A stretch of DNA of 64,000 nucleotides from a virus. Its lineage: Duplodnaviria; Caudoviricetes. Each line of letters starts with the position of its first letter. Position 1 is the first letter of the stretch. The stretch lies in IMG/VR virus record IMGVR_UViG_3300011116_001227. One strand, written 5' to 3'. The translations under genes were made by a program, and so were the position numbers. The notes beneath the pieces are model-generated. The model did no database searches. It was not told the origin of the DNA and worked only from the letters and a program-made list of their open reading frames with translations. Below, piece after piece: positions 1-64,000 of this stretch.

Positions 1-1978
1 TAGTTAATTCTTCTATTTTCGACCTAATAGAAACTACTTCTGTATTTTCTTCATTTTTTAAAGCTTCTTGGAGATCGACCAAACGCTGCTGCGCTGTCTT
101 TAGAGACTCATCGATCGAGTCACAAGAAGACCTAGACTTTTCTATCTCGGTTTCTTTCTTCGAAATTTCCAATTTAATCTTTGAAGAAAGCACTGAAGCT
201 TTCTCTAATTTATCAATCTTTAATTCGATTGATTCTTTATTTAATGTAATGATCGAGTCTTTTAGTCTTGTCAGCTTTTTTAAAGTAGATGCAATCTTTT
301 TATTTTGAGATTCAATTTTATCTCTACTTTGATGAGCATCTTTAATAAATTTACATGTGGGATAATCATCTCCACAGGGAACTTCGTCCAGAATCTTTAG
401 AGATTTCTGGTGTTGATTGAGGATCGATGTTTCTTTGTCGTATAGATGATTTAACTCTGAAAGAGATCTTTCAAGCTCATTTATTGAAGAAAGTCTTCTT
501 TTTAGATCATCAATGTCATCAGAAGACTCAACTTCTTCTACAATCATTAGCTTTTTCTTCAAATCAGTAATATCTGATGATAACATTCCAATCTTTGATT
601 TGCAGTCTTGACAAGATTTAACTAATGTGTCAACTTTTTTCTCTTGCAATTGCACGTCAGTAGGCGTGACAACTTTTACTTCTTTGTGACAAGAAAGTTC
701 TGTTCTCAAATCAGATATTTCAGTCTGATGCTGATTAATAGAATGGACTAGTTCATCAATTTTTGATTCAATAACGTCTATAGAATCTTGTGCTTGTTTC
801 TTTAATTCATCCCAATTTCTATCAGGATAATTTTTTAATTGAGACTTAAAAGAATTTAAGTCTTTATTTGCAAGATCTGACATTTTGTCAAAAATGTCAA
901 GTCCTAAAAATTTTGACAAATAAGCTCTTCTTTTTGTAGATCCTTGAGAGATAAAAGAATTGATATCACCCTGCGCTGACAAAGAAGTAATTGAAAAATC
1001 TTCGTGTGTCCCAATTAAAGATCTAATAGATTTTTCAGTATCAGTTCTTAAATCTCCACACAGATCCTCAAGTTCCCCGTCTTCTTGAGCTCTAAAGAAA
1101 TTTAAAGAAGTCGTAGCATTGACTACACCTCGTTTATTCGTAGATTTGGTTGTCTGTCTTTCCGCAATATAAATTTTTCCGTTATGATCAAATATTGCTC
1201 TAGAATAACAGTGAGGTTTTCTAATATTGCAAACATGAAGATTCTTTAAGGCGCCTCTATCTGTAGTGTTAAATAGTGTATAGACCATTGTCCCTACAAT
1301 TGAAGACTTACCCGTTCTATTTGGGCCAAAGATTCCAATGATGCCATTTAACTTAGAAAAATCAATTTCATTATCTTCACCGTAGGCAAAAGTATTGTCC
1401 CACTTTAAATGCTTTAAAGACCACGTAGAACCTCTAGAAAAGTCATCTGACGAAATGACAGTCGATAAGTATTTTTTAGTCTGACCAGCTAGAGCATCCC
1501 AGTCAACTTCTGTGTTGCCGTTCTCTTTGCAGTAAGTTTGAATTAAACTTAAAATTACCTCTGGTGAGTTTAAATCTGACTTTACAATCGTAGAAGTTCC
1601 CGCTTTAATGACTTCACTTTCTGCTTTGTATTCAGATTTAAATGTTACTTCTGTGGCAGAATATTTGTTTTTTAGCGTTTCATTTAGAAAACTAATATCA
1701 TCTTGACTAAGCGAATTAGGTGATTTAATTCTAAATCTTGACTGAAGTGGGTGATTTTTAACTTCTTTTAAGAAGTCTTCTTGAGAACCTGACCATTGAA
1801 TGGTAACAAAAGGTTTTGGATTAGGGAGCTTTTTAAATGTGACATCCCAATCATTCTCATCTTTGATATCCCAAAGAAGATAACCATGGTCCAACTCCTC
1901 TGCGTAATTCTGCTGCACCGGACAACCACTGTAAGCTATCCAAGGTTTTTTTACCTTTATTTTTATCTTTTTTCCCAT
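1..1978 (-). CDS. C-terminal part of SbcD/gp47-like nuclease fused to SbcC/gp46-like SMC ATPase (partial, runs off window start)
   Basis: Not in ORF track. Manual translation from ATG at 1978: MGKKIKIKVKKPWIAYSGCPVQQNYAEELDHGYLLWDIKD (Mre11/SbcD last phosphoesterase motif region), then WSLKHLKWDNTFAYGEDNEIDFSKLNGIIGIFGPNRTGKSS (SbcC N-terminus, Walker A), then coiled coil with a central CPTCGDDY hook-like motif read as EVPCGDDYPTC; frame open at the points checked down to base 2. Confidence 0.88.
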   Translation of the reverse strand, partial: MGKKIKIKVKKPWIAYSGCPVQQNYAEELDHGYLLWDIKDENDWDVTFKKLPNPKPFVTIQWSGSQEDFLKEVKNHPLQSRFRIKSPNSLSQDDISFLNETLKNKYSATEVTFKSEYKAESEVIKAGTSTIVKSDLNSPEVILSLIQTYCKENGNTEVDWDALAGQTKKYLSTVISSDDFSRGSTWSLKHLKWDNTFAYGEDNEIDFSKLNGIIGIFGPNRTGKSSIVGTMVYTLFNTTDRGALKNLHVCNIRKPHCYSRAIFDHNGKIYIAERQTTKSTNKRGVVNATTSLNFFRAQEDGELEDLCGDLRTDTEKSIRSLIGTHEDFSITSLSAQGDINSFISQGSTKRRAYLSKFLGLDIFDKMSDLANKDLNSFKSQLKNYPDRNWDELKKQAQDSIDVIESKIDELVHSINQHQTEISDLRTELSCHKEVKVVTPTDVQLQEKKVDTLVKSCQDCKSKIGMLSSDITDLKKKLMIVEEVESSDDIDDLKRRLSSINELERSLSELNHLYDKETSILNQHQKSLKILDEVPCGDDYPTCKFIKDAHQSRDKIESQNKKIASTLKKLTRLKDSIITLNKESIELKIDKLEKASVLSSKIKLEISKKETEIEKSRSSCDSIDESLKTAQQRLVDLQEALKNEENTEVVSIRSKIEELT

Positions 1979-2865
1979 AACTTCTTAGTCAAAACTTTTG
2001 AAAAATTTTCACTTATTATTTCTGATTCCCAAAATCTTAATAGATGTAACCTTGCATCTATTGCAAGCTGATTTTTTATGTTATCATTAACAAAATTGTA
2101 CTCTTGGATGTGATCTTTTTCTTTGTATAGAGACGGATTTGCATGCCAATAATCACCATCACATTCAATCAATATTTTCATCTCAGGAATATAAAAATCA
2201 AATTCTCTCTTTACTAAATCTAATTCAAGAGTGTAGGGATGAACAAATTGTATTTGTAAAGAAGTTAATAACTCATATACTATTTTTTCTATTCTCGTGT
2301 CTCTTTTAGGAATAGCTTCTTTTGCAATCTGCTGACTTGTTTTTCCGTATAACTCAATATTCGTTTTTTCACATTTTTTACGAACATCCCTGTTTGACCA
2401 CGGATGTTTAAATCCATATTTTTCTTCGCACGTTTTCTTACGTTTTTCTTTACTAAACTCAAGTTGTCCTAGAGAACAACCTGTCTCTTTTTTTCTTCTA
2501 TCAGAAACTTGTTTCATTAATTCTGAATGATTAATGACGTTTTCCTCTTTACTCCAATATATTTTTTGAGATTCTCTTACAAGGCTTCTTGTTTCTTCTG
2601 ATGGAGAAATTCCGTACATCGGATTATTTTCACCAATGTATGTTATTTTTTGATGATCATCTTTACACGATCTTGAACAATATCTCTTATTTTTTTCGGA
2701 TTTCCAATCCTTACAAAAAACAAATTCTTCTTGACAATTTTCACATTTCTTTTTTTCTCTAGCTGCCTTAGTATTCTGCTTTGCTACACCTACAGCTTGA
2801 CATTTTCTACTACAATAACTCTTTTGTTTTGCAAGTTGTTCATCGCAGTTATTACATTTTTTCAT
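1963..2865 (-). CDS. Free-standing homing endonuclease, Vsr-like/EDxHD (DUF559-type) with Zn-finger and NUMOD3-like DNA-binding modules
   Basis: Two CxxC...YCSRxC motifs, GENNPMYG...SEETR, KRKKTCEEKYG, C-terminal DFYIPEMKILIECDGDYWH...D...LLRFWESE; lies between two halves of sbcD. Confidence 0.85.
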   Translation of the reverse strand: MKKCNNCDEQLAKQKSYCSRKCQAVGVAKQNTKAAREKKKCENCQEEFVFCKDWKSEKNKRYCSRSCKDDHQKITYIGENNPMYGISPSEETRSLVRESQKIYWSKEENVINHSELMKQVSDRRKKETGCSLGQLEFSKEKRKKTCEEKYGFKHPWSNRDVRKKCEKTNIELYGKTSQQIAKEAIPKRDTRIEKIVYELLTSLQIQFVHPYTLELDLVKREFDFYIPEMKILIECDGDYWHANPSLYKEKDHIQEYNFVNDNIKNQLAIDARLHLLRFWESEIISENFSKVLTKKLWEKR

Positions 2866-2872
2866 TGTAATA

Positions 2873-2902
2873 ACTATACCTGCTCAACAAAATCTTGCTG
2901 AA
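2873..2902 (-). promoter_or_regulatory. Candidate sigma70-type promoter for the endonuclease (TTCAGC-N18-TATAGT, 7 nt before ATG)
   Basis: Read directly from the 37-nt spacer; the -35 match is weak. Confidence 0.35.
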
Positions 2903-3553
2903 TTATTCAATGATGGTACATCCAGGATATTTGTATAAATCATCTTCATCTATCTCTATTTCTACTTCTCTAAAATCAAGATACTGAGTCTTGTGAATGT
3001 CACCGAGAAACACATAAGGATAATCTTTAAAAAACTCAACCTTCAACTGTGCTTCATCTAGTTCCCATCCAGATTCAGTAACTGCACCGTGAACAGGACC
3101 ATGATAACATGCAATGTTGATCTTACCAGGTTCTGGTTTGACATTCTTCCACCCCTCTTCGTCAAAGAGTGAATAAACACACCAATTAAATCCAGGTTGA
3201 AACTCATAAACGCCGCTCTTCTTATAGAGATGAACCTTGGGATTATTTAATGCTGTTACGATAGGAGACACGGCATCTTGTCTGGACAGATTAGTCAAAT
3301 TGCCATCATGATTTCCTAAAGTTAAATGAACTGGTGCTACTTCAGCCATTGCTTCGAGCCACCAAGTTAATTGGTCAATATACTCGGGTGAGATGCCAGT
3401 TGTTTTGGTATGGAAAATGTCGCCACCGACAAAGATATGATCGACTTTATTCTTCTTGCAATCTTTTACAAATGCTGTAAAAACTTCTCGATATTCATCG
3501 TGACGACTTAAACCACGCCAATGTATGTCGGCAGTATGTGCAATCTTTAGCAT
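2903..3553 (-). CDS. sbcD: N-terminal part of SbcD/Mre11/gp47-like metallophosphoesterase nuclease
   Basis: Motifs DIHW, GGDIFH, GNHD, YHG, LGDIHK present; final motif region is in the downstream ORF. Confidence 0.88.
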   Translation of the reverse strand: MLKIAHTADIHWRGLSRHDEYREVFTAFVKDCKKNKVDHIFVGGDIFHTKTTGISPEYIDQLTWWLEAMAEVAPVHLTLGNHDGNLTNLSRQDAVSPIVTALNNPKVHLYKKSGVYEFQPGFNWCVYSLFDEEGWKNVKPEPGKINIACYHGPVHGAVTESGWELDEAQLKVEFFKDYPYVFLGDIHKTQYLDFREVEIEIDEDDLYKYPGCTIIE

Positions 3554-3614
3554 CTAAGTTATAAGCATACAATGCTTTTATTGTCATGTTTAAATCTAGT
3601 CAATATAAACATTG

Positions 3615-4589
3615 CTAAAATACAAAGCTAGACGAAGTTACTTTTTCGAGTCTATTTGAAAATAAGTCGACCCATTCCATGGGTTTTGCATTTATAAGTG
3701 CATCTTCAAATTGTTTTTTCGTCATTGCTCCTGGATCTCCCCACGGTCTTACATCTACAACGATTACATCAACGTTGTATTCTTTCAATTTTTTAACGAT
3801 TTTTGGAGTTTTCTTGTTCCACATATCACCGTCAAGAGCGAGAGCGACAGGTGTTTGATGGATTAAAATTTTATTGAAGAGTTCGTGTCTTTCGTCTAGA
3901 TCAGAACCAAGAAGAGCTGTTGAATTTTCAGTACATTTAACTAAATCAAATGGACCTTCACATAAAACAAGTCTTTTAGACCAGTCGATGTTGATCTCAT
4001 TAAAAACAATTGGATTTTTATCTACATCAGGATTGTCATACTTCGGTCTTCGTGTAGGATCAATAGCTCGAGCAGCAAAATAGTTTAAATGTCCTCGATT
4101 ATTAAAAGAGGGCATTATAATTCTTCGCTTCCATCGAGTCTCATTTGACAAACCAAACTTGAAGTACCAAGCATCCTTCTCGGTTAGACCTCGACTTTCA
4201 ACGTAGTTCCAAGCTGCTTTAACATCCGGATCTGAAGTACTTGAAAGTGTCAGTAGACAAAAATCTTTTGGCAGTTCTATCTTCTTTTCTGCTTCAACTT
4301 CTGCAGTGATTATTTTAGAATCACCTAATCCAAAGAGTTCTTTGTAAGAACTTAACTGTGAATTTGTTCCATATTTTCTGATAAGAGGAGCGAGGCTTCT
4401 AGCCTTCCATCCGCAAGTCCAGCAATGATTAGCATCATCAGACGTTCTAATTGCAAGTTTCTTTTTGCTGGCATCTGAAGGAGAACAAATTGGACAGCGA
4501 ACGTCAAAATTCTTACCGTTTCCAGAAAGTCGACCTCTTCCAAAGATCGATTCATAAAAATTGATTTTATCAGTCAGCGAAAAAACCAC
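3615..4589 (-). CDS. DnaG-like phage DNA primase (Zn finger + TOPRIM)
   Basis: CPIC...HCWTCG zinc finger, YVESRGL, RIIMP, CEGPFD, LALDGD, DPG. Confidence 0.8.
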   Translation of the reverse strand: MVFSLTDKINFYESIFGRGRLSGNGKNFDVRCPICSPSDASKKKLAIRTSDDANHCWTCGWKARSLAPLIRKYGTNSQLSSYKELFGLGDSKIITAEVEAEKKIELPKDFCLLTLSSTSDPDVKAAWNYVESRGLTEKDAWYFKFGLSNETRWKRRIIMPSFNNRGHLNYFAARAIDPTRRPKYDNPDVDKNPIVFNEINIDWSKRLVLCEGPFDLVKCTENSTALLGSDLDERHELFNKILIHQTPVALALDGDMWNKKTPKIVKKLKEYNVDVIVVDVRPWGDPGAMTKKQFEDALINAKPMEWVDLFSNRLEKVTSSSFVF

Positions 4590-4621
4590 AAATTTAATCT
4601 AACACGAAGAACTTAGACTGT

Positions 4622-5182
4622 TCATTTTTTGATCAAACTTGCAGCACGTGCAATCACATAAGCATCAGTCATATCTCTACTGGCGTCTATTGGCTCACCA
4701 TTTTTCTTAGTTTGCCACTGAATATGACTTAAATCATTTTCAGACATGTACTTAAATACTTGCTCTTTTCCGTTCATGCCTGCAATAGCAGTTTTCTGCA
4801 TTTTGATTCCACAAATCTTTCTTGCTGTAGAAGAAGAAATATATTCGGGATCAATCTTAAAAACTTCTCTAGAAATGTAGGACACTATTCCATTAAATCT
4901 CATGAGAGTCGTGATGGTCGCAGCAGAAGACATTCCAGTGCGAAATCCCATAAGAGGTTCTTCAAGAACAACTCTATAATCTCCAGGGAATCTTTTTGCA
5001 AGATCGAAGAATTCAATAGCAATTTTATCAGCTTTTTCCCAAAGTGTCTTGCACTTCTTAAAGTCGACTCGATCAAGATAAGTAATGTGGGCACCTTTAG
5101 AGTCAGGAATAATCCCAGGGTCTAGAATACATACCCCTGTCACAGAAGTCGAAACATCGAGGCCGAGGATCAAATTACCCAC
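4622..5182 (-). CDS. RuvC-like Holliday junction resolvase
   Basis: ILGLDVSTSVTGVC, VVLEEP, C-terminal DMTDAYVIA acidic motifs of RNase H fold. Confidence 0.75.
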   Translation of the reverse strand: MGNLILGLDVSTSVTGVCILDPGIIPDSKGAHITYLDRVDFKKCKTLWEKADKIAIEFFDLAKRFPGDYRVVLEEPLMGFRTGMSSAATITTLMRFNGIVSYISREVFKIDPEYISSSTARKICGIKMQKTAIAGMNGKEQVFKYMSENDLSHIQWQTKKNGEPIDASRDMTDAYVIARAASLIKK

Positions 5183-5221
5183 TCGATGATTGTTGACACA
5201 GATTGACTTATGTAAATCTTT

Positions 5222-5641
5222 TTAAATAAGACCCATATTCTTTAATTCAATTTCTGTCAATATTACGTAAGTGGCTCCGAATGTTTCGCACCAGGCTTGA
5301 GCAGCTGTAGTCTTCTTCTTCACTATAGCTTGCTCAAGCTTTCTTTTTTGTTTGATCTCTATTACTTTTTTAGATCCATCAGAAAATTCAACATAAAAAT
5401 CCGGAAAGTATCTTCGTATTTTTTTAGTCTTTTGATTAGAGACATATTCTATCACTAATTTTTCATAAGTCCAAGAAGAGACGTCAGGATTCTCGTCTAG
5501 ATGAATCATGTATTTCTGTTCCCAGCCAGATCTAAAATTGTATTGAATGCCAGACTTTGTCGAAGAATACGTGCCTCTATGATATCGACTGCGTTTCTTC
5601 TTTTTGCGTGATTTTTTTGGCATACAAAATTTAGCTGTCAA
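5222..5641 (-). CDS. TnsA-N-like endonuclease, T4 gp4 head-completion type
   Basis: FRSGWE, WTYE, RYFPDFYV, IEIKQ; basic N-terminus. Confidence 0.65.
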   Translation of the reverse strand: MTAKFCMPKKSRKKKKRSRYHRGTYSSTKSGIQYNFRSGWEQKYMIHLDENPDVSSWTYEKLVIEYVSNQKTKKIRRYFPDFYVEFSDGSKKVIEIKQKRKLEQAIVKKKTTAAQAWCETFGATYVILTEIELKNMGLI

Positions 5642-8153
5642 AAGAAATCTTAAAGAGAATCTTGTCTCCAGATCTCTTAATGATCGGCTGCGCTAATTTA
5701 GCTTTAGCTATTACATTCATGTTTTCATCATGAAAATTCACGCCGGTCACGTAAATGAATTTATCTTTATCAGTCGGATCCCCCGAAGCTCTCATTGTCT
5801 CTTGACTGAGATTATATGAAGGATTAGAAGAAGAATTTAGCATTCCTGAGTCAGCTAAAATTTCGTACTTCGTTGAATAGATGTTACTAACACCCTTAAA
5901 AGAAATCTCATATTGATTTTTTCCAAAGAAGTAGAGATGTGGACTCTTAATAAGAATTATACCTTCATCGTAGAAGATATTACCTACACTGTTCTGTGTC
6001 GCGCAAGATGTGTCTGAGTCAGCTCTATAGAGATTTCCTAAACTATCGTCTTTTAATGTGACTCCGACAGTTCCTTCAGACCCAGATATAGCTGTGTCAG
6101 AAATAGAAAAGCTTCCTGGAAGAATTCTTCTTCCATAATAAAGATTACTGATATTAAAGATAGTCACCTGATTTGACGATGGCTCTCTTAGAGTTTTAAA
6201 GATAGTTAACGGTAAATTTTTCTGTACTCCTCTATCGAAAGAAGCATCATCTACAGATGCTGAAAGCTGATCATATATTTTTTGATAATAAGTCTCTGAT
6301 CCTGGACCTGGTGGTAAACCAGCATATTCAGCATTAGCACCATAAATTGATTTATTAAATTCAATTGCATTTGAGAGAGAAGGATCGTATTGTCCTAATC
6401 CGCTTCCGCTCAGAGTATCTATTGATACAAGATCGTCAAGATAAATGTAGCTCCAATCAACAGCTCCCAAAGAATTGACAAATTTACTTGTGTATTTCTC
6501 TGATTTTAGCAATTCGTAATTTGGATCAAAAGTTCCATCATCACAAGGAAGAATCGTCAAATTTCTCTTTGAAACTCCCGACATATTATATAGAGCACTA
6601 TTTGCTTCTATAGGATCAGACGTGTAATCAATAAGAGACGCTGTGAGATTCATTAATCTTGGAAACTGTGAATTAGAAAAATCCTTGCAGAAATTTTCAA
6701 GATTTATGTAATGACCATTGACTCCGAAAGCCATCGAAACATTAAAAGGATCGTCAGTTGTTCCGTCTATAGCGAAGAAGGGCGTCTGAGGTATTCCTCC
6801 AGATCCATTAACATCTCTTCTTATCGCTGATTCTTGCACAAAGAATGGAGGTAAATAGAAAGCTATTTTTGTATTGTCTAATGAGTCTATTCCAAGACCG
6901 GACAAACTAGAAGAATGAATGTCAGAATCAAGAGAATAATATCTTTTAATTGAGAGATCATGAACTTCAGCTTTAAGAGGATGTCTAAAAGAATAACTTT
7001 CAGGATTATCACGCGAAGTGTCTGAAATTAATTCAGCAACTCCATCTCTCTTTGAAGAGTTTGTAGTAAAAAAGTAGCTTTGTGAAGAATTGCCTGAATT
7101 CATTCCTTCGTAAAAGTTTCCAATACAAAGTGCAGAAGGATCACTGTGTGTATTTGAAGAAACAGGATTAATAGTTCCAGAGGGAACAACGAAGTAACCT
7201 CTATTTTTTCCATTTACTATAAATGATCCTGATCCATCGTTTAATGTATTGGTTCCCCATCTGACAACAACGTGATGCCATTTATTAAAATCAAGAACAT
7301 TGTCATCTGATAAAAATACCAAATCATTTGGATAAGATCCTTCAGCAGCTTGCGATGGAGGTATATCTGCACTGTGAAGTAATTGAAGCATTAATCTAAA
7401 AGATGAAGGTTGACCTGATGGATCTTTTAAAGATCCTGTCACAAGAGAAAGAGCATAACTTGAAGATAAATGAAAAATTGTTCCTGCTTTAAAATAAGCC
7501 TCGTCAATTCCATCTTTTTTGTATCTTGGATTGATATGAAAATCAAAAGTAAAAGCGCCAGACAAGCAGTAAGTTCCTGAAACATGACCTACTTGATCTG
7601 GTAAATTGCTATTCAAGATATTTGGGTAGACAAGAACAGACGATGTAGGAATTAATTTTGAATCTGAAGAAACGCTAAAAAAATTTAGAGAATGATAATT
7701 TGTATAAGCCCAATGAGCATGAGGATAATCAGCTCTATAGTGCTTCATTAAGATGTCTTTAATGCTATTTTTAGCAGTAGTGTACTTCGTGACATTTATA
7801 GTCGGTGTAAATCTTTCAACTTCTAGCGTGCTTATGGGTTTTAAACTAGAATCGTGAACAAGCTGTATGTATTGACCAACATTTTGTGTGATAGATTGAT
7901 TAGCTTCTCTCTTGGATCTGGAGACATTTTTTATTGCTTCATACGCAGTTTTAAAGTTTGAAACAGACCAGTTTCCGTAGTCATTACCATCAAGAAATGC
8001 TTCTCCAGTCATAATTTTTTCTGAAGAAGAAAGTCGTGGAAATACTTTTACTGATCCTGTTACGCCAGAAGATCCAGACGAGTATTCTCGTCTGGGTGTA
8101 GTAACGATTGTGAAATGTTCTACATCTTCTCTTTCAACAGGTATAATTGCCAT
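5631..8153 (-). CDS. Large virion structural protein with LamG/concanavalin-like domain
   Basis: FTFDFHINP, KWHHVVVRW, GNIFYDEGII; C-terminal YVTGVNFHDENMNVIAKAKLAQPIIK shared with next gene. Confidence 0.6.
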   Translation of the reverse strand: MAIIPVEREDVEHFTIVTTPRREYSSGSSGVTGSVKVFPRLSSSEKIMTGEAFLDGNDYGNWSVSNFKTAYEAIKNVSRSKREANQSITQNVGQYIQLVHDSSLKPISTLEVERFTPTINVTKYTTAKNSIKDILMKHYRADYPHAHWAYTNYHSLNFFSVSSDSKLIPTSSVLVYPNILNSNLPDQVGHVSGTYCLSGAFTFDFHINPRYKKDGIDEAYFKAGTIFHLSSSYALSLVTGSLKDPSGQPSSFRLMLQLLHSADIPPSQAAEGSYPNDLVFLSDDNVLDFNKWHHVVVRWGTNTLNDGSGSFIVNGKNRGYFVVPSGTINPVSSNTHSDPSALCIGNFYEGMNSGNSSQSYFFTTNSSKRDGVAELISDTSRDNPESYSFRHPLKAEVHDLSIKRYYSLDSDIHSSSLSGLGIDSLDNTKIAFYLPPFFVQESAIRRDVNGSGGIPQTPFFAIDGTTDDPFNVSMAFGVNGHYINLENFCKDFSNSQFPRLMNLTASLIDYTSDPIEANSALYNMSGVSKRNLTILPCDDGTFDPNYELLKSEKYTSKFVNSLGAVDWSYIYLDDLVSIDTLSGSGLGQYDPSLSNAIEFNKSIYGANAEYAGLPPGPGSETYYQKIYDQLSASVDDASFDRGVQKNLPLTIFKTLREPSSNQVTIFNISNLYYGRRILPGSFSISDTAISGSEGTVGVTLKDDSLGNLYRADSDTSCATQNSVGNIFYDEGIILIKSPHLYFFGKNQYEISFKGVSNIYSTKYEILADSGMLNSSSNPSYNLSQETMRASGDPTDKDKFIYVTGVNFHDENMNVIAKAKLAQPIIKRSGDKILFKISFDS

Positions 8154-8172
8154 TTTAGCCTGAATCTAGACA

Positions 8173-9411
8173 TCAGAAATCAAGTCTAACTCTAAAAGTA
8201 AGATCTCTACCAGAACTCTTTTCAACTGGTCTGCTTAATTTAGCAACAGCTAGTAAGCCGCCTGAAGCATCGTATAAACCAATAGTTGTAACATAAGCAA
8301 AGGTTTCTTGTACCTCATCAGGAAGTGCAGGATCATAGATTGTGAGTCTACCTTCATTTGTTGTTCCGGCAGGCTCTACGTAAGTAGGATTAGATGAGAA
8401 ATTAAAGTCATCTGGCATTGCTCTGCAGAATATCAGCGACGAGTTGATGTTTGTAACATTTTGGAAAGTTATTGCAGTATTCGTGCTGCTTCCGAATCTT
8501 GTAAAGCAGAAATGATCAATAATGTTATCAACGCTTCCTGAAGTCATAAAATCAGGAACAAGCTTTGATTTTCCTGCAGTTTCTGTACCAGATGCTCCAA
8601 GAACAAGTTGACCAGTTGCAGTCATTGCATCAATCGTTCCAGACATAAATTGAGAACCAGATGTTATTTTCTCAATGTCGAGGACAGCAACACCATAGTC
8701 ATAATAAAGTCTTCCAACTGCTCTAGAAGTATTAGAAGCATCAACAAGGTAACCATATTGACCTCCAATACTAAAGAATTTTTGATCAGAAGAACCAATG
8801 TCTGTAAAGATCATTGATCCTGATGTTGTAGGTCTATTAAGATTGGGTTTGTTTACGTCTGTCGATGCTGTTGCAAAAAGCTTCATTGCAAAAGTCTCTC
8901 GTTTGATTTGATCTCTTGCAAAGAGTCTCTTAAACGCAATAAACATCGCAGAATCAATCTCTGTTGTTGTTGTATTAGAAGAGGTAGAAGATGCGTCTAC
9001 AGGAAGCGTAAAGACTTCAGTTCTACTTCCAAGTAGTGTTTGAGAAAATTGGCTGTATAAATCAGTTTTTTCTCTCATCATGAGAGAGCTACTTGGATAA
9101 AGATACTTCCCACCAGAATCTTGAGCTGTTGAAGCAATTGAAGCGACACCATCACTTTTTGCTTCTGGCGGTGCTAGACCGACTGTTACGTCAAATACTG
9201 GGTTCGCAGTCTGAAGAGTAAAGTCTTGATCGTAGACTGTTTGGAATAACGAAGATGTTACTCCCGGCCCGATTCCACCCGTGACGTAAACTTGATACTT
9301 TCTTCTCGATACAGATGAAGAAATGTCTTCTTGTAGTACGTCTATAAGCTGATTAAGAAAAGATCTCGTCGTTTTTTTGTCGCCTGAACCGAGCTGCTTA
9401 GATAAGGCCAT
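8173..9411 (-). CDS. Virion structural protein, paralogous C-terminus to 5631-8153
   Basis: GRLYYDYGVAV; YVTTIGLYDASGGLLAVAKLSRPVEK. Confidence 0.55.
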   Translation of the reverse strand: MALSKQLGSGDKKTTRSFLNQLIDVLQEDISSSVSRRKYQVYVTGGIGPGVTSSLFQTVYDQDFTLQTANPVFDVTVGLAPPEAKSDGVASIASTAQDSGGKYLYPSSSLMMREKTDLYSQFSQTLLGSRTEVFTLPVDASSTSSNTTTTEIDSAMFIAFKRLFARDQIKRETFAMKLFATASTDVNKPNLNRPTTSGSMIFTDIGSSDQKFFSIGGQYGYLVDASNTSRAVGRLYYDYGVAVLDIEKITSGSQFMSGTIDAMTATGQLVLGASGTETAGKSKLVPDFMTSGSVDNIIDHFCFTRFGSSTNTAITFQNVTNINSSLIFCRAMPDDFNFSSNPTYVEPAGTTNEGRLTIYDPALPDEVQETFAYVTTIGLYDASGGLLAVAKLSRPVEKSSGRDLTFRVRLDF

Positions 9412-9424
9412 TTTTCCTCTTTGA

Positions 9425-10174
9425 TTATGCTACGAATGTATAAGTTGACGGGATGTCTAGCGTCACTCCATGACGATTTCCAACAACAGTCACTGATGAT
9501 GTGATAGTTCTTTCAGATGTTCCTGTTTTCTTTCCATAGACAGTCTTTGTTGTACTGTCTAAGCTTCTTACATTTATTGTGAAACCAACTGGTTGAGCTG
9601 GATCGGCTACACTTAAAACGTATGTCGCAATTCTAGAAGGATCACTAGCAACTATTGTTGATATAGCAGCATCTGAAGTTGTCAAAGTTCCGTTTACAGG
9701 ATTTGATAGAGTAAAAAATCTATCAGAAACTTTGATGTTATAAGCAGTTTGAGCAACTTCTCTAATTGCTGTAGGATCTGATGATCCTTTAATTTTTAAT
9801 GAAAGCGTTAACTGAAGCGAAGTCGTAGACTGAGCAGCAGTTGAAAGAAGAGAAACCGATGATGGATTAGAAGATAGAACAGGCATGTAGACTTGAGAAG
9901 CCGCCGTTCCAACATTTTCTCTTCCGACCAGTCTGTATTTAAGCGCAATACTTGGATTTGTGAGAGCTTCAAATACGGGAGTATTCTTTTCAATCTTTTC
10001 TTTACCTACTGCTCTTCCATACTTCTTTATCATTCTATAGTCGACTTCGTCGTCGCCTAAAGAAAAATGAGTAATATTGAAACTGCTGTTCGTTAAAGAA
10101 AGCTGTTGACGACCGTAATCTGTTAATACTGCGTCTAATATGATGTTGTTTGTTGAATGATCAAGCCATCCCAT
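9425..10174 (-). CDS. Putative virion protein (LDAVLTDxGR N-terminal family)
   Basis: MGWLDHSTNNIILDAVLTDYGRQQL...FSLGDDEVDY; Ser/Thr-rich beta C-terminus; position in structural block. Confidence 0.5.
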   Translation of the reverse strand: MGWLDHSTNNIILDAVLTDYGRQQLSLTNSSFNITHFSLGDDEVDYRMIKKYGRAVGKEKIEKNTPVFEALTNPSIALKYRLVGRENVGTAASQVYMPVLSSNPSSVSLLSTAAQSTTSLQLTLSLKIKGSSDPTAIREVAQTAYNIKVSDRFFTLSNPVNGTLTTSDAAISTIVASDPSRIATYVLSVADPAQPVGFTINVRSLDSTTKTVYGKKTGTSERTITSSVTVVGNRHGVTLDIPSTYTFVA

Positions 10175-10275
10175 TTTATCTTCTTCCGTATATTACATCA
10201 AAATTATCAAGCTGCTTGACGAATTTTCCAATCTAATATTCTAGATAAATCTCTTGAATGTTAAATTTAACTAAA

Positions 10276-12099
10276 CTAATTATCGTCAGTCAGCTGATTT
10301 GGATCCAGAACATTAATCTTAATTATCTGCGCGATCTGATTGTCAAGATTAATAATCTGCATAAGATAATATGGTTTGTCTGATACACCTGGCTTTTGTG
10401 CTTCGACAACTCTAAAATTCTTACCTCTCTCGTCGACAACATTCAGATATTCTGGAGTGAAATAAATCTGTAATTGCTTGGTTTCGTCTCCTCCAGTATT
10501 AATAGAATCTTTGAACGCATCTATCTTTAGATTCATATTTGGATACGCTCTTGGAGATCCTTCGTCGCAGATCATTTCTATTTTAAGTTTATTTCTAAAA
10601 GGATCAAACGTAACTCGATGCTGAGAAGAATAATTTGATATTATTCCGTGAGCATCAACAGAACACAGCGCATAAATGTAAGACGTCGTTTCAAAAAATT
10701 CAGAATCAACTACGAAGTCTTTGTCAACATGTCGATAAACAGGTCCGTCAGCCTGTTTGACTAATTGCTTTAAATCAGGAGATAAATTTTCATAATTGTT
10801 AGCATCTACAACTTCTCCTGTCTTGTAACGTTGATTGTCTGGTAATCCCGGTATGGACTTATCAAATCCGTATTGTGCAATTAATTCAAATGGATTCTTT
10901 ATTGATTTTCTACGAAATACTTGAAATTGCTTTATATCGTGCTGTGGATTTACAGGAAAATCCCACATTAAAGAAACGTTATTTTTTTGATAGTCGAACA
11001 CAAATTTAATATCAATAGGAGGCGGAGGAGGTGTAAATTCAACACACGTCGTTCCTATTGATGAAGTTCTAGACACCAAGTTAATTGTCATGAACTCATA
11101 AGATTCTTTGTCGTCATTTGATAAACCTAACAAATCCAATTCAGCAACTACGCTAAGCGTGTAAACATAAGAAACTCCATACAGAACTTCTCTATCGTTG
11201 TAAGACGTTACTAAAGGATCATTTAGATATTCTACGAATTCCTTCTTTAAACCATCTCCCATCTTTTTGTATCTTGTCAAAAGATAACCTTTGATTCTGG
11301 GAGGATCATCTGCTTTTAATTGGTCTCCAGCATCATCAGACCCTCTTTTAAATGCAAAAACTTGTGGTAACTGTTGAGGATATTTTGCATTAAAAGTCTT
11401 AGCGTCTTGATAATAAGACTGAAAAATTCCAAGGCTTCCAGAAGAAGTCATCTTCTGAGAATTATTAAAAAAATCAGGAATTGCAAGTTTATGAACTTTT
11501 AAATTTAGCGTCAAAGATCTTGCTAAAGTTTTTAAAAAGTCTCTATCGTCTGTAAGATTTCCTTCATTGTCATAGACTCTAAGACCCAAAGAATCTATAG
11601 GTAAATCTGATATTGCATCATACGCATTTGCAAGAAGCTTAATTCCTTCTTTAAATTCAGAACTATTGACTCCACCTTTTTCAATAATTGACTTTAGAGC
11701 TTCTTTTGAGAGTTTTGTCTTACTCTCAATATTTTTTTGATTTAGCGAAGAATAATTTGCAAGATCAGCTGATCCTTGTTTTATAGAAGTAATATCAGAA
11801 AAATTTTGAGACAAGTACATTGGAGAAAAACCGCTGTCTTCAGATACTAGCCTTGAAAGAAGAACGTCAGTTGTCTCGTGTCCTTTGATAAATTTAAAAT
11901 TAGAAGTAGGAAGTGGATCCCAATTTAATTTGACGTATCTTGGCACTTTATCTAAAGACACAGAAGCTGCTTCTAAAGGAAGCTCAGTTACTCTTTCGTC
12001 TTCTGTGTAGTAATTGTAGACAAAGTCTCCTGAAAAATTAGTGACTTCTGGAATGTTTGCAACATAAGCAGAGTCTGATATTTTTGATTTAATCGTCAT
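10276..12099 (-). CDS. Putative virion protein with FN3-like domains
   Basis: PPPPIDIKF...VSLMWD...QFQVFRRK...YIYALCSVDAHGIISNYS pattern. Confidence 0.45.
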   Translation of the reverse strand: MTIKSKISDSAYVANIPEVTNFSGDFVYNYYTEDERVTELPLEAASVSLDKVPRYVKLNWDPLPTSNFKFIKGHETTDVLLSRLVSEDSGFSPMYLSQNFSDITSIKQGSADLANYSSLNQKNIESKTKLSKEALKSIIEKGGVNSSEFKEGIKLLANAYDAISDLPIDSLGLRVYDNEGNLTDDRDFLKTLARSLTLNLKVHKLAIPDFFNNSQKMTSSGSLGIFQSYYQDAKTFNAKYPQQLPQVFAFKRGSDDAGDQLKADDPPRIKGYLLTRYKKMGDGLKKEFVEYLNDPLVTSYNDREVLYGVSYVYTLSVVAELDLLGLSNDDKESYEFMTINLVSRTSSIGTTCVEFTPPPPPIDIKFVFDYQKNNVSLMWDFPVNPQHDIKQFQVFRRKSIKNPFELIAQYGFDKSIPGLPDNQRYKTGEVVDANNYENLSPDLKQLVKQADGPVYRHVDKDFVVDSEFFETTSYIYALCSVDAHGIISNYSSQHRVTFDPFRNKLKIEMICDEGSPRAYPNMNLKIDAFKDSINTGGDETKQLQIYFTPEYLNVVDERGKNFRVVEAQKPGVSDKPYYLMQIINLDNQIAQIIKINVLDPNQLTDDN

Positions 12100-12102
12100 A
12101 AT

Positions 12103-15100
12103 TCAACTAATGTCGTAAGGTTCTACAGTAATCCAATATTCGTCCATATAGATATCAGATTGCTGAGTTTGTCTATTCCACTTGTAGACTGCAGTCGGAC
12201 CTCCGCCTTTGACTATTTTTAGAAGTCCTTGATCAACATATTTGGCAGCGTAACCTGACGACCATTCAGCAGTTGCTATTTCAAAATCATCTGGATCGAA
12301 CATTATGTTAAATGTTCTATCAAATTTCTTAGGATACAAAATCTTCTTAACATAAGAATCAGTGTCTAGAAGAAGCGTCTCATTTTTTAAATATGATTTA
12401 ACTGATGCTTGCAAATTCTCAACTATTAAATCTAGGTTGTTAATATCAGGAGGATTGCTTCCAAACAAATTGGTTGCATCAAATTTTCCTCCTGTGGTTT
12501 TTATGTAGTTGTCGTACTGAATCGATATGTTTTTTAATTCTTCGTCAAGTCCTGAATAATTGTAATATCTTGATTCGTCTATAGAAGATCCAGTAAACCA
12601 TTTGACATATTCCTCTAAGACAAAACTAAAAACATGATTCAAGTAGATCTGAGCTCTTTCTTCTTGATTTAAAAAGTTTCCATAATTTGAAAATGCTTCA
12701 TTAAAATTCTTGTGAAGAAGAATCTTCTTTCCATCGAAATATTTCGTAGGTGCATCAAAGAAATTCTTAAATCCATTTAAGTTACCCCAATTTGATACGA
12801 TTCTAGTTGGGAATCTGTTAACTTCAAAGAGAAAAGTTTTTGGTTTAAAAACAATGCCAGGATTTAAAACATCGTTCTTGTAGACACATAGTCTAACGAC
12901 ATTTCTTCTTAAATTTTCTTCTTTAGACAGAGAAATTCCTGCAGGACTTCCAATTAAGTTTCTCAACATTCGAGGAGGTAAACCTACAGATAAAATTCGT
13001 TTATTATTTCCTTTAAAATTTGAAAATTCATCAAGATTCTTGAAGAGCTGTGACAAAGAAGTGTAAGAAATTAAGTCTATATCGTTAACAGGACAGTAAT
13101 TGATAAATTTATCCGGAAAATCTAAGAAATCTGGGAATGTCTTTAACTTTGATTCTGAATCGTTTGAAGAATCAAATCTGTCTATAAGCTCAGTCATAAT
13201 GTGTTCAGCAAGAACAATTTGCTCTCGAGAAAATGAAAGATTAGCAAGAGAAAGTCGTTGTTCTGGGCTTAACATTGTGTCTTTATTAAAGATGTCTCTT
13301 GTCGCTGTCAAATACTGCAAAAAGTTCTGCGATAAAGATGTTTTAAATGAAGATAGTTTCAAGCTAGCATTTGAAACAAACTTATCAAGCAAGTCAATCC
13401 AATTAGCTACTCTTGTAGACTCTGAGTAATAGCTTTTTGCAAAATTATCCAGCTGCTTTGGATAAATTGTCTTTCCGTCAGAAAGAACAGAAAAATAATC
13501 TTGAAGCTGATTTGCCTGAAGATCTAAGGAATAACCGCCTATCTTTACGTCTCCAGAAGCTGCTGTAAAAAATCCTTGAAATGTATCTGGAGTTATCATG
13601 GATATCATTTCAATGATTAAATTAAAGTACGTCCACAACATCCCCATCGATGTCTGATTGCCATATACAGTGTTTGTCGATGACGACTTAGTTACTGTTG
13701 ATTTAAAGATGTCACTTTGAAAAAGATTTGTCATTAATTCGACTACAATCTTAAAGAGACCTTCAACGTTACCGTCCAATCCTGTTCCAAAGTTTTTAAC
13801 GAAAGGATTGCCTTCTAAAAATAAAGCTCGAAAAACAGGATCGTCTACTAGATCAGCTATATTCTGATCAAATCCTTTGACTCTAGCTGTAGAAGTGACA
13901 GGAATATATTTTGGTATTCCTCCTTGAGAATCGTCTATGCTTTTTACGTTAAGTTTTTGACTCTTCTCAAGAAGTATTGCATCTAAAATTAACTCAGGCG
14001 TGTTGGCTTCAACATCTCCTGTATACAAAGCCCGAGCATATTCATTGCTATCAGACCAAAAATAATTGCTTCCTATTCCGCCTGGGGAGCCATATTCTGT
14101 TGATATTGCAAGTTGAGTTTCAGCAGGAGGTTCATCCTTTTTAAAACCTTTTCCTATAGTCTTTACTTTAAATTCTGAAGTAAAGGGTAGATAATTGACA
14201 GATGTTCCTGGAAAAGATTTTTTGTAGGCTTCTCTTACTAAGATTTGAAAAAGAACTAGCGCGAGTTTTCTATGTAATTTGGCAAATTTAAATATAGCTG
14301 CTGGAAGAACAAACCACGATTGCCACGGAATTCCTTGATCTTTTAGATAAAGCGCATCTTTTCTTAATTGTGAATCTACGGCTACATTGCCAGCTGCATC
14401 AATAGTTAAAAAACTTTGATAAGCGTTGATAAGAGGTTGAAGAGCATTCAATAGATTGTCTATAGGATCATCTACTTCGCTTGATCTCTCGTCAAGCATC
14501 TTGTAAATATCCTTTTCACCTGATCCTGGTGTTCCTGAATAGATTTGCTTGATTAACTTAATTGACTCTTTAGACTGTTTTAAAGAAGATAAAAGAAAAT
14601 CTAAACGAGATGTATCAAATTTTTCAAGATTATTTGTGCTTAATGCACTGTCGATATAAAAGAATGATCCATGTGTTAAACCGTACTGAGAATCATTTAT
14701 CAGAGGCATATCTGAAGTTTCAAAAGTTAAAACACTGTATTCTTTGCTTTTATTGTCTTCGCTAGTGACAGTATTTTTGGACCTTGATAGTCCAAGCAAT
14801 GAAGGATCTGGATTGACTATGCCTGTAGTAGTTCCTGCAAGTTGATTCGAAGCAAAAGAAAGATCTAAAGAATCTCTTAAAAATTTTGGTCCTATTAGAG
14901 AGTTCCATACTTCATAATTCGTTGAGCCTTCAGCAAGATTAACAGCGTAGTTTAAAGTTGAAAGATCTTGTTGAATTGTTGAATTTTTTAGTCCTCTAGA
15001 AAAAACGACAAATTTTGAAAAAAGTGTTGCTATTGTTTCTATATTAGAATTTATGCTTCCGTCAGAATTGATTGCAAAATTATCATCTAAAGATGCTAAA

Positions 15101-16200
15101 GTAATTGGATCATTACTGTATTGATCTCCATTTATTGCATTAGCAAGATCTACAACAGTTAATTGTGCAATTGATTCAAGCGTTAGAGTATCTTGTTTTT
15201 TTAGATAAACTCTCTTAAATAGTAGACCTGGATCTGTAAGATCAGATTTGGTTTGTGGAACTAACACTCCATTTGAATTTATAGAAAATAGTCCTCTTAA
15301 TTTGTACGTCTCGTCATACTCGCCTTGCAATAAAGGTAAACTGCTTATAGAATTATTCAAGTATGGAGTGTGAGTTAATAATGCTCTTTTTGTTTCCAGT
15401 ATGAATTGTTGATACAGAACTGTAGGAGATAATTTTTTAGTTTGATCTCCCCAGCCAATGTCTCTCAAGTAAGATTCAAAACCCTGAAAAGAGTCTGCTA
15501 AAACTTGAGATACAGCTTTAGACGACAATATTTTTATATTGTTGTTCGGATTTGCGGAAGAAATCATTCCAGAAAGTCCAATTCCACTTCCTGCTCCTTC
15601 GTTTGGAGACCCACTTCCAGCCTGGGCTTTATTGCTTGGAATAAAGTATGGTTTCGCAATATGAGAAAAATTCTTTACGTCAAGTGCACCAATAGCTTCA
15701 GTAAGCGACTTTAAAAGAATAGTAGTTCTATCAGTTTGAGATTTTGCAAAATCAACAAGCTTTTTCTTGTTAGATTCTACAAGTTTTTTTGTTTCTTCGT
15801 TTTTTGTTAAAACTGTAATAGAATTTTTAGCAGTTAAAATTATAGATTTTTCTTTTACGTTAAGTGCGTAATCTCTTTCCGAAGAATTTATAGAACCTTT
15901 TATAGGTAAAAATTCAGAAGAAATAATTATTGTAGGCGTATCTTGTGATAGACCAGTATTAATTGTAAAAGTTTCGCTAGTCGTATTAGGAATTCCTGCA
16001 TTTTGAACTTTTATATCTTTGTTGTAAAGATCAGAAATACCTCCGCCAGCTTCTTGAAAATTAGTTTGATCGTATGTTTGTTCTAATTTTAAAGAATCAT
16101 CAGAATTAGCCTGTGTACTTTTTTGATCAGTAACATGTATAGAAGAAGTCTTGACGATATTGTTGCTTAACTTTGTGACTTTTCCAACTTTTATAGGCAT
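12103..16200 (-). CDS. Large hypothetical protein (1365 aa), likely virion
   Basis: Long ORF in tightly packed structural block; no family recognised. Confidence 0.45.
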   Translation of the reverse strand: MPIKVGKVTKLSNNIVKTSSIHVTDQKSTQANSDDSLKLEQTYDQTNFQEAGGGISDLYNKDIKVQNAGIPNTTSETFTINTGLSQDTPTIIISSEFLPIKGSINSSERDYALNVKEKSIILTAKNSITVLTKNEETKKLVESNKKKLVDFAKSQTDRTTILLKSLTEAIGALDVKNFSHIAKPYFIPSNKAQAGSGSPNEGAGSGIGLSGMISSANPNNNIKILSSKAVSQVLADSFQGFESYLRDIGWGDQTKKLSPTVLYQQFILETKRALLTHTPYLNNSISSLPLLQGEYDETYKLRGLFSINSNGVLVPQTKSDLTDPGLLFKRVYLKKQDTLTLESIAQLTVVDLANAINGDQYSNDPITLASLDDNFAINSDGSINSNIETIATLFSKFVVFSRGLKNSTIQQDLSTLNYAVNLAEGSTNYEVWNSLIGPKFLRDSLDLSFASNQLAGTTTGIVNPDPSLLGLSRSKNTVTSEDNKSKEYSVLTFETSDMPLINDSQYGLTHGSFFYIDSALSTNNLEKFDTSRLDFLLSSLKQSKESIKLIKQIYSGTPGSGEKDIYKMLDERSSEVDDPIDNLLNALQPLINAYQSFLTIDAAGNVAVDSQLRKDALYLKDQGIPWQSWFVLPAAIFKFAKLHRKLALVLFQILVREAYKKSFPGTSVNYLPFTSEFKVKTIGKGFKKDEPPAETQLAISTEYGSPGGIGSNYFWSDSNEYARALYTGDVEANTPELILDAILLEKSQKLNVKSIDDSQGGIPKYIPVTSTARVKGFDQNIADLVDDPVFRALFLEGNPFVKNFGTGLDGNVEGLFKIVVELMTNLFQSDIFKSTVTKSSSTNTVYGNQTSMGMLWTYFNLIIEMISMITPDTFQGFFTAASGDVKIGGYSLDLQANQLQDYFSVLSDGKTIYPKQLDNFAKSYYSESTRVANWIDLLDKFVSNASLKLSSFKTSLSQNFLQYLTATRDIFNKDTMLSPEQRLSLANLSFSREQIVLAEHIMTELIDRFDSSNDSESKLKTFPDFLDFPDKFINYCPVNDIDLISYTSLSQLFKNLDEFSNFKGNNKRILSVGLPPRMLRNLIGSPAGISLSKEENLRRNVVRLCVYKNDVLNPGIVFKPKTFLFEVNRFPTRIVSNWGNLNGFKNFFDAPTKYFDGKKILLHKNFNEAFSNYGNFLNQEERAQIYLNHVFSFVLEEYVKWFTGSSIDESRYYNYSGLDEELKNISIQYDNYIKTTGGKFDATNLFGSNPPDINNLDLIVENLQASVKSYLKNETLLLDTDSYVKKILYPKKFDRTFNIMFDPDDFEIATAEWSSGYAAKYVDQGLLKIVKGGGPTAVYKWNRQTQQSDIYMDEYWITVEPYDIS

Positions 16201-16201
16201 G

Positions 16202-18643
16202 TTATACTCGCCTCAATACTTTAGAAGAAAGTTCTTCTTTGACAAGAATAGAATTAGTAAAATATGTTGATTTTATTTGATAATCATTTGTGATTGGAGT
16301 CACTTCATAGTAAACGGTTCCTAAATCTTCTTCACCTAACTTGTGATAAATGTAAGTTTTATTAGTTTTTCCTAGAAGATTTTTTTTGCCATTGACAACT
16401 TTAGTCACTACAAAACAATCATAAATAAAGTTTGGATCAATTGACCAAGAAATTTTGCTGAGTGACCTTGAAAATTTTTCAGCTCTTGGAGAAACCGAAT
16501 AATCAGATGAAGTAACGGGTACTGTAACTTCAGTATTTCCAGATATTCTTACGGGATCTGCTGTGAATAATTCTGTTTTTTGAATGTCTGGTATTCCTTC
16601 AATATCATCAACATACAAGATTCCAGTGTTTAAGACCTTTGGATTATTCCATTTGTACGGTCTATAAAACCACTTCTTGCCATTATTTGTTCCATTCTGG
16701 ATAAAATCTTTAGAAGAAGAAGAGGGATCTCTTTTAAAAGTTACAACTTGATAAAGATAAGTTCGACCCTCTACAAGGTCAGTTATCTTATTATTTCTTC
16801 TAGATGTTGCATCGTCTGAGAACGCGCCATCAGAAATAAGATCAAAAGTAACTTTTTCAAATGTCGTCGTATCTATTCTTGTAATCTGATGAAAGTAAAG
16901 ATCGTTATATTCTTTAATATCTTTTGTCTTTCCAGATATAGTTTTATTTGGATCAAAATTACTCTGGAAAGTTATATCGCCAGTTGATGCATTTATTGCT
17001 GTTTTTAAAACATCGTTAGACTGTTGTTTATTTCCATCTGTACTAATAGAAAAAGATACTGAATTTTTTGTGACATTTAATTGATTGATTGTTGTCTTAG
17101 AAGATCCTTTTGAAAGTCTTAAAACTTCCACCAAAGATGGTCTTGAAGTTTGAATTACTTTTCCATCTTTAAGAGTTTCTACAAAATACTCATATAGATG
17201 ACCTGGTGTTACAGAATTGTCTGAAAAACTGAGGCTTGAAGTCTTAGAGCCATTAACGATATTGATTAATTCGAATTCTGAATATAATGAATTTGTGCAA
17301 TTTCTTCTATAAAAGTTAATAACTTCTGTAACTATAGAAATATTGTTTAGACTAAGCGTAACATTGTTATTTTCTGTTTGATTAGCATAAAAATTTAAGT
17401 TTAAGCCAACATACCCAGGAAAACCTTCACCTATCACAACATCAGAAAAAATATTGGATTCACCTTTTTCTGTGACAGGAATAACTCTGATAATGTCTAA
17501 GGACTTCTCAGAAGCTCCAGAAAATTCTGACGTTCCTTGCTGAATATTTTTTTTAGCAACGTTTAATGAAGAAACAAGCGAATACTGACTTGATAAACCA
17601 TAAGAGTTTATAGATTTTCTATAGACGTTAAAAGATGTAATTTTTTTCTTTTCTTCTTCTGACGAAGAAAAAGCAACAATATTCTTTCTTAAAGAAAAGT
17701 TACCTGCATTTGTAGTTGTTACGTCTAGAATAGGATCAAAAAATAAAGCATTGTAAGCTTCAAAGTATTTTTCTAATTTTAAAGAAGTATTAACTGTTTC
17801 TTCTGGTTGATTAGTGTTAATTTTATATAGATCAAACTTAGCTAATAAAGAAGAATTCTTGTATTTGATCGGTAGATCTACATCGGCAGATATTTCTAAA
17901 GTATCCAAATAATTTAGAGCTTCTTGCTTTTGATAAAATGTCATTCCCTCTAATAGATTATTTGGAATAGCATTATTGTCGTGAATAAAATAGTCTATCA
18001 CTCGATTAGAAAAACTTGATTTGTCTTCTTGATTTGTCAAGAATTGAGTTGGTGTTTTAAAAAACGTATTAATGTCATTTAAGAGTCTATTTGGATCTAA
18101 TTTGATCGACGTGAGTCTTTGACCTTGATCAAGATTTACTGACTCTGGGATTACTAGATCTACGCTTCTAAAAGGATTGTTGAGGGCATCTTTGATTTTG
18201 TCATTGATGTACACGGAAACTGTAGTGACCGAATCTGCGTTTTTCTTATTTCCTTTTACGTAATCAATTGCCTTTAATGTTTGATTTATTCTTTCTGCAG
18301 ATTGTGCAGAAATTTTAGTATCTACACTTCTAATTTTTGAAAAGTCTCTATTGAGTTTTAATTTTGAAATAGAATTTGAAGTTAACTCAGTATTTGATGA
18401 ATTTGAATTAAATTTAGAAGATTTAACTTTTGCTACAACTGATTCTTGCTGAGTCGTTAATAAAGAAATAACTACTTTCTTGTAGTCGACAGGATCTATG
18501 GCAACATTATTCAGTGAAATTTTAAAAAAGAATCTTACAGTAAATTTTTCTTCGCTTACATCAATTATCTGAGCAAATTCTACAGGATCGACTGAAAGAA
18601 TTTGTGATAATGAATTTTTGCTGGTAACAAATTTAATAGTCAT
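16202..18643 (-). CDS. Hypothetical protein with FN3-like beta repeats, likely virion
   Basis: SFNVYRKS, INFYRRN...FSDNSVTPGHLYEYFV, EGRTYLYQV. Confidence 0.45.
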   Translation of the reverse strand: MTIKFVTSKNSLSQILSVDPVEFAQIIDVSEEKFTVRFFFKISLNNVAIDPVDYKKVVISLLTTQQESVVAKVKSSKFNSNSSNTELTSNSISKLKLNRDFSKIRSVDTKISAQSAERINQTLKAIDYVKGNKKNADSVTTVSVYINDKIKDALNNPFRSVDLVIPESVNLDQGQRLTSIKLDPNRLLNDINTFFKTPTQFLTNQEDKSSFSNRVIDYFIHDNNAIPNNLLEGMTFYQKQEALNYLDTLEISADVDLPIKYKNSSLLAKFDLYKINTNQPEETVNTSLKLEKYFEAYNALFFDPILDVTTTNAGNFSLRKNIVAFSSSEEEKKKITSFNVYRKSINSYGLSSQYSLVSSLNVAKKNIQQGTSEFSGASEKSLDIIRVIPVTEKGESNIFSDVVIGEGFPGYVGLNLNFYANQTENNNVTLSLNNISIVTEVINFYRRNCTNSLYSEFELINIVNGSKTSSLSFSDNSVTPGHLYEYFVETLKDGKVIQTSRPSLVEVLRLSKGSSKTTINQLNVTKNSVSFSISTDGNKQQSNDVLKTAINASTGDITFQSNFDPNKTISGKTKDIKEYNDLYFHQITRIDTTTFEKVTFDLISDGAFSDDATSRRNNKITDLVEGRTYLYQVVTFKRDPSSSSKDFIQNGTNNGKKWFYRPYKWNNPKVLNTGILYVDDIEGIPDIQKTELFTADPVRISGNTEVTVPVTSSDYSVSPRAEKFSRSLSKISWSIDPNFIYDCFVVTKVVNGKKNLLGKTNKTYIYHKLGEEDLGTVYYEVTPITNDYQIKSTYFTNSILVKEELSSKVLRRV

Positions 18644-20070
18644 TCTTCGTCACCTTCACGTCTAGAAAATATTAAAGTGAACATGTTGACGTAACAGGTT
18701 GTTCCTCTATCGTCAAGAAATGTTTTTCCTGCGAAATAAACTTTATTGCTGACTACAGTAGAGTCAAAAGAATCATTTTTGACATCTCCGTAATTAATTA
18801 AGTCCAGCTTCTTTACTGTTCCATCGGCTACTTCAAATAATTGACAAAGTATGTTGTTCTTTCTTGAAGTCTCTACGAAGCTAATCTTTTCACCAAAGTA
18901 ATTTGAAACTTGCTTAGAAATATCTTGAAAGCTTAATTGTTTTTTATTATCTCCAAGCGGAGGATAATTTCCAAGAAGATAAGGATTAATTGCATCAAGA
19001 TTAGACTTGTCTGTAACTGTTGTATCGCTTACTTTAATTATTGGTGGAAGGTATCTAAAGTTGTCAAGATTACTTAGCTTATCATCATTAAAGATAGAAT
19101 CAATTGAATTTAATGAAGGTGCATGCTTTATAACATCTTTGATAGACTTGTCAAGTCTAGAAATATCAAAATTAATTTCATTATTTGTTAAGTTAAATTT
19201 GTCTTCAAAAAAGATGGGATCTATTGTCGAGAGAGTTCTTAACTCTTGAAAATTATCGAAAGAAGAAGATAAAATTCCATCAATTTGTGAAGCAAATACA
19301 GCATTTGGAAGTTCTACTACGTCTGGTCTGCCTCCCATCAAAGATTCTTCAATAATAAATGGAAGAGAAGCCGTAAAAGATCCCATAGATCCCGTGACTA
19401 ATTTTGTTGCTACTTTTTCATGACTTCCACTAATATCAGTAATGTAGATATAATTTTCTCTATCAACAGCTTCAACTTTAGGACCAGATCCTGATGATGC
19501 AATTTCAATTGATCGTTGTATTGCTGTCGTTAAATCTACAGAATTAATTCCGCCTTTAACACCCACATAAGAAAAGTCTGGTAACGAGGAAGATATTGTA
19601 CCTGCTTTTACATTCTTATCAAGAATTACTGAAGAAAATTTTCCATTACTGTCGCAGTAAGAAAAACCTACTCCTGCTTCTTTAAATTTTTCTGAAATGC
19701 TTGAAACTTTAACTCTAGCACCGTAATTTATTTGATAAGCAATAGCTTTTCCATCAACAAAAGATGCAGCTACTCTTCTAGGAAGAAGCGAATCAATTCT
19801 TTGTATGTCTATTGTTTTATCTCTAAGTGGAACAATTTTTCCAGAATCATTTGCTTCAAATATGATTTGGTCTTGAGGTAAACTTTTAGCTTCTAGGTAA
19901 ATTCTGTCTGTAGGATCAACGTGACCTTCAATTAAGTCACTTTCATAAACTACATCATTGTCTGTAAAAGTAGCAAAAGACACATTGAAGGTGCCTTCCG
20001 CCATCTGTCTTCTTCCCTCGACAGTTATTATCGCGTCTATGATTCTTGATTTACTGTCGAGAATACCCAT
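18640..20070 (-). CDS. Putative virion protein, N-terminus paralogous to 9425-10174
   Basis: MGILDSKSRIIDAIITVEGRRQM...ATFTDNDVVY. Confidence 0.5.
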   Translation of the reverse strand: MGILDSKSRIIDAIITVEGRRQMAEGTFNVSFATFTDNDVVYESDLIEGHVDPTDRIYLEAKSLPQDQIIFEANDSGKIVPLRDKTIDIQRIDSLLPRRVAASFVDGKAIAYQINYGARVKVSSISEKFKEAGVGFSYCDSNGKFSSVILDKNVKAGTISSSLPDFSYVGVKGGINSVDLTTAIQRSIEIASSGSGPKVEAVDRENYIYITDISGSHEKVATKLVTGSMGSFTASLPFIIEESLMGGRPDVVELPNAVFASQIDGILSSSFDNFQELRTLSTIDPIFFEDKFNLTNNEINFDISRLDKSIKDVIKHAPSLNSIDSIFNDDKLSNLDNFRYLPPIIKVSDTTVTDKSNLDAINPYLLGNYPPLGDNKKQLSFQDISKQVSNYFGEKISFVETSRKNNILCQLFEVADGTVKKLDLINYGDVKNDSFDSTVVSNKVYFAGKTFLDDRGTTCYVNMFTLIFSRREGDEE

Positions 20071-20143
20071 GAAGACATCCTAATTCGTCATCTAAAATTA
20101 TATGCTTCTCAGCATACTATGCCTATAATTTAATAAGATGTCA

Positions 20144-21520
20144 TCAAAGAATCTGAGAAGCTAATGTTGCCAGTGCAGATCTTTCGCCCTTTAATAAAGT
20201 CACATGCCCTGAAACATCGTAATCTTTAAATTTTTCAATTGCGTGCGTAAGACCATTTGTAAAAGAATCAACGTGAACATTGTCAATTTGTTCAAGATCA
20301 CCAGTTAAAACTATCTTCGATCCTTCTCCAGCACGTGTGATGATAGTCTTAAGCTCATGAGTTGATAAATTTTGTGCTTCATCAATGATGATGAATGCAT
20401 TAGGAATAGATCTTCCTCTGATATAAGTAATTGCTTCTATTTCTATTAGGCCCTTCTGCTGCATTAACTCTAGATAAGGATCTGAAAAGAATGTTTGTTG
20501 ATCTTCTGGCTTCTTCTTTCTATTTCTTGCAGTCATCTTTTTTCCAGCAGCAGAGCAAAGTAGATATTCAAGATTATCTCTGACTGGAGCGATCCACGGC
20601 TCCATCTTTTCCGCTAAAGTTCCTGGAAGGAATCCAATGTCCTTGCCGACAGCATGAATAGGTCTAGACACTATTAACTTTTGATAAATTCCATTTGTCC
20701 CTATTGACTCTAATTGATCTAGTCCAGCTGCTAGTGCAAGAAGCGTCTTGCCACATCCTGCTCTTCCTGAGAGAGTCACTAATTTTATGTTAGGATTCAT
20801 CAGAAGATCAATAGAAAAATGTTGTTCTTTATTCCTTGGCCTTACACCAAAGATATTCTCGAATTTTTGTAGATGAACAAGAGAGCCGCTAGAATCAACT
20901 CTGCAGAGAGCTGAATTGACGTTTGTGTCTAGAGACTTAAGAACAAAAATTTGATTTGGATAAAATTTATCTTCAACTACTTCAGCAGCTTTTTTTGTCA
21001 TACCGCTGTAGAATTCTTTAATAAACTCTGAAGTAGTTGTAACAACTTTAACGCCTGAATATAAAGCATCAAAGCTTTCAGAGACCCTTTGACTTAAATA
21101 GTCTTGCGCCTCAATCGATAGAGACGAGCATTTAACTCTAACATTGATGTCCTTAGAAACCAAGAAAACTGGATTAGTACTTGTTTTCTTCATTGCTAAG
21201 GCAAAGTTAATGATCATATTGTCAACAGAAGTCGGTTCAAGTAATTCTTGCGGTGTTTCTGTTTGAACACTTGTCATTACTTTTAGAGTTCCACCGGTAG
21301 GAAGCTCCACTCCTTCTTTTAAAGACTTTCCTTTAGAAAGAGAGTCTAAGAGTCTAATAACTTCTCTACAATTTCTTCCAACTTCATCAGAACGTGTCTT
21401 GTGTTTATCAAGCTCTTCCAAGACCAACATTGGAATAATGAGGTCATTATCTTTAAAATTGTTAAAACAGTTTGGATCACTCAGTAAAACGTTTGTGTCT
21501 AGTATGTAGGTTTTTCTCAT
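20144..21520 (-). CDS. phoH: PIN + PhoH-family ATPase (PhoH2/YlaK type)
   Basis: YILDTNVLL PIN motif; GRAGCGKT Walker A; RGRS, IIIDEAQN, LTGDLEQID. Confidence 0.92.
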   Translation of the reverse strand: MRKTYILDTNVLLSDPNCFNNFKDNDLIIPMLVLEELDKHKTRSDEVGRNCREVIRLLDSLSKGKSLKEGVELPTGGTLKVMTSVQTETPQELLEPTSVDNMIINFALAMKKTSTNPVFLVSKDINVRVKCSSLSIEAQDYLSQRVSESFDALYSGVKVVTTTSEFIKEFYSGMTKKAAEVVEDKFYPNQIFVLKSLDTNVNSALCRVDSSGSLVHLQKFENIFGVRPRNKEQHFSIDLLMNPNIKLVTLSGRAGCGKTLLALAAGLDQLESIGTNGIYQKLIVSRPIHAVGKDIGFLPGTLAEKMEPWIAPVRDNLEYLLCSAAGKKMTARNRKKKPEDQQTFFSDPYLELMQQKGLIEIEAITYIRGRSIPNAFIIIDEAQNLSTHELKTIITRAGEGSKIVLTGDLEQIDNVHVDSFTNGLTHAIEKFKDYDVSGHVTLLKGERSALATLASQIL

Positions 21521-21580
21521 GAATCTGATCGTCTCTTGTACAAGACTGTGTCTTAGATAAAATATACTGTTTAGAGGAAG

Positions 21581-21850
21581 ATGTCACATAAAATAGAAAA
21601 ACAAAGATTACCAGTTATCGAACAGACATGTTTTGAAGTTAGCGAAAAATTTAATTGCAATTGTCAGAAAAAATCTTGCAATCAATGGATACCTTATGAG
21701 AAAGGAAATAATTGTATTTTGGTGACCACAAGAAAAGGTCCCCTAACCCTTAGAGAGATAGGGGACATTTATGGTTTGACTAGAATGAGAATCTGTCAAA
21801 TAGAAAAGAAAATCTATAAGAAAATAAAAGAGCACATCGTAATGGTGTGA
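21581..21850 (+). CDS. Small Cys-rich protein with sigma70 region-4-like HTH
   Basis: LTLREIGDIYGLTRMRICQIEKK; AGAGGA Shine-Dalgarno-like sequence upstream. Confidence 0.7.
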   Translation: MSHKIEKQRLPVIEQTCFEVSEKFNCNCQKKSCNQWIPYEKGNNCILVTTRKGPLTLREIGDIYGLTRMRICQIEKKIYKKIKEHIVMV

Positions 21851-21851
21851 C

Positions 21852-22121
21852 TTATTCTTTAGACTTGACTTTCTTTTTTGTTACTTTTGCTGTTGACTGT
21901 TCATTCTGCTCAAGAGTCTCTAATTGATCTTGGGCAGTTTTTTCTATTTCCGAATTATCATCATTAGATGATTTTTCGTCTTTTGTAATAGATACAGTTT
22001 CAACAGACACAACTTCTTGTTGTAATTGAATAAATTTACCATCAGAGTAATAAAATGGTTTAGATGGATCAATTCCTTCAAGAGCCAATTGTCTTAATAC
22101 TGTAAGTTGATGTCTACTCAT
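21852..22121 (-). CDS. Hypothetical protein
   Basis: ORF in operon-like spacing; low-complexity charged C-terminus. Confidence 0.5.
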   Translation of the reverse strand: MSRHQLTVLRQLALEGIDPSKPFYYSDGKFIQLQQEVVSVETVSITKDEKSSNDDNSEIEKTAQDQLETLEQNEQSTAKVTKKKVKSKE

Positions 22122-22139
22122 AAAACACAGTCCAACTAA

Positions 22140-22343
22140 TCAGTCTTCAGTCTTTTTAGACTTGTCGTTCTCAAGAGTTAACTTCACAAGATCCTTAGAG
22201 GATGTTGCTAATTGACGAAGTCCTTTTCTAACTCGAACACCAGCTGCTGCAACTCCCTTTACGTTCTTTGCAACATCAACCTCGAGTGCTTCGACAAGAC
22301 CCTTTAATTCATTCCACTTGCTTAAAATTGTTTCAGATGACAT
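22140..22343 (-). CDS. Histone H1-like Hc1-family nucleoid protein
   Basis: LVEALEVDVAKNVKGVAAAGVRVRKGLRQL resembles the Hc1 core; GGAGG Shine-Dalgarno upstream. Confidence 0.65.
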   Translation of the reverse strand: MSSETILSKWNELKGLVEALEVDVAKNVKGVAAAGVRVRKGLRQLATSSKDLVKLTLENDKSKKTED

Positions 22344-22412
22344 TTATTATTAACCTCCAATGGTCAATATAAACATAGCTGACTTATGTGTAAATGTCTC
22401 TAAAGTAATTTA

Positions 22413-24068
22413 TTAGACAACTTTACCAATGTGTCCTTCAAACATCCTCTTGTTTTTATTAAAAAAATTTGTCCAGTCTGAGTCAAGAATGTATGAAATT
22501 GCAAAATCATTCTCATTTCTAATGGATCTTCCCAAAGACTGAATTAATGATTTTGCTGTAGCATAGGAATACCAAGTCTCATTCTTTTCTAGTCTCTTTT
22601 TAACAACTTCGTCACCTAGATAAGGAAAAGGAACCTTGCAAATAATCTGAAATCTACTTAAATTATCTGAAAGATCTACTCCCTCCATCATAGATGGGCT
22701 AATTAAAACTGTTGGATTTTCGCTGTTAATGTGATCTTTTAAGATTTTATCTCTATTGGATACATCATGCGACAAGAGACGATCAGACTTAATTGAATCA
22801 ATGAGATATTTTGAAATCTTATAGTTGACCGTGTGAATGATTCCCTTTTCTTCTTTGTGTTTATCAAGCAACAATTTTATTGCTTCAACAAGAATCGGTA
22901 AAGTCGAATCAATCTTATTCTTAGACATGCTTCCAACAGGCATAAAATGAATAGGCCTGTTTTCGTCAGAAAAAGGGCTATGCTTTTTCATATAAGCGAC
23001 GTCTGAAGGTTTTAGACCAATAGACTCACAAAAAATATCTTTGTCAACTATTGTAGCTGACATCATAAGAATTTTAGGTGCTTTTGAAAAGAGATGTTTT
23101 TCACAATAAGGAGAAACATCAACAGTTTTAAACTCAAACCTACTCATTATATTTGTGGTCTTTCCTTGACTGTACAATTTCTTTTCTAGGTTCATTACCC
23201 AACTTTTTGGATTATAAACTTCGATAAATTTTTCAACTTTTTCTTGATGCTTTTGAATCATCTCATAATTTTTAGAAGCATCTTTACACTTATTAAGTGA
23301 AGTTGTATTTTTCTTTAAAGTCGACTCAAGTTTTTCAGAATACTTCTTGAGAGATTTTAAATAAGAAGTTTTAATCCAATCAAAAATAGATTTTTGATCT
23401 TGAGACTTTGGTGGTTTAATCTTTAAGACATCATTTGAAAATTTTTCTGAAAAACTTACTTCAATAAACCTACCGACTTCTGACTCTACATTGTGTGCTT
23501 CGTCAATTACTAATAATCCTCTAGAACCAAGCTTACCTGAATAAGAAGTCTCTGCCAAAAAATAAGAAAAATTAGTAATTGAAACGGATGAATCAATAAA
23601 TTCTTGTTTTTCTTGACTATACTGACATTGCTTTGTGCAATGATTCTGAAATTCTGTTCCACTTAAATTCTTAGCAAGTCTACTAAGCAACATCTTAGAT
23701 TCTGCACAAGACTGGTCATCGTAAAAAGAGCAAGTATAGTTTGAAGATGACTTTATAGTTCTAAGAACAGGAAGTTTTGATCCTGGTCCAAAATCACGAA
23801 CATACTGTTCTTGAAGAATCTTTTGAGTAGTTAAAACGTACGCTCCCGTTAAAGAATCTCCATTTTCGTCTTTGATAGTAGGAAAATTATTTTCAAGATA
23901 TCTTGCTATTGTAATTCCAATTGCAGATTTTCCAGTGCCAGTTCCTAGCTCTAGAAGAACATATTTCTTTCCTGACTCATAAGAATCAATAGCAAATTCA
24001 ATTGCTTCTTTCTGTTCTTTTCTAATCTCTTTAAAAGGAAAATAACTTCTATAATCGTGTAGAGGCAT
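22413..24068 (-). CDS. DinG/XPD-like superfamily 2 helicase
   Basis: ELGTGTGKS, IDEAHN, MSAT, EGVDL, KVPFPYL, QSLGRSIR; Cys residues in Fe-S region. Confidence 0.88.
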   Translation of the reverse strand: MPLHDYRSYFPFKEIRKEQKEAIEFAIDSYESGKKYVLLELGTGTGKSAIGITIARYLENNFPTIKDENGDSLTGAYVLTTQKILQEQYVRDFGPGSKLPVLRTIKSSSNYTCSFYDDQSCAESKMLLSRLAKNLSGTEFQNHCTKQCQYSQEKQEFIDSSVSITNFSYFLAETSYSGKLGSRGLLVIDEAHNVESEVGRFIEVSFSEKFSNDVLKIKPPKSQDQKSIFDWIKTSYLKSLKKYSEKLESTLKKNTTSLNKCKDASKNYEMIQKHQEKVEKFIEVYNPKSWVMNLEKKLYSQGKTTNIMSRFEFKTVDVSPYCEKHLFSKAPKILMMSATIVDKDIFCESIGLKPSDVAYMKKHSPFSDENRPIHFMPVGSMSKNKIDSTLPILVEAIKLLLDKHKEEKGIIHTVNYKISKYLIDSIKSDRLLSHDVSNRDKILKDHINSENPTVLISPSMMEGVDLSDNLSRFQIICKVPFPYLGDEVVKKRLEKNETWYSYATAKSLIQSLGRSIRNENDFAISYILDSDWTNFFNKNKRMFEGHIGKVV

Positions 24069-24111
24069 TCAAAATACAAACTATACAGCAATTTAAAGAA
24101 TTACAATTCTT

Positions 24112-24717
24112 TTAGTCACCTATAATCTTGTCTACAATTCCCATTTCTATAGCTTGCTGCGGTGAAAGGTATACATCGTGACCCTTCTTCATTAATTTTT
24201 CAATTTCTACTTTAGAAAGTTTTGTTTCTTTTGAAATTGCATCTACCATTTGATCTTGAAGACGTTTGCTTTCTTCAACATCGTTCATAATTTCAAAAAT
24301 ATTTCCTTGTGCCCCACCAGAAATTGGGTGCATCATAATTCTTGCTGACCTACCAATCATTCTAGTTCCCTTTTCTCCTGAGGCTAGAAGAAGAACTCCT
24401 GCTGACATGACCTTACCCAATGCAATTGTATGAACTGGACATGGTAGGAATTTTATCGTGTCGTACAACGTAAACATTTCGTCTACAGAACCGCCGTAAG
24501 TAGAAATAACAAGATGAATTGGATTGTGATTTTGACTAGCTAAATGAAGCATTTGTGCCATGACTGACGAAATAGATTGCTCATTAACATCACAATGAAG
24601 AATGACTAGACGAGAACTATCACCTGCATGAATCATCATTCCAGATGATTCATATTCATATGTGCTTCTTCTTGAATGAGTCTTTTTATTAGTTGGTGGT
24701 GTATATTCTCTTCCCAT
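24112..24717 (-). CDS. clpP: ClpP-family serine protease
   Basis: ISTYGGSV, MSAG (Ser), IMMHP (His), HDVYLSPQQAIEMGIVD (Asp). Confidence 0.9.
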   Translation of the reverse strand: MGREYTPPTNKKTHSRRSTYEYESSGMMIHAGDSSRLVILHCDVNEQSISSVMAQMLHLASQNHNPIHLVISTYGGSVDEMFTLYDTIKFLPCPVHTIALGKVMSAGVLLLASGEKGTRMIGRSARIMMHPISGGAQGNIFEIMNDVEESKRLQDQMVDAISKETKLSKVEIEKLMKKGHDVYLSPQQAIEMGIVDKIIGD

Positions 24718-24718
24718 T

Positions 24719-24991
24719 TTATTTCTCTACTTCCTGTTCAGTCCAGTTATCTTCACCTGTAGCATAAAGTTTTGACACAAATATATCTTTTTCTTTCTTG
24801 CTCTTGATGAAATTAACCATTTCTTTCATGTCTTGGACGTCTTCTATCTCTAAACTTAAGAGATGAATCACCATCCACCTTTGTCTGTCGCTAATTCCAA
24901 ATTTGTTTATTTCGTCTACAATTTGAACTGCTACTTTTTTATCTTCAGCAATCTTTTCTGTCTGTAATTCGCCGTATAAAGATTGATTCAT
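24719..24991 (-). CDS. Hypothetical protein
   Basis: ORF abutting clpP. Confidence 0.5.
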   Translation of the reverse strand: MNQSLYGELQTEKIAEDKKVAVQIVDEINKFGISDRQRWMVIHLLSLEIEDVQDMKEMVNFIKSKKEKDIFVSKLYATGEDNWTEQEVEK

Positions 24992-25010
24992 AACAACACC
25001 ATAATTTGTA

Positions 25011-25523
25011 TTAGAAGTAATCGTTTCTAGAAAAATTTTCTATCTTAAAGAAATTTTCGCCTAAAATTCTTAGATATTTTCCTTGTCTAGTGTCTCCGTC
25101 ATCTTCTTGTTCTAAAAGAACAAATGCACCCCAATCTTTATTTTCTATTGCAAAATTTGCCTGTTCCCATACATGTAGTTCAGCTTTATATCTTTCTAAG
25201 ATAGAAGCTAGATCTTTTATCATTGAAAGTTTAATATCTTCAATTGATATGATTGAAGACGCATTTTCTTTACCGCTTTGAATTTCTGAAGTACAGATGT
25301 CAGTAATCTTATGAATTATTCCACAATTATTACATTGAGCGTACTTAATATCAACATTATCAGACTCATCAATAATTGAGAAAACAATAAATTTATGACG
25401 AACAGGATCTGTAGCGTTCTTAAATTGAGGAAGCACACATCTACATTGTATTAGATGTCTAAATCCTCTCTTTGTCTTAGACGTTTCTAAGACTTCTTTT
25501 TTTGCAATCTTTTTTTTAGCCAC
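25011..25523 (-). CDS. Hypothetical protein with possible Zn-binding Cys (CRC...CNNC...C)
   Basis: ORF track; GTG start; Cys pattern. Confidence 0.5.
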   Translation of the reverse strand: MAKKKIAKKEVLETSKTKRGFRHLIQCRCVLPQFKNATDPVRHKFIVFSIIDESDNVDIKYAQCNNCGIIHKITDICTSEIQSGKENASSIISIEDIKLSMIKDLASILERYKAELHVWEQANFAIENKDWGAFVLLEQEDDGDTRQGKYLRILGENFFKIENFSRNDYF

Positions 25524-25526
25524 GCT

Positions 25527-25826
25527 TCATTTCTTGCTTAAAGTCTTCTTATTTTCAGTCTCAAAATTAGAAGTTTGATTTAAATTTACTAGCTTCTGAA
25601 CTTGACCATGAAAGCTATTAAATCCTTTTTGAAATGAATTTTCTAGAGCGCTTCCAACTAGCGTCGTAATTGTTCTTAAGTCATTTTCATTTAGAGTAAG
25701 ATTACCCTTAGAAGTTTCGTCAACAATTGTTTTGACAGCATGATCTTTTGAGTAAGTAAATAAATCAAGAGCTTCTTTACAAATTTTGTCTGCGTTATTC
25801 ATGGTTGTAATCAGATAATAAGGCAA
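25527..25826 (-). CDS. Hypothetical protein
   Basis: ORF in operon-like spacing; exact start uncertain. Confidence 0.45.
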   Translation of the reverse strand: MPYYLITTMNNADKICKEALDLFTYSKDHAVKTIVDETSKGNLTLNENDLRTITTLVGSALENSFQKGFNSFHGQVQKLVNLNQTSNFETENKKTLSKK

Positions 25827-25844
25827 TTATTGATGAAGTAAAGG

Positions 25845-26987
25845 TCATAATATTTCTCCAATATTGTTAATAACAGCTTCTAGTTTAACAGAGAATTCTT
25901 TCGCATGCTTTTCAGCATCTATCCTCTTACTCATTGCAGCTGTAATAAGCCTAATTCCTTCATCAATCTCTTGTGAAAAAGAGTAAAAGTTAATGTCGTC
26001 TGGAATTGCAATGTCTATGCTGTTTGCTGACAATGACTTTATTCTTTTAAAAATAAATTCTTTAGATTCTTCTCTTGAATCTTCAGCTTTCTTTTTTAAT
26101 CTATCTATATGAGACCTAACGACATCAGTTGTTCTAGAATTTTTTAAAAGTATTCCATCATTTATGATCAACATAGAATCAATGTCTCTTAAATTAGACA
26201 CATTAATAGAAGATATTAGTTCACCTTTAAGACAAGACACAACATCACAACCCGCAACCACTGCAATATCAACAAGAGTATTGACGTTTTCTACGTCAAA
26301 TTGAACTTTAAACGGAAAACACGTCAGAGATTCTCTGTTGTTATTTACACTAATTGTATTCAAAACATCATCGGACATTCCTCTACAGAATATAGCTAAG
26401 GGTCGACCGGTCTCGTTCGTAGAAAAATGCTGGAATAAATGGTGAAGTTCAGAAACGTCTTCTACAAAACCGTCAATGCACACAGCTTTTAAAGACTTTA
26501 TATGACTTCTTTTTTGTTTGACTAAACTTTCAACATTAAAATGATAGCTGTTTGAAGATTCTATAAAAGTCTTATCGTTGATAGACTTTTTTAATTTTAT
26601 TCTCGTATGAGCATGACATAAAGTTAAAACTTCTTTCAATAAAGAAGAAGACTTTAAAGTTAGATTTAAGCGATCTATTTCTTTCTCTAGATCTTTTTTA
26701 GTCTTTGGTACATCTTTTTTCAGAGATAATTCTAAACTGATACCAGAAAATATTTTTATCATCTCAGATCCAGCACCAGGACACGAACGTTCAGATTTTT
26801 CTGCAAAGTCTAAGATTATCTCAAATAATTTTTGTGTCTTCTTATCTGAAAATCGCTTGCAAAAAAGATGTTGCAACTTTCTTTGTGATCTAAGAGATCC
26901 ATCTTTTTCAAATTTTAGAGAAAATTCTACATTTGAATTTTCTTTTAAAAATGATTTAATACAAGAAATTTCTTTAAAGTTAGACAC
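25845..26987 (-). CDS. Degenerate, truncated GroEL-like chaperonin
   Basis: Apical domain recognisable (CIDGFVEDVSELHHL, RPLAIFCRGMSDDVLNTISVN, LVDIAVVAGCDVVS, KRIKSL); no GDGTTT; 380 aa only. Confidence 0.7.
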   Translation of the reverse strand: MSNFKEISCIKSFLKENSNVEFSLKFEKDGSLRSQRKLQHLFCKRFSDKKTQKLFEIILDFAEKSERSCPGAGSEMIKIFSGISLELSLKKDVPKTKKDLEKEIDRLNLTLKSSSLLKEVLTLCHAHTRIKLKKSINDKTFIESSNSYHFNVESLVKQKRSHIKSLKAVCIDGFVEDVSELHHLFQHFSTNETGRPLAIFCRGMSDDVLNTISVNNNRESLTCFPFKVQFDVENVNTLVDIAVVAGCDVVSCLKGELISSINVSNLRDIDSMLIINDGILLKNSRTTDVVRSHIDRLKKKAEDSREESKEFIFKRIKSLSANSIDIAIPDDINFYSFSQEIDEGIRLITAAMSKRIDAEKHAKEFSVKLEAVINNIGEIL

Positions 26988-26995
26988 TAAAAATC

Positions 26996-27025
26996 AGTGT
27001 ACAACTTTTGTAGATTCTTTTACAA
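26996..27025 (-). promoter_or_regulatory. Candidate sigma70-type promoter TTGTAA-N18-TACACT
   Basis: Read from sequence; -10 box ends 8 nt before the GTG at 26987. Confidence 0.5.
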
Positions 27026-27031
27026 GAATTT

Positions 27032-27589
27032 TTATAATTTTGTCTCAAGCCATTTAAACAAAAGCGTCAAAGCACCGCCGGCTATTGCTACTACAACCCA
27101 CCTCACTGCACCAGAAATAGAATTTTTACTTTCTTGAAGATCTTCAACATTTTTTTCTAAAGCTACAATCTTTTCAGAAGACTCTTCAGAGATTGTTTCA
27201 AGCTTTACGTCTTCTTTGTCTTTTTGTTTTTTCCACTCATTGATCTCTATTAGCTTTTGTTCGGTTTCATTAATTTTACTAACTGTCTCTGCAGTTGTCG
27301 TATTAATCTTAGAAAAAATTCCATCGTGTGGATCGTAGATTGCATCGTGAATTTTGTCGACTTTATCGACTAATTGTTCTTGATTTTGCTCTATTTTTTC
27401 AATTTTAAACATTAAGATATCAAAGCCGCCATTCAAAGCTGCGCTTCCGACTATCTTCTTATGAATATCTTCAAGAACTTTTTTCTTTTGAGCCGCTGGT
27501 CTTTTTGACATTGTTGTTTTTGGACTTGATTTTTTAATTGAAATCTCAGCTGATTTTATTTTTCCATCAGTTAATTTTGACATATACAA
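27032..27589 (-). CDS. Coiled-coil protein with C-terminal transmembrane helix (XhlA/holin-like architecture)
   Basis: Coiled coil then AVRWVVVAIAGGALTLLFKW. Confidence 0.5.
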   Translation of the reverse strand: MYMSKLTDGKIKSAEISIKKSSPKTTMSKRPAAQKKKVLEDIHKKIVGSAALNGGFDILMFKIEKIEQNQEQLVDKVDKIHDAIYDPHDGIFSKINTTTAETVSKINETEQKLIEINEWKKQKDKEDVKLETISEESSEKIVALEKNVEDLQESKNSISGAVRWVVVAIAGGALTLLFKWLETKL

Positions 27590-27722
27590 AGTCTCGCTAG
27601 CGGTTATTTTTAGCTATAAATATCTAGCTTAGTAAGCTATTTAAGCTATTAAATAAGCTAATAAAATTAAATATTTAATAGTTTTTATAAGCTAAATAAA
27701 GCTTTAAGCAAAAGGATTAGCA
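27590..27722. repeat. AT-rich divergent intergenic region with 7 AGCT repeats (mostly TAAGCTA) and a 14-bp palindrome; origin/regulatory candidate
   Basis: AGCT at 27612, 27626, 27635, 27644, 27656, 27690, 27700; ATTAAATATTTAAT at 27666-27679; TATAAATA at 27615-27622. Confidence 0.6.
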
Positions 27723-29627
27723 GTGAACAGCTTTAAAGATACAATATTTGTAAATCCAAATTCTTTGATCGACCCTTCATCAGAAGTAATATTCGTTGCT
27801 GATCTTTTTGTTGAAGATTATGTGGGAGGAGCAGAGTTAACATCTGAAGCCTTGATTGAAGAATCACCTTATAAAATTCAAAAGCTTCATTCTTCAAAAG
27901 TCAATCTGGCGACTCTGGATCAAGGAAAAGAAAAATTTTGGATATTTGGAAATTTTAGTCAATTAAATCCAGAATTACTTCCCAGTATTGTAGCTAATCT
28001 AAGATATTCCGTGCTTGAATACGACTACAAATACTGTAAGTTTAGATCCCCAGAAAAACATCAAGCTGCAACCGGAACATCTTGCGATTGTCACGAAAAT
28101 ATTACAGGAAAGATTGTTTCAGCTTTTTATTACGGCTCAAAGTGCATGTGGTGGATGTCAGAGGCACAAAAGCAAAGATATCTTAGCAAATTTCCTTTCT
28201 TAGCTGAAAAAGACAACATTGTTTTATCCAGCGTCTTTTCAAAAGAAACTCTGGGATACATTACTCACTTAAAACAAAAATCTTCTTCTATTGATAGAAA
28301 AGGATGGATAGTTTTAGGCTCTGATTCTTGGGTAAAAGGTGCTAACGAAGCAAAGAATTGGTGTGAAGAAAATAAAAAACAATACGAAGTCTTGTGGAAT
28401 CTTTCGTATGAAAAGTTACTAGAAAAATTATCAACATCCGAAGGATTTGTCTATCTTCCTTCAGGAGCTGATACTTGTCCTAGAATGGTAATAGAAGCTA
28501 AGCTTCTTGGATGTAAGCTTCATCTCAACGATAATGTCCAGCACAAAAACGAAGAATGGTTTGCAACTGATGACATTCAGTCTATTTCGGATTATCTTTA
28601 TTCATCTCCAGAAGTATTTTGGAAAGCGATTAAGAAAATCAATGATAAAAAATTGACCATTAGCGGATACACAACCACATACAACTGTCTTAAACAAGGA
28701 TATCCTTTTGTAGAGTCTATCAAATCAATGTTACAGTTTTGTAATGAAGTCTGCATAGTAGATGGAGGATCTACAGACGGGACGCTTGATGTTATTTCTA
28801 AATTACAAAGAGAAGACGATAGAATAAAATTTAAAGTTGTAGAAAGAGATTGGAATAATCCTAGATTTGCTGTTTTTGATGGTCAACAAAAGGCAGAGTC
28901 TAGGTCAATGTGCACCGGTGATTTCTGTTGGCAGATGGACTCTGATGAAGTTGTCCATGAAGACGATGCTCAAAAAATTATTGACCTTTGCAAAAAGATT
29001 CCAAACAATATCGATATCGTAGCACTTCCCGTAATTGAATATTGGGGTGGACCTGAAAAAGTTAGATGTGATATTATGCCGTGGAAGTGGAGATTAAGCA
29101 AAAATGCTGCTTATATCACACATGGAATTCCCGTTGAATTACGAGGAAAAGATGATAATGGAAACATGTTTGCAGTTGGCGGAACAGATGGCTGCGACAT
29201 GATTCATAAAGAATCAGGCCAAAGAATTCCTCATGTAACTTTTCACACACCTGAATCAGAATCTGCAAGACAAGCTGCAGTTCAAGGAAACAAAGAAGCA
29301 TTAAACACTTATCAAAATTGGTTTAATGAAGTCGTCAAATCTTTGCCAGGAGTTCATCATTATTCTTGGTACGATATTCCTAGAAAAATGAGACTCTACA
29401 GAGACTACTGGACAAAGCACTGGAATTCTCTTTATAACAAATCTCTTGAAGATACTGCTGAAACGAACATGATGTTTGACATGCCTTGGTCTGAAGTCAC
29501 TGAAGATATGATAGAAGCTAAGGCTAAAGAATTAAAAGAAAAAACAGGCGGATGGATTTGGCACAGCAAGTGGCAGGGACAGTCTATTCCGTTTATTAAA
29601 GTCAATGTATCGGAACCTAAAAAATGA
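27723..29627 (+). CDS. Bifunctional glycosyltransferase (GT-B-like + GT2-like)
   Basis: DTCPRMVIEAKLLG; ISGYTTTYN, IVDGGSTDGT, WQMDSDEV. Confidence 0.8.
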   Translation: MNSFKDTIFVNPNSLIDPSSEVIFVADLFVEDYVGGAELTSEALIEESPYKIQKLHSSKVNLATLDQGKEKFWIFGNFSQLNPELLPSIVANLRYSVLEYDYKYCKFRSPEKHQAATGTSCDCHENITGKIVSAFYYGSKCMWWMSEAQKQRYLSKFPFLAEKDNIVLSSVFSKETLGYITHLKQKSSSIDRKGWIVLGSDSWVKGANEAKNWCEENKKQYEVLWNLSYEKLLEKLSTSEGFVYLPSGADTCPRMVIEAKLLGCKLHLNDNVQHKNEEWFATDDIQSISDYLYSSPEVFWKAIKKINDKKLTISGYTTTYNCLKQGYPFVESIKSMLQFCNEVCIVDGGSTDGTLDVISKLQREDDRIKFKVVERDWNNPRFAVFDGQQKAESRSMCTGDFCWQMDSDEVVHEDDAQKIIDLCKKIPNNIDIVALPVIEYWGGPEKVRCDIMPWKWRLSKNAAYITHGIPVELRGKDDNGNMFAVGGTDGCDMIHKESGQRIPHVTFHTPESESARQAAVQGNKEALNTYQNWFNEVVKSLPGVHHYSWYDIPRKMRLYRDYWTKHWNSLYNKSLEDTAETNMMFDMPWSEVTEDMIEAKAKELKEKTGGWIWHSKWQGQSIPFIKVNVSEPKK

Positions 29628-29986
29628 AAGAAAATAAGCTACATCAATCTATTTCTAAGCTCATCACAGAGAGATTAGCAAGAAGAGCGGGAGAGAAATT
29701 AGATTCTTCAACTTGCAGCTCAATTTATCAAGATATATTTTTTACATTGGCTGAAGTTTTTAAAGAAGCACAAACTCCACTATGTAATGAGTCTGTAAAT
29801 CTTTTGTCGCAGATGTACTATGATTCTATTAAAATAAATAACACAATAGAACTAGACCCAAATATCTTTACTCAAAGAGCCAGTCTTAAAAATATCGAAA
29901 TAAAAGAAATTGCACTTTTAGCAACAATGATGAATGGAACAGCATTTGCTACTATCTTCATAGAAGAAGTGAGGAAAAGATCTTGA
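29624..29986 (+). CDS. Hypothetical protein
   Basis: Overlapping stop/start with both neighbours. Confidence 0.55.
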   Translation: MKENKLHQSISKLITERLARRAGEKLDSSTCSSIYQDIFFTLAEVFKEAQTPLCNESVNLLSQMYYDSIKINNTIELDPNIFTQRASLKNIEIKEIALLATMMNGTAFATIFIEEVRKRS

Positions 29987-30708
29987 ATCATAATGTAACA
30001 ACTTACATCTGCGGCTTAAAGCTAGACGGTTTTATAAAACCAGTTCATATTGGCCCAAAGCTTGTTTTCATTGATTGTGGAGCAAGACAAGGTGAAAATT
30101 TTATGTGGGATGGAGTCACACCAGACTCAGGTATTATGTCTAGAAATTTACAGGTGTGTCTATCTAGACCCGGTATTCCTATCGTCGCAAGTTCTCTTAG
30201 AGGAGCAGAAATACACATGTTTGAGCCGAATTCCATGTGGAAAAAAGAGCGACACGAAATAGCAAAAGAAGTCTCAAAATCAGCTCTAGCAGTTTATGTT
30301 CATGACTGCGCAGTTTGGACAAAGAACGAAAAAAAGAATTTCTTTGTAGGAATAGATGAGTTTGGTGATTTAGGAAGTTCTCTTTGTGAAGATAAAAATG
30401 AAAAGCTCGATAGAGAAAATCCCTGTGAGGTAGATTGTATTGATCTTGCAGATTTCATTATTAAAAACTTTAAAGTAAGTGATAATGTCATTCTAAAGAT
30501 TGATGTTGAGGGAGCTGAGTACGACATACTTCCTTGTATGATTAATATTCAAGAGTGTATGGAGAGAATTGATTCTTTATTTGTTGAATGGCATCCTAAC
30601 TTTTTTCCTGAAAAACATAGTCAGTTATTTCCTCAACTCTTCCAAATTTTTTCTCATTTATCGGTCCAGAATGGATTACATTACGCACCATGGCATCCTG
30701 CTTGGTGA
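29983..30708 (+). CDS. FkbM-family SAM-dependent methyltransferase
   Basis: FIDCGARQG, MFEPN, ILKIDVEGAEY, LFVEWH. Confidence 0.8.
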   Translation: MNHNVTTYICGLKLDGFIKPVHIGPKLVFIDCGARQGENFMWDGVTPDSGIMSRNLQVCLSRPGIPIVASSLRGAEIHMFEPNSMWKKERHEIAKEVSKSALAVYVHDCAVWTKNEKKNFFVGIDEFGDLGSSLCEDKNEKLDRENPCEVDCIDLADFIIKNFKVSDNVILKIDVEGAEYDILPCMINIQECMERIDSLFVEWHPNFFPEKHSQLFPQLFQIFSHLSVQNGLHYAPWHPAW

Positions 30709-30712
30709 ATAA

Positions 30713-31576
30713 ATGAAGCTTGTTACAAATAATTATGGTTGTGGAACTTCGTCTTCTATTTTAGACTATGGCATCAAAGACGTAGTAATTGTTTCAGAAG
30801 AAAATTACGATCATATTTTCGATGTCGAAGATGATCTTTTCTTTATTGGACACGATTTTCTTTTTTATTTGTGGGACAATGAAGAAAAATTAAAAAGATG
30901 GATAGATCGATCTCAGAAATACGAACACTGGATTTGGTGTTTTGAGAGAATTGATGCTATTGTACCGATATGGCAACAAAAAAGTCATGCTTCGCTTTCT
31001 ATAGCATCAAAATTTTGCAAGAGAATTTTTGCATGCGATGAAGATGACTGTGACAAATATAATTTTGAATGGTTGCCTCAATGGGCATCTCGAAATTTTT
31101 ATGACTTAAGAAATTCTCAACAGCCAGCTACTGATAAAATTTTATTTAGCGGTCAAGCTGGAATACCAGAATACCACATGAGAAATATTTTGCTTTCCAA
31201 TATTTTGAACAGTGAAGAATTAAAAGATAAGATTTCTATTACAAATACAAAAAGAAGTCTTACATGGGAAGAGTACATACAAAATTTCTTATTTCATAAG
31301 ACAATATTGAATCCTGTCGGTATATTAAAAGGACTCAATACGAGAGCATATGAAGCACTATATGCTGGAAGATTTTTACTTCAACATGCAGCAGGAATTT
31401 ATAAACGTCATGAGAGCTTGCTTCAAGATAATCCTGGCGTGATATTTTTTAGAGATCATTCTGACTTAAAGAAAGCAATTCTAGAATCAGAGATAAGATC
31501 TACAAATACTGAAAAATCTTTTAGTGAACATTCTCTTTACGCAAGAATGAAAATGATTGGAATTGATATCAAATGA
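30713..31576 (+). CDS. Glycosyltransferase-like protein (CgeB/GT1-like C-terminus)
   Basis: ILFSGQ, LNP...LNTRAYEALYAGRFLL. Confidence 0.55.
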   Translation: MKLVTNNYGCGTSSSILDYGIKDVVIVSEENYDHIFDVEDDLFFIGHDFLFYLWDNEEKLKRWIDRSQKYEHWIWCFERIDAIVPIWQQKSHASLSIASKFCKRIFACDEDDCDKYNFEWLPQWASRNFYDLRNSQQPATDKILFSGQAGIPEYHMRNILLSNILNSEELKDKISITNTKRSLTWEEYIQNFLFHKTILNPVGILKGLNTRAYEALYAGRFLLQHAAGIYKRHESLLQDNPGVIFFRDHSDLKKAILESEIRSTNTEKSFSEHSLYARMKMIGIDIK

Positions 31577-32499
31577 TTTCTGAATTAGAAAAAAATTCAA
31601 TTCGATTAAATTGGAAAGAAATATCTAGAAAATTACCTCTTATTTGTGGTTTAAAAACACTCAATGCAGAATTAACAATTTATTCTGTATTAAGACAAGC
31701 TTACCATCAGTTTGATTGCATTGTTATTACTGATGATGGATCAACAGACGGAACAAAAGAAGAAATTGTTAGATGTGTCAAAGATTTTGAGATTAAAAAT
31801 CTAATCTTTGTAGATGTTAGCACAATAAATCCTTGGGAAGATAATCAGATAGAGAAACGACCTGGCGATCATCATGTTCCTCGCCCAGATGGAAAGACAC
31901 ATGCAAAAGCTCAGTGGAAGTCTTATGAATTTATAAAAAAGAATTTTCAAAATTCTATCTTTGTCTCTCTTGAAGACGATGTAATCTTAGAAGATAATAT
32001 AAGATGGAGAATTTTTGATAGAATTTCTAAATGGAATGATCCTTTTACAGATTGTGAATTTTTTAACGTAACTTCTGCTATTAACGAAGATTATGTTCTT
32101 CTTGGTTGTCTAAAAGACGGATCAAAACTTCCGGGTATAGTCCAAAGAAATCTTTACAATAATGGTGGTGATTGGACATTTGCAGCAATTTGGACGGGAG
32201 GAGATCTTTCTATTGGTCCTGATCCTCTTTATCCTTTTGGAGCGTGTATCTATCCTTGGATGGAAAAAAATCAGACAGGTAAAAAAGGGCAAGATGGAGA
32301 AAAATCTTTCGGTTTTCACATGATCAATTATAGAACTTCTAAGATTGGTCTAGAATATGAAACAAACACTCCAGGCGTTTGCAAGATTTCAGATTTGCCT
32401 GTCAATAATGAAGCTGATTGGAATTTATTAAAAAGAATAGGACCAAATAAAATCGATCTTGTGAAGAAAGATGACAACCTAATTCAGGTGTCAAAATGA
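31573..32499 (+). CDS. GT2-family glycosyltransferase
   Basis: VITDDGSTDGT; SLEDD. Confidence 0.7.
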   Translation: MISELEKNSIRLNWKEISRKLPLICGLKTLNAELTIYSVLRQAYHQFDCIVITDDGSTDGTKEEIVRCVKDFEIKNLIFVDVSTINPWEDNQIEKRPGDHHVPRPDGKTHAKAQWKSYEFIKKNFQNSIFVSLEDDVILEDNIRWRIFDRISKWNDPFTDCEFFNVTSAINEDYVLLGCLKDGSKLPGIVQRNLYNNGGDWTFAAIWTGGDLSIGPDPLYPFGACIYPWMEKNQTGKKGQDGEKSFGFHMINYRTSKIGLEYETNTPGVCKISDLPVNNEADWNLLKRIGPNKIDLVKKDDNLIQVSK

Positions 32500-33323
32500 T
32501 ACCAGTTGCTTCTGTTGCGACTCAAAAGAGCTTAAATGAATTTCTTTTATTAAAGCTTTCTCTTGAACAATATCATGAAGTATCGTGGTATGTTTCCACT
32601 GATGAATTTGCTTACAATGTTTTAAAAGATTATAAGAATGTAACTTGTCTTAATCTTATCAAAACAGATGAATGCAGTCATGGAACAAATGACCCTATAA
32701 AAAATAGACTTTTTCTTGAGCTTGTCATGACTAAGTTTAGTGCTATGAAACTTGCAATTGAATCTCATGGCTATGGGTTATTCATAGACGCAGACATCTT
32801 CTTTACATCTCAAATAGAAGACAGAGTTATTGAGTTGATGAAGAATAAGAACATCGATGCAATTCTAAGTCCTCACATGACTAACAATCTAGGACTTGAA
32901 GCGCAAGTAGGGCACTTTAATGTTGGTTTCTTTTCTATGAGAAATAAAGACTACTTGTCTCTACACGAATCCTTGTCGTGGCAACATAAAGAATTTGGTA
33001 TGTATTATGAACAGCAGCCTCTACAATTTAGCTCATATCAATTTTTAACTGTAAATTTACCAATTTATTACAACATTGGTTGGTGGAGATTTAATGAAAA
33101 GCAGACTCAACAGAGACTTCAATTATTAACCACTGACGGGAAGGACATCTATTTTAGTGGATCTAAAGCTGTGTGTTTTCACGTGCATGCACTAAAGAAG
33201 TTAGACTACACCAATTATGGTAAATTCTTGCTAGACAAAGTTTCTTCGCTTATGAAGGAATGTGACAATAAAAACTATAAAAATATTCTAAAGTTTATAG
33301 AGGAAAATCGTGAAGACAACTGA
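32496..33323 (+). CDS. GT-A fold glycosyltransferase
   Basis: LFIDADIFF DxD motif, FNVGF, YYEQQPL, YNIGWW. Confidence 0.7.
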   Translation: MIPVASVATQKSLNEFLLLKLSLEQYHEVSWYVSTDEFAYNVLKDYKNVTCLNLIKTDECSHGTNDPIKNRLFLELVMTKFSAMKLAIESHGYGLFIDADIFFTSQIEDRVIELMKNKNIDAILSPHMTNNLGLEAQVGHFNVGFFSMRNKDYLSLHESLSWQHKEFGMYYEQQPLQFSSYQFLTVNLPIYYNIGWWRFNEKQTQQRLQLLTTDGKDIYFSGSKAVCFHVHALKKLDYTNYGKFLLDKVSSLMKECDNKNYKNILKFIEENREDN

Positions 33324-34185
33324 ACTGGCAAGAGAATTTTTGATAGAAAGAGTTGACCCTTGCTATCCTCCTCATCACACGGGAGATCATCTAGAAGAAG
33401 CATTTGTCAAGTTTTGGCAGGATGAAGGAAACAATGCGAGAAAGCTCATACCTGTGCATTGGACTGCTGTCTACAATCATAAAGTAAAGGAGGGTTTAGG
33501 ACCGGGTACTCCTAATTGGTCATTAAGAAATGATCTTAAAAGATACCTTAATTCCCTTGACAAAAATGACAAGTATTTTGTAGTAACAACTCACGATGAT
33601 GCACCAGCTGAAGATCTACCTCCAAACACAGTAGTTTTTGCAGCGGGAGGTAATGCTAAAAAAATTGACGTAGCGATTCCTCTTACTTGTGGTCCTCACA
33701 ACATTACTGAAGATCCTCTAAGAACAATACCTTGTTCATTTGTTGGATCCATGACTCATCCTATACGACATACATTGTTGTCAAGAGTGCACAATAAACC
33801 TGGCATGCTAGTACAGGCTTTTGAGTGGCAAGAAAAAGTTTCAGATCAAAAAGCAGATCTTTTTAAGCAGATAACTCAAAGATCAATTTTTAGTCTATGT
33901 CCTAGAGGATATGGAGCATCAAGTTATAGACTCTATGAAGCAATACAACTTGGATCTATTCCTGTCTACGTTTCTGATAAGCATCTTCTTCCTTGGAATG
34001 ATGAAATCAAGTGGCAAGACTTCTGTGTAATAGTCCACCCAGCAGATATTGACAATATTGCTGATTTAACACTTGGTCTATCTAACAGCAGAGTAAAAGA
34101 GATGCAAAAAAAATTAGAGAACATTTGGATAAATCATTTTAGTATTGAAGCAACCTGTAAGCATATTCTTAAGAGGACTAAGTGA
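33310..34185 (+). CDS. Exostosin-family (GT47-like) glycosyltransferase
   Basis: SFVGS, SIFSLCPRGYGASSYRLYEAIQLGSIPVYVSD...LPW. Confidence 0.85.
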   Translation: MKTTELAREFLIERVDPCYPPHHTGDHLEEAFVKFWQDEGNNARKLIPVHWTAVYNHKVKEGLGPGTPNWSLRNDLKRYLNSLDKNDKYFVVTTHDDAPAEDLPPNTVVFAAGGNAKKIDVAIPLTCGPHNITEDPLRTIPCSFVGSMTHPIRHTLLSRVHNKPGMLVQAFEWQEKVSDQKADLFKQITQRSIFSLCPRGYGASSYRLYEAIQLGSIPVYVSDKHLLPWNDEIKWQDFCVIVHPADIDNIADLTLGLSNSRVKEMQKKLENIWINHFSIEATCKHILKRTK

Positions 34186-35633
34186 CAAAAATTCTTTTTG
34201 TTATTGCTGATTATCCAGATAAGCGTCAAGACTTTTTTCTCAAATGGATGTCACCAAGAAATAAAGAATATGCATCTAAGCATGGTTTTGAATATAGGGA
34301 ATTATTAAAGCTTCCAAGAGATGAAAATGGAAATTTCTTTAGAAATAATCCTACCTGGTTAAAATTTAAGATCATCAAAGATTGGATTGACTCAGGTGAT
34401 TTAAAACACGGAGATATCGTTTCTCATATTGATGCAGACATATGCATTTTTAATACTGATAAATCATTTCAAACTAGCAAGTCGTTTGGTTATGCAATAG
34501 ACTCATGTAATACTCATTGTATGGGTGCATATACACTGACCATAAATGATTGGTCGATTGACATGTTAAACACTATGCTTTCAGATGACTTATTTGAAAA
34601 ATGTAAAGAAGAAGATCATTGGAAAGCTTTTAGAGAGCAAGCTGCTTGGTACACGATGGCAGGAATTTTACCACATAGCTGGCAACCATTTAATACAATG
34701 CCACACAATGGATTTCATAGCAAAGTAACTAATAATTTAAAGTACTCAATTGATGAGCTTGAAAAACATGTTGAAGTTTTTTCTACTGAATGGAATGTTA
34801 CTCATGTAGCCGGTGAGGGTTTTAATGATTACTTTATGATTCCTACTCACAGAAAAGATACAATCTTTAGACACTTCGCAGGAGGTGGACTTTGGGATGA
34901 AGCATATTTCACAAATACTTCTTCAGAAGCTACTCTAGAACCTTCTCACCTAAGATGTGCTAAACAGTTTAAAAATAACAAAAAAGTTAATGTGAATCTT
35001 TGTAATTCAAATTTTATTAATACTTTAATCAATTCTTTAGGTCTAAGATCTTATCTAGAACTTGGTCTTGGAAATTTTGAAACATTTTCTAATGTAAATT
35101 GTGAAAAAAAGTTAGGCGTAGACATAGACAATGAAAAGTCTAAATTTTTATTAAATGAAAATGAAAAAGTTGTAATTGACTCTACGACTAATTTTTTAAA
35201 AAATACCAAAGAAAAGTTTGATATTATTTTTATAGATGCAGATCATCATAGAAATTCTGTCTTAGATGATGCAATTAATGCACTGGATATTTTAAGTCCA
35301 AAAGGAATTATTTGCTTTCACGATATCGGCCCTACTGAAGTCAACCAAACTTTAGAGACAGCTTGTGGATCTGCATACAAAGCATGGATTAATATAAGAA
35401 ATGGTAATTTAGGTAACAATCTTTATCTTTGTTCTTATGAGCAAGATGATCCTACTCAAGATTCTTATACATCAATTATTGGAGTTCTCTGTAGAACAAG
35501 TTTTGATAAGACTAATTTTCTAGAAAAGAAAGTCGAAGAGAATTGGGAGTCTTATGAAAAAAATAGATCAGAGATTCTTAATGTTTTAAATGTTGAAGAG
35601 ATGATAAAAATTCTTGATTTAAAAAGAGAATAA
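34182..35633 (+). CDS. GT34-like galactosyltransferase fused to class I methyltransferase (Methyltransf_24-like)
   Basis: TWLKFKII, HIDAD, EQAA, EWN; then YLELGLG, FDIIFIDADH, GIICFHD. Confidence 0.7.
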   Translation: MTKILFVIADYPDKRQDFFLKWMSPRNKEYASKHGFEYRELLKLPRDENGNFFRNNPTWLKFKIIKDWIDSGDLKHGDIVSHIDADICIFNTDKSFQTSKSFGYAIDSCNTHCMGAYTLTINDWSIDMLNTMLSDDLFEKCKEEDHWKAFREQAAWYTMAGILPHSWQPFNTMPHNGFHSKVTNNLKYSIDELEKHVEVFSTEWNVTHVAGEGFNDYFMIPTHRKDTIFRHFAGGGLWDEAYFTNTSSEATLEPSHLRCAKQFKNNKKVNVNLCNSNFINTLINSLGLRSYLELGLGNFETFSNVNCEKKLGVDIDNEKSKFLLNENEKVVIDSTTNFLKNTKEKFDIIFIDADHHRNSVLDDAINALDILSPKGIICFHDIGPTEVNQTLETACGSAYKAWINIRNGNLGNNLYLCSYEQDDPTQDSYTSIIGVLCRTSFDKTNFLEKKVEENWESYEKNRSEILNVLNVEEMIKILDLKRE

Positions 35634-36533
35634 ATGAAAATTCTTTATATCACAACTTCTAATCCTAGAGCTCAAGGAGATTTTCAAGAGAATATAATTC
35701 TTCATGGTTTAAGAAGTATACTTGGATCTGATGTAGTAGATCTTCCAAGAAAAAAAGTAATGTATGGAGATTTTTCTGAAACTACAAGAGACGAGCTTCA
35801 CGGTAGAGGATTTACCCTTTACACAAAACCCTTGTTAGACCTTGATGCATCTCAAAGACAATTATCTAGTGTAGATGTAATTCTTTACGGTGTGACCAAT
35901 GCTTATGGAATAACTGACTATCCTGAAGTAAATCAAATTTGTAAAAACATTTGGTATATAGACGGTCATGATACTCCTGACATTAAAAAGACGCCTTGTT
36001 TTAAAAGAGAACTTTTTAGTGATCAAGAAAATGTGTATGCAACAGGATTTGGAATACCCCACTATCAAATTAGACCAATAACTCTTGATAAAGATCAAAA
36101 AGTTCAAAAGACTGCTCCTGCTGAGGCTTTTTTTAAGCCTGAAGTCATGCAGCATTTAAGACATCATTATCCTTATACTTGGAGACAAGAAAAGGATTAT
36201 TACGAAGACATGCAAAGATCTTGGTTTGGTCTGACATGTAAAAAGGGTGGGTGGGATTCTCTTAGACATTATGAGATCATGGCAGCAGGATCTCTTTTGC
36301 TTTTTAGAGAATACGAAAAGAAACCTGTTCTTTGTGCTCCACAAGAACTTCCATGTTACAGTTATTCTTCTTTAGAAGAGCTGGATGATATTATGAATAG
36401 ACTGGTTATTAATAATAGACCTACAAAATCTTATATTGATATGCTTTACGCACAAAGAGAATGGCTGTTAAAGTATGGTACTACTGAAGCTAGAGCGCTG
36501 CAGATAGTTAAGAAATTAATAGAAAAGATATGA
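35634..36533 (+). CDS. Glycosyltransferase-like protein
   Basis: YIDGHD, FKRE, GGWDSLRHYEIMAAGSL. Confidence 0.6.
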   Translation: MKILYITTSNPRAQGDFQENIILHGLRSILGSDVVDLPRKKVMYGDFSETTRDELHGRGFTLYTKPLLDLDASQRQLSSVDVILYGVTNAYGITDYPEVNQICKNIWYIDGHDTPDIKKTPCFKRELFSDQENVYATGFGIPHYQIRPITLDKDQKVQKTAPAEAFFKPEVMQHLRHHYPYTWRQEKDYYEDMQRSWFGLTCKKGGWDSLRHYEIMAAGSLLLFREYEKKPVLCAPQELPCYSYSSLEELDDIMNRLVINNRPTKSYIDMLYAQREWLLKYGTTEARALQIVKKLIEKI

Positions 36534-37333
36534 AAACAAAAGAATTAACAATTTGCTTTCATGCATCAGATACCGATGTGTTGAATAAACAGCTAGATGT
36601 TCTTCAAAAAGATTTTTATTTTTTCGATAAAGTAAATCTTAGAAAAAGATCAGAAATACATCCAGATGCATATGAGTCTTACTCTAAGATGGTTAACACT
36701 GCAATATCTGATTCAAAAACAGACGTAATAATTCTTGTTAATGATAAAGTTTTGCCAAATCAAGGTGAATTAAAAAAAATTGTTCAACTTCTTGACGCAG
36801 GATTTGGTTATGTAGGAATGTATAGCATTGGATTTTGTGGTTTGACTAAAAGCCTTATTAAAAAGATAGGTTGGCTTGACGAAAGATTTCTTGGCGGTGG
36901 TTACGAAGACGATGATTTCTTTTTGCGTCTTAAGTTAAACAATATTGCAATTTATGACTCACATGAATCAAACTACAACTACATGTCAAAACCTTCAAAA
37001 TTGTCTGTATCTGTTCCTCTATCTAAATCAGAACCACACTTTATTTCTAAGTGGAAATTTAATGATCACACAATTGAAAAATTGTTAAAAGAAGAAAATT
37101 ATGAAGACTATTCTTTATTAGAAGCAAAAGAAAAAGAATGGCTTGATTGGAATTGCAGTGTTCTTGGTTATTATTATGGTGTAGGCCCTAAGATAGGAAT
37201 TCCTGAGAATGTGCACGTAAGTAATTTTCAAGGAATGTCTAGAACTTTTAGATTTTCTGTAGTTCCTTATGGCGGACAAATTTTTGGTAAAAATAAGTCT
37301 ATAATTGACGTGAAAGAAATTGAAGAATCATGA
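36530..37333 (+). CDS. GT2-like glycosyltransferase
   Basis: IGWLDERFLGGGYEDDDFFLRL. Confidence 0.7.
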   Translation: MKTKELTICFHASDTDVLNKQLDVLQKDFYFFDKVNLRKRSEIHPDAYESYSKMVNTAISDSKTDVIILVNDKVLPNQGELKKIVQLLDAGFGYVGMYSIGFCGLTKSLIKKIGWLDERFLGGGYEDDDFFLRLKLNNIAIYDSHESNYNYMSKPSKLSVSVPLSKSEPHFISKWKFNDHTIEKLLKEENYEDYSLLEAKEKEWLDWNCSVLGYYYGVGPKIGIPENVHVSNFQGMSRTFRFSVVPYGGQIFGKNKSIIDVKEIEES

Positions 37334-38301
37334 AGAAAAAAGTTCTAATTACAGGTGGACTAGGATTTATAGGAATTCACTGTGTTCAGAAGTGGAAATC
37401 TGAAGGATGGGAAATTCATATTATTGATAATCTTTCTTCAAATGCTATTTCACCTAATCATGATTTTGTTATTGAAGAAAATCTATTAATAAAAAATATT
37501 CTTGATGTAGACTGGAAAGATCTTCCTAAATTTGATCTAATTGTTCATCTTGCATCACCTGTAGGTCCTGTTGGTGTGCTTAAGCACGCAGGTAACATGG
37601 CTAAGATTATTCTTGAAGATATTTATTGGGCAATTACAGGTGCTAAGAAGAATAATTGTCCTCTTATATTCATTTCAACTTCAGAAATTTATGGTCATAG
37701 AGAAGAAAAAAGTTATCTTGAAGAATCAAGTGATAAAGTTCTTCATGGAGATTTTACTGTTAGAAATGAATATGCTATTGCAAAACTTTTGTCGGAAATT
37801 GTCTTGACTAATCACGGAAAGATTAGTAATGAATTTAAATATCAAATCGTAAGACCTTTCAATGTGACAGGAGAATATCAATTACCAGATGGTGGTTTTG
37901 TTTTACCTAGATTTGTAAGTCAAGCATTGAACTGTGAAGATATTACTGTTTATTATGATGGAAAACAATTGAGAGCATTCACATGGGTAAAAGACATAGT
38001 TGATGGAATATTCTTAACTTCTATTGCACAACAAGATTTATGGAATCAAGAGTGGAATATTGGAAACAAGAATAATGAAAGAACTATTCTTTATCTTGCA
38101 GAAAAAGTAAAAGAGTTGACAAAGTCATCATCTAAAATTTCTCATGTAGATCCTACTGATTTGCATGGTCCTCTTTTTGCAGAAGCACCTGAAAAAATTC
38201 CTAATAGCGATAAGATTGAAAGACTTCTTAACTGGCAACCCACAAAAGGTGTAGACGAAGTAATTCAAGAAGTTGTAGATTTCTACAGGAGAAAAAATTG
38301 A
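37330..38301 (+). CDS. NAD-dependent epimerase/dehydratase, UDP-glucuronate decarboxylase (UDP-xylose synthase)-like
   Basis: GGLGFIG, HLASPVGP, ISTSEIYG, YAIAK, RPFNVTG, DGKQLRAFTWVKD. Confidence 0.8.
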   Translation: MKKKVLITGGLGFIGIHCVQKWKSEGWEIHIIDNLSSNAISPNHDFVIEENLLIKNILDVDWKDLPKFDLIVHLASPVGPVGVLKHAGNMAKIILEDIYWAITGAKKNNCPLIFISTSEIYGHREEKSYLEESSDKVLHGDFTVRNEYAIAKLLSEIVLTNHGKISNEFKYQIVRPFNVTGEYQLPDGGFVLPRFVSQALNCEDITVYYDGKQLRAFTWVKDIVDGIFLTSIAQQDLWNQEWNIGNKNNERTILYLAEKVKELTKSSSKISHVDPTDLHGPLFAEAPEKIPNSDKIERLLNWQPTKGVDEVIQEVVDFYRRKN

Positions 38302-39278
38302 AGATTGCATTCCACTCATACCAGCTTGGTGAGAGAGGCACAGAGATTTGTCTCTACAAGTATGCAAAGTATAATCAAGAAATTCTGGGAAATGAGTCTG
38401 TAATAATCTCAACTTCTTCAAGGCCTACGCCCACGTTGTCAAGATTTTCTACAGAGTTTAAAACAATTCTTTATCCAGATGTATGGATAAACGATGGCAA
38501 AAATGACTCATTAAGATCAACTTTAGAAAGTATAGTTGATCGAGAAAAAGTAGATGCATTCTATGCAATTAAGGGTGGAGAAGATGATGGATTTATGCCT
38601 AAAAATTGCAAAAGACTTGCGCATGCAATCTTTAGAATGGATCAACCTCATGGAGATGTTTACGCAGGTGTTTGTAAGTATATTTCTGACAAATATGGAG
38701 GAATTCACCCATATGTTTACCATATCATCGATGCACCTGACGTCAATGAAAATTTAAGAGAAAAATTAGGAATTCCTAAAGACGCTTTTGTTTTTGGTCG
38801 TCATGGAGGAAAAGATACATTTAGCATACAATTTGTAAAAGAAGTTATCAGTTATGTTTTAAGCGTTAGAAATGATGCTTATTTTTTGTTTTTAAATACA
38901 GATAGATTCATAGATCATGAAAGAGTAATTTACTTACCTGCAATTCTTGAAGAAGTAGAAAAAAATAAATTCATTAATACTTGCGATGCAATGATTCATG
39001 CAAGATTAGATGGTGAAATTTTTAGTTTGTCTACTGCAGAATTTTCAATAAAAAATAAACCAGTAATTACTTGGGATGGCTATCTTGATTGTTATGACAG
39101 AGGACATATTGAAATTTTAAGAGAAAAAGGAATATATTTCAAGACTCCTCAAGACCTATTTCAAATTTTAATTAATATAGATCATAATTTTGTTAAAAAC
39201 AACAATTGGGATGCGTATAAAGACACATTTTGTGCAAAAAATGTAATGAATCAATTTAATAAAGTGTTTTTAACTTAA
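38298..39278 (+). CDS. GT-B (GT4-like) glycosyltransferase
   Basis: ERGTE, FGRHGG, HARLDGEIFSLSTAEF. Confidence 0.75.
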   Translation: MKIAFHSYQLGERGTEICLYKYAKYNQEILGNESVIISTSSRPTPTLSRFSTEFKTILYPDVWINDGKNDSLRSTLESIVDREKVDAFYAIKGGEDDGFMPKNCKRLAHAIFRMDQPHGDVYAGVCKYISDKYGGIHPYVYHIIDAPDVNENLREKLGIPKDAFVFGRHGGKDTFSIQFVKEVISYVLSVRNDAYFLFLNTDRFIDHERVIYLPAILEEVEKNKFINTCDAMIHARLDGEIFSLSTAEFSIKNKPVITWDGYLDCYDRGHIEILREKGIYFKTPQDLFQILINIDHNFVKNNNWDAYKDTFCAKNVMNQFNKVFLT

Positions 39279-39287
39279 ACAGCTAAA

Positions 39288-40247
39288 ATGATAATTTCAA
39301 GATGCCCAGTAAGAGTTTCTTTAGCCGGTGGATCAACTGATCTAGATTTATTTTTGCAGAAGTACGGCAAAGGAACAGTTATTAGTTTTTCTGCAAACAT
39401 TTACAATTATATCACTCTTAAATCTGACAGAATGGGTCTTAATGGATTAGAGAAAAAATATGTAATTGATTACATGAAAAGAGAAGTGACTGATTCTATT
39501 GAAGACATTAAAAACGATGTAGCAAGAATTGCATTAAGACATTTTAATGTTGATCCTACGACTGTTTGGTTTACAAGCGACATATATGCATCAGGTTCAG
39601 GATTAGCATCATCGACATCTTATCTAATTGCTTTAATTAATGCAATTCAAACATCACTTAATTTAAACATGACAAGGAGAGAATTGTGTCAAATCTCTCA
39701 TATGCTTGAAAAACAATTCAATCCTTTGACTGGTTACCAAGATCCTTATAGTTGTGGCACTGGTGGTTTTAATAGATTTGACTTTAGTAATAATGGAATA
39801 GTCAGAATAGAAAACCTTAATACAGATATTTTTGATAATTTTGATGCATATCTGGTGCACACGGGCCAAGCAAGAAGTTCAACTGATGTTTTAAAAACAA
39901 TAGATCCTGATAAGTGTCTAAAGTTATTAGACACAGCTGAACAAATGCATCGGTGTATTTTAAGCAATGATTCTAAAGGTGTTCTCGAGCTGATCAAAGA
40001 AGGCTGGCTAATTAAAAAGTCTACTGGCAAAATTGCCGAAGATAAACGCGTTATTGATCTTGATGACATATTAGAGAACGATAAATCTATTTTAGCGCAC
40101 AGGCTTTTAGGCGCAGGAAACGGTGGATATTTTTTAGCATTTGCCAATAAAAATTCAAAAATTGACGACTTGCAAGATAAAACAGGACATCAAATGGTTA
40201 AGATAGACATTTGTCATGCAGGACCAACTTGCATGCAGGTAAGGTGA
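39288..40247 (+). CDS. hddA: GHMP kinase, D-glycero-alpha-D-manno-heptose 7-phosphate kinase-like
   Basis: CPVRVSLAGGSTD, GSGLASS, GYQD, LLGAGNGGYFL; adjacent to gmhA. Confidence 0.85.
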   Translation: MIISRCPVRVSLAGGSTDLDLFLQKYGKGTVISFSANIYNYITLKSDRMGLNGLEKKYVIDYMKREVTDSIEDIKNDVARIALRHFNVDPTTVWFTSDIYASGSGLASSTSYLIALINAIQTSLNLNMTRRELCQISHMLEKQFNPLTGYQDPYSCGTGGFNRFDFSNNGIVRIENLNTDIFDNFDAYLVHTGQARSSTDVLKTIDPDKCLKLLDTAEQMHRCILSNDSKGVLELIKEGWLIKKSTGKIAEDKRVIDLDDILENDKSILAHRLLGAGNGGYFLAFANKNSKIDDLQDKTGHQMVKIDICHAGPTCMQVR

Positions 40248-40248
40248 T

Positions 40249-40746
40249 ATGAATATTGTTGATGTCATTGAAGCATGCAGTAAATTAGATCACAATAAAC
40301 TCAATAATCTATGTGATCTTATTAAATCAAAATCAACCATAATAATCTTGGGCAACGGAGGCAGCAATGCAATTGCAAGTCACATCTCACAAGATTACAC
40401 TAAGAAATTAAAAAAAAGATCTTTTACTTTTTCAGACCCTTCCAGACTAACTTGCTATATTAATGACTATGGCATGGAAGAAGCTAATCGTCAATTTTTA
40501 AGAGAATTTTCAGATTCAGATTCTTTAGTCATATTAATTTCTTCATCAGGAAATTCAGTTAATATTTTAAATTGTGCAGATTACTGTGTAGAAAAGTCTA
40601 TTGATTTTGTTATACTCACGGGATTTGATCAAAACAACAAACTAAGAAATTATTCTTCTTTAGCAAAAGAAGAATTTTGGATTGATTCAAAAGACTATGG
40701 TGTTGTAGAATGTGTTCATCAACTAATTCTACACGTGCCTGCATGA
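40249..40746 (+). CDS. gmhA: Phosphoheptose isomerase (SIS domain)
   Basis: GNGGSNAIASH, NDYG, ISSSGNSVNI, LTGF. Confidence 0.85.
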   Translation: MNIVDVIEACSKLDHNKLNNLCDLIKSKSTIIILGNGGSNAIASHISQDYTKKLKKRSFTFSDPSRLTCYINDYGMEEANRQFLREFSDSDSLVILISSSGNSVNILNCADYCVEKSIDFVILTGFDQNNKLRNYSSLAKEEFWIDSKDYGVVECVHQLILHVPA

Positions 40747-41072
40747 TCTATTGTTTTGATATAGACGGAACAATTTGTTCTTCAGTAAAAAATAGCGATT
40801 ATCAAAAGGCCGAGCCTTTTAAAGATGTAATTGATGAAATTAATCATCTTTATGAAAGCGGTCATAAGATTATTTTTATGACTGCAAGAGGATCAGTGTC
40901 AGGAAAAGACTGGACAGAACTAACTAAATCACAGCTAAAAAAATGGAATGTCCAGTACCACGAGCTAATCATGAATAAAAAACCGCATGCTGATTTATTC
41001 ATTGATGACAAAGCTAAGAATATTGTAGATTGGAGACGGGAAATACATGAAAAAAAGAGTTCTAATTATTGA
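40743..41072 (+). CDS. Small HAD-family phosphatase (capsule-biosynthesis type)
   Basis: Likely start ATG 40743: MIYCFDIDGT, MTARG, KPHADLFIDD. Confidence 0.8.
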   Translation: MIYCFDIDGTICSSVKNSDYQKAEPFKDVIDEINHLYESGHKIIFMTARGSVSGKDWTELTKSQLKKWNVQYHELIMNKKPHADLFIDDKAKNIVDWRREIHEKKSSNY

Positions 41073-42090
41073 TCCTCAGAAACATTTTCCTCTTGCGGTC
41101 AAAATGTTCGATAATGCTGATTATTTTTCTCCAAGAATAGATCTTAGCAAGATTCCTACAATACAACCTGTAATGACACATGCCCGTGCAGAAGAATTGT
41201 ATGGCGTAAAAATTCTTGAAGAAGAAGATGTCACAGGTGAATATGACTTAGCTGTCATTGTATGGGCTATCAATTCTCTAGGTGACTGGTTAGATGCAAG
41301 AATTCAATGTATGGTTCCAACTACAGTTTCTAACCTAACAGATCTTGAAGAAAGACAAGAATTATTTCACAGCATCTACAAGTTAATAAAAAAAGTTCAG
41401 CCAAAAAAAGTTGTATTTTTTGATGGTAATGATTCTCCTCTTGTAGGCAAAGGCCTAAAGTGGCTTGATGACAACGATTATCAATGTGATGCTGTTTTTA
41501 AAAGAGAATATAGAAGAACTTATGCTTACGACTACGACAATAGAATTCATCCATTTCCTTTTCTAGGCGGCAGTCGTGCAGATCCTTGGTTCCTCTTTGA
41601 AAAGAGGGTCAAAGGAAACGAAGGAATTATGGGATGTTTTTGGTCGGGTGCTCCGATACATAGATTTCAACCTGAAAGACCTGATGAGTGGTGTAATCGT
41701 AGAGACTTTTTGGCAGAAGTCCAAAACTTTTTGGTAATAAAGTCAGGTTTGCCGCAGGCTGAATTCTTAAATCAATTCAATCAATATAAATTTTTTCTTC
41801 ATCTGAACGGTACGGGCCATCTTTGCGGAAGATTTTTTGAAGGTTTATCTAGAGACTCTTTAATGATCATGCAAGAGATGGATGTAGTTTTTCCTTTTGA
41901 CAAAGGAGAGAATTTTCATAAAAAATGTGTCGTTAAAACACCAAGAGAATTTATTGAAAATTTAATAGAATTAGCAAATAATCCTAAGCTCTATGATGAA
42001 TGCAAGAATATTCAAGAACTCATTGTAGAAAAATATTACAATTACGAATGGATTAAAAATTACGTTTTTGAGAAATCTAATGCTTTATGA
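41047..42090 (+). CDS. Glycosyltransferase-like protein
   Basis: FDGND, FKRE, LHLNGTGHLCGRFFE; similar motif layout to 35634-36533. Confidence 0.55.
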   Translation: MKKRVLIIDPQKHFPLAVKMFDNADYFSPRIDLSKIPTIQPVMTHARAEELYGVKILEEEDVTGEYDLAVIVWAINSLGDWLDARIQCMVPTTVSNLTDLEERQELFHSIYKLIKKVQPKKVVFFDGNDSPLVGKGLKWLDDNDYQCDAVFKREYRRTYAYDYDNRIHPFPFLGGSRADPWFLFEKRVKGNEGIMGCFWSGAPIHRFQPERPDEWCNRRDFLAEVQNFLVIKSGLPQAEFLNQFNQYKFFLHLNGTGHLCGRFFEGLSRDSLMIMQEMDVVFPFDKGENFHKKCVVKTPREFIENLIELANNPKLYDECKNIQELIVEKYYNYEWIKNYVFEKSNAL

Positions 42091-43186
42091 TTATGTGATA
42101 GTTGGGTCAGGCCTCTTTGGCGCAATATTCGCTAGAGAAATGACAGATTCGGGAAAGAAATGTCTTGTCATTGACAAACGTGATCACTCAGGCGGTAATG
42201 TTCATTCAGAACAAATTGAAGGAATTCACGTAAGCAAATATGGCGGTCACATATTTCATACGAATGATGAAAGAATCTGGAACTATATAAATAGATTTGC
42301 AAAATTTGATTCCTATCACCACCGCCTTCGCGTGCATTACAAAGAAAAGCTTTATTCTTTTCCCATAAACTTAATGACATGTTACCAGTTGTGGGGGTGT
42401 CGTACGCCAGAGGAAGTTGAACTTCAACTCAATAAGGTAAAAATTCCCATAGATAATCCAAAAAATCTAGAAGAATGGGCATTATCACAAGTAGGACAAG
42501 AGATTTATGAAACATTTGTCAAAGGCTACACACAAAAACAGTGGAACTTAGATCCTAAGAATTTACCAGCTTCTATAATAAAGAGAATACCGATTAGAAC
42601 AAATTACGATGATTGTTATTTCTCTGACAAATTTCAAGGATGGCCATCTAATGGTTATTCAGAAATATTTGATAATTTGCTTAAAGGAATACGTGTAGAA
42701 TTATCAACTGATTTTTTTAAAGATCGCTCTTACTTCGAGAAGATTGGAAAGAAAATAGTCTACACAGGAAAAATTGATGAATATTTTGATTATCTACACG
42801 GAGATTTGTCTTATCGATCACTTAGATTTGAAAATAAGATTTTAGATCAGACTGATTTTCTTGGATGTGCCACTGTGAATTACACAGAATTAGAAGTTCC
42901 TTACACAAGAATTATTGAACACAAGCATTTTCAGCCTCACAGAGTTAGTTTAATACAAAAAACTCTTGTTACTTACGAATATCCTGACGACTGGAATAGA
43001 AGCAAGGTCCCTTATTATCCTGTCAACAATGACGTTAATAATGAGATTTATAGAAATTATCAAGAAGAAACTTTAAAATTGGAAAATGTAATTTTTGGTG
43101 GAAGGTTAGCTGAGTACAGATACTATGATATGCATCAGGTTGTTGGATCAGCATTAAGCAAATCATTAAAAGAATTAAGCAAATGA
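42080..43186 (+). CDS. glf: UDP-galactopyranose mutase
   Basis: VGSGLFG, GGN, YGGHIFHT, EPYYP-like KVPYYP, GRLAEYRYYDMHQ; likely start ATG 42080. Confidence 0.93.
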   Translation: MLYDYVIVGSGLFGAIFAREMTDSGKKCLVIDKRDHSGGNVHSEQIEGIHVSKYGGHIFHTNDERIWNYINRFAKFDSYHHRLRVHYKEKLYSFPINLMTCYQLWGCRTPEEVELQLNKVKIPIDNPKNLEEWALSQVGQEIYETFVKGYTQKQWNLDPKNLPASIIKRIPIRTNYDDCYFSDKFQGWPSNGYSEIFDNLLKGIRVELSTDFFKDRSYFEKIGKKIVYTGKIDEYFDYLHGDLSYRSLRFENKILDQTDFLGCATVNYTELEVPYTRIIEHKHFQPHRVSLIQKTLVTYEYPDDWNRSKVPYYPVNNDVNNEIYRNYQEETLKLENVIFGGRLAEYRYYDMHQVVGSALSKSLKELSK

Positions 43187-43602
43187 AAAAAGGACTTATA
43201 GCAGGATCCTTTGATTTGATCCACCCAGGCTACGTTAGAATGTTTAAAGAATCTAAAAAGATATGTGAATATCTCATCATAGCACTTCAAGATGATCCAA
43301 CAATTGAAAGATCTTCTAAGTGTAAGCCTGTTCATACGCTAGAAGAAAGAAAAGAAATTTTAAGTGCTTTAAAGCACGTTGATGATGTTGTAACATACAC
43401 CTCTGAAAATGAGTTATATGAACTTCTTAAAAATCTAGAGTATGATGTACGAATACTGGGCATCGAATACAAAGAAAAAAATTATACAGGAAAAGATTTA
43501 AACAAACCAGTTTATTGGTTAGACAGACCTCACGCTTATTCAACTACTAGTTTAAAAGAAAAAATTTATAAAGAGCGATCGGAGTTTAAAAAGAAATTAT
43601 GA
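43183..43602 (+). CDS. Cytidylyltransferase-fold nucleotidyltransferase (TagD/HldE-C-like)
   Basis: GSFDLIHPGY (HIGH-like), R-x4-STT (RPHAYSTT). Confidence 0.85.
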   Translation: MKKGLIAGSFDLIHPGYVRMFKESKKICEYLIIALQDDPTIERSSKCKPVHTLEERKEILSALKHVDDVVTYTSENELYELLKNLEYDVRILGIEYKEKNYTGKDLNKPVYWLDRPHAYSTTSLKEKIYKERSEFKKKL

Positions 43603-44540
43603 AAAGATCAATTGCAGTCATCGGACAAGGATTTGTGGGAGGTTCTCTTACAACTGTCTTTTCAGAGCGTGGGTTTGATGTCTATGCGTATGATAAGGCA
43701 GGAAAGTATGCAAAGGGAGCATTGCCAAGTCATGGAGAACCTGTTGCTGGTTACCCAAATTCTATTGCAGAATTAATTCAAGATAATGAGGATGGTGGAA
43801 CACCGGGATTTTCCAACGTTTATTTCGTGTGTCTTCCTACACCAATGTATGAAGATGGTTCAGCTGATCTAAGCATTGTTGAAGGCGCATTGAGAGAATT
43901 AGCAGCTGTACCTGGTCAAAGAATTGCGGTAATTAAGTCGACTATACCCCCAGGATCTACAGAAAAATGGAATGAAATGTTCAAGGAAACAGGTCTAAAA
44001 GTAGTCTTCAACCCAGAGTTCTTGACAGAAAGAACAGCATTAGACGATATGCGCAACCAAGATAGAATTATTCTTGGTGGACCACGACCTTGGATTAATA
44101 CGGTCAAACAAATTTTTAGAACAGCATTTTCAAATACAAAAATAATAAAGACATCATCTACTACTGCTGAAATGGTCAAATATTTGACAAATAATTTTTT
44201 AACAGTCAAGGTTGCATTTGCTAACGAAATGCATCAGATTTGCGAGGCTTTAGACAAAGAAGGCCTCAATGTTGATTACGATAAAGTAATTGAATATGCT
44301 TCGCATGACATTAGACTAGGCCCTAGTCACTGGAATGTGCCTGGACCGGATGGTCGTTTTGGCTTTGGCGGAAGTTGCTTTCCTAAAGACATTAATGCCA
44401 TGATGTGCGTTTCAAAAGGATTAAATGTAAATTCAACAATTCTTAAAGCTGCCTGGGACAAAAATCTTGAAGTAAGACCAGAGCGTGACTGGGAACAACT
44501 TCTTGGAAGAGCAGTTTCTATTAAAAAACAAGATACTTGA
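43599..44540 (+). CDS. UDP-glucose/GDP-mannose dehydrogenase family, lacking C-terminal domain
   Basis: GQGFVG, VCLPTP, KSTIPPG, FNPEFL, GFGGSCFPKD. Confidence 0.88.
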   Translation: MKRSIAVIGQGFVGGSLTTVFSERGFDVYAYDKAGKYAKGALPSHGEPVAGYPNSIAELIQDNEDGGTPGFSNVYFVCLPTPMYEDGSADLSIVEGALRELAAVPGQRIAVIKSTIPPGSTEKWNEMFKETGLKVVFNPEFLTERTALDDMRNQDRIILGGPRPWINTVKQIFRTAFSNTKIIKTSSTTAEMVKYLTNNFLTVKVAFANEMHQICEALDKEGLNVDYDKVIEYASHDIRLGPSHWNVPGPDGRFGFGGSCFPKDINAMMCVSKGLNVNSTILKAAWDKNLEVRPERDWEQLLGRAVSIKKQDT

Positions 44541-44566
44541 ACTAATGGTTATATGAGGCTTACATT
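44537..44566 (+). promoter_or_regulatory. Candidate sigma70-type promoter TTGAAC-N18-TACATT
   Basis: Read from sequence; 10 nt before ATG 44577. Confidence 0.5.
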
Positions 44567-44576
44567 ATGACACATA

Positions 44577-45395
44577 ATGCAAGATACAAAATTATCTTTT
44601 GAGTCTCTTCCCACGGGTAAGCCTCATGTTTCTTTTTCAGAAGTCAAACTCTGGAAAGAATGTTCCTATCGTCACAACTTAGTTCATATCAAAAAAATTG
44701 ACCTGTCAAAACCCTCTCCTGTTTTAGACTTTGGTACTGCAGTTCATGCGTCTTGTGAACATTATCTTCTAACAAGAGAAATGAAGCCAGAAATTGCTTT
44801 TGAACACATGGAAAAAGCTTGGGCCAAGCATGCAGGAAATCCAGATTTTAGCCCCGCTGCATTAGAAAAATCAAAGAAGGAAGTTGAAGCGATTCTTTCA
44901 GAAGTTCCAAAGTTTCTTGATGAAACATTCGAGGAATGGGAAGTTGTCGATGCAGAACATCAACTCTATGAAGCAGTAGAAAATCATCCTCATGCTTTTA
45001 AAGGCTTCATTGATGGTGTTATTAAATCAAAAGGAAAAAGAGGAGAAACATTGTACTGGATCCTCGACTGGAAAACTACTGCAAGAGGATGGATGAGAGA
45101 AAAAAGATCAGACGAAATGGTCAAATCTCAATTGGCTCTCTATAAGAACTTTTGGTGTAAAAAAAATCCTGATGTTCCTTTCAAAAATGTCCGCTGCGGA
45201 TTCGTGCTCCTGAAGAAATCAGCCAAACTAGGAGATCATTGCGAGCTATTCTCTGTATCAATGGGAGATGTTCCCGTAAAAAGATCACTTAAAGTCGTTA
45301 GCAACATGTTAACTTCTGTAAAACGAGGAGTTGCATTAAAAAATCGGGATGCTTGTACGTGGTGCGAATATAAAGGCACCGAGCACTGCACTTAA
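44577..45395 (+). CDS. Cas4/AddB-like PD-(D/E)XK nuclease with four-Cys Fe-S staple
   Basis: N-terminal ECSY, GFIDGV, LDWKT, QLALY, C-terminal CTWCEYKGTEHC. Confidence 0.8.
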   Translation: MQDTKLSFESLPTGKPHVSFSEVKLWKECSYRHNLVHIKKIDLSKPSPVLDFGTAVHASCEHYLLTREMKPEIAFEHMEKAWAKHAGNPDFSPAALEKSKKEVEAILSEVPKFLDETFEEWEVVDAEHQLYEAVENHPHAFKGFIDGVIKSKGKRGETLYWILDWKTTARGWMREKRSDEMVKSQLALYKNFWCKKNPDVPFKNVRCGFVLLKKSAKLGDHCELFSVSMGDVPVKRSLKVVSNMLTSVKRGVALKNRDACTWCEYKGTEHCT

Positions 45396-45399
45396 AAGC

Positions 45400-45705
45400 T
45401 TTGAAAGATAAAGAATACTTTGGGGATATTGTGTCGTTTCAAAAAAGCTTCTTATAGAATTTAATGGCGATTATTGGCATTGTAATCCTCTAAAGTATGA
45501 ATCAAGTTTTTTTATCAAGTTAAAAAATTAAAAGCTCATGAAATATGGGAAAATGATGCTAAAAGACTTGAAACAATTTCTGAATTAGGGTATAGAATAC
45601 ACATTATATGGGAGAGCGAATCCAAGAATGGATCTTGGGTTGATAAGCTCGATCGTTGGCTGGAGGAAAATGCAAAAGAAAACAATACTAATGCTATCAG
45701 ACCAT
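45400..45705 (+). pseudogene. Frameshifted, 5'-truncated Vsr-like (EDxHD) endonuclease remnant
   Basis: Three frames: KEYFGDIV / KKLLIEFNGDYWHCNPLKY / QVKKLKAHEIWENDAKRLETISELGYRIHIIWESE; one shift at T7 run 45507-45513; overlaps GT exon 1. Confidence 0.8.
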
Positions 45706-47181
45706 CCGTGAACGACTACAGCTCAGCGGATGTAAAATTGGGTGAATTGCTGGAAAGTCATGGAACTAACACCACAACGCAACTGGAAACGGTAGACGTG
45801 AAGGTTTGAAAAGTTAGAGCTATATGACAATCAGCAGCCGAGCTCCTGTGAAGAAATTCTGGAGAAGGTTCAGAGACTACGGTTAGCCTAAATCGAAAGA
45901 CATGGTAATGATCCGACAGCGCCCAACACCAATTTGGTGATGATATAGTCCAAACTTCATAAATAAGTGAGCACGTCGGGTGTCGGAACTCAAGCGCGCT
46001 GGTTAGTTCAAGGTTTAACTAGCACTGGCAAATATAGCTTTAGATGTTTTGGCGGAGCAGTAAGACACGACAACTACGATACTGTCGCAGTCGATCCAGA
46101 TTTTATTATAAAGCCAACAGATGGATTTGGCGATAAGAATCTGCTTAGAAAAACTCTTGCGCAAGTAAAACCTGATGCAATTTTGTTGTTTACCGATCCT
46201 AGATTTTTTGTTTGGGTCTGGGAAATGCAAGACGAAATTCAACAAGTATGTCCAATAGCATACTGGCACTTGTGGGACAATCCACCATGGCCAGACTACA
46301 ACAAGGTTCTATATGAGTCAACTGATCTGATCAATTGCATTAATTATCCGACTTATGAGATGGTCAAAGAAAGATTTCCAAATAGAACAAATTATATACC
46401 TCACGCAGTTCCAAAAGATCTTTATAAACTCATTTCAAAAGAGGAGTCAATTCAATTCAAGAAGCGTCTTCTAGGTAATGAAAGAGCTGATCATTTTACT
46501 GTGTTGTATGTTTCAAGAAATGCTAGAAGAAAGATGACTGCTGATATTCTTGTATCTTGGAAGCTATTTCTTAAAGATCTTCAAGAAAAGCACGGTCACA
46601 CAAAAGCTTCTATAATCATGCACTGTGATCCTCTTGATCAAGAAGGAACAAATTTACACAGTGTAATTGACATGCTGGGAATTAAAGAAAATACAATCTT
46701 TTCAAAGGATAGAATTGGTTTTGAAGACATGCGTGTTCTGTACAACATGTGTGATACAGTCGTAAATCGTTCTTCTAATGAAGGATTTGGTTTGCCAATT
46801 CTCGAAGCAAAGATGTGTGGAAAACCAGTCATATCTATTAAAACTGGTGGGTTAACACGTCAAGTTGAAGATCACATAACTGGCGAGCAATATGGAATTG
46901 GTCTTGATCCAGAAGTAAGCTCTATGGTAGGTAATCTTATGATTCCTTACATCTATGAAGACTTTATCTCTCATAAAACTCTTTCTGAAGCTTTTATGAA
47001 GATGTATGATTACGGTCCTGAAAAGAGAGAAGAGATTGGTCAGAGAGCAATGAAGCATGCACACAGAGATTACGATCTTGATGCTGTCGTCGCTGAATGG
47101 GACAGGACTTTAATGAATACAATAGAGAACTGGAAAGATCCAGCCACGAAACCTGCAACATGGGAAATGAAGGTGCTCTGA
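45670..47181 (+). CDS. GT4-family glycosyltransferase, spliced: join(45670..45709,45968..47181)
   Basis: GGAGG SD then MQKKTILMLSDHP; splicing restores DHPLSTSGVGTQAR; NEGFGLPILEA. Confidence 0.88.
45710..45967 (+). ncRNA. Group I self-splicing intron, 258 nt, no internal endonuclease ORF
   Basis: Core motifs GAATTGCTGGAA, AATCAGCAG, CAGAGACTA (45871), GATATAGTCC; P1 CATCCGT/GCGGATG with terminal U-G; P10 GCTCA/TGAGC; P3 TTGGGTG/CGCCCAA; terminal G 45967. Confidence 0.93.
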
Positions 47182-48365
47182 TGTTTGAAACATTTCTAAA
47201 TAAAAAGAAGATTTTACTTCGTGCACCAGTTTTAACTCAGTCTGGATATGGTGTTCATTCAAGACAAATTGCTAGATGGCTCTTAAGCAAAGAGAATCTT
47301 GACGTGTATTTTCAAGCGCTGTCTTGGGGCAATACTCCGTGGATCATTAATAGTGATTTTTGTAATGGCTTGATTGGAAAGATGATGGAAAAAACTGTCG
47401 ATCCAACAGGACAAAAATACGATGCTACAATACAAGTTCAGCTTCCTAACGAATGGGACTCAACTTTGTCTTCTGTTAACATAGGAGTATCAGCATTTGT
47501 AGAAACTGATATTTGCAATCCAAGCTGGTTGAGAGACTGTGAAAAAATGACAGCAGTCGTAGTTCCATCAAATCATTGTGTGGATGTCATTAAAAAGACA
47601 GGTTCTTTAACATCACATGTACACGTCATTCCCGAGGCATATCCAGACGAGATTAGAGAAAAGAAAAAGACTCGCGTAGACGACATGATTTTTGATACTA
47701 ATTTTAACTTCTTGTTTGTCGGTCAAATCACAGGAAAAAATGCTGAAAATGACAGAAAAAATATTTTCTACACGATCAAGTGGTTCTGTGAAGTCTTTGA
47801 CAAAGACAAAGATGTAGGTCTTGTAATCAAGACAAACTCTGGAAGAAATACAAAGATCGACAATCAGATTGTCACAAATATGCTTCGGTCTGTCTTGTCA
47901 GAATTGAAAAAGAAGACTGAGCCAAAAATTTACTTAATTCATGGTGAAATGTCAGACCAAGAGATGGTTTCTCTATACACACATCCGCAGATAAAAGCGC
48001 TTGTTTCTTTAACGAGAGGTGAAGGATATGGTCTTCCTCTTCTTGAAGCTGCCGCATCCAGTCTTCCAGTTATTGCAACTGGATGGTCTGGCCATCTTGA
48101 TTTCTTGTCAAAAGGAAAATTTTTAAATATTGATTACAAACTAGAGAATGTTCATCCTTCTAGAGTCGACAACATGATATTCATGCAAAACTCAAAATGG
48201 GCAAATGTGTCTGAAGAAGACTTTAAGAAGAAAATTCTTAAGTTTAGAAACTCACATTCTACTCCAAAAGAATGGGCTAAAGAACTAAGCGAAAAGATTT
48301 TAGATCAGTATTCTTTTGAGTCGATCAGCAAATTATATGACCAAAAAATTGGTAATCTTTTATGA
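47181..48365 (+). CDS. GT4-family glycosyltransferase
   Basis: Likely start ATG 47181 (TGATG overlap); QSGYGVHSR, RKN, RGEGYGLPLLEA, ATGWSGH. Confidence 0.85.
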   Translation: MFETFLNKKKILLRAPVLTQSGYGVHSRQIARWLLSKENLDVYFQALSWGNTPWIINSDFCNGLIGKMMEKTVDPTGQKYDATIQVQLPNEWDSTLSSVNIGVSAFVETDICNPSWLRDCEKMTAVVVPSNHCVDVIKKTGSLTSHVHVIPEAYPDEIREKKKTRVDDMIFDTNFNFLFVGQITGKNAENDRKNIFYTIKWFCEVFDKDKDVGLVIKTNSGRNTKIDNQIVTNMLRSVLSELKKKTEPKIYLIHGEMSDQEMVSLYTHPQIKALVSLTRGEGYGLPLLEAAASSLPVIATGWSGHLDFLSKGKFLNIDYKLENVHPSRVDNMIFMQNSKWANVSEEDFKKKILKFRNSHSTPKEWAKELSEKILDQYSFESISKLYDQKIGNLL

Positions 48366-48649
48366 TATCAACACTGCTGTGTGTTTTATTTGCAAGCTTA
48401 TTCTCGGTTACGCTTTTTTTACTCGTTAGGACTACAAAGAACAGCATTCAACTTCTTGACAAGATTGATGATTTAGAAGAACAGCTAGAAGTTTCTCTGA
48501 CAATACTAAGAGAGAAGCACAAGCGACTTGAAGCAAAATCAAAGATAGAAATATTCTTTGATGATCCTGTAGTGAAAGAAGTCGTAAAGGATATTGCAGA
48601 ATGCAGAGATGTTGTTGAGTCAATTATTAATAATTTTGAGGTCAAATAG
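48362..48649 (+). CDS. Small membrane-anchored coiled-coil protein
   Basis: Hydrophobic N-terminus, coiled coil. Confidence 0.55.
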   Translation: MISTLLCVLFASLFSVTLFLLVRTTKNSIQLLDKIDDLEEQLEVSLTILREKHKRLEAKSKIEIFFDDPVVKEVVKDIAECRDVVESIINNFEVK

Positions 48650-48711
48650 ATCACAATTCAAAACATTGTTTTATTATAAAAAACTGAAATAATTCAATTA
48701 ATGATAATGTA

Positions 48712-49581
48712 ATGCCTAAAAAGACGATTAAAAAGAAGACCAAAAGAATCTCAAAGAAGGCTGCTTCAAGAGAGACTAAATCTCAACAAGTTGTTGAAGT
48801 TGATGTAGATCAATACATTGAAGATCAAGTTGTTGCTGAAGATGAAAAAATTGGACTTCTTGACAATGAAATTGTCACAAGTAAGAAAGAAGAAAAAACA
48901 AATCTTAAGCTTTACTTTAATGAAGACACGCATAAAGCAATTGTTCAATTTCAGTCAGAACCTCTGAAGAAAGACAGAGATAATCTTTACGTCGAAAAGA
49001 TAATGCCTGCATTTGAAAAGCTCGTAGAAAATTTAATCAATATCTACAAGTTTACCAGTATGCATGACACATATGAAGACTTGAAGGTCGACTGTGTTAA
49101 TTTTCTTTTTGAAACTATTCATAAATTTGACGAAACAAGAGGAACAAATGCTTTCTCTTACTTCAATGTTGTCGCAAAAAATTGGCTTATCATCAAGACG
49201 AAGCAAAAAGCCCAGAAAATGAAGCGTCTTGTGAGTCTCGACGATCCTGACAGCTTGTCGTCTTACGAGACTTGCTTAATAGATGAACACAATTACATAC
49301 CGTTTAAAGACGGAAACACTGAATTTAGCAATAGAAATGATATCGTAAATATGCTTTATGATATTAGAACTAAAGTAAAGTCAGAGAATGAATTGTCTTG
49401 CATCAATTCTGTCATCACTATATTTGAGAACATTGACGATATAGATTTGTTAAACAAGAGTGCTGTGTTGCTCTATATGAGAGAGTTATCTGGTCTTACT
49501 CCTAAGCAGATGACTACGACAATGCAAGCAATAAAGGGATACTATAAAAAGTTAAAGGTAGAATCTGCAAGATCTCAATAA
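48712..49581 (+). CDS. Divergent phage sigma-factor-like protein
   Basis: EKLVENLI...DCVNFLFETIHKFDETRGTNAFSYFNVVAKNWL resembles sigma region 2. Confidence 0.55.
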   Translation: MPKKTIKKKTKRISKKAASRETKSQQVVEVDVDQYIEDQVVAEDEKIGLLDNEIVTSKKEEKTNLKLYFNEDTHKAIVQFQSEPLKKDRDNLYVEKIMPAFEKLVENLINIYKFTSMHDTYEDLKVDCVNFLFETIHKFDETRGTNAFSYFNVVAKNWLIIKTKQKAQKMKRLVSLDDPDSLSSYETCLIDEHNYIPFKDGNTEFSNRNDIVNMLYDIRTKVKSENELSCINSVITIFENIDDIDLLNKSAVLLYMRELSGLTPKQMTTTMQAIKGYYKKLKVESARSQ

Positions 49582-49589
49582 TTCATTTT

Positions 49590-49943
49590 ATGAAATCTAT
49601 AGAAACAGCAGAATTAATCTTAGAAAAGAAAGTCAAAGATTTTTCAGAACTCTTGGACCAAATTGACGGTGTTTCTGACAAGAAAAAGAAACTTTGGCGA
49701 GAAATTTATGAGAATTCTATCGCTGATAGACAAAATGCGTACGTGTTATTTTCTTCGCTTGTCAAGATTGTAGAGAATGACAGCACAGAACACGCTGTTC
49801 ATGGAAAGACTCTCTCTACTTACATTGAGAGAATGAGCAAAGCAAATGATCAATTAATTCGTCTTGCGGAGCTAGTAGCAAAAGCTGAATCTTCTAGCGA
49901 TGAAATTGATCCCGAGGAGATGTTTAAGAGAATAGGAAACTAA
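49590..49943 (+). CDS. Hypothetical helical protein
   Basis: ORF in operon-like spacing. Confidence 0.55.
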   Translation: MKSIETAELILEKKVKDFSELLDQIDGVSDKKKKLWREIYENSIADRQNAYVLFSSLVKIVENDSTEHAVHGKTLSTYIERMSKANDQLIRLAELVAKAESSSDEIDPEEMFKRIGN

Positions 49944-49949
49944 TTTTAA

Positions 49950-51485
49950 ATGACTGATCTTTTAGATACACCGAATATTCTTTCTCTAATGGCAGAGGGC
50001 AAGGCTGCTAGCGGTGCAGTCTATGCTTCTCCTATCACGCCAAATCCAACATTTAGAAGAATGGTCGTAATTGAAGTAGTTCTAGATCCAGATCCTAGCT
50101 ATGTAACGCCAAACAAGATAGAATACTGGAAAAATGTGCTTGGCGTTTCTAATTCAAAATACGCAGGAATACTTCCTAGAAACACAATTATTGCACAATT
50201 TGCTTACAGCAATATTCCTCCCATGTTTGTGTTTCCTTTCTTTCCTTCACATCTTTCACTTCCTTGTAAAGCTGGAGAATGTGTTTGGGCGGTCATAGAA
50301 GATCCAAACAGCAATACACTTGACATGGCTTATTGGATGTGCAGAATAACAGAACCTCACAATGCTGACGATGTTAATCACACTCACGCACCCAGAGCTT
50401 ACGATCCTGACTTCTCTGGCGTTGATAAAGTTTCAAAGAGAGAAAGAGAATTAAACGACGGAAGACTTGATCCTCGTTACGAACTAAGAAATGGCGTAGT
50501 AACTTACGACGGAGACTTAAGAAAAAGCAGCAACAATAAACGTCTAATCGTCAATACAGACCAAGAAGATATTTTTGAATCATTGACGACATTTTCAGAC
50601 GCGTCTTTTGTGACGCAATACGAAGCTGTACCAAGATTTAAAAAGAGGCCGGGCGACGTCGTCTTAGAAGGATCTAATAATTCCTTAATTGTTTTAGGCA
50701 CTGATAGAGTGTCAGGAAGTTATCAACTCGATCAAAATAAAATAGAACGTCAAGGAAATCCAGGCCCTAGACCACTGATTCCTCAAACTGATATGCAATT
50801 TGATGCAGGGTCGATTGACATTGTTGTCGGCAGGGGACAGACAAAAGAAACATTTGGAAGTCAAGCAACAACTACTTCGATCAATGGAGCATCAGTAAAC
50901 AAAAAAGGACATTCTCTAAGAAATGAATTAGCAAAATCTGAAGATTCAATAGCACTAGGAGAAGGAGATCCAGATCTCATTAACGATAGAAGCAGAATTC
51001 AAATTTCTCAAAAAACTTCTGTTGATTCTAATTTTGGTCTAGACGTATTTAATCACACAGAGTTTAATATTTCAGACAGCGTAGACGGAGATTCTGCAAT
51101 AGTCGTAAAAACTGATAAATTAAGATTAATAGCCAGGTCTGATATTCAAATTATTGTCAAGGGATTTAAAGAAAAAACAAATGCCAAAGGTCAGACGATA
51201 AAAGACGAATATCAGGACGACGACGATGATAAATTTGCTGCAATAGTAATTAAATCAAATGGTGACATCGTCCTCAAGCCGTCAGAAGAAGGCTTCATTA
51301 AATTAGGCGACGACGAAGCAGATCGTGCTTTGTTGTGCACAGACACAGCAGCAGTTCTACTCAATGGATCAGTCAGCCCAGCAACTCCTGCACTAAGCAA
51401 TACGATGGGCGGAAGATTTGGTGGAACGGGAATTGCTACACAAGGAACTTGGGCAAGCAAAGTTTTAGTGACAGGAGCAAGATGA
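49950..51485 (+). CDS. Putative baseplate hub/spike (gp5-like) protein
   Basis: OB-fold-like N-terminus (FVFP...PCKAGECVW), RPGDVVLEG, beta-rich C-terminus; upstream of gp25/gp6 genes. Confidence 0.45.
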   Translation: MTDLLDTPNILSLMAEGKAASGAVYASPITPNPTFRRMVVIEVVLDPDPSYVTPNKIEYWKNVLGVSNSKYAGILPRNTIIAQFAYSNIPPMFVFPFFPSHLSLPCKAGECVWAVIEDPNSNTLDMAYWMCRITEPHNADDVNHTHAPRAYDPDFSGVDKVSKRERELNDGRLDPRYELRNGVVTYDGDLRKSSNNKRLIVNTDQEDIFESLTTFSDASFVTQYEAVPRFKKRPGDVVLEGSNNSLIVLGTDRVSGSYQLDQNKIERQGNPGPRPLIPQTDMQFDAGSIDIVVGRGQTKETFGSQATTTSINGASVNKKGHSLRNELAKSEDSIALGEGDPDLINDRSRIQISQKTSVDSNFGLDVFNHTEFNISDSVDGDSAIVVKTDKLRLIARSDIQIIVKGFKEKTNAKGQTIKDEYQDDDDDKFAAIVIKSNGDIVLKPSEEGFIKLGDDEADRALLCTDTAAVLLNGSVSPATPALSNTMGGRFGGTGIATQGTWASKVLVTGAR

Positions 51486-51488
51486 CTC

Positions 51489-54071
51489 GTGCCAGGTGTA
51501 GCTGAAAATTTAAAAGTCATCAAAGGCGGCAAATTTACAGAAGAAGGCAAAAAAGCTGTCTTGCAAAGAATTAGAAATGTCTTAACAAAAGGCGCGGAAG
51601 GTCTACCCTTTCCGTGCGACTCAGGAAAAAATACAAAAAAAGTTCCTGCAGATCAAGGTCTACCAGACGACATAGAAGATGAACAAAAATATCCAGAGTT
51701 TTGGAGAGACATCATCGGTTCATATGAAGGAATTGCCAACGCTCTAAATATACAGGGCAATCACTCGCTTCCTCCTCCATTTGTTGATCCATTTGCTCTT
51801 GCTTCAAAATTAGGAAAATATGAGCAAGATCCAAATTTTAAATTAGACTTCGACATACTCAAGTTACCGACTCTGACTCCTGCGACGCTAGCCATTCTCA
51901 TGGATGTCAATCCAATAGATCTTCTTTCAAAATTTGCACTTCCGCCAACTGACAAAGACGCAATAATAAAAATACCAAAGCTACCTCCGTTCGACATAAA
52001 ACCACCAGTATTAAATCCTGAAATTAATGCCCTATTTCCACTGCCAGGATTTGAAGCGTCTTTTTTATTAAAGCCTTTTGCAGATAAATTTGAATACGAT
52101 TTCTGGAAAGACCCAAGCATCGGTATTCCCAAGGTCTTCTTGAGTATCTTCAATACAATTCTTAGTAAACCTGCACTTCTTTTTAAATTAATTGCACCAA
52201 AACCAGATCTTTGTTTTGCCATAGATGCTGTAGTCAATTCTAAAATGTTCGGAACGACTGAGCCTGGTGCTGTGGCAAAATCAGCAATAATTCAAGATCA
52301 AGCTGCTTACGCAGGATCTTTTATAGCAGTTGGTGCAACAGCGCTTGCAATCGGAGACGGAGGGCAAGACGGAGCGACAGGTCTTTTAGCTAGAGAATCA
52401 AAAATTATTATTGTAAATGCTCCTCAGCCATCTGGATTTGAGTCGGGCGTCAGGCCTAAAATGGTCAATAGAGTTGTCAAAGCTTTCTTAGGCTCTACAG
52501 AACACAGAGATAATGAAAAACAGTGGGGTAATTTGTCTCTTGATTTTCCCGGATATGGTTTTCCCCACTATGCAGTCGACTCGAGTTATATTCCTGGAGT
52601 AGTTCCAACAATTGGATCAGGCGGCGGCGTTGTTACTTCTTGCGGTCTTCTTCCAGCTCAATGTCTTGACGTTATGCTCGGTTTAGGAAAAAATGGTGTT
52701 CCAAACGAAAAAGGAGATAAAAAATTTGATAAAAATATTCAGGATATATCGGGAATTAACGCTGCTGATAATTTTAAAACAAACTATGTCGACTTAAGTG
52801 GACGACCGACAGATACAAAAAGTCTTCCTGCTCCTCTGGGCAGAGCACAAGAATTAATAAAGAAGGTTCAAGAAGTTAGCATCAACGAATACGCATTCCC
52901 GCCATCCACGAAGACAGAAATAGAAAGAGTGTTGAGCATTCCTACTCTCACGCCGAAGTATGTTGCAAAAGGTCCGATTGGAACTCTTTTGTGGGGAAAA
53001 TATCTAAGAGCATACATGCCTTCAGGCGGAAGAGACCCGAAACCAGGAGATATCTACTTTGTCGGTGATGCAAACGGGGGAATTACACACGTAGGAATAA
53101 TCATAAAAGTTGAACCTCCACCCAATGATCAAAGCTTTGGAAAAATAATTACAGCAGACGCTGGGCAAGGAGCAGCAGGTCAAAAAGGTAATGCAGACAA
53201 AAGACAAGCGGCACTTAATAACGCACTTAGTGATAGCAAAGCACCTAAAGGACCTGTTAATGCAGGTAATTACGATGCTTGGGAAAGATTGTTATCTTTT
53301 CCTAATGATCCCAAAGCGCTTGCTGATATTAACGGAGTTGTTTACGACGAGGACAGCGGAAAATTTTTAAAGAAGCTTCCTTCAGGCCCCGAAGCCGGCC
53401 AAGGTAATCCGTACGCACCCGTGAGCCTTTCCGTACCTTCGCCGGACCAACAGAAGCTTGCCCAATCTCAGATAGAAGCAGCAAATAATGACCCAGAAGT
53501 TAAAAAGTATTCCGCACGAGGATCACAGCAACAGTCTTGTTATTCTGTTAAAAATTGGTACAGAGGTAATTCAAATGAACCAGGAAGTGCATGGATGATT
53601 GGAGATTTTGGTGAAGGCGCAAATAATGTATTAAATACATTTAGTTCAGCTATCTCTGATCAATCTGAAGCAAAAAATAAACAGATTCTTAAAAATTTAA
53701 AAAACAATTCTGATTTAAAGACTGTGTTGAGATCAATTAATGGGTGGATTGATTTAGAGATGGCAATGGATAACATTAACGCTTGCGTTGCTGTCACTCC
53801 CTACGACGGCAATCCACCACAATTTTTAGAATATTTTAATACTTGGCTGGAAGCTGCATATGAGAATATGGGAAAAATAACAGCTGCAACGCAAGCTGTG
53901 CTTGGTCCACATTTTATTTTTGACGAGAGCAGAAAGACATCTAAATTTATCAACAGTAATAATAAAGATGAGAAGCAGCTTGGAGATGTCATTCGTATTT
54001 CAAACACTGACGAAGTTGAAGATAGATTTAATTTAATTAAAGACGTTCGTGCTTTCAAGAAAAACTTTTAA
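51489..54071 (+). CDS. Large baseplate-associated protein with candidate CHAP/NlpC-P60-like hydrolase domain
   Basis: Pro-rich N-half; TSCG ... PKPGDIYFVG...ITHVGIII. Confidence 0.5.
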   Translation: MPGVAENLKVIKGGKFTEEGKKAVLQRIRNVLTKGAEGLPFPCDSGKNTKKVPADQGLPDDIEDEQKYPEFWRDIIGSYEGIANALNIQGNHSLPPPFVDPFALASKLGKYEQDPNFKLDFDILKLPTLTPATLAILMDVNPIDLLSKFALPPTDKDAIIKIPKLPPFDIKPPVLNPEINALFPLPGFEASFLLKPFADKFEYDFWKDPSIGIPKVFLSIFNTILSKPALLFKLIAPKPDLCFAIDAVVNSKMFGTTEPGAVAKSAIIQDQAAYAGSFIAVGATALAIGDGGQDGATGLLARESKIIIVNAPQPSGFESGVRPKMVNRVVKAFLGSTEHRDNEKQWGNLSLDFPGYGFPHYAVDSSYIPGVVPTIGSGGGVVTSCGLLPAQCLDVMLGLGKNGVPNEKGDKKFDKNIQDISGINAADNFKTNYVDLSGRPTDTKSLPAPLGRAQELIKKVQEVSINEYAFPPSTKTEIERVLSIPTLTPKYVAKGPIGTLLWGKYLRAYMPSGGRDPKPGDIYFVGDANGGITHVGIIIKVEPPPNDQSFGKIITADAGQGAAGQKGNADKRQAALNNALSDSKAPKGPVNAGNYDAWERLLSFPNDPKALADINGVVYDEDSGKFLKKLPSGPEAGQGNPYAPVSLSVPSPDQQKLAQSQIEAANNDPEVKKYSARGSQQQSCYSVKNWYRGNSNEPGSAWMIGDFGEGANNVLNTFSSAISDQSEAKNKQILKNLKNNSDLKTVLRSINGWIDLEMAMDNINACVAVTPYDGNPPQFLEYFNTWLEAAYENMGKITAATQAVLGPHFIFDESRKTSKFINSNNKDEKQLGDVIRISNTDEVEDRFNLIKDVRAFKKNF

Positions 54072-54113
54072 AAGTTAGTAGAAGCATAATTTTGATGAGT
54101 TTATAATTAGACT

Positions 54114-54584
54114 GTGGCGACTTATAGCTTTAAAAGCAGCGGAAAGACACCTCAGCAGCAAGCTCTTGAAACGCTGAATACTTCTAAAATTCCTTTTGGA
54201 ATAAAGACACCGATGGCGTTAGCGGGCGCCGGCGAAGGACTTCTTGCGATGAACTACAGCATTGCAGACCAGTTTGCTGACAATTTGAGAAATCTTTTGC
54301 TCACCAACTGGGGCGAGAGATTAGGTCATTATCAATTTGGTGCAAATCTTCGTCCGTTGACTACAGAATTTGCAAGCCAAGAAAATTTTGACAATCAGGC
54401 TATAGAGAGAATTAGAAATGCTGTGAATGAGTGGATGCCGTTCGTGACTTTAGGAACGTTTGAGTCTTCTGTGGACAGAACAGAGAACAAGAACACCGCT
54501 GTCATCTTAATAAAGATAACTTACAGTATTCCCGCTATTGAAGTCATAGATAGAGCTCTACAAATTGTTTTATACGTAATATAA
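54114..54584 (+). CDS. gp25-like baseplate wedge protein
   Basis: DNLRNLLLTNWGER...FGANL...WMPFV. Confidence 0.85.
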   Translation: MATYSFKSSGKTPQQQALETLNTSKIPFGIKTPMALAGAGEGLLAMNYSIADQFADNLRNLLLTNWGERLGHYQFGANLRPLTTEFASQENFDNQAIERIRNAVNEWMPFVTLGTFESSVDRTENKNTAVILIKITYSIPAIEVIDRALQIVLYVI

Positions 54585-54629
54585 TGAAGTTCTACTTATT
54601 GTCAATACAGGAAGAGGCAGAAAACTGAG

Positions 54630-56492
54630 ATGGCGTTAATAGACAACAAGCAAGTTTTAAAATCAGTTCGTCAAAGAAGTTATCTGGCAAGAGACTTTGA
54701 TAGCTTTCGAACTGTTTTGCTCGAGTACGCTAGACAGTATTATCCTGATAAAATTCAAGATTTTTCTGAAGCGTCGCTTGGAGGTCTCTTTCTTGACATG
54801 GCTGCTTATGTGGGAGACAATCTCTCGTTTTATCTCGACCACCTGTATGGAGAACTTAATTTCGATACAGTAGTAGAGACAGCGAATATTGAAAGAACTA
54901 TTCGAAGTGCAGGAATTCAAATATCTGGCGCATCTCCATCTCTCATCACGTTAGAATTCTACATAGAGGTTCCCGTGTTGAGCTCTTCAGATCTTAGACC
55001 TGATCCTGCGCTCCTTCCCACGATAAAATCAAATGCAGTTTTTACTTCTGACAATGGTACGACATTTACTTTGATTGACGATGTTAATTTTTGGCAGCTG
55101 AATGAAGAAACTCAAGAATTAGAGCTCAATCAGAACGTTGTAGAGACAAATGGAAGAAGAGTCGGCGGAAGCATTATAACAAAAATCTTAAAGGCATCAG
55201 GAATCTGCACATCAGGAGTACAGACAACTGAGTCTGTTCAAGTCGGAGACTTCATTCCATTTAGAAGAATTAATCTGACACACGCAGACGTAACGAGTAT
55301 TATTTCTGTGACTGACCAAAAAGGAAATATTTACTACGAAGTTGACAATCTAAGTCACGATGTTGTCTATAAGAATACGCTTAATACTACTGAAAAAGAT
55401 AGTTTAGTCAAAGACTCATTAAAAGTTATTCCTGCTCCTTACAGATACGTGAAAGAGACGTCTCTAGACACAAGAAAAACAGTTCTGATATTTGGAGGTG
55501 GAACTGCAGATTCTCTTGACGACGATGCGATTCCTGATCCTTCAGAATTTGCAATTCCGCTGAGATATACGCAAACATTCTCTAGAAAATCTGTTAATCC
55601 TCAACGTTTGCTTCAGACTTCTACACTCGGCGTCGCAGCAGCAAACACAACGCTGTCAGTCACTTACAGATACGGCGGCGGTCTGATGCACAATGTGCCT
55701 GTGGGCAGTGTTAGAAGCATTCAGACGGTTGAGTTATTTTTCCCATCAAATCCTTTGAATTCTCAACAGAATCAAATAAGAAATGGTTTAGAAGCTTATA
55801 ACTCTACAGCAGGTTCTGGCGGTGAAGATGCACCTTCTACACAAGAGTTGCTGGCCCTCGTTCCAGCGATTAAAAGTTCACAGGAGAGAATTGTCACAAA
55901 AGAAGATCTTCTTGCAAGAGTTTATACGATGCCTTCAAACTTTGGAAGAGTGTTTAGAGCATCTGTGTCAAATAACACAAGAAATCCTCTTGCTTCAATT
56001 CTTCATGTAATATCACGTTCACCATCGGGATCTCTGATAGTTTCTCCAGATGCTTTGAAGATCAATTTAAAACGCTATCTCAATTCTTATAGAATGATTT
56101 CAGACGCGATTGATATTCTTGATGCCGAAGTGATTAATTTAGAATTATATTTTGAGATTGTAGTAGATCCTTCGTATAACAAGTCGACAGTCTTAAAGAA
56201 CACAATAAGCGCTCTTCAAAATCAATTTAACATTAAAAACTTTCATATAAATCAGCCAATAGTTAAATCAGATATTAATAGCACAATTTTCTCTCAGCAA
56301 GGAATTGTGTCTGTCAATTCAATTACAGTTAGAAATTTATATGGAACAGTAAAGAATAGAGTTTACTCTTCTACGGTTTTTGATGTTAAGAGCAACACTA
56401 GAAACCAAATAATTTATCCTCCGCAGGGAGGAATATTCGAGATCAAGTATCCAGACATCAATATCATAGGCAAAGCGGTGTCAAATGTATAG
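54630..56492 (+). CDS. gp6/baseplate-J-like wedge protein
   Basis: YLARDFDSFR, DFSEASLGG, AAYVGD, VTYRYGGG, GGED, RIVTKED. Confidence 0.85.
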   Translation: MALIDNKQVLKSVRQRSYLARDFDSFRTVLLEYARQYYPDKIQDFSEASLGGLFLDMAAYVGDNLSFYLDHLYGELNFDTVVETANIERTIRSAGIQISGASPSLITLEFYIEVPVLSSSDLRPDPALLPTIKSNAVFTSDNGTTFTLIDDVNFWQLNEETQELELNQNVVETNGRRVGGSIITKILKASGICTSGVQTTESVQVGDFIPFRRINLTHADVTSIISVTDQKGNIYYEVDNLSHDVVYKNTLNTTEKDSLVKDSLKVIPAPYRYVKETSLDTRKTVLIFGGGTADSLDDDAIPDPSEFAIPLRYTQTFSRKSVNPQRLLQTSTLGVAAANTTLSVTYRYGGGLMHNVPVGSVRSIQTVELFFPSNPLNSQQNQIRNGLEAYNSTAGSGGEDAPSTQELLALVPAIKSSQERIVTKEDLLARVYTMPSNFGRVFRASVSNNTRNPLASILHVISRSPSGSLIVSPDALKINLKRYLNSYRMISDAIDILDAEVINLELYFEIVVDPSYNKSTVLKNTISALQNQFNIKNFHINQPIVKSDINSTIFSQQGIVSVNSITVRNLYGTVKNRVYSSTVFDVKSNTRNQIIYPPQGGIFEIKYPDINIIGKAVSNV

Positions 56493-57975
56493 AAAGTTAA
56501 AAGCTGATAAAGACGCTTATATTACTAATAAAGTCGTCGGTGCAAAGTCAAAAGTATCGGGAAACGTAGGTTTAGCTGGAACTTTAGATCTTTTTAAATT
56601 GCACGGAATTGCTCCTGAGTCGTCGGGTGTAACAGACGAAATTTCTAGACTTCTTGTTCACTTCGATCTGCAACCGCTTAGAGATCTTGTTTTTTCAAGA
56701 AGCATTGACATTAATTCCAATTCTTTCTTCTGCAAACTTTCACTCAAAGATGTTTATGGTGGACAACCTACACCTCAAAATTTTGGCGTAAGTGTCTTCC
56801 CGCTTTCTTCATCTTTTGAAGAAGGTCTTGGAAAAGATCTTGTGTATTACTCTGATGTAGATGCAACAAATTGGTTGTCTTCTTCTAGAGGTCAACTTTG
56901 GGGATCTGAAGGTTGTAATCTGGCGTGTTTTGCCACGGGATCAGGCGACTACATTACAAGTTCTTTGTCTATTGGATCGACAGAAATAACTCAACTATTT
57001 CCAGTTGGAACAGAAGATCTTCTAATTGACGTTACGACTATCGTTTCTGCTACTTTGAAGGGAGAGATTCCCGATAGAGGATACAGAATTTCTTTCTCTA
57101 GTGATATCGAGAACAACGATAACACATATTTCGTAAAGAGATTTGGAAGCAGACATGCTTACGACGAGACAAAAAGACCAGCGCTTGTATTTGGATTTGA
57201 CGATTCAATTACAGACGACACACAGAATTTGACTTTTGATTCCGATTGCAAGATCAATTTATACAACTATATCGGCGGAAATCTAATCAATCTTGTTTCA
57301 GGAAACACGACTCTAACTGGTAGCAATTGTGTTGCATTAAAACTTGTGACTGAAACCGGAAATTATGCGATTAGCTTTTCAGGATCACAATTCACACTTG
57401 GGTCAAATCCCGTCGACGGTGTCTATAAAGCTACAGTTAATATTCCTTCAAATAACGCAGTAATTGCTGCAAGAATTGCTGAATCAGGATCAGTTAAATT
57501 TACGCCTGTTTGGACAACAACAAATTCATCTTATGCTTTCGTAACAGGCAGCAAGGTTGAAGTTAAAAAGCCAATCAGAACATCAGCATCAAATAAGAAA
57601 AAATTCTACCGAGTTAATATATCGGGAATTAGTGAGAATTATTCTGAGGGCCAAGACGTATCAGCAAGAGTGGTTATATTCGACGACAACGATCCTTATG
57701 TAAAGCTTGTCAAGTCTCCCGTCAATCTTGATGGAATTGTTCTCAACAATGTCTACTACTCTGTCAGAGAAATTGATTCTGGCGTGACAGCAATTCCTTT
57801 TGATGATGTTAAAGGATCTACTCGAGTCTCCAGCGATTCTGAGGGAATGTTCTTCGTTTTCAGCTCTGACGCCTTGGACTTGGGAAGATCTTACGTTATC
57901 GACATAATGATCAAAATAAATGGCGTTACAAATATCTACAAGAACGCTTCATCAATCTTTAGAGTAGCACAATAA
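56485..57975 (+). CDS. Baseplate-associated structural protein
   Basis: ADKDAYITN, SRLLVHFDL, RPALVF; follows gp6-like gene. Confidence 0.5.
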   Translation: MYRKLKADKDAYITNKVVGAKSKVSGNVGLAGTLDLFKLHGIAPESSGVTDEISRLLVHFDLQPLRDLVFSRSIDINSNSFFCKLSLKDVYGGQPTPQNFGVSVFPLSSSFEEGLGKDLVYYSDVDATNWLSSSRGQLWGSEGCNLACFATGSGDYITSSLSIGSTEITQLFPVGTEDLLIDVTTIVSATLKGEIPDRGYRISFSSDIENNDNTYFVKRFGSRHAYDETKRPALVFGFDDSITDDTQNLTFDSDCKINLYNYIGGNLINLVSGNTTLTGSNCVALKLVTETGNYAISFSGSQFTLGSNPVDGVYKATVNIPSNNAVIAARIAESGSVKFTPVWTTTNSSYAFVTGSKVEVKKPIRTSASNKKKFYRVNISGISENYSEGQDVSARVVIFDDNDPYVKLVKSPVNLDGIVLNNVYYSVREIDSGVTAIPFDDVKGSTRVSSDSEGMFFVFSSDALDLGRSYVIDIMIKINGVTNIYKNASSIFRVAQ

Positions 57976-57996
57976 CACTTTTGGCGGACTAATCAA

Positions 57997-60900
57997 ATGG
58001 CAGCAAAAATAGGATCAATCAGCTCACCATCTTACGTTAAGTCAATACAGCAAGATGCTAAGCCTATACAACTTACTGCCGAAGACATCAAGTCATTAAA
58101 TGAGTCTGTAGATTTTAGTTCTGGTGATTGGGACTTTAAATTTGATCCAATCAATTATCCTCTAAAAAGTACACAACAATTAAACGTTGACTGGTCTAAA
58201 TTTGAAAATCATACGTTCTTTTCTTCTGCTGAAGTAAAAGTCAACGAAGCTTTTAATCTTATCATTAATAATTTTCCATTCGACGGAACAAAAAAAGAGA
58301 TTCAAACTTTTCTTGACAAGTTGACAGGATTTGAAAAATACGTCTACGATAATTTTCCCGTGTGGTCGGGAGCTCTCCAATTTTCTGGCACTAAAGTAGG
58401 TGAAGATTTCAACGGAACGAAAGGAAGTTGGATATCTGTAAAAGACAAATCAGGTTATCTTTATCCAGATATATCTAAAAACAACAAGGGCGAAGTTATC
58501 ATTAATCCTGATGCGTCGGGATCGATTTCTATTGAAACGCTCGTTTATCTTCCGACGATAACAAATTCTACACAAGTTATTTGTCAGAAACAGTCTTCAC
58601 CTAACGATGGTTTCACATTATACTTGAGCCCAGATGCGTCTGCAAGTTACGCAACTGCAAGCTTTAGTATTTCTTCAGGATCTTCAAAGCTCAACACTTC
58701 TGCAGTGTTAAAGAAGGGAGCTTACAATCATATTTGCGTAGTTTTTAATAGAGAAGAAAATTTTCCTGATGCAAATTTACAATTTTATGTCAATGAAAAA
58801 TTAATTTCAACAAGCTCAAACGTGATGAGCTTTGGTAAATTGGACATAGACAATTCAGACTTCTTGATAGGAACTGGCAGCGCATTTTATTACAATAACT
58901 CACTAGTTACACCTACACAGACATTTAGCGGAACACTAGATGAATTTAGACTTTTTCACAGCGTTAGGTCTGTAGAAAAACAAAAATTATACTTTGATAG
59001 AGGAATCTATTCAACACCTGATTTAAAGCTGTATTACAGATTTAACGAACCACCTCCTCTTCTATCTTTGATAAATGAACAAGAAGCAGTCAACTCAATA
59101 GTTCTTGATAGCTCTGGTAATTCTTTACATGCTTATGTTAATAATTTTACAGGATCTTTAAGAGTTAACTCTGCTCTAGACACATTAAATCCTGTATCAA
59201 ATGAGAAAAGAGAATTTACTGTCGTTTTATTTCCAGCTTACGATGAAGTCAAAAATTTAAACGCTAACTTGCTGTTGACGGCAAGTCTTTATGATCAAGC
59301 AAATCCCAACTACATTGTCAAATTAATACCAAAACATTATCTTCTTGAGGGAGCTGACGACGAAGGATATTTCAATGCTAATGGAAATGCAGGAGATGCA
59401 TACTCAGGGTCTGGAATTCCTGGTCAAGGTCAAAAGGGATCGACTCATATTATTCTGACATTCTTGTACATTTGGTCGAAATTTTTCGACGACATCAAGA
59501 TGTTTGTCGACGCATTTGGTACTTTAAAGACGGTAGGTTATGATTTAAATGAAACCACGCCCGATGCTTTCTTAACTGACTTAATAAAGAGCTACGGCTT
59601 TTACTTACCTTCTTTTTTTAATCATGCAGACATAAACAAATTTTCTGATGACGATGACACAGGTCAAACAACTCAGTATACAACAGGTTTAGCATTCAAG
59701 AAAGTACATTCTCAAATAATGAGAAGAGTCATTGTAAACATCAATGACTTTGTGAGATCAAAAGGAACGAAGCACAGCATCAGGTCTTTCTTGAGATCAG
59801 TAGGAATTGATCCCGACAACAGCCTCAAGATTAGAGAATTCGGTGGAAATACAACGAAGCAGCTTGGAGCATCAAGAAATAAACGTTTAGAATCACTTCC
59901 TATTGTAGACTTTACAAGCGCTTCAATAGCATTATCGTCGCCTCTAACGGCGTCAAGAATAGAACCAGGATTTCCAACACCGTCAGGACAATTTGTTTAT
60001 TCCGATAATCACATTGTGGGAACAACAAATTCTTCAGATGGTCTTCTCACTTCTGGATCGTGGTCTGTAGAATGCAATTACAAATTTCCTCCTTACAAGA
60101 TCGATGTAATAGGAAATTCAAATCAGTCCTTACTGAGAATGGTTGTAACAGGCAGCAATGCATATGCAAAACCAGGTCTAATTACAAACATAATCGCAAC
60201 TCAAAAAACAGTCACTGAACCATCGACAATTACAGCTTATGTAAGACCCGGTTCAGCTGTTGATTCTCCAACGCTTACACTTTCTTTAAATCTTTCTGGT
60301 TCTGGAATATTCGATGGAGAAAGATGGAATATTTCTTTTGGTAGAAAGAGATCAGATGAGTTTGGTTTAAATTATTTATCTTCTAGCTATTTCTTAAGAG
60401 CAGGCAAGTCTAATTACGGAGACGTTGAAGAAGTCTATACAACTTCACAATTCTTCCACGAGAAAAAATCAACAGAAGCTAACATCTTTGAAGTTTCTTC
60501 TCCTTTGTATAATGCGTCTGGTTCTTATATCTCTATTGGATCAGATCAAACAATTCCTACGTCGATTTTGTATCCTTATCTGAATAATACTGCAGAAGTA
60601 TCAGACGAAGCTAGAACAACGTCGTTCTATGGTTGGACTTCACACTTAAGATTCTGGTCTAAATTTATAGATGTAAACGAATGGAAAGAACACGTAAGAA
60701 ATTACAAATCTGCAGGTGTTTCTAATCCAAAAGTAAATTATAACTTCGTCACTAATGTTTCTGGCTCTTTCAATAAATTGAGAATGGACACTTTCTCAAA
60801 ACAACCAGTAAGAGACGCAGATAATACTGGAAAAATTATCTTTGTTGACCACAGCTATAATAATCTTGTTATGACAGGATCAGCATTTGGATCCGGATCT

Positions 60901-61512
60901 AATGTCGTGATCATCGGCGACGTAGGATCTTACAGCTACTTGTCACCTGATTTTGATGAGGCTTCTACTGATGAAAAAGTTAGAATTAGAGGTCTAAGTC
61001 AGTCAAGCAATCTAGATGAAAATCCTTATGCGTCTATCGGACCAGCTTACTCGAGCAACGAATCCTTTATGAAAGAAGAGCCGAGTGATGATACGCGTTT
61101 GTCGGTAGAATTTTCTCTCACTGATGCTCTTAATAGAGACATCATAACAATGTTTTCAGATCTTGATGTTCTTGGTGACGCAATTGGAAGACCTGAAAAT
61201 ATGTTTTCTTCTGACTATCCTGATCTTGACGTTCTAAGAGACGTTTATTTTAATAGACTTACTGAAAATCTTAATTTTAGAAACTTCTTGGAATTTTATA
61301 GATGGTTCGATTTGTCAATATCGTCTTTTATTGAGCAGTTAATTCCCGGGAAGACTCGCTATAAAGGAACTAATTTCGTTATAGAATCTCACATGCTCGA
61401 GAGACATAAACGAGAATTTAGACACAGCGAGAATTATTTAGGTAAGCAACAAATTGTAAGTGCAGATAAGTTACTACTGCAGCAAATAGCAGGCGAACTT
61501 AAAAAGTACTAG
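57997..61512 (+). CDS. Large baseplate/tail protein with LamG domains
   Basis: YNHICVVF, FSGTLDEFRLF, KLYYRFNE, DSSGNSLH, VRSKGTKHSI, IESHMLER. Confidence 0.6.
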   Translation: MAAKIGSISSPSYVKSIQQDAKPIQLTAEDIKSLNESVDFSSGDWDFKFDPINYPLKSTQQLNVDWSKFENHTFFSSAEVKVNEAFNLIINNFPFDGTKKEIQTFLDKLTGFEKYVYDNFPVWSGALQFSGTKVGEDFNGTKGSWISVKDKSGYLYPDISKNNKGEVIINPDASGSISIETLVYLPTITNSTQVICQKQSSPNDGFTLYLSPDASASYATASFSISSGSSKLNTSAVLKKGAYNHICVVFNREENFPDANLQFYVNEKLISTSSNVMSFGKLDIDNSDFLIGTGSAFYYNNSLVTPTQTFSGTLDEFRLFHSVRSVEKQKLYFDRGIYSTPDLKLYYRFNEPPPLLSLINEQEAVNSIVLDSSGNSLHAYVNNFTGSLRVNSALDTLNPVSNEKREFTVVLFPAYDEVKNLNANLLLTASLYDQANPNYIVKLIPKHYLLEGADDEGYFNANGNAGDAYSGSGIPGQGQKGSTHIILTFLYIWSKFFDDIKMFVDAFGTLKTVGYDLNETTPDAFLTDLIKSYGFYLPSFFNHADINKFSDDDDTGQTTQYTTGLAFKKVHSQIMRRVIVNINDFVRSKGTKHSIRSFLRSVGIDPDNSLKIREFGGNTTKQLGASRNKRLESLPIVDFTSASIALSSPLTASRIEPGFPTPSGQFVYSDNHIVGTTNSSDGLLTSGSWSVECNYKFPPYKIDVIGNSNQSLLRMVVTGSNAYAKPGLITNIIATQKTVTEPSTITAYVRPGSAVDSPTLTLSLNLSGSGIFDGERWNISFGRKRSDEFGLNYLSSSYFLRAGKSNYGDVEEVYTTSQFFHEKKSTEANIFEVSSPLYNASGSYISIGSDQTIPTSILYPYLNNTAEVSDEARTTSFYGWTSHLRFWSKFIDVNEWKEHVRNYKSAGVSNPKVNYNFVTNVSGSFNKLRMDTFSKQPVRDADNTGKIIFVDHSYNNLVMTGSAFGSGSNVVIIGDVGSYSYLSPDFDEASTDEKVRIRGLSQSSNLDENPYASIGPAYSSNESFMKEEPSDDTRLSVEFSLTDALNRDIITMFSDLDVLGDAIGRPENMFSSDYPDLDVLRDVYFNRLTENLNFRNFLEFYRWFDLSISSFIEQLIPGKTRYKGTNFVIESHMLERHKREFRHSENYLGKQQIVSADKLLLQQIAGELKKY

Positions 61513-61521
61513 GAGTGAACT

Positions 61522-62583
61522 TTGTCAAAAAATAACACAGTCCAGACAGAAAATTTAAATAACGGACAGTGGCCAGATTTATTTGGCTTTGACGAGACAC
61601 CTGTGTCTGCTGAAGTTTCATACTTCGTAATTGAAACAGACACCAATTATTATTCTACACAAAGACAGTTAGAAGCAGAAGCAAATCGAAAATTTTTAGA
61701 TCGATCTGCTGCACAATCTATTTCAGGATCAACTTCAGCGTCTAATTTCTTTTTAAATACTGCTAAAAAGTCAAGAACTACATCAAACGGATATCTTACA
61801 GGATCGATCATAGACAAATTCCGTCAAGGTGTAGAATTAAATCAAGCTTCACACTGGTCCGCAGGATTTTATAAAATTTCAGCAGGAACTCCGGGACATT
61901 TAATTGCACCCGTCAACTTCGGCATTAATGAATCTTATAATGTGACAAGCAATGATTATTTCGAAGAATTAAGCTTGTTTAATCCTATAGAGTTTATTGC
62001 GCTTCAAGACACAGACAAGCCGATTGATGAGATCATTACATTTCCAATTGTCACTTCTGATGCAAATCAGAGAGAAAACTACGTTCTAAATGGAGTGATC
62101 GAGCCTTTTCCAATTAGACCAATAATTTCTCAGTTTAGCATCAACTTTCCATTTGAACCGCATGGAGTTGTAGCCAACTTTGGAAATGGCAACCCTTTTA
62201 TGCGATCCTCGTCAGATAATGTCAGTCAAATATATGACTTTGATCCATTAAGAATTAATCAAAAAGTATTCTTGGATAACGGAGATCCAATTGTAATAAC
62301 AGACGAGAATGGAAATACAAGTTTGGAAATGGGTCCTAATTTGGCTTATATTTCTTGGGATCAAAATGTTAATGAACCTTTTGAAGATTCGATACCATCT
62401 CGAGGTGACGAATTAGAATCTACACGTCAATACGAGAGTGATCTGCTAGCAGCAGTCAGAGCAATGAGACCATTGAACACAACTTACTTAACAGCAAATC
62501 AAGTCTCTTCAAGAACGGGTTTTACTTACGATAACACTCTTCAAGGGGTCGATTCAATTGCATACGGAGGCTTGCTTCGCTGA
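61522..62583 (+). CDS. Hypothetical structural protein
   Basis: ORF coupled to next gene (TGATG). Confidence 0.5.
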   Translation: MSKNNTVQTENLNNGQWPDLFGFDETPVSAEVSYFVIETDTNYYSTQRQLEAEANRKFLDRSAAQSISGSTSASNFFLNTAKKSRTTSNGYLTGSIIDKFRQGVELNQASHWSAGFYKISAGTPGHLIAPVNFGINESYNVTSNDYFEELSLFNPIEFIALQDTDKPIDEIITFPIVTSDANQRENYVLNGVIEPFPIRPIISQFSINFPFEPHGVVANFGNGNPFMRSSSDNVSQIYDFDPLRINQKVFLDNGDPIVITDENGNTSLEMGPNLAYISWDQNVNEPFEDSIPSRGDELESTRQYESDLLAAVRAMRPLNTTYLTANQVSSRTGFTYDNTLQGVDSIAYGGLLR

Positions 62584-64000
62584 TGTCGTTCAAAGACAAA
62601 AAACTTCCTCCCAGCAGAGACTTTGATAAGTATTTTGCTAATTTTCAAAATGATCCATTCGCATCTTCAGTGGGTCTAAAAAGCATAAATCCAAATTCTT
62701 GGAATAGATTAGGTCCAATCCAGTCAAGCAGTCAGGGATATGTTGAGTATCTAGAAGAGCCTACAGCGTCATCTTCTTTAGACCCGGGAGGCAATACATA
62801 CGTCAAGTCTATTGGATTTGATTTTGAATTTGACGGAAAGACTTATTCTAATTTCATAGCAAGTCCACATGGCTGGATCGCACTTCTAGATCCAAGTGCA
62901 TCAATTGATTCGTCTAATCTAGACAAAATTTATAGTCAACGTCTTCTAGCAAGTGGAAGTAGCTCTTTTTGCAACACTTCAATTACATCATCTTTTGTAA
63001 ACAAAGATGTTTTTCTTGCACCTTGGTTTGACAGACTAATGATGACGCATAAAGATGCTGATTCGTTCATAACATTTTATTCTGGCACTGCTCCGTCTGT
63101 CGTCAGTCAAAGAGAAAATTTCTTGTATGGAAGATCTACAACAAAAGATCAACCATTTGATGAATTAACATCAGGTATGCGGTATGCTACAGTTGATGAT
63201 TCAGTCGATGGTAAATCTCTTGTAGTTCGTTGGTCTTCAATGGGATACGGATACAGAAATAAAAAATTAAATTTTGAAACAGCGATTTATGAAAATGGAA
63301 AAATAGAATTCAACTATGCACCTCTTGAATCTTATTCCACAGATTACACTCTTGTAAAGTTATCTGCTGATCCAAGCAGCGTTTGGAAATTAGATGATAC
63401 ATCGGCTTCTGCTATCGATTCTCGAGGAGTTCAAAATTTATCTCATAAGAATTCTGTTGCTTATAACGTAGACGGAAAAATATCTAGAGCAGCTTTCTAC
63501 TCAGGAAGTAGTACTTCAGTCACATACACAGGAAATTCAAGTTTTGCTGATTTTTTAGTAACAAATTCTTTTTCTTTCAGCGCATGGTTTAAAACTACAG
63601 ATTCTTCAAATCAGACTATTACAGGAAGAATGGCGTATGACTTCAGTAGAGGTTATTCTCTAAGACTGAGTGGCGGGTATATAGAATTTACTCTCAATAA
63701 GACGTGGAACACTTCTACGCTTCAAGCAAGATCTACATTAAATACTTACAATGATGGTCAATGGCATCACGTTGTTGTCACGTATAATGGAACTGCCACG
63801 CTAAGTGGAATTAAAATCTATGTAGACGGTCAGCAAATATCAACTACTGGTCCTTATACATCTTTGACAACAAGTGACAATATATCTTCCCCTTCTGGTC
63901 AAGGTAGATTTATGATTGGTGGGGTAGGAATTGACAACACAAACAACCAGCAATTTACAGGCTCACTCGATGACATTGCTGTGTGGTCTTCTGTATTGAC
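62583..64000 (+). CDS. LamG-domain tail/fibre-like protein (partial, runs off window end)
   Basis: Not in ORF track. MSFKDKKLPP..., later FSFSAWFKTT, YNDGQWHHVVVTYNG, IYVDG, FTGSLDDIAVWS in frame. Confidence 0.8.
   Translation, partial: MSFKDKKLPPSRDFDKYFANFQNDPFASSVGLKSINPNSWNRLGPIQSSSQGYVEYLEEPTASSSLDPGGNTYVKSIGFDFEFDGKTYSNFIASPHGWIALLDPSASIDSSNLDKIYSQRLLASGSSSFCNTSITSSFVNKDVFLAPWFDRLMMTHKDADSFITFYSGTAPSVVSQRENFLYGRSTTKDQPFDELTSGMRYATVDDSVDGKSLVVRWSSMGYGYRNKKLNFETAIYENGKIEFNYAPLESYSTDYTLVKLSADPSSVWKLDDTSASAIDSRGVQNLSHKNSVAYNVDGKISRAAFYSGSSTSVTYTGNSSFADFLVTNSFSFSAWFKTTDSSNQTITGRMAYDFSRGYSLRLSGGYIEFTLNKTWNTSTLQARSTLNTYNDGQWHHVVVTYNGTATLSGIKIYVDGQQISTTGPYTSLTTSDNISSPSGQGRFMIGGVGIDNTNNQQFTGSLDDIAVWSSVL

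Follow-up and report, generated by a model that had tools for sequence, protein, structure and literature searches.

The window, i.e., the whole analyzed stretch of 64,000 nucleotides of the Caudoviricetes virus record IMGVR_UViG_3300011116_001227, carries at its start a broken nuclease gene interrupted by an endonuclease gene, all on the minus strand; every coordinate and peptide given for this locus in the initial annotation was verified against the ORF list, the translation and the sequence. The upstream ORF (3553..2903) encodes the N-fragment of an SbcD/Mre11 nuclease, 216 aa followed by a stop codon. Its C-terminal end is LGDIHKTQYLDFREVEIEIDEDDLYKYPGCTIIE and includes, as had been noticed, an acidic tail (2906..2965, approximately residues 197–216, VEIEIDEDDLYKYPGCTIIE), which is specific to split alleles. 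A spacer of 37 nt (2866..2902) leads from the stop codon of the N-fragment to the start codon of a free-standing homing endonuclease gene (HEG; 1963..2865, 300 aa), and an RNA hairpin with an 11-bp stem (2846..2876) holds the endonuclease AUG (2865–2863) in its loop. The endonuclease gene overlaps the downstream ORF by 16 nt (1963..1978), so that this short sequence specifies the final endonuclease codons (L-W-E-K-R-stop) and, in the other frame, the start M-G-K-K-I of the C-fragment. The downstream ORF (1978–2) restarts at the ATG at position 1978 with the N-terminus MGKKIKIKVKKPWIAYSGCPVQQNYAEE, the first residues of which form a basic head that is likewise split-specific (1952..1978, MGKKIKIKV); 659 aa of this ORF lie within the window, which it exits, and its products in relatives have about 860 aa. 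Beyond the head, the region 1424..1951 is collinear with unsplit homologues and encodes the SbcD C-terminal part, which supplies the nuclease domain with its last core strands (WIAYSGCPVQQNYAEE, HGYLLWDI) and also includes the capping domain along with linker helices, while the region 2..1423 of the same ORF encodes the SbcC/Rad50 ATPase head and coiled coil up to the exit at the window start.

The N-fragment matched the Metallophos family (Pfam, E = 2 × 10−15) and the SbcD-like family phrog_100 (PHROGs, E = 5 × 10−18) and bears the phosphoesterase motifs I–V (D9/H11, D45, N81, H151 and GDIH 184–187), whose residues were invariant in split and unsplit alleles alike (alignments A1 and A3). The C-fragment ORF matched Pfam AAA_23 (E = 3 × 10−9, residues 195–410) and the SbcC-like phrog_77 (E = 1 × 10−37). 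What had been described as the remainder of SbcD actually contains the C-terminal part of SbcD and, in fusion with it, a complete SbcC/Rad50 ATPase, and the broken gene is consequently a single-chain sbcD–sbcC gene. The two ORFs lie on the same strand and are collinear with one intact homologue (alignment A3, 31 unsplit homologues); an unsplit fused example is found in Microcystis phage Mel-JY01, with one ORF of 1066 aa. One unsplit sbcD–sbcC gene of about 1050 aa is the usual form among relatives, 60 of the 92 distinct related loci being unsplit. The break does not coincide with the end of the catalytic domain and is instead located at a beta-hairpin turn that links the strand following motif V to the Y-P/S-G strand (alignment A3). 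The model of a read-through product resembled the nuclease and capping domains of Mre11/SbcD, with 3qg5, 6s6v, 4m0v and 7dog as the top Foldseek matches (E = 1 × 10−12 to 1 × 10−14). The Mre11/SbcD fold with motifs I–V and the capping domain is complete only when both fragments are taken together.

The ORF in the gap was assigned to homing endonucleases by PHROG families (E = 1 × 10−14 to 1 × 10−9), with additional weak matches to Vsr, NUMOD3 and DUF7487. The Pfam Vsr match (E = 6 × 10−4) reached 20 bits against a curated cut-off of 27. The layout comprises an N-terminal CxxC-rich and NUMOD3-like region and a C-terminal nuclease core that is probably Vsr-like (EDxHD-type). A weak phmmer match to the E. 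coli Vsr structure 1cw0 (E = 0.45) placed the endonuclease residues D-F and E-C-D-G-D-Y-W-H opposite the Vsr catalytic Asp51 and the Phe67-Trp68-His69 region, with a Glu at the position of Vsr Phe62, as described for the EDxHD family; the last Asp and an R-F-W-E motif were recognized by eye only. The search against the PDB chain of I-Bth0305I gave no direct sequence match, and only Vsr itself was matched, weakly. The endonuclease ORF is intact, is present in one copy in the window and is under purifying selection relative to its counterpart in locus L005 (dN/dS 0.15). The hairpin at its start had a predicted RNA folding energy of −20 kcal/mol (z = −3.3; none of 200 shuffled sequences was as stable); in this fold, the SD-like GCAGG immediately 5′ of the endonuclease AUG pairs with coding sequence, and both arms are kept in L005. 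Similar hairpins have been described upstream of gene-fracturing endonucleases (PMC2677866), and this one is a candidate attenuator of endonuclease translation.

Comparison of alleles delimited a mobile unit at 1913..2984 on the minus strand. Relative to the unsplit locus L009, the window had 98–99% identity over 270 nt, ending at the His codon of GDIH; past this breakpoint, it was identical to other split alleles, and a right-hand switch to L015-like sequence was located 40–80 nt past the QQNY codons. The limits were set by population data: in contigs of runs X13 and X11, position 1912 is joined to position 2985 via 73 other nucleotides with flanks that are 96–100% identical, and these 73 nt, which replace the mobile unit in near-identical phages, encode an ordinary hairpin. 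The unit contains the last ~27 codons of the N-fragment including the tail, the spacer, the endonuclease gene and the first 22 codons of the C-fragment, i.e., the head and the adjoining native strand. Public metagenome runs contained unsplit, HEG-bearing and HEG-deleted forms, the latter two together in one river sample. The dS of the cassette between the window and L005 was 0.16, whereas synonymous sites in the flanking gene body were saturated, and the split state required eight changes on the N-domain tree. Among HEG-deleted loci, L002 has 13 codons of the endonuclease 5′ end joined to ~30 codons of the 3′ end, and in L004 and L007 only the 3′ end remains; in all three, the overlap-side 3′ end of the endonuclease is retained, and the spacer is still recognizable in these loci and in L025. 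At the level of sequence, these data demonstrate that the cassette moves laterally and that the endonuclease gene decays. The explanation we favor, with a probability of approximately 0.75, is that a mobile cassette around a Vsr-like HEG splits sbcD–sbcC, that the two resulting chains reassemble non-covalently, and that the cassette spreads while its endonuclease decays.

A different history is that the split predates the Vsr-like endonuclease and arose independently of it: the gene would have been divided once by another event, the tail and head would have evolved as a subunit interface, and the gap would later have become a landing site for various mobile endonucleases. Consistent with this, 28 of the 32 distinct split loci contain no insert, GC-rich split loci have overlapping stop and start codons without an endonuclease remnant, and in L168 and L055 the same gap is filled by unrelated inserts, a PD-ExK-like nuclease and a 103-aa ORF, respectively. 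Furthermore, in L084, a distant 201-kb contig with the same arrangement, the overlap between endonuclease ORF and head is only 8 nt, and the head is therefore not intrinsically endonuclease-coded. However, the L084 endonuclease is only 39% identical to that of the window, and Vsr-like endonucleases occur at exactly the same site in two very distant lineages, which speaks for a long association; the AT-rich alleles without endonuclease are clear deletion derivatives; tail, endonuclease and head travel jointly into an unsplit backbone in the window; and in the published model, the invading element supplies the stop and start codons (PMC2677866). An older, independent split is accordingly considered unlikely.

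The alignment with uninterrupted homologues called for in the initial annotation (A3, 31 unsplit rows) revealed that both the tail and the head are absent from unsplit alleles, to which they add approximately 20–25 and 9 residues, respectively. Of the 115 short homologues listed, from a set of 420 protein clusters, 113 had the tail motif. The net charge was negative for the tail and positive for the head (+3 to +6) in each of the 31 distinct split loci compared, and the head pattern K/R-I/L-K/R-I-K/R was kept in every one of them; dN/dS values of 0.10–0.24 for tail and head indicated purifying selection. AlphaFold2 models were obtained for natural stop-codon read-throughs of L004 and L047, which have different natural linkers; being single chains joined by read-through residues, these models may favor a hairpin between the tail end and the head. 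Both models agreed in pattern, with pLDDT values of 84–94 over tail and head (86–94 for the head). The tail was modeled as a 13-residue strand through the acidic part, a 6-residue helix, a YPGC coil and a short strand, and the head as a 15–19-residue strand running through the basic residues into W-I-A-Y, so that it is predicted to extend the native strand KKPWIAY. Long strands predicted with high confidence contain the EVEIEI-type and KIKIKV-type residues and carry on from the two native strands of the hairpin without a break, and pairing of tail with head is suggested by the strand lengths and confidence values of these models. The charged beta-strand splint put forward in the initial annotation is thus supported insofar as the extensions are split-specific, selected, oppositely charged and modeled as strands; it should be noted, however, that the strongest conservation in the tail lies not in the acidic strand but in the D-E-x-D-L-x-K-Y-P-G-A-E-V motif that follows it.

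These observations also bear on whether the tail and head are neutral insertion debris, the fragments being held together only by the extensive native contacts within the interrupted beta-sandwich. Split proteins often reassemble unaided when cut in a surface hairpin turn, as is the case here, and the Aeh1 NrdA heterodimer forms without its tails (PMC3045599). Nevertheless, debris would hardly account for a tail and head pattern conserved across hundreds of clusters despite saturated synonymous sites and with the dN/dS values given above, for net charges that are always opposite, for the predicted order of both extensions or for their persistence long after the loss of the endonuclease, and this explanation is regarded as quite improbable. 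The tail and head probably hold the two pieces together.

It might further be supposed that the two ends form a split intein, minimal or degenerate, which ligates the fragments by protein trans-splicing. In a split intein, the N-intein has about 100 aa and begins with Cys or Ser, and the C-intein has about 35–50 aa and ends in His-Asn, followed by Cys, Ser or Thr. At this junction, the tail does not begin with Cys or Ser, and the head does not end in His-Asn followed by Cys, Ser or Thr; the Pfam search detected no Hint/intein domain, and the two extensions total only ~34 aa. The Rfam E-value scan gave no match, self-splicing RNAs included, and the inter-ORF gap in split relatives was only −14 to +80 nt (28 distinct split loci without insert). 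The initial annotation had denied both a ribozyme and an intein, and on the sequence evidence the junction indeed harbors neither intron nor intein. Programmed ribosomal bypassing of the T4 gene 60 type was rejected as well: the gap here is 924 nt with a full gene, and an ATG of its own is present in the downstream part. In fractured genes with Vsr-like endonucleases, split inteins are indeed used in most cases (PMC2677866), N-inteins are acidic and C-inteins basic, the same polarity as here, and an intein-remnant origin of the NrdA tails was raised by Crona et al. (PMC3045599); yet the SbcD-like locus of Dassa et al. was listed as being without a split intein (PMC2677866), and together with the size and residues of the extensions this makes ligation exceedingly improbable. 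Equally remote is the case, named in the initial annotation as a refuting one and favored by nothing specific, that the N-fragment is dead and function resides in the C-fragment alone (SbcC with a crippled nuclease stub), given the invariant metal-binding residues, the intact N-fragment ORFs across 420 clusters and the tight coupling of stop and start codons in most split alleles.

In the favored explanation of a mobile cassette with non-covalent reassembly, the cassette resides in the single-chain sbcD–sbcC (Mre11–Rad50) gene of a freshwater phage of ~210 kb. It takes the place of the beta-hairpin turn after nuclease motif V, gives the upstream part ~20 acidic-tail codons with a stop codon and the downstream part a start codon with nine basic-head codons, and brings its own, probably attenuated, translation start for the endonuclease. 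Without splicing of RNA or protein, two polypeptides would be made: the 216-aa one has all five metal-binding motifs, and the one of ~860 aa comprises the last core strands together with the capping domain and SbcC. By non-covalent association, they would rebuild a single nuclease domain. The tail and head, which would be needed for this purpose, may prolong both native strands of the hairpin and so create an intermolecular ribbon in which I/V lies opposite I/V and E/D opposite K/R, while the conserved D-L-x-K-Y-P-G-A-E-V segment of the tail would probably double back across the head strand like a clamp. Unsplit alleles are presumably cleaved by the endonuclease, as the recombination breakpoints and the polymorphism of alleles indirectly suggest; subsequent repair would copy the entire cassette together with the tails, and the insertion would therefore be close to neutral. 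Later, the endonuclease gene decays or is deleted, which leaves a stable split gene.

A more far-reaching idea, put forward tentatively and at somewhat less than even odds, is that the tail and head constitute a portable module for fracture and repair that is complete in itself. With its succession of strand, helix, Y-P-G turn and strand, the tail would wrap both edges of the first strand of the C-fragment as an intermolecular beta clamp; as the module would be carried with the endonuclease during homing, the element would bring its own antidote to the damage, and the module would persist in hundreds of phage lineages after endonuclease loss. It might then serve as a general split-protein connector, and the reusable split-protein tag imagined in the initial annotation is likewise speculation.

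This kind of locus has been known since 2009, when Dassa, London, Stoddard and Pietrokovski (Nucleic Acids Res 37:2560; PMC2677866) reported that a Vsr-like HEG had fractured an SbcD-like locus in the Lake Gatun metagenome. By its description, that freshwater locus resembles the window: a Vsr-like endonuclease ORF separates the ORFs for the N- and C-halves of an SbcD-like nuclease, a split intein is lacking, the break is flanked by 25 additional C-terminal and 9 additional N-terminal residues, and the endonuclease 3′ end overlaps the downstream ORF. That report does not mention the SbcC fusion, recombination breakpoints, a population in which unsplit, HEG-bearing and HEG-deleted alleles occur, or a structural reading of the extra residues. 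The split-intein fractured genes (gp41, NrdA, NrdJ, DnaE and IMPDH; PMC2677866) share with the window the order of N-part, Vsr-like or GIY-YIG endonuclease and C-part, as well as the overlap formed by the 3′ end of the endonuclease, and their halves have been proposed to pair electrostatically through long antiparallel strands; however, they have intein halves of ~100 and ~40 aa with catalytic junction residues and ligated exteins, whereas the window has ~25 and 9 residues, none catalytic. The endonuclease itself is comparable to I-Bth0305I, the prototype EDxHD (Vsr-like) homing endonuclease (Taylor et al. [quoted passage not shown]

The tail principle is known from the nrdA-a/mobE/nrdA-b locus of Aeromonas phage Aeh1, where, as in the window, an essential enzyme gene is split by a free-standing HEG without intron or intein, oppositely charged tails arose with the insertion, and an RNA hairpin restrains endonuclease translation (here a candidate). 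The Aeh1 case differs in the gene (RNR large subunit), in the HNH endonuclease and in the reversed charge polarity, with a basic C-tail and an acidic N-tail; moreover, its oppositely charged tails were proven essential for activity (Crona et al. 2011, Nucleic Acids Res 39:1381; PMC3045599), whereas the role of the tails in the window is predicted from sequence and models. The Aeh1 NrdA tails are needed for higher assembly (dimerization) and not for fragment–fragment binding (PMC3045599), and since they are dispensable for the latter, by analogy the sbcD tails may serve another step, e.g., Mre11 dimerization or folding. T4 gene 39/60 with mobA and gp43 of Aeromonas phage 25 (GIY-YIG) likewise represent phage replication or repair enzymes that are split by endonuclease insertion and work as two chains (PMC2677866, PMC3045599). 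They involve other genes and other endonuclease families, and ribosomal bypassing occurs in T4 gene 60, with no sign of it here; meanwhile, the ends of T4 gp39 and gp60 carry charged extensions, as do the two sbcD–sbcC fragments of the window.

The SbcD/Mre11 part of the locus (N-fragment) was a 216-aa ORF at positions 3553..2903 on the minus strand (Pfam Metallophos, E = 2e-15; PHROGs SbcD-like, E = 5e-18), which terminated 29 residues past the motif-V GDIH in a strongly acidic tail. A 37-nt spacer separated it from a 300-aa endonuclease ORF on the same strand (2865..1963), assigned to PHROG homing-endonuclease families, whose 3' end shared 16 nt with the start (ATG at 1978) of a long downstream ORF (C-fragment), likewise on the minus strand, that extends beyond the window. 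The latter began with a basic head of nine residues, followed by W-I-A-Y-S-G-C-P-V-Q-Q-N-Y-A-E-E. The ORF list, the translation and the sequence agreed with the initial annotation in all coordinates, peptides, spacer and overlap. The downstream ORF, described there as the remainder of SbcD, did contain the C-terminal part of this protein, but from about residue 186 it also encoded the whole SbcC/Rad50 ATPase including its coiled coil (AAA_23, phrog_77). The interrupted gene is an sbcD-sbcC fusion. In Microcystis phage Mel-JY01, the nearest named phage, a single 1066-aa ORF adjoining the primase spans SbcD and SbcC (annotated only as "AAA domain containing protein"), and in most related viral contigs the gene was unsplit and encoded about 1050 aa; among 92 distinct related loci, 60 were unsplit and 32 were split. 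Having SbcD and SbcC in one polypeptide of about 1050 aa, this phage group possesses a natural single-chain Mre11-Rad50 (window 2-3553, minus strand; related viral loci L001, 5953-9153, and L008-L081), a backbone of possible interest for researchers on the Mre11-Rad50 complex. Premature ends were observed in the otherwise unsplit loci L015 (6001-6831) and L038 (3424-4584), 94 and 197 residues past GDIH, respectively, the remainder of the gene lying in different frames, which reflects either frameshift errors of assembly or sequencing or genuine pseudogenes. Genes for a DnaG-type primase (324 aa) and a RuvC-like resolvase (186 aa) preceded sbcD (3615-5182, minus strand), and the primase-sbcDC gene order was also kept in Mel-JY01 and in the related locus L084. 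Between the resolvase and an 840-aa structural protein, a 139-aa TnsA-like/endonuclease I-like PD-ExK ORF was located (5222-5641, minus strand; Pfam Tn7_TnsA-like_N, E = 2e-16), which may be another free-standing mobile nuclease.

Ribosomal bypass and a pseudogene were both considered as readings of the interrupted gene and rejected. A group I or II intron was rejected on the basis of the Rfam scan, in which no intron family was found at E-values up to 1. An intein was rejected because the Pfam search revealed no Hint or intein domain, the tail and head together comprised only about 34 residues, and the intein junction residues were absent. The most telling point against splicing was the existence of 28 distinct split relatives without an insert, in which the N-fragment stop codon either overlaps the C-fragment start codon or lies within 80 nt of it. 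Consequently, the gene product is two polypeptides, and the earlier statement that the junction has no room for a ribozyme and no Hint signature was borne out.

Alignment of the split alleles with 31 unsplit rows located the break within the nuclease fold. The unsplit alleles read G-D-I-H-Q-x-Q-Y-L-G-Y-R-E-T-S-D-G-E-K-K-P-W-I-A-Y-P-G, a segment that runs from the strand following motif V through a short turn into the Y-P-G-S strand familiar from Mre11/SbcD. In the split alleles, the turn was swapped for the acidic tail with a stop codon, intervening DNA, and a start codon with nine basic residues. The N-fragment carried all five metal-binding motifs, and the final core strands and capping domain belonged to the C-fragment; judging from the fold, neither fragment alone should contain a complete nuclease domain. 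As to whether the tail-head segment was present before the split, it was absent from every unsplit allele of this alignment. Both extensions were found in all split alleles, even in GC-rich relatives with only 66-70% identity in the N-fragment. A search of a large protein collection yielded 420 clusters of N-fragments of 214-233 aa, and 113 of the 115 listed GDIH-bearing proteins ended 28-42 residues past GDIH. The tail consensus was R-[DE]-V-E-[LI]-x-[IV]-D-E-x-D-L-x-K-Y-P-G-A-E-V-[IL]-E; the strongest conservation falls on D-E-x-D-L-x-K-Y-P-G-A-E-V and not on the alternating acidic strand to which attention had initially been drawn. In the head, the pattern [KR]-[IL]-[KR]-I-[KR] was kept. 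For pairs with measurable dS, dN/dS of the tail and head was 0.10-0.24, and in distant pairs the tail/head pattern survived despite saturated synonymous change. Values for the "N body" in the pairs L004-L007 and L005-L025, where an indel shifts the frame, are invalid and were left out. In 31 distinct pairs, all tails had a net charge of -2 to -6 and all heads +3 to +6, with a tail-head charge correlation of r = -0.59, uncorrected for relatedness. Mutual information across the 31 tail-head pairs, in which phylogenetic signal dominates, did not favour the proposed antiparallel register over others. An attractive idea is that the Y-P-G-C of the tail may have arisen as a copy of the native Y-P/S-G-C strand and then diverged (the two share 10 of 12 nt, read by eye), but L084 has no such candidate in its tail.

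Read-through models were obtained with AlphaFold2 and a 34-sequence alignment from two natural alleles whose N-fragment stop codon is in frame with the C-fragment start, stops being read as residues (linkers of 15 residues in L004 and 5 residues in L047). The mean pLDDT values of the two models were 82 and 84 (84-94 in the region itself), and the same pattern was obtained in both. It comprised a 13-residue strand from Q190 across the acidic residues, followed by a 6-residue helix (D-D-L-x-K), a Y-P-G-C coil, a short strand from T-I-I/V-E, and a 15-19-residue strand leading from the head across W-I-A-Y. Foldseek grouped the read-through model with Mre11/SbcD nuclease-plus-capping structures. 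Pairing of the two long strands in the manner of the native hairpin would place V/I opposite V/I and E/D opposite K/R. Judging from the strand lengths in the modelled secondary structure, which the artificial covalent link may bias, the tail end would also pair along the opposite edge of the head strand, in a putative three-strand clamp. Of the interpretation proposed initially, the lack of an intron or intein and the split-specific, oppositely charged tail and head were retained, and their pairing as a splint joining the fragments is plausible from the comparative and modelling data.

Sequence comparison indicates that the cassette formed by the tail, spacer, endonuclease gene and head moves, which was confirmed by public metagenome assemblies. 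In the N-domain tree, the split state was scattered, with 8 changes needed. The 270 nt before the break in the window were 98-99% identical to the unsplit locus L009; this identity stopped inside the GDIH codons, beyond which the window was identical to other split alleles, and on the other side a switch to L015-like unsplit-type sequence occurred 40-80 nt past the QQNY codons. Between the window and the split locus L005, dS was 0.16 over the tail and head, as against 0.36 over the endonuclease gene, with synonymous sites saturated in the flanking gene body. In contigs of two runs, one from a lake and one labelled "marine plankton", window positions 1912 and 2985 were joined via 73 nt encoding an ordinary Y-L-G-Y-R-E-T-T-D-G hairpin, with flanks 96-100% identical, and one river run contained both the endonuclease-bearing form and a form without 877 nt of the endonuclease gene. 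DNA nearly identical to window positions 1600-3700 was present in metagenomes of 9 studies (2018-2025), sampled from rivers, lakes and "marine plankton"; therefore, the phage lineage is widespread. The N-fragment is recorded in the protein collection on a 210,040-bp contig, and a Megablast search of the phage collection with the first 6 kb of the window gave no match.

The endonuclease ORF had weak Pfam matches to Vsr, NUMOD3 and DUF7487, and its alignment to E. coli Vsr took in the catalytic Asp and the F-W-H region; phmmer against the PDB gave a weak Vsr match only and none to I-Bth0305I. It probably belongs to the EDxHD/Vsr-like family, typified by I-Bth0305I (PMC3239194). The gene was intact and under purifying selection (dN/dS 0.15) in the window and L005/L006, L002 retained its first 13 and last ~30 codons, and L004 and L007 retained the 3' end alone. 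The distant 201-kb contig L084 carried a 39%-identical endonuclease at the same site, with an analogous E-I-E-I-D tail and K-K-I-K-I head. The endonuclease AUG was located in the loop of a predicted RNA hairpin (2846-2876) in which the SD-like sequence is paired; the arms were kept in L005, and the hairpin resembles attenuators described for gene-fracturing endonucleases (PMC2677866). Outgroups and all cellular SbcD/Mre11 proteins are uninterrupted at the break point, which makes the unsplit state ancestral. The Vsr-like endonuclease may have made the first split; most split alleles, though, bear no trace of it, and L168 and L055 have other inserts in the same gap. That it is a secondary invader is considered rather unlikely. 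The insert of L168 (4186-5106), a GC-rich split allele, was an ORF of 306 aa with no relationship to the Vsr-like endonuclease; it contains a P-D-F...E-V-K motif that is PD-(D/E)xK-like by eye. In L055, a split allele on a 340-kb contig, the gap held a 103-aa Cys-containing ORF of unknown function (6654-6965), and the C-fragment start codon seems to be GTG.

The locus is a clean natural case in which a selfish endonuclease halves an essential enzyme gene and the host survives, and public data document every stage of the homing cycle: an empty unsplit site, an occupied one, a decayed endonuclease and a stable split gene. Together, the conserved tail and head would add a second example of "tails as antidote", one that is structurally readable, in the well-understood Mre11 fold; to our knowledge, this principle has so far been proved for Aeh1 NrdA alone.

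From freshwater Lake Gatun, Dassa et al. (2009) reported an SbcD-like gene that is divided into two ORFs by a Vsr-like ORF and lacks a split intein. At the break it had 25 additional residues at the C-terminus and nine at the N-terminus; the 3' end of the endonuclease overlapped the downstream ORF, and the stop and start codons were proposed to be supplied by the invading element (PMC2677866). Compared by description, the window locus matches it feature for feature. In Aeh1 NrdA, split by mobE, tails of opposite charge were born with the insertion and are essential for activity, and similar tails were forecast in other fractured genes (Crona et al., 2011; PMC3045599). The novelty initially ascribed to the locus therefore does not hold, the locus type (PMC2677866) and the tail principle (PMC3045599) having already been published: it is a further instance of both and not a new category. 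To these known systems, the present analysis contributes the single-chain SbcD-SbcC context, the split form in hundreds of clusters, most without the endonuclease, nucleotide-level breakpoints, three coexisting allelic states and a structural hypothesis for the tails.

Follow-up and report, generated by a model that had tools for sequence, protein, structure and literature searches.

The gene set described here probably allows the phage to make a nucleotide-activated glycero-manno-heptose by a self-sufficient pathway, a hybrid of two known bacterial routes whose product feeds the soluble glycosyltransferases of the same cluster; we put the probability of this reading at roughly 70%. The four enzymes of the phage itself would yield an activated seven-carbon sugar by combining the kinase of one bacterial route with an unusual variant of the other route's activating enzyme. 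This reading builds on gene identities, motifs, linkage, fusions, a virus-restricted clade and the absence of HddC and GmhB from the window and from near-complete relatives, from which every substrate and product named below is predicted. In the proposed pathway, sedoheptulose-7-P would be converted to heptose-7-P by a GmhA-like isomerase and phosphorylated at O1 by an HddA/WcbL-like GHMP kinase. A small HAD phosphatase would then remove the 7-phosphate in place of GmhB, and heptose-1-P and an NTP would be joined by an HPGY-clade HIGH-fold nucleotidyltransferase (NT) in place of HddC. In the last step, the soluble glycosyltransferases of the cluster would use the activated heptose on a cytoplasmic target, either virion proteins or modified phage DNA. 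Since every GHMP anomeric kinase characterised to our knowledge gives the alpha-D (or beta-L) anomer, the kinase most likely forms the alpha-1,7-bisphosphate, and the viral NDP-heptose is probably alpha-anomeric.

The DNA analysed (the window) is a 64 kb stretch of a contig of 210,040 bp, which comes from a large freshwater phage. An earlier note on this DNA had placed the four genes at this locus, with hddA, gmhA and HAD genes contiguous and a HIGH-fold transferase three genes further on. All four ORFs are present and intact at the coordinates in Table 1, and the gene order was confirmed: NT comes third behind the phosphatase, separated from it by the genes for a GT-B-like protein and Glf.

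Table 1. Features of the proposed pathway and its surroundings in the window
Feature	Coordinates	Strand	Basis
Phage glycan-synthesis cluster around the pathway	27723..48365	+	Pfam and NCBIfam scans
Syntenic block: GT47-like, methyltransferase, unknown, GT7C-like, SDR, GT-B, kinase, isomerase, phosphatase	33310..41072	+	tblastn
Extended SDR NDP-sugar epimerase/dehydratase	37330..38301	+	Best model UDP-xylose-synthase-like, below cut-off
GT-B fold, GT4-like (retaining-type) glycosyltransferase	38298..39278	+	AlphaFold model, Foldseek, linkage
GHMP-family sugar kinase, heptokinase (HddA/WcbL) group	39288..40247	+	Pfam GHMP_kinases_N, NCBIfam HddA
GmhA-like SIS isomerase	40249..40746	+	SIS domain, model and structure matches
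Small cap-less HAD phosphatase, PF25109 / TIGR01689 / 1xpj / 9iqw type	40743..41072	+	Profile and structure relatives, motifs
Unannotated protein, probable GT-B-like glycosyltransferase (Glyco_trans_1_2 / RXYLT1-like)	41047..42090	+	Language-model lead alone
UDP-galactopyranose mutase (Glf)	42068..43186	+	Above NCBIfam cut-off
HIGH-fold (cytidylyltransferase-like) nucleotidyltransferase (NT), virus-specific clade	43183..43602	+	Pfam CTP_transf_like
Short NDP-sugar 6-dehydrogenase (UGDH-like)	43599..44540	+	Catalytic GGSCFPKD motif

The top NCBIfam model of the kinase is HddA (E 1e-20; 74 bits against a cut-off of 600 bits). Among solved structures, its top four matches are the GHMP heptokinases 3k85, 4n3o and WcbL (4usk and 4usm), with E values of 1e-16 to 1e-20, whereas non-heptokinase GHMP kinases reach only about 1e-4, at least 12 orders of magnitude worse. 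The GHMP motifs are kept in 55 relatives, and many relatives carry the JGI label D-glycero-alpha-D-manno-heptose-7-phosphate kinase. We infer that the enzyme is a D-glycero-D-manno-heptose-7-P 1-kinase. The isomerase, which would act on sedoheptulose-7-P, matches only GmhA and DiaA among the models and structures compared, and no match to an arabinose-5-P isomerase was found among them. It keeps H61 and H180; E65 is replaced by Asp and Q172 by Glu, and both replacements are conserved across the viral family. As Glu65 is catalytic, its replacement counts against our preferred explanation. All four enzymes keep their catalytic motifs across 55-61 viral homologues. In no case does the score come near the curated cut-off of the HddA, GmhA or RfaE-domain-II model, so the four proteins cannot be counted as orthologues of the characterised enzymes.

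The phosphatase ORF as listed spans positions 40710-41072. Its true start is almost certainly M12 at 40743, because the start codon then overlaps the isomerase stop as ATGA and the N-terminus agrees with MIYCFD[IL]DGT of three HAD::NT fusion proteins (alignment A1). This start had been missed in the earlier note. The HAD motifs DxDxT, T, K and DD were all found, and the protein is a putative heptose-1,7-bisphosphate 7-phosphatase that may serve as a functional stand-in for GmhB.

NT had been described as a HIGH-fold transferase with an R-x4-STT motif. The latter is present (R115-x4-S120TT), but the canonical HIGH motif is not, as H14-P-G-Y17 is found where HxGH is expected. The second His of HxGH is required for TagD catalysis; in the viral NT it is replaced by Tyr, which likewise counts against our preferred explanation. 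The C-terminal motif of the viral clade reads R-x-H-x-[Y/H/W]-STT. The best NCBIfam model is rfaE_dom_II (72 bits), and the top single solved relative is TagD both by sequence (58 bits) and by fold, where three TagD chains come first and HldC is next-best. In line with the TagD type suggested earlier, NT is nearer to TagD and ECT than to HldC by sequence profile and fold. TagD and ECT use CTP, HldC and HldE use ATP, and CDP appears plausible as the nucleotide carrier. In the NT tree, the viral HPGY sequences group apart from the cellular HPGH homologues as one monophyletic clade (100/100), and members linked to the cassette are spread through the whole clade, including basal positions. In GTDB genomes, the cassette is confined to phage-like contigs. 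NT is predicted to be a heptose-1-P nucleotidyltransferase.

Kinase, isomerase and NT occur together in 48 of the 80 best viral loci; at most of these the genes are contiguous, and an SDR usually comes next. Compact cassettes were found at 52 loci in all, 49 of them with an adjoining extended SDR. HAD and NT share a single ORF in 50 of 60 loci, and metagenomes contain such fused forms of 245-262 aa in great abundance, in clusters with as many as 2987 members. Further fusions are SIS::NT, larger-HAD::NT and NT::HAD. The contiguous cassette in most related viral loci and the fusions of NT with phosphatase and isomerase support the proposal that the four genes are linked in function. The syntenic block is common to at least five other viral contigs (L070/L168, L167, L169, L166 and L020); in five syntenic contigs NT immediately follows the phosphatase, as opposed to two intervening genes in the window. 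The arrangement is widespread in aquatic phages and only half recognised in their annotations. Its commonness in published phage and metagenome data had escaped the earlier note. Cyanophages are among the carriers, and the system is already known in part, from the cassette in cyanophage SynMITS9220M01 and from a related phage route heptosylating DNA, described in a preprint.

The surrounding cluster comprises at least nine glycosyltransferase-like genes, 2-3 methyltransferases, an SDR, Glf and a short UGDH-like gene, with tightly coupled reading frames. No membrane proteins were found in the cluster; the sole TM-like stretch, at the N-terminus of Glf, coincides with the NAD(P)-binding Rossmann motif. 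Syntenic contigs conserve the SDR (74%) at its place two genes ahead of the kinase. The GT4-like gene that immediately precedes the kinase had no Pfam match, and its AlphaFold model (pLDDT 76) has MshA, WaaG, BshA and PimB' as top Foldseek matches. Its homologues were found 0-1.3 kb upstream of the kinase in eight of eight cases (weakly in L055, at 26% identity), and it is the first candidate transferase for the pathway product. The gene following the phosphatase probably encodes a GT-B-like glycosyltransferase, judging by the language model, and a 66% identical homologue occupies the same position in L020. Glf belongs to a separate sugar branch within the same cluster. The UGDH-like protein is missing the C-terminal nucleotide-sugar-binding domain, and the start of its gene overlaps the NT stop by 4 nt.

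It is unlikely that NT works outside the heptose route, as a partner of the UGDH-like protein and Glf or as a TagD-like CTP:polyol-phosphate cytidylyltransferase, while the host activates the heptose phosphates from kinase, isomerase and phosphatase. TagD and ECT are its closest solved relatives, NT abuts the UGDH-like gene in the window and has UGDH-like and Glf genes as neighbours in the relatives closest to the window, and other sequences contain a UGDH-like::NT fusion (P0393). NT also occurs without kinase or isomerase elsewhere, including a 100%-complete viral genome of 284 kb. From these contexts it follows that NT may in some cases act on something other than a heptose phosphate made by the phage. 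However, the frequent HAD::NT and the SIS::NT fusions, the position directly behind the phosphatase in syntenic contigs and the cassette linkage throughout the clade argue for a role within the pathway, and a phosphatase-transferase fusion is sensible only where the product of the phosphatase is the substrate of NT.

An activated sugar other than heptose, e.g. an NDP-mannose-type hexose or an aldose that the divergent isomerase makes from some other ketose phosphate, is improbable as the product of the module, even though the same isomerase/kinase/HAD/NT logic yields UDP-arabinofuranose in other phages (PMC13326640). The low scores of all four proteins against their families and the E65D and Q172E exchanges would fit such a product. 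In addition, NT is followed by a eukaryote-type phosphomannomutase in two kinase-less loci (L033 and L067), which would count for a manno-type sugar-1-P as its substrate and thereby also favours our main reading. On the other hand, the isomerase does not match hexose-P isomerases any more than arabinose-5-P isomerases, the kinase is far closer to heptokinases than to galacto-, fuco- or mevalonate kinases, and a related phage set of HAD, kinase and cytidylyltransferase gives heptose by mass.

The earlier note had further proposed that the pathway runs without HddC or GmhB and that the small HAD protein takes the place of the latter. Neither an HddC-type NTP_transferase nor a GmhB-type family was found in ORFs of at least 90 aa in the window, and PF00483 and GmhB models had no match in a 94%-complete 281 kb relative carrying the cassette, in searches backed by a positive control. 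The complete SynMITS9220M01 genome likewise has no GmhB model match. These results support both proposals. A canonical pathway, with HddC and GmhB (or HldE) elsewhere in the phage genome or from the host and unrelated roles for HAD and NT, is very improbable: about 146 kb of the contig lie outside the window and a second GHMP kinase adjoins a weak PF00483 protein in SynMITS9220M01, but the relative has neither match, the fusions bind HAD and NT to the pathway, and the cassette is present in cyanophages, whose marine hosts, as far as we know, reportedly have no LPS heptose.

The GDP-D-glycero-alpha-D-manno-heptose pathway of the Aneurinibacillus S-layer and of Campylobacter and Burkholderia capsules consists of GmhA, HddA, GmhB and HddC; this HddA (alpha-anomer) route normally ends with GmhB and the guanylyltransferase HddC to give GDP-heptose. 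The phage heptose pathway proposed here resembles it in its first two steps (GmhA-like isomerase and GHMP heptokinase), in its general plan (isomerase, 1-kinase, 7-phosphatase, nucleotidyltransferase), and in the best solved kinase relatives, WcbL and 4n3o, which is annotated as a putative heptose-7-P kinase. It differs in having a cap-less HAD and a HIGH-fold NT for GmhB and HddC (NTP_transferase fold), and its kinase and isomerase are far under orthologue cut-offs.

With the ADP-heptose pathway and the 'HENases' of Tang et al. 2024 (HldE domain II / HldC, including CDP-/UDP-heptose), the phage set shares the fold family of the activating enzyme. Earlier work has established both heptose enzymes in viruses and NDP-heptoses other than ADP-heptose (PMC11573728, PMC11461863). 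A commentary on the Tang et al. paper states that viruses have functional heptose enzymes but that the phosphatase is 'absent in viruses' (PMC11461863), whereas the phage cassette has a candidate phosphatase, usually fused. In contrast to the ADP-heptose pathway, the phage kinase is GHMP, not PfkB. NT differs from HldE/HldC in HPGY versus HxGH and in its C-terminal motif, which is (F/L)xxG(R)STT in the latter, and its clade is separate from cellular HldC-like homologues.

An experimental precedent is the phage 'contig 53' route, in which a HAD::APH-kinase, a cytidylyltransferase and a GT-B are all needed in E. coli for heptose on 5hmC DNA, and heptose was demonstrated by mass (bioRxiv 10.1101/2023.12.21.572611). 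A phage HAD phosphatase, a kinase and a cytidylyltransferase-fold enzyme feeding a GT-B are likewise predicted here; unlike in our cassette, the 'contig 53' kinase is APH-like and fused to HAD, and there is no own isomerase. Identical chemical logic is seen in the UDP-arabinofuranose route of RB69-like, Acinetobacter and Serratia phages, with an arabinose-5-P isomerase, the kinase/pyrophosphorylase AfhE and the distal-phosphate phosphatase AfhF from the same small-HAD family (PMC13326640). The HAD of the window is 32-43% identical to those of many such phages, e.g. Acinetobacter phage Maestro, and 1xpj is a structural relative of both. That route differs in its KdsD-like isomerase, APH-like kinase, MurU-like transferase fold and pentose sugar. 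Finally, NT is similar to TagD (CTP:glycerol-3-phosphate cytidylyltransferase) in size and in R-x4-STT with Arg at the same position and differs from it in the Tyr described above; judging by its gene neighbours and fusions, its likely substrate is a sugar-1-phosphate rather than glycerol-3-P.

All four genes of the heptose pathway proposed in the earlier note, a kinase, an isomerase, a HAD phosphatase and a nucleotidyltransferase (NT), could be confirmed as real genes in the window. A profile search of IMG/VR with the NT gave more than 577 related loci, and gene content was counted in the best 80. Among these 80 loci, the kinase was found in 48, the isomerase in 53 and the HAD in 54, and the gene order in the best loci is nearly always kinase, isomerase, HAD, NT. 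HAD and NT form a single ORF in 50 of 60 loci, and such HAD::NT fusions of 245-262 aa are very common in metagenomes, where single clusters reach 2987 members. When phage-like genome contigs were added to the best viral loci, 52 compact cassettes were obtained, 49 of which adjoin an extended, GalE-like SDR scoring 122-128 bits against the HldD model. In about 10 viral loci (e.g. L016:8419-9180), kinase and isomerase are separated by a gene for a class I SAM methyltransferase. A nucleotide-level search against cultured phages gave almost no match, and a search of IMG/VR for exact matches did not return the window itself. A cellular origin of the cassette could be ruled out, since in GTDB genomes it lies on phage-like contigs only.

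In the window, two genes intervene between HAD and NT. The block consisting of a GT47-like gene, a methyltransferase, a GT7C-like/unknown gene, SDR, GT-B, kinase, isomerase and HAD is syntenic in at least five viral contigs (identity to the window 74% for the SDR and 67% for the GT-B), and in these contigs the NT comes directly after the HAD. We thus regard the split as a local rearrangement, and the link between the four genes holds for the window phage too. The comparative evidence of cassettes, fusions and synteny supports the earlier suggestion that the four genes would act in a single pathway.

Genes of the putative pathway, flanking genes and the surrounding sugar cluster in the window
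Feature	Coordinates	Strand	Matches and motifs
Sugar cluster	27723-48365	+	at least nine glycosyltransferase-like genes, methyltransferases, SDR, Glf, short UGDH-like gene; tightly coupled
GT4-like gene	38298-39278	+	GT-B, retaining-type; fold matches MshA, WaaG, BshA, PimB'
Kinase (GHMP)	39288-40247	+	HddA best NCBIfam model; best solved relatives are GHMP heptokinases
Isomerase (SIS)	40249-40746	+	matches GmhA and its paralogue DiaA only
HAD phosphatase, small, cap-less	start M12 at 40743	+	PF25109, TIGR01689 (EcbF-BcbF), PDB 9iqw, 1xpj
NT	43183-43602	+	PF01467; R115-x4-STT; H14-P-G-Y17
Short UGDH-like dehydrogenase	43599-44540	+	catalytic GGSCFPKD; without C-terminal nucleotide-sugar-binding domain

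None of the four proteins comes near the curated NCBIfam cut-offs for orthologues, and we thus regard them as related to the characterised enzymes but not orthologous to them. The kinase matches the HddA model NF049969 with an E value of 1e-20 and 74 bits, which is below the 600-bit equivalog cut-off. Its top four solved relatives are the GHMP heptokinases 3k85, 4n3o and WcbL (4usk/4usm), with E values of 1e-16 to 1e-20, as against about 1e-4 for the remaining GHMP kinases in the same comparison. The GHMP motifs PxRxxLxGG, GSGLxSS and GAGxGG are intact in the window kinase and 54 relatives. The isomerase reaches 54-57 bits against the GmhA models TIGR00441 and NF001628, below their curated cut-offs of 209-265 bits, and its significant PDB matches are GmhA or DiaA without exception. 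Of the residues that we take to form the catalytic and metal sites of GmhA (H61, E65, Q172 and H180, E. coli numbering), it retains H61 and H180; E65 is replaced by Asp and Q172 by Glu, and both substitutions are conserved in 59 viral sequences.

The start codon of the HAD gene overlaps the stop codon of the isomerase gene (ATGA), and the equivalent of M12 is the N-terminus of all three HAD::NT fusions in our alignment (A1). HAD motifs I-IV (DxDxT, T/S, K, DD) are present as FDIDGT, TARG, K and DD and are conserved in 61 sequences. There was no match of the HAD to the GmhB model of the HAD-IIIA histidinol-phosphatase-like type (TIGR00213), and the protein is best described as a predicted functional analogue of GmhB, not a member of its family. 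No mention of PDB entry 9iqw was found in the literature. The small-HAD family of the window is present in 394 phage records. Some of these phages, for example Acinetobacter phage Maestro, carry arabinosyl-hydroxycytosine, and in them a homologous small HAD, AfhF, takes the distal phosphate off arabinose-1,5-bisphosphate (PMC13326640). A route via arabinose-5-phosphate could be ruled out, because the isomerase matches no arabinose-5-phosphate isomerase.

With 45.3 bits against PF01467 (cytidylyltransferase-like, HIGH superfamily; cut-off 21 bits), the NT is a member by Pfam gathering score. It stays below the cut-offs of TIGR02199 (HldC and HldE domain II, “HENase”; 72 bits, cut-off 181.5 bits) and of the TagD model TIGR01518 (56.7 bits, cut-off 165.4 bits). 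The earlier description of a HIGH-fold transferase with R-x4-STT stands as to family and C-terminal motif, but has to be corrected for the HIGH motif itself, which reads HPGY instead of HxGH and lacks the second catalytic His. The C-terminal motif, R-P-H-A-Y-STT, is not the (F/L)xxGxSTT of HldC and HldE domain II. HPGY is invariant in the viral clade; of all 84 viral or phage rows, 76 carry it, and the only genome rows with it are five that lie on phage-like contigs. Homologues of cellular origin (Kiloniella, Acidobacteriota and others), which are about 30% identical, have HPGH and HldC-like LxxGxSTT motifs and are found without the cassette. In a tree with these homologues, the viral NT clade is monophyletic with a support of 100/100; most fused cassette forms fall in a well-supported clade of 64 rows, and the window NT branches with unfused forms in a basal grade that is not resolved.

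The nucleotide used by the NT cannot be read from its sequence. When compared with solved structures, the NT family profile gives 78 bits for ECT, 77 for TagD and 44 for HldC. An AlphaFold model (pLDDT 80.7) has TagD as first fold match and HldC next, with PPAT and CCT also among the top matches, so that the fold search does not discriminate between TagD-like and HldC-like substrate use. The STTR5 motif, which according to two commentaries Tang et al. tie to CTP/UTP use (PMC11573728, PMC11461863), is absent; in the NT, an aromatic residue replaces the Arg of this motif, and an Arg is present instead at the TagD position. A CDP-linked product would be plausible and an ADP-linked one possible.

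The absence of HddC and GmhB, which had been noticed for the window, was found again in a more complete genome. Among all window ORFs of at least 90 aa, there was no NTP_transferase (HddC type, PF00483), GmhB, PfkB or GT9 family member; these searches cover 64 kb, and the contig on record for the NT is 210,040 bp long. A 94%-complete viral record of 281 kb with the cassette (G003) likewise gave no match to PF00483, GmhB (TIGR00213), GT9 or PfkB, while the kinase search, which served as positive control, did match. No GmhB was found in the complete genome of the cultured Synechococcus phage SynMITS9220M01, in which the cassette corresponds to genes 204-207 (kinase, isomerase and HAD::NT fusion being 204-206) and the fused HAD::NT is annotated as “hypothetical protein”. 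In its genome announcement, kinase, isomerase and epimerase are given as heptose LPS genes (PMC7378029). This phage also encodes two weak PF00483 proteins near other SDRs and a second GHMP kinase. The second kinase is distant (28% identity) and adjoins a weak PF00483 nucleotidyltransferase and two SDRs (L081 / MT408532.1 154318-157124); together they may represent an additional, canonical-type module for sugar activation.

To our knowledge, characterised GHMP anomeric kinases yield, without exception, alpha-D (or beta-L) 1-phosphates. Three indirect lines of evidence point weakly to alpha as the anomer of the product. Two loci without kinase and isomerase, L033 and L067, have a eukaryote-type phosphomannomutase (PF03332, 85 bits) directly after the NT (L033:10396-11097), which suggests a mutase-based route to a manno-type sugar-1-phosphate for the NT family and would be an alternative way to an alpha-manno 1-phosphate. 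Homologues of the GT4-like gene lie 0-1.3 kb upstream of the kinase in eight of eight cases (one of them, in L055, weak with 26% identity), and retaining GT4-like GT-B enzymes use alpha-linked donors. The third line is that no inverting GT9 heptosyltransferase was found in cassette phages.

The NT is also found outside the cassette. In a 100%-complete viral genome of 284 kb (G007, the record of locus L014), it stands alone between ClpP and a helicase (138883-139662); this genome is without GHMP kinase or SIS isomerase and has a PfkB-family kinase about 30 kb from the NT. In the window, the UGDH-like gene overlaps the NT stop by 4 nt. It adjoins the NT in the nearest relatives of the window (62-64% conserved), is fused to the NT family in a protein of 403 aa (P0393), and may oxidise the NT product. 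A library-wide profile search gave 191 clusters (50% identity) at E 1e-30 or better, and the longer family members include SIS::NT, larger-HAD::NT, NT::HAD, UGDH-like::NT, NT::methyltransferase and GT2::NT fusions. Two further proteins, P0380 and P0385, have a SET domain or a cREC_REC (cyclic-phosphate processing receiver) domain as fusion partner, neither of which fits a sugar pathway. In another variant, from cyanophage S-CAM1 (L170 / KU686192.1 112719-115241), a transferase (33% identity) occurs with a “carbohydrate kinase”, the small HAD, which bears the annotation phosphoheptose isomerase, and an SDR that is called heptose epimerase. This variant adjoins carbamoyltransferase and tail-fibre genes; a second “nucleotidyltransferase” of this phage is unrelated.

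Owing to the isomerase substitutions, the missing second His, and the occurrence of the NT alone or next to the UGDH-like gene, three alternatives are kept alive: the NT may have a different substrate in the window phage, the sugar product may be something other than a heptose, or host enzymes may finish the route. The interpretation of the earlier note, an unusual, for example CDP-linked, nucleotide-heptose, is supported by the comparative evidence, its chemistry being a prediction. In its most far-reaching form, to which we give a probability of 0.35, the HPGY clade would be a virus-specific HIGH-fold family that makes an undescribed CDP- or other non-GDP NDP-D-glycero-alpha-D-manno-heptose from GHMP-kinase-derived alpha-heptose-1-phosphate, with the help of the fused phosphatase. 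If this reading is true, host enzymes could neither make nor consume such a donor, which would thus provide aquatic phages with a private sugar for virions or DNA. Three features appear to be undescribed: a GHMP (alpha-type) heptokinase paired with a HIGH-fold transferase, a viral phosphatase in the form of the HAD::NT fusion, and the HPGY clade itself.

The window belongs to the genome of a large phage and encodes PhoH, ClpP, a helicase, a baseplate protein of the gp25 type and fibre proteins with lectin domains. The sugar-cluster proteins have no transmembrane segment; the sole hydrophobic stretch is the N-terminus of Glf, at its NAD(P)-binding Rossmann motif. A phage-made lipid-linked polysaccharide (O-antigen or capsule) is unlikely, because neither a membrane protein nor a flippase, polymerase or initiating transferase is encoded in the cluster and because cassette phages lack GT9. 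The exclusively soluble enzymes and the neighbouring baseplate and fibre genes fit glycosylation of the virion. By analogy, DNA may be the target: in E. coli, 5hmC DNA receives mono- and di-heptose only when a phage HAD::APH-kinase, a cytidylyltransferase and a GT-B are present together (preprint, 10.1101/2023.12.21.572611). Ahead of the GT4 gene at 45967, the sugar cluster is broken at 44577-45967 by a gene for a PD-(D/E)XK nuclease and by a gap of 570 nt without an ORF of at least 50 aa. Two large fibre-like proteins with Laminin_G_3 / concanavalin-like lectin domains are encoded at 57997-63998, one of which also matches the clostridial neurotoxin receptor-binding N-domain family (same jelly-roll lectin fold); they are probably carbohydrate-binding tail fibres beside the glycan cluster.

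Activated heptose is made by two textbook routes, and the cassette would be a third, hybrid one. The cassette is widespread and carries wrong annotations, and a cultured phage makes it testable. With SynMITS9220M01 as a cultured carrier, both the chemistry and the glycan target (virion or DNA) are directly accessible to experiment. Since the cassette is abundant in both marine and freshwater phages and “gmhA” is already counted among marine viral auxiliary metabolic genes (PMC9238414), many annotations are affected, for example “glycerol-3-phosphate cytidylyltransferase”, “phosphoheptose isomerase” (on the HAD) and “hypothetical protein” (the fusion). Viral heptose enzymes and CDP- and UDP-heptose were reported by Tang et al. 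2024, according to two commentaries (PMC11573728, PMC11461863), one of which describes the phosphatase of the heptose route as absent in viruses (PMC11461863). The cassette would furnish this missing phosphatase and define a transferase clade that is restricted to viruses and altered in its catalytic motif. Compared with the viral heptose work of Tang et al., as a commentary presents it, the phages described here differ in that a predicted phosphatase is present and usually fused to the NT.
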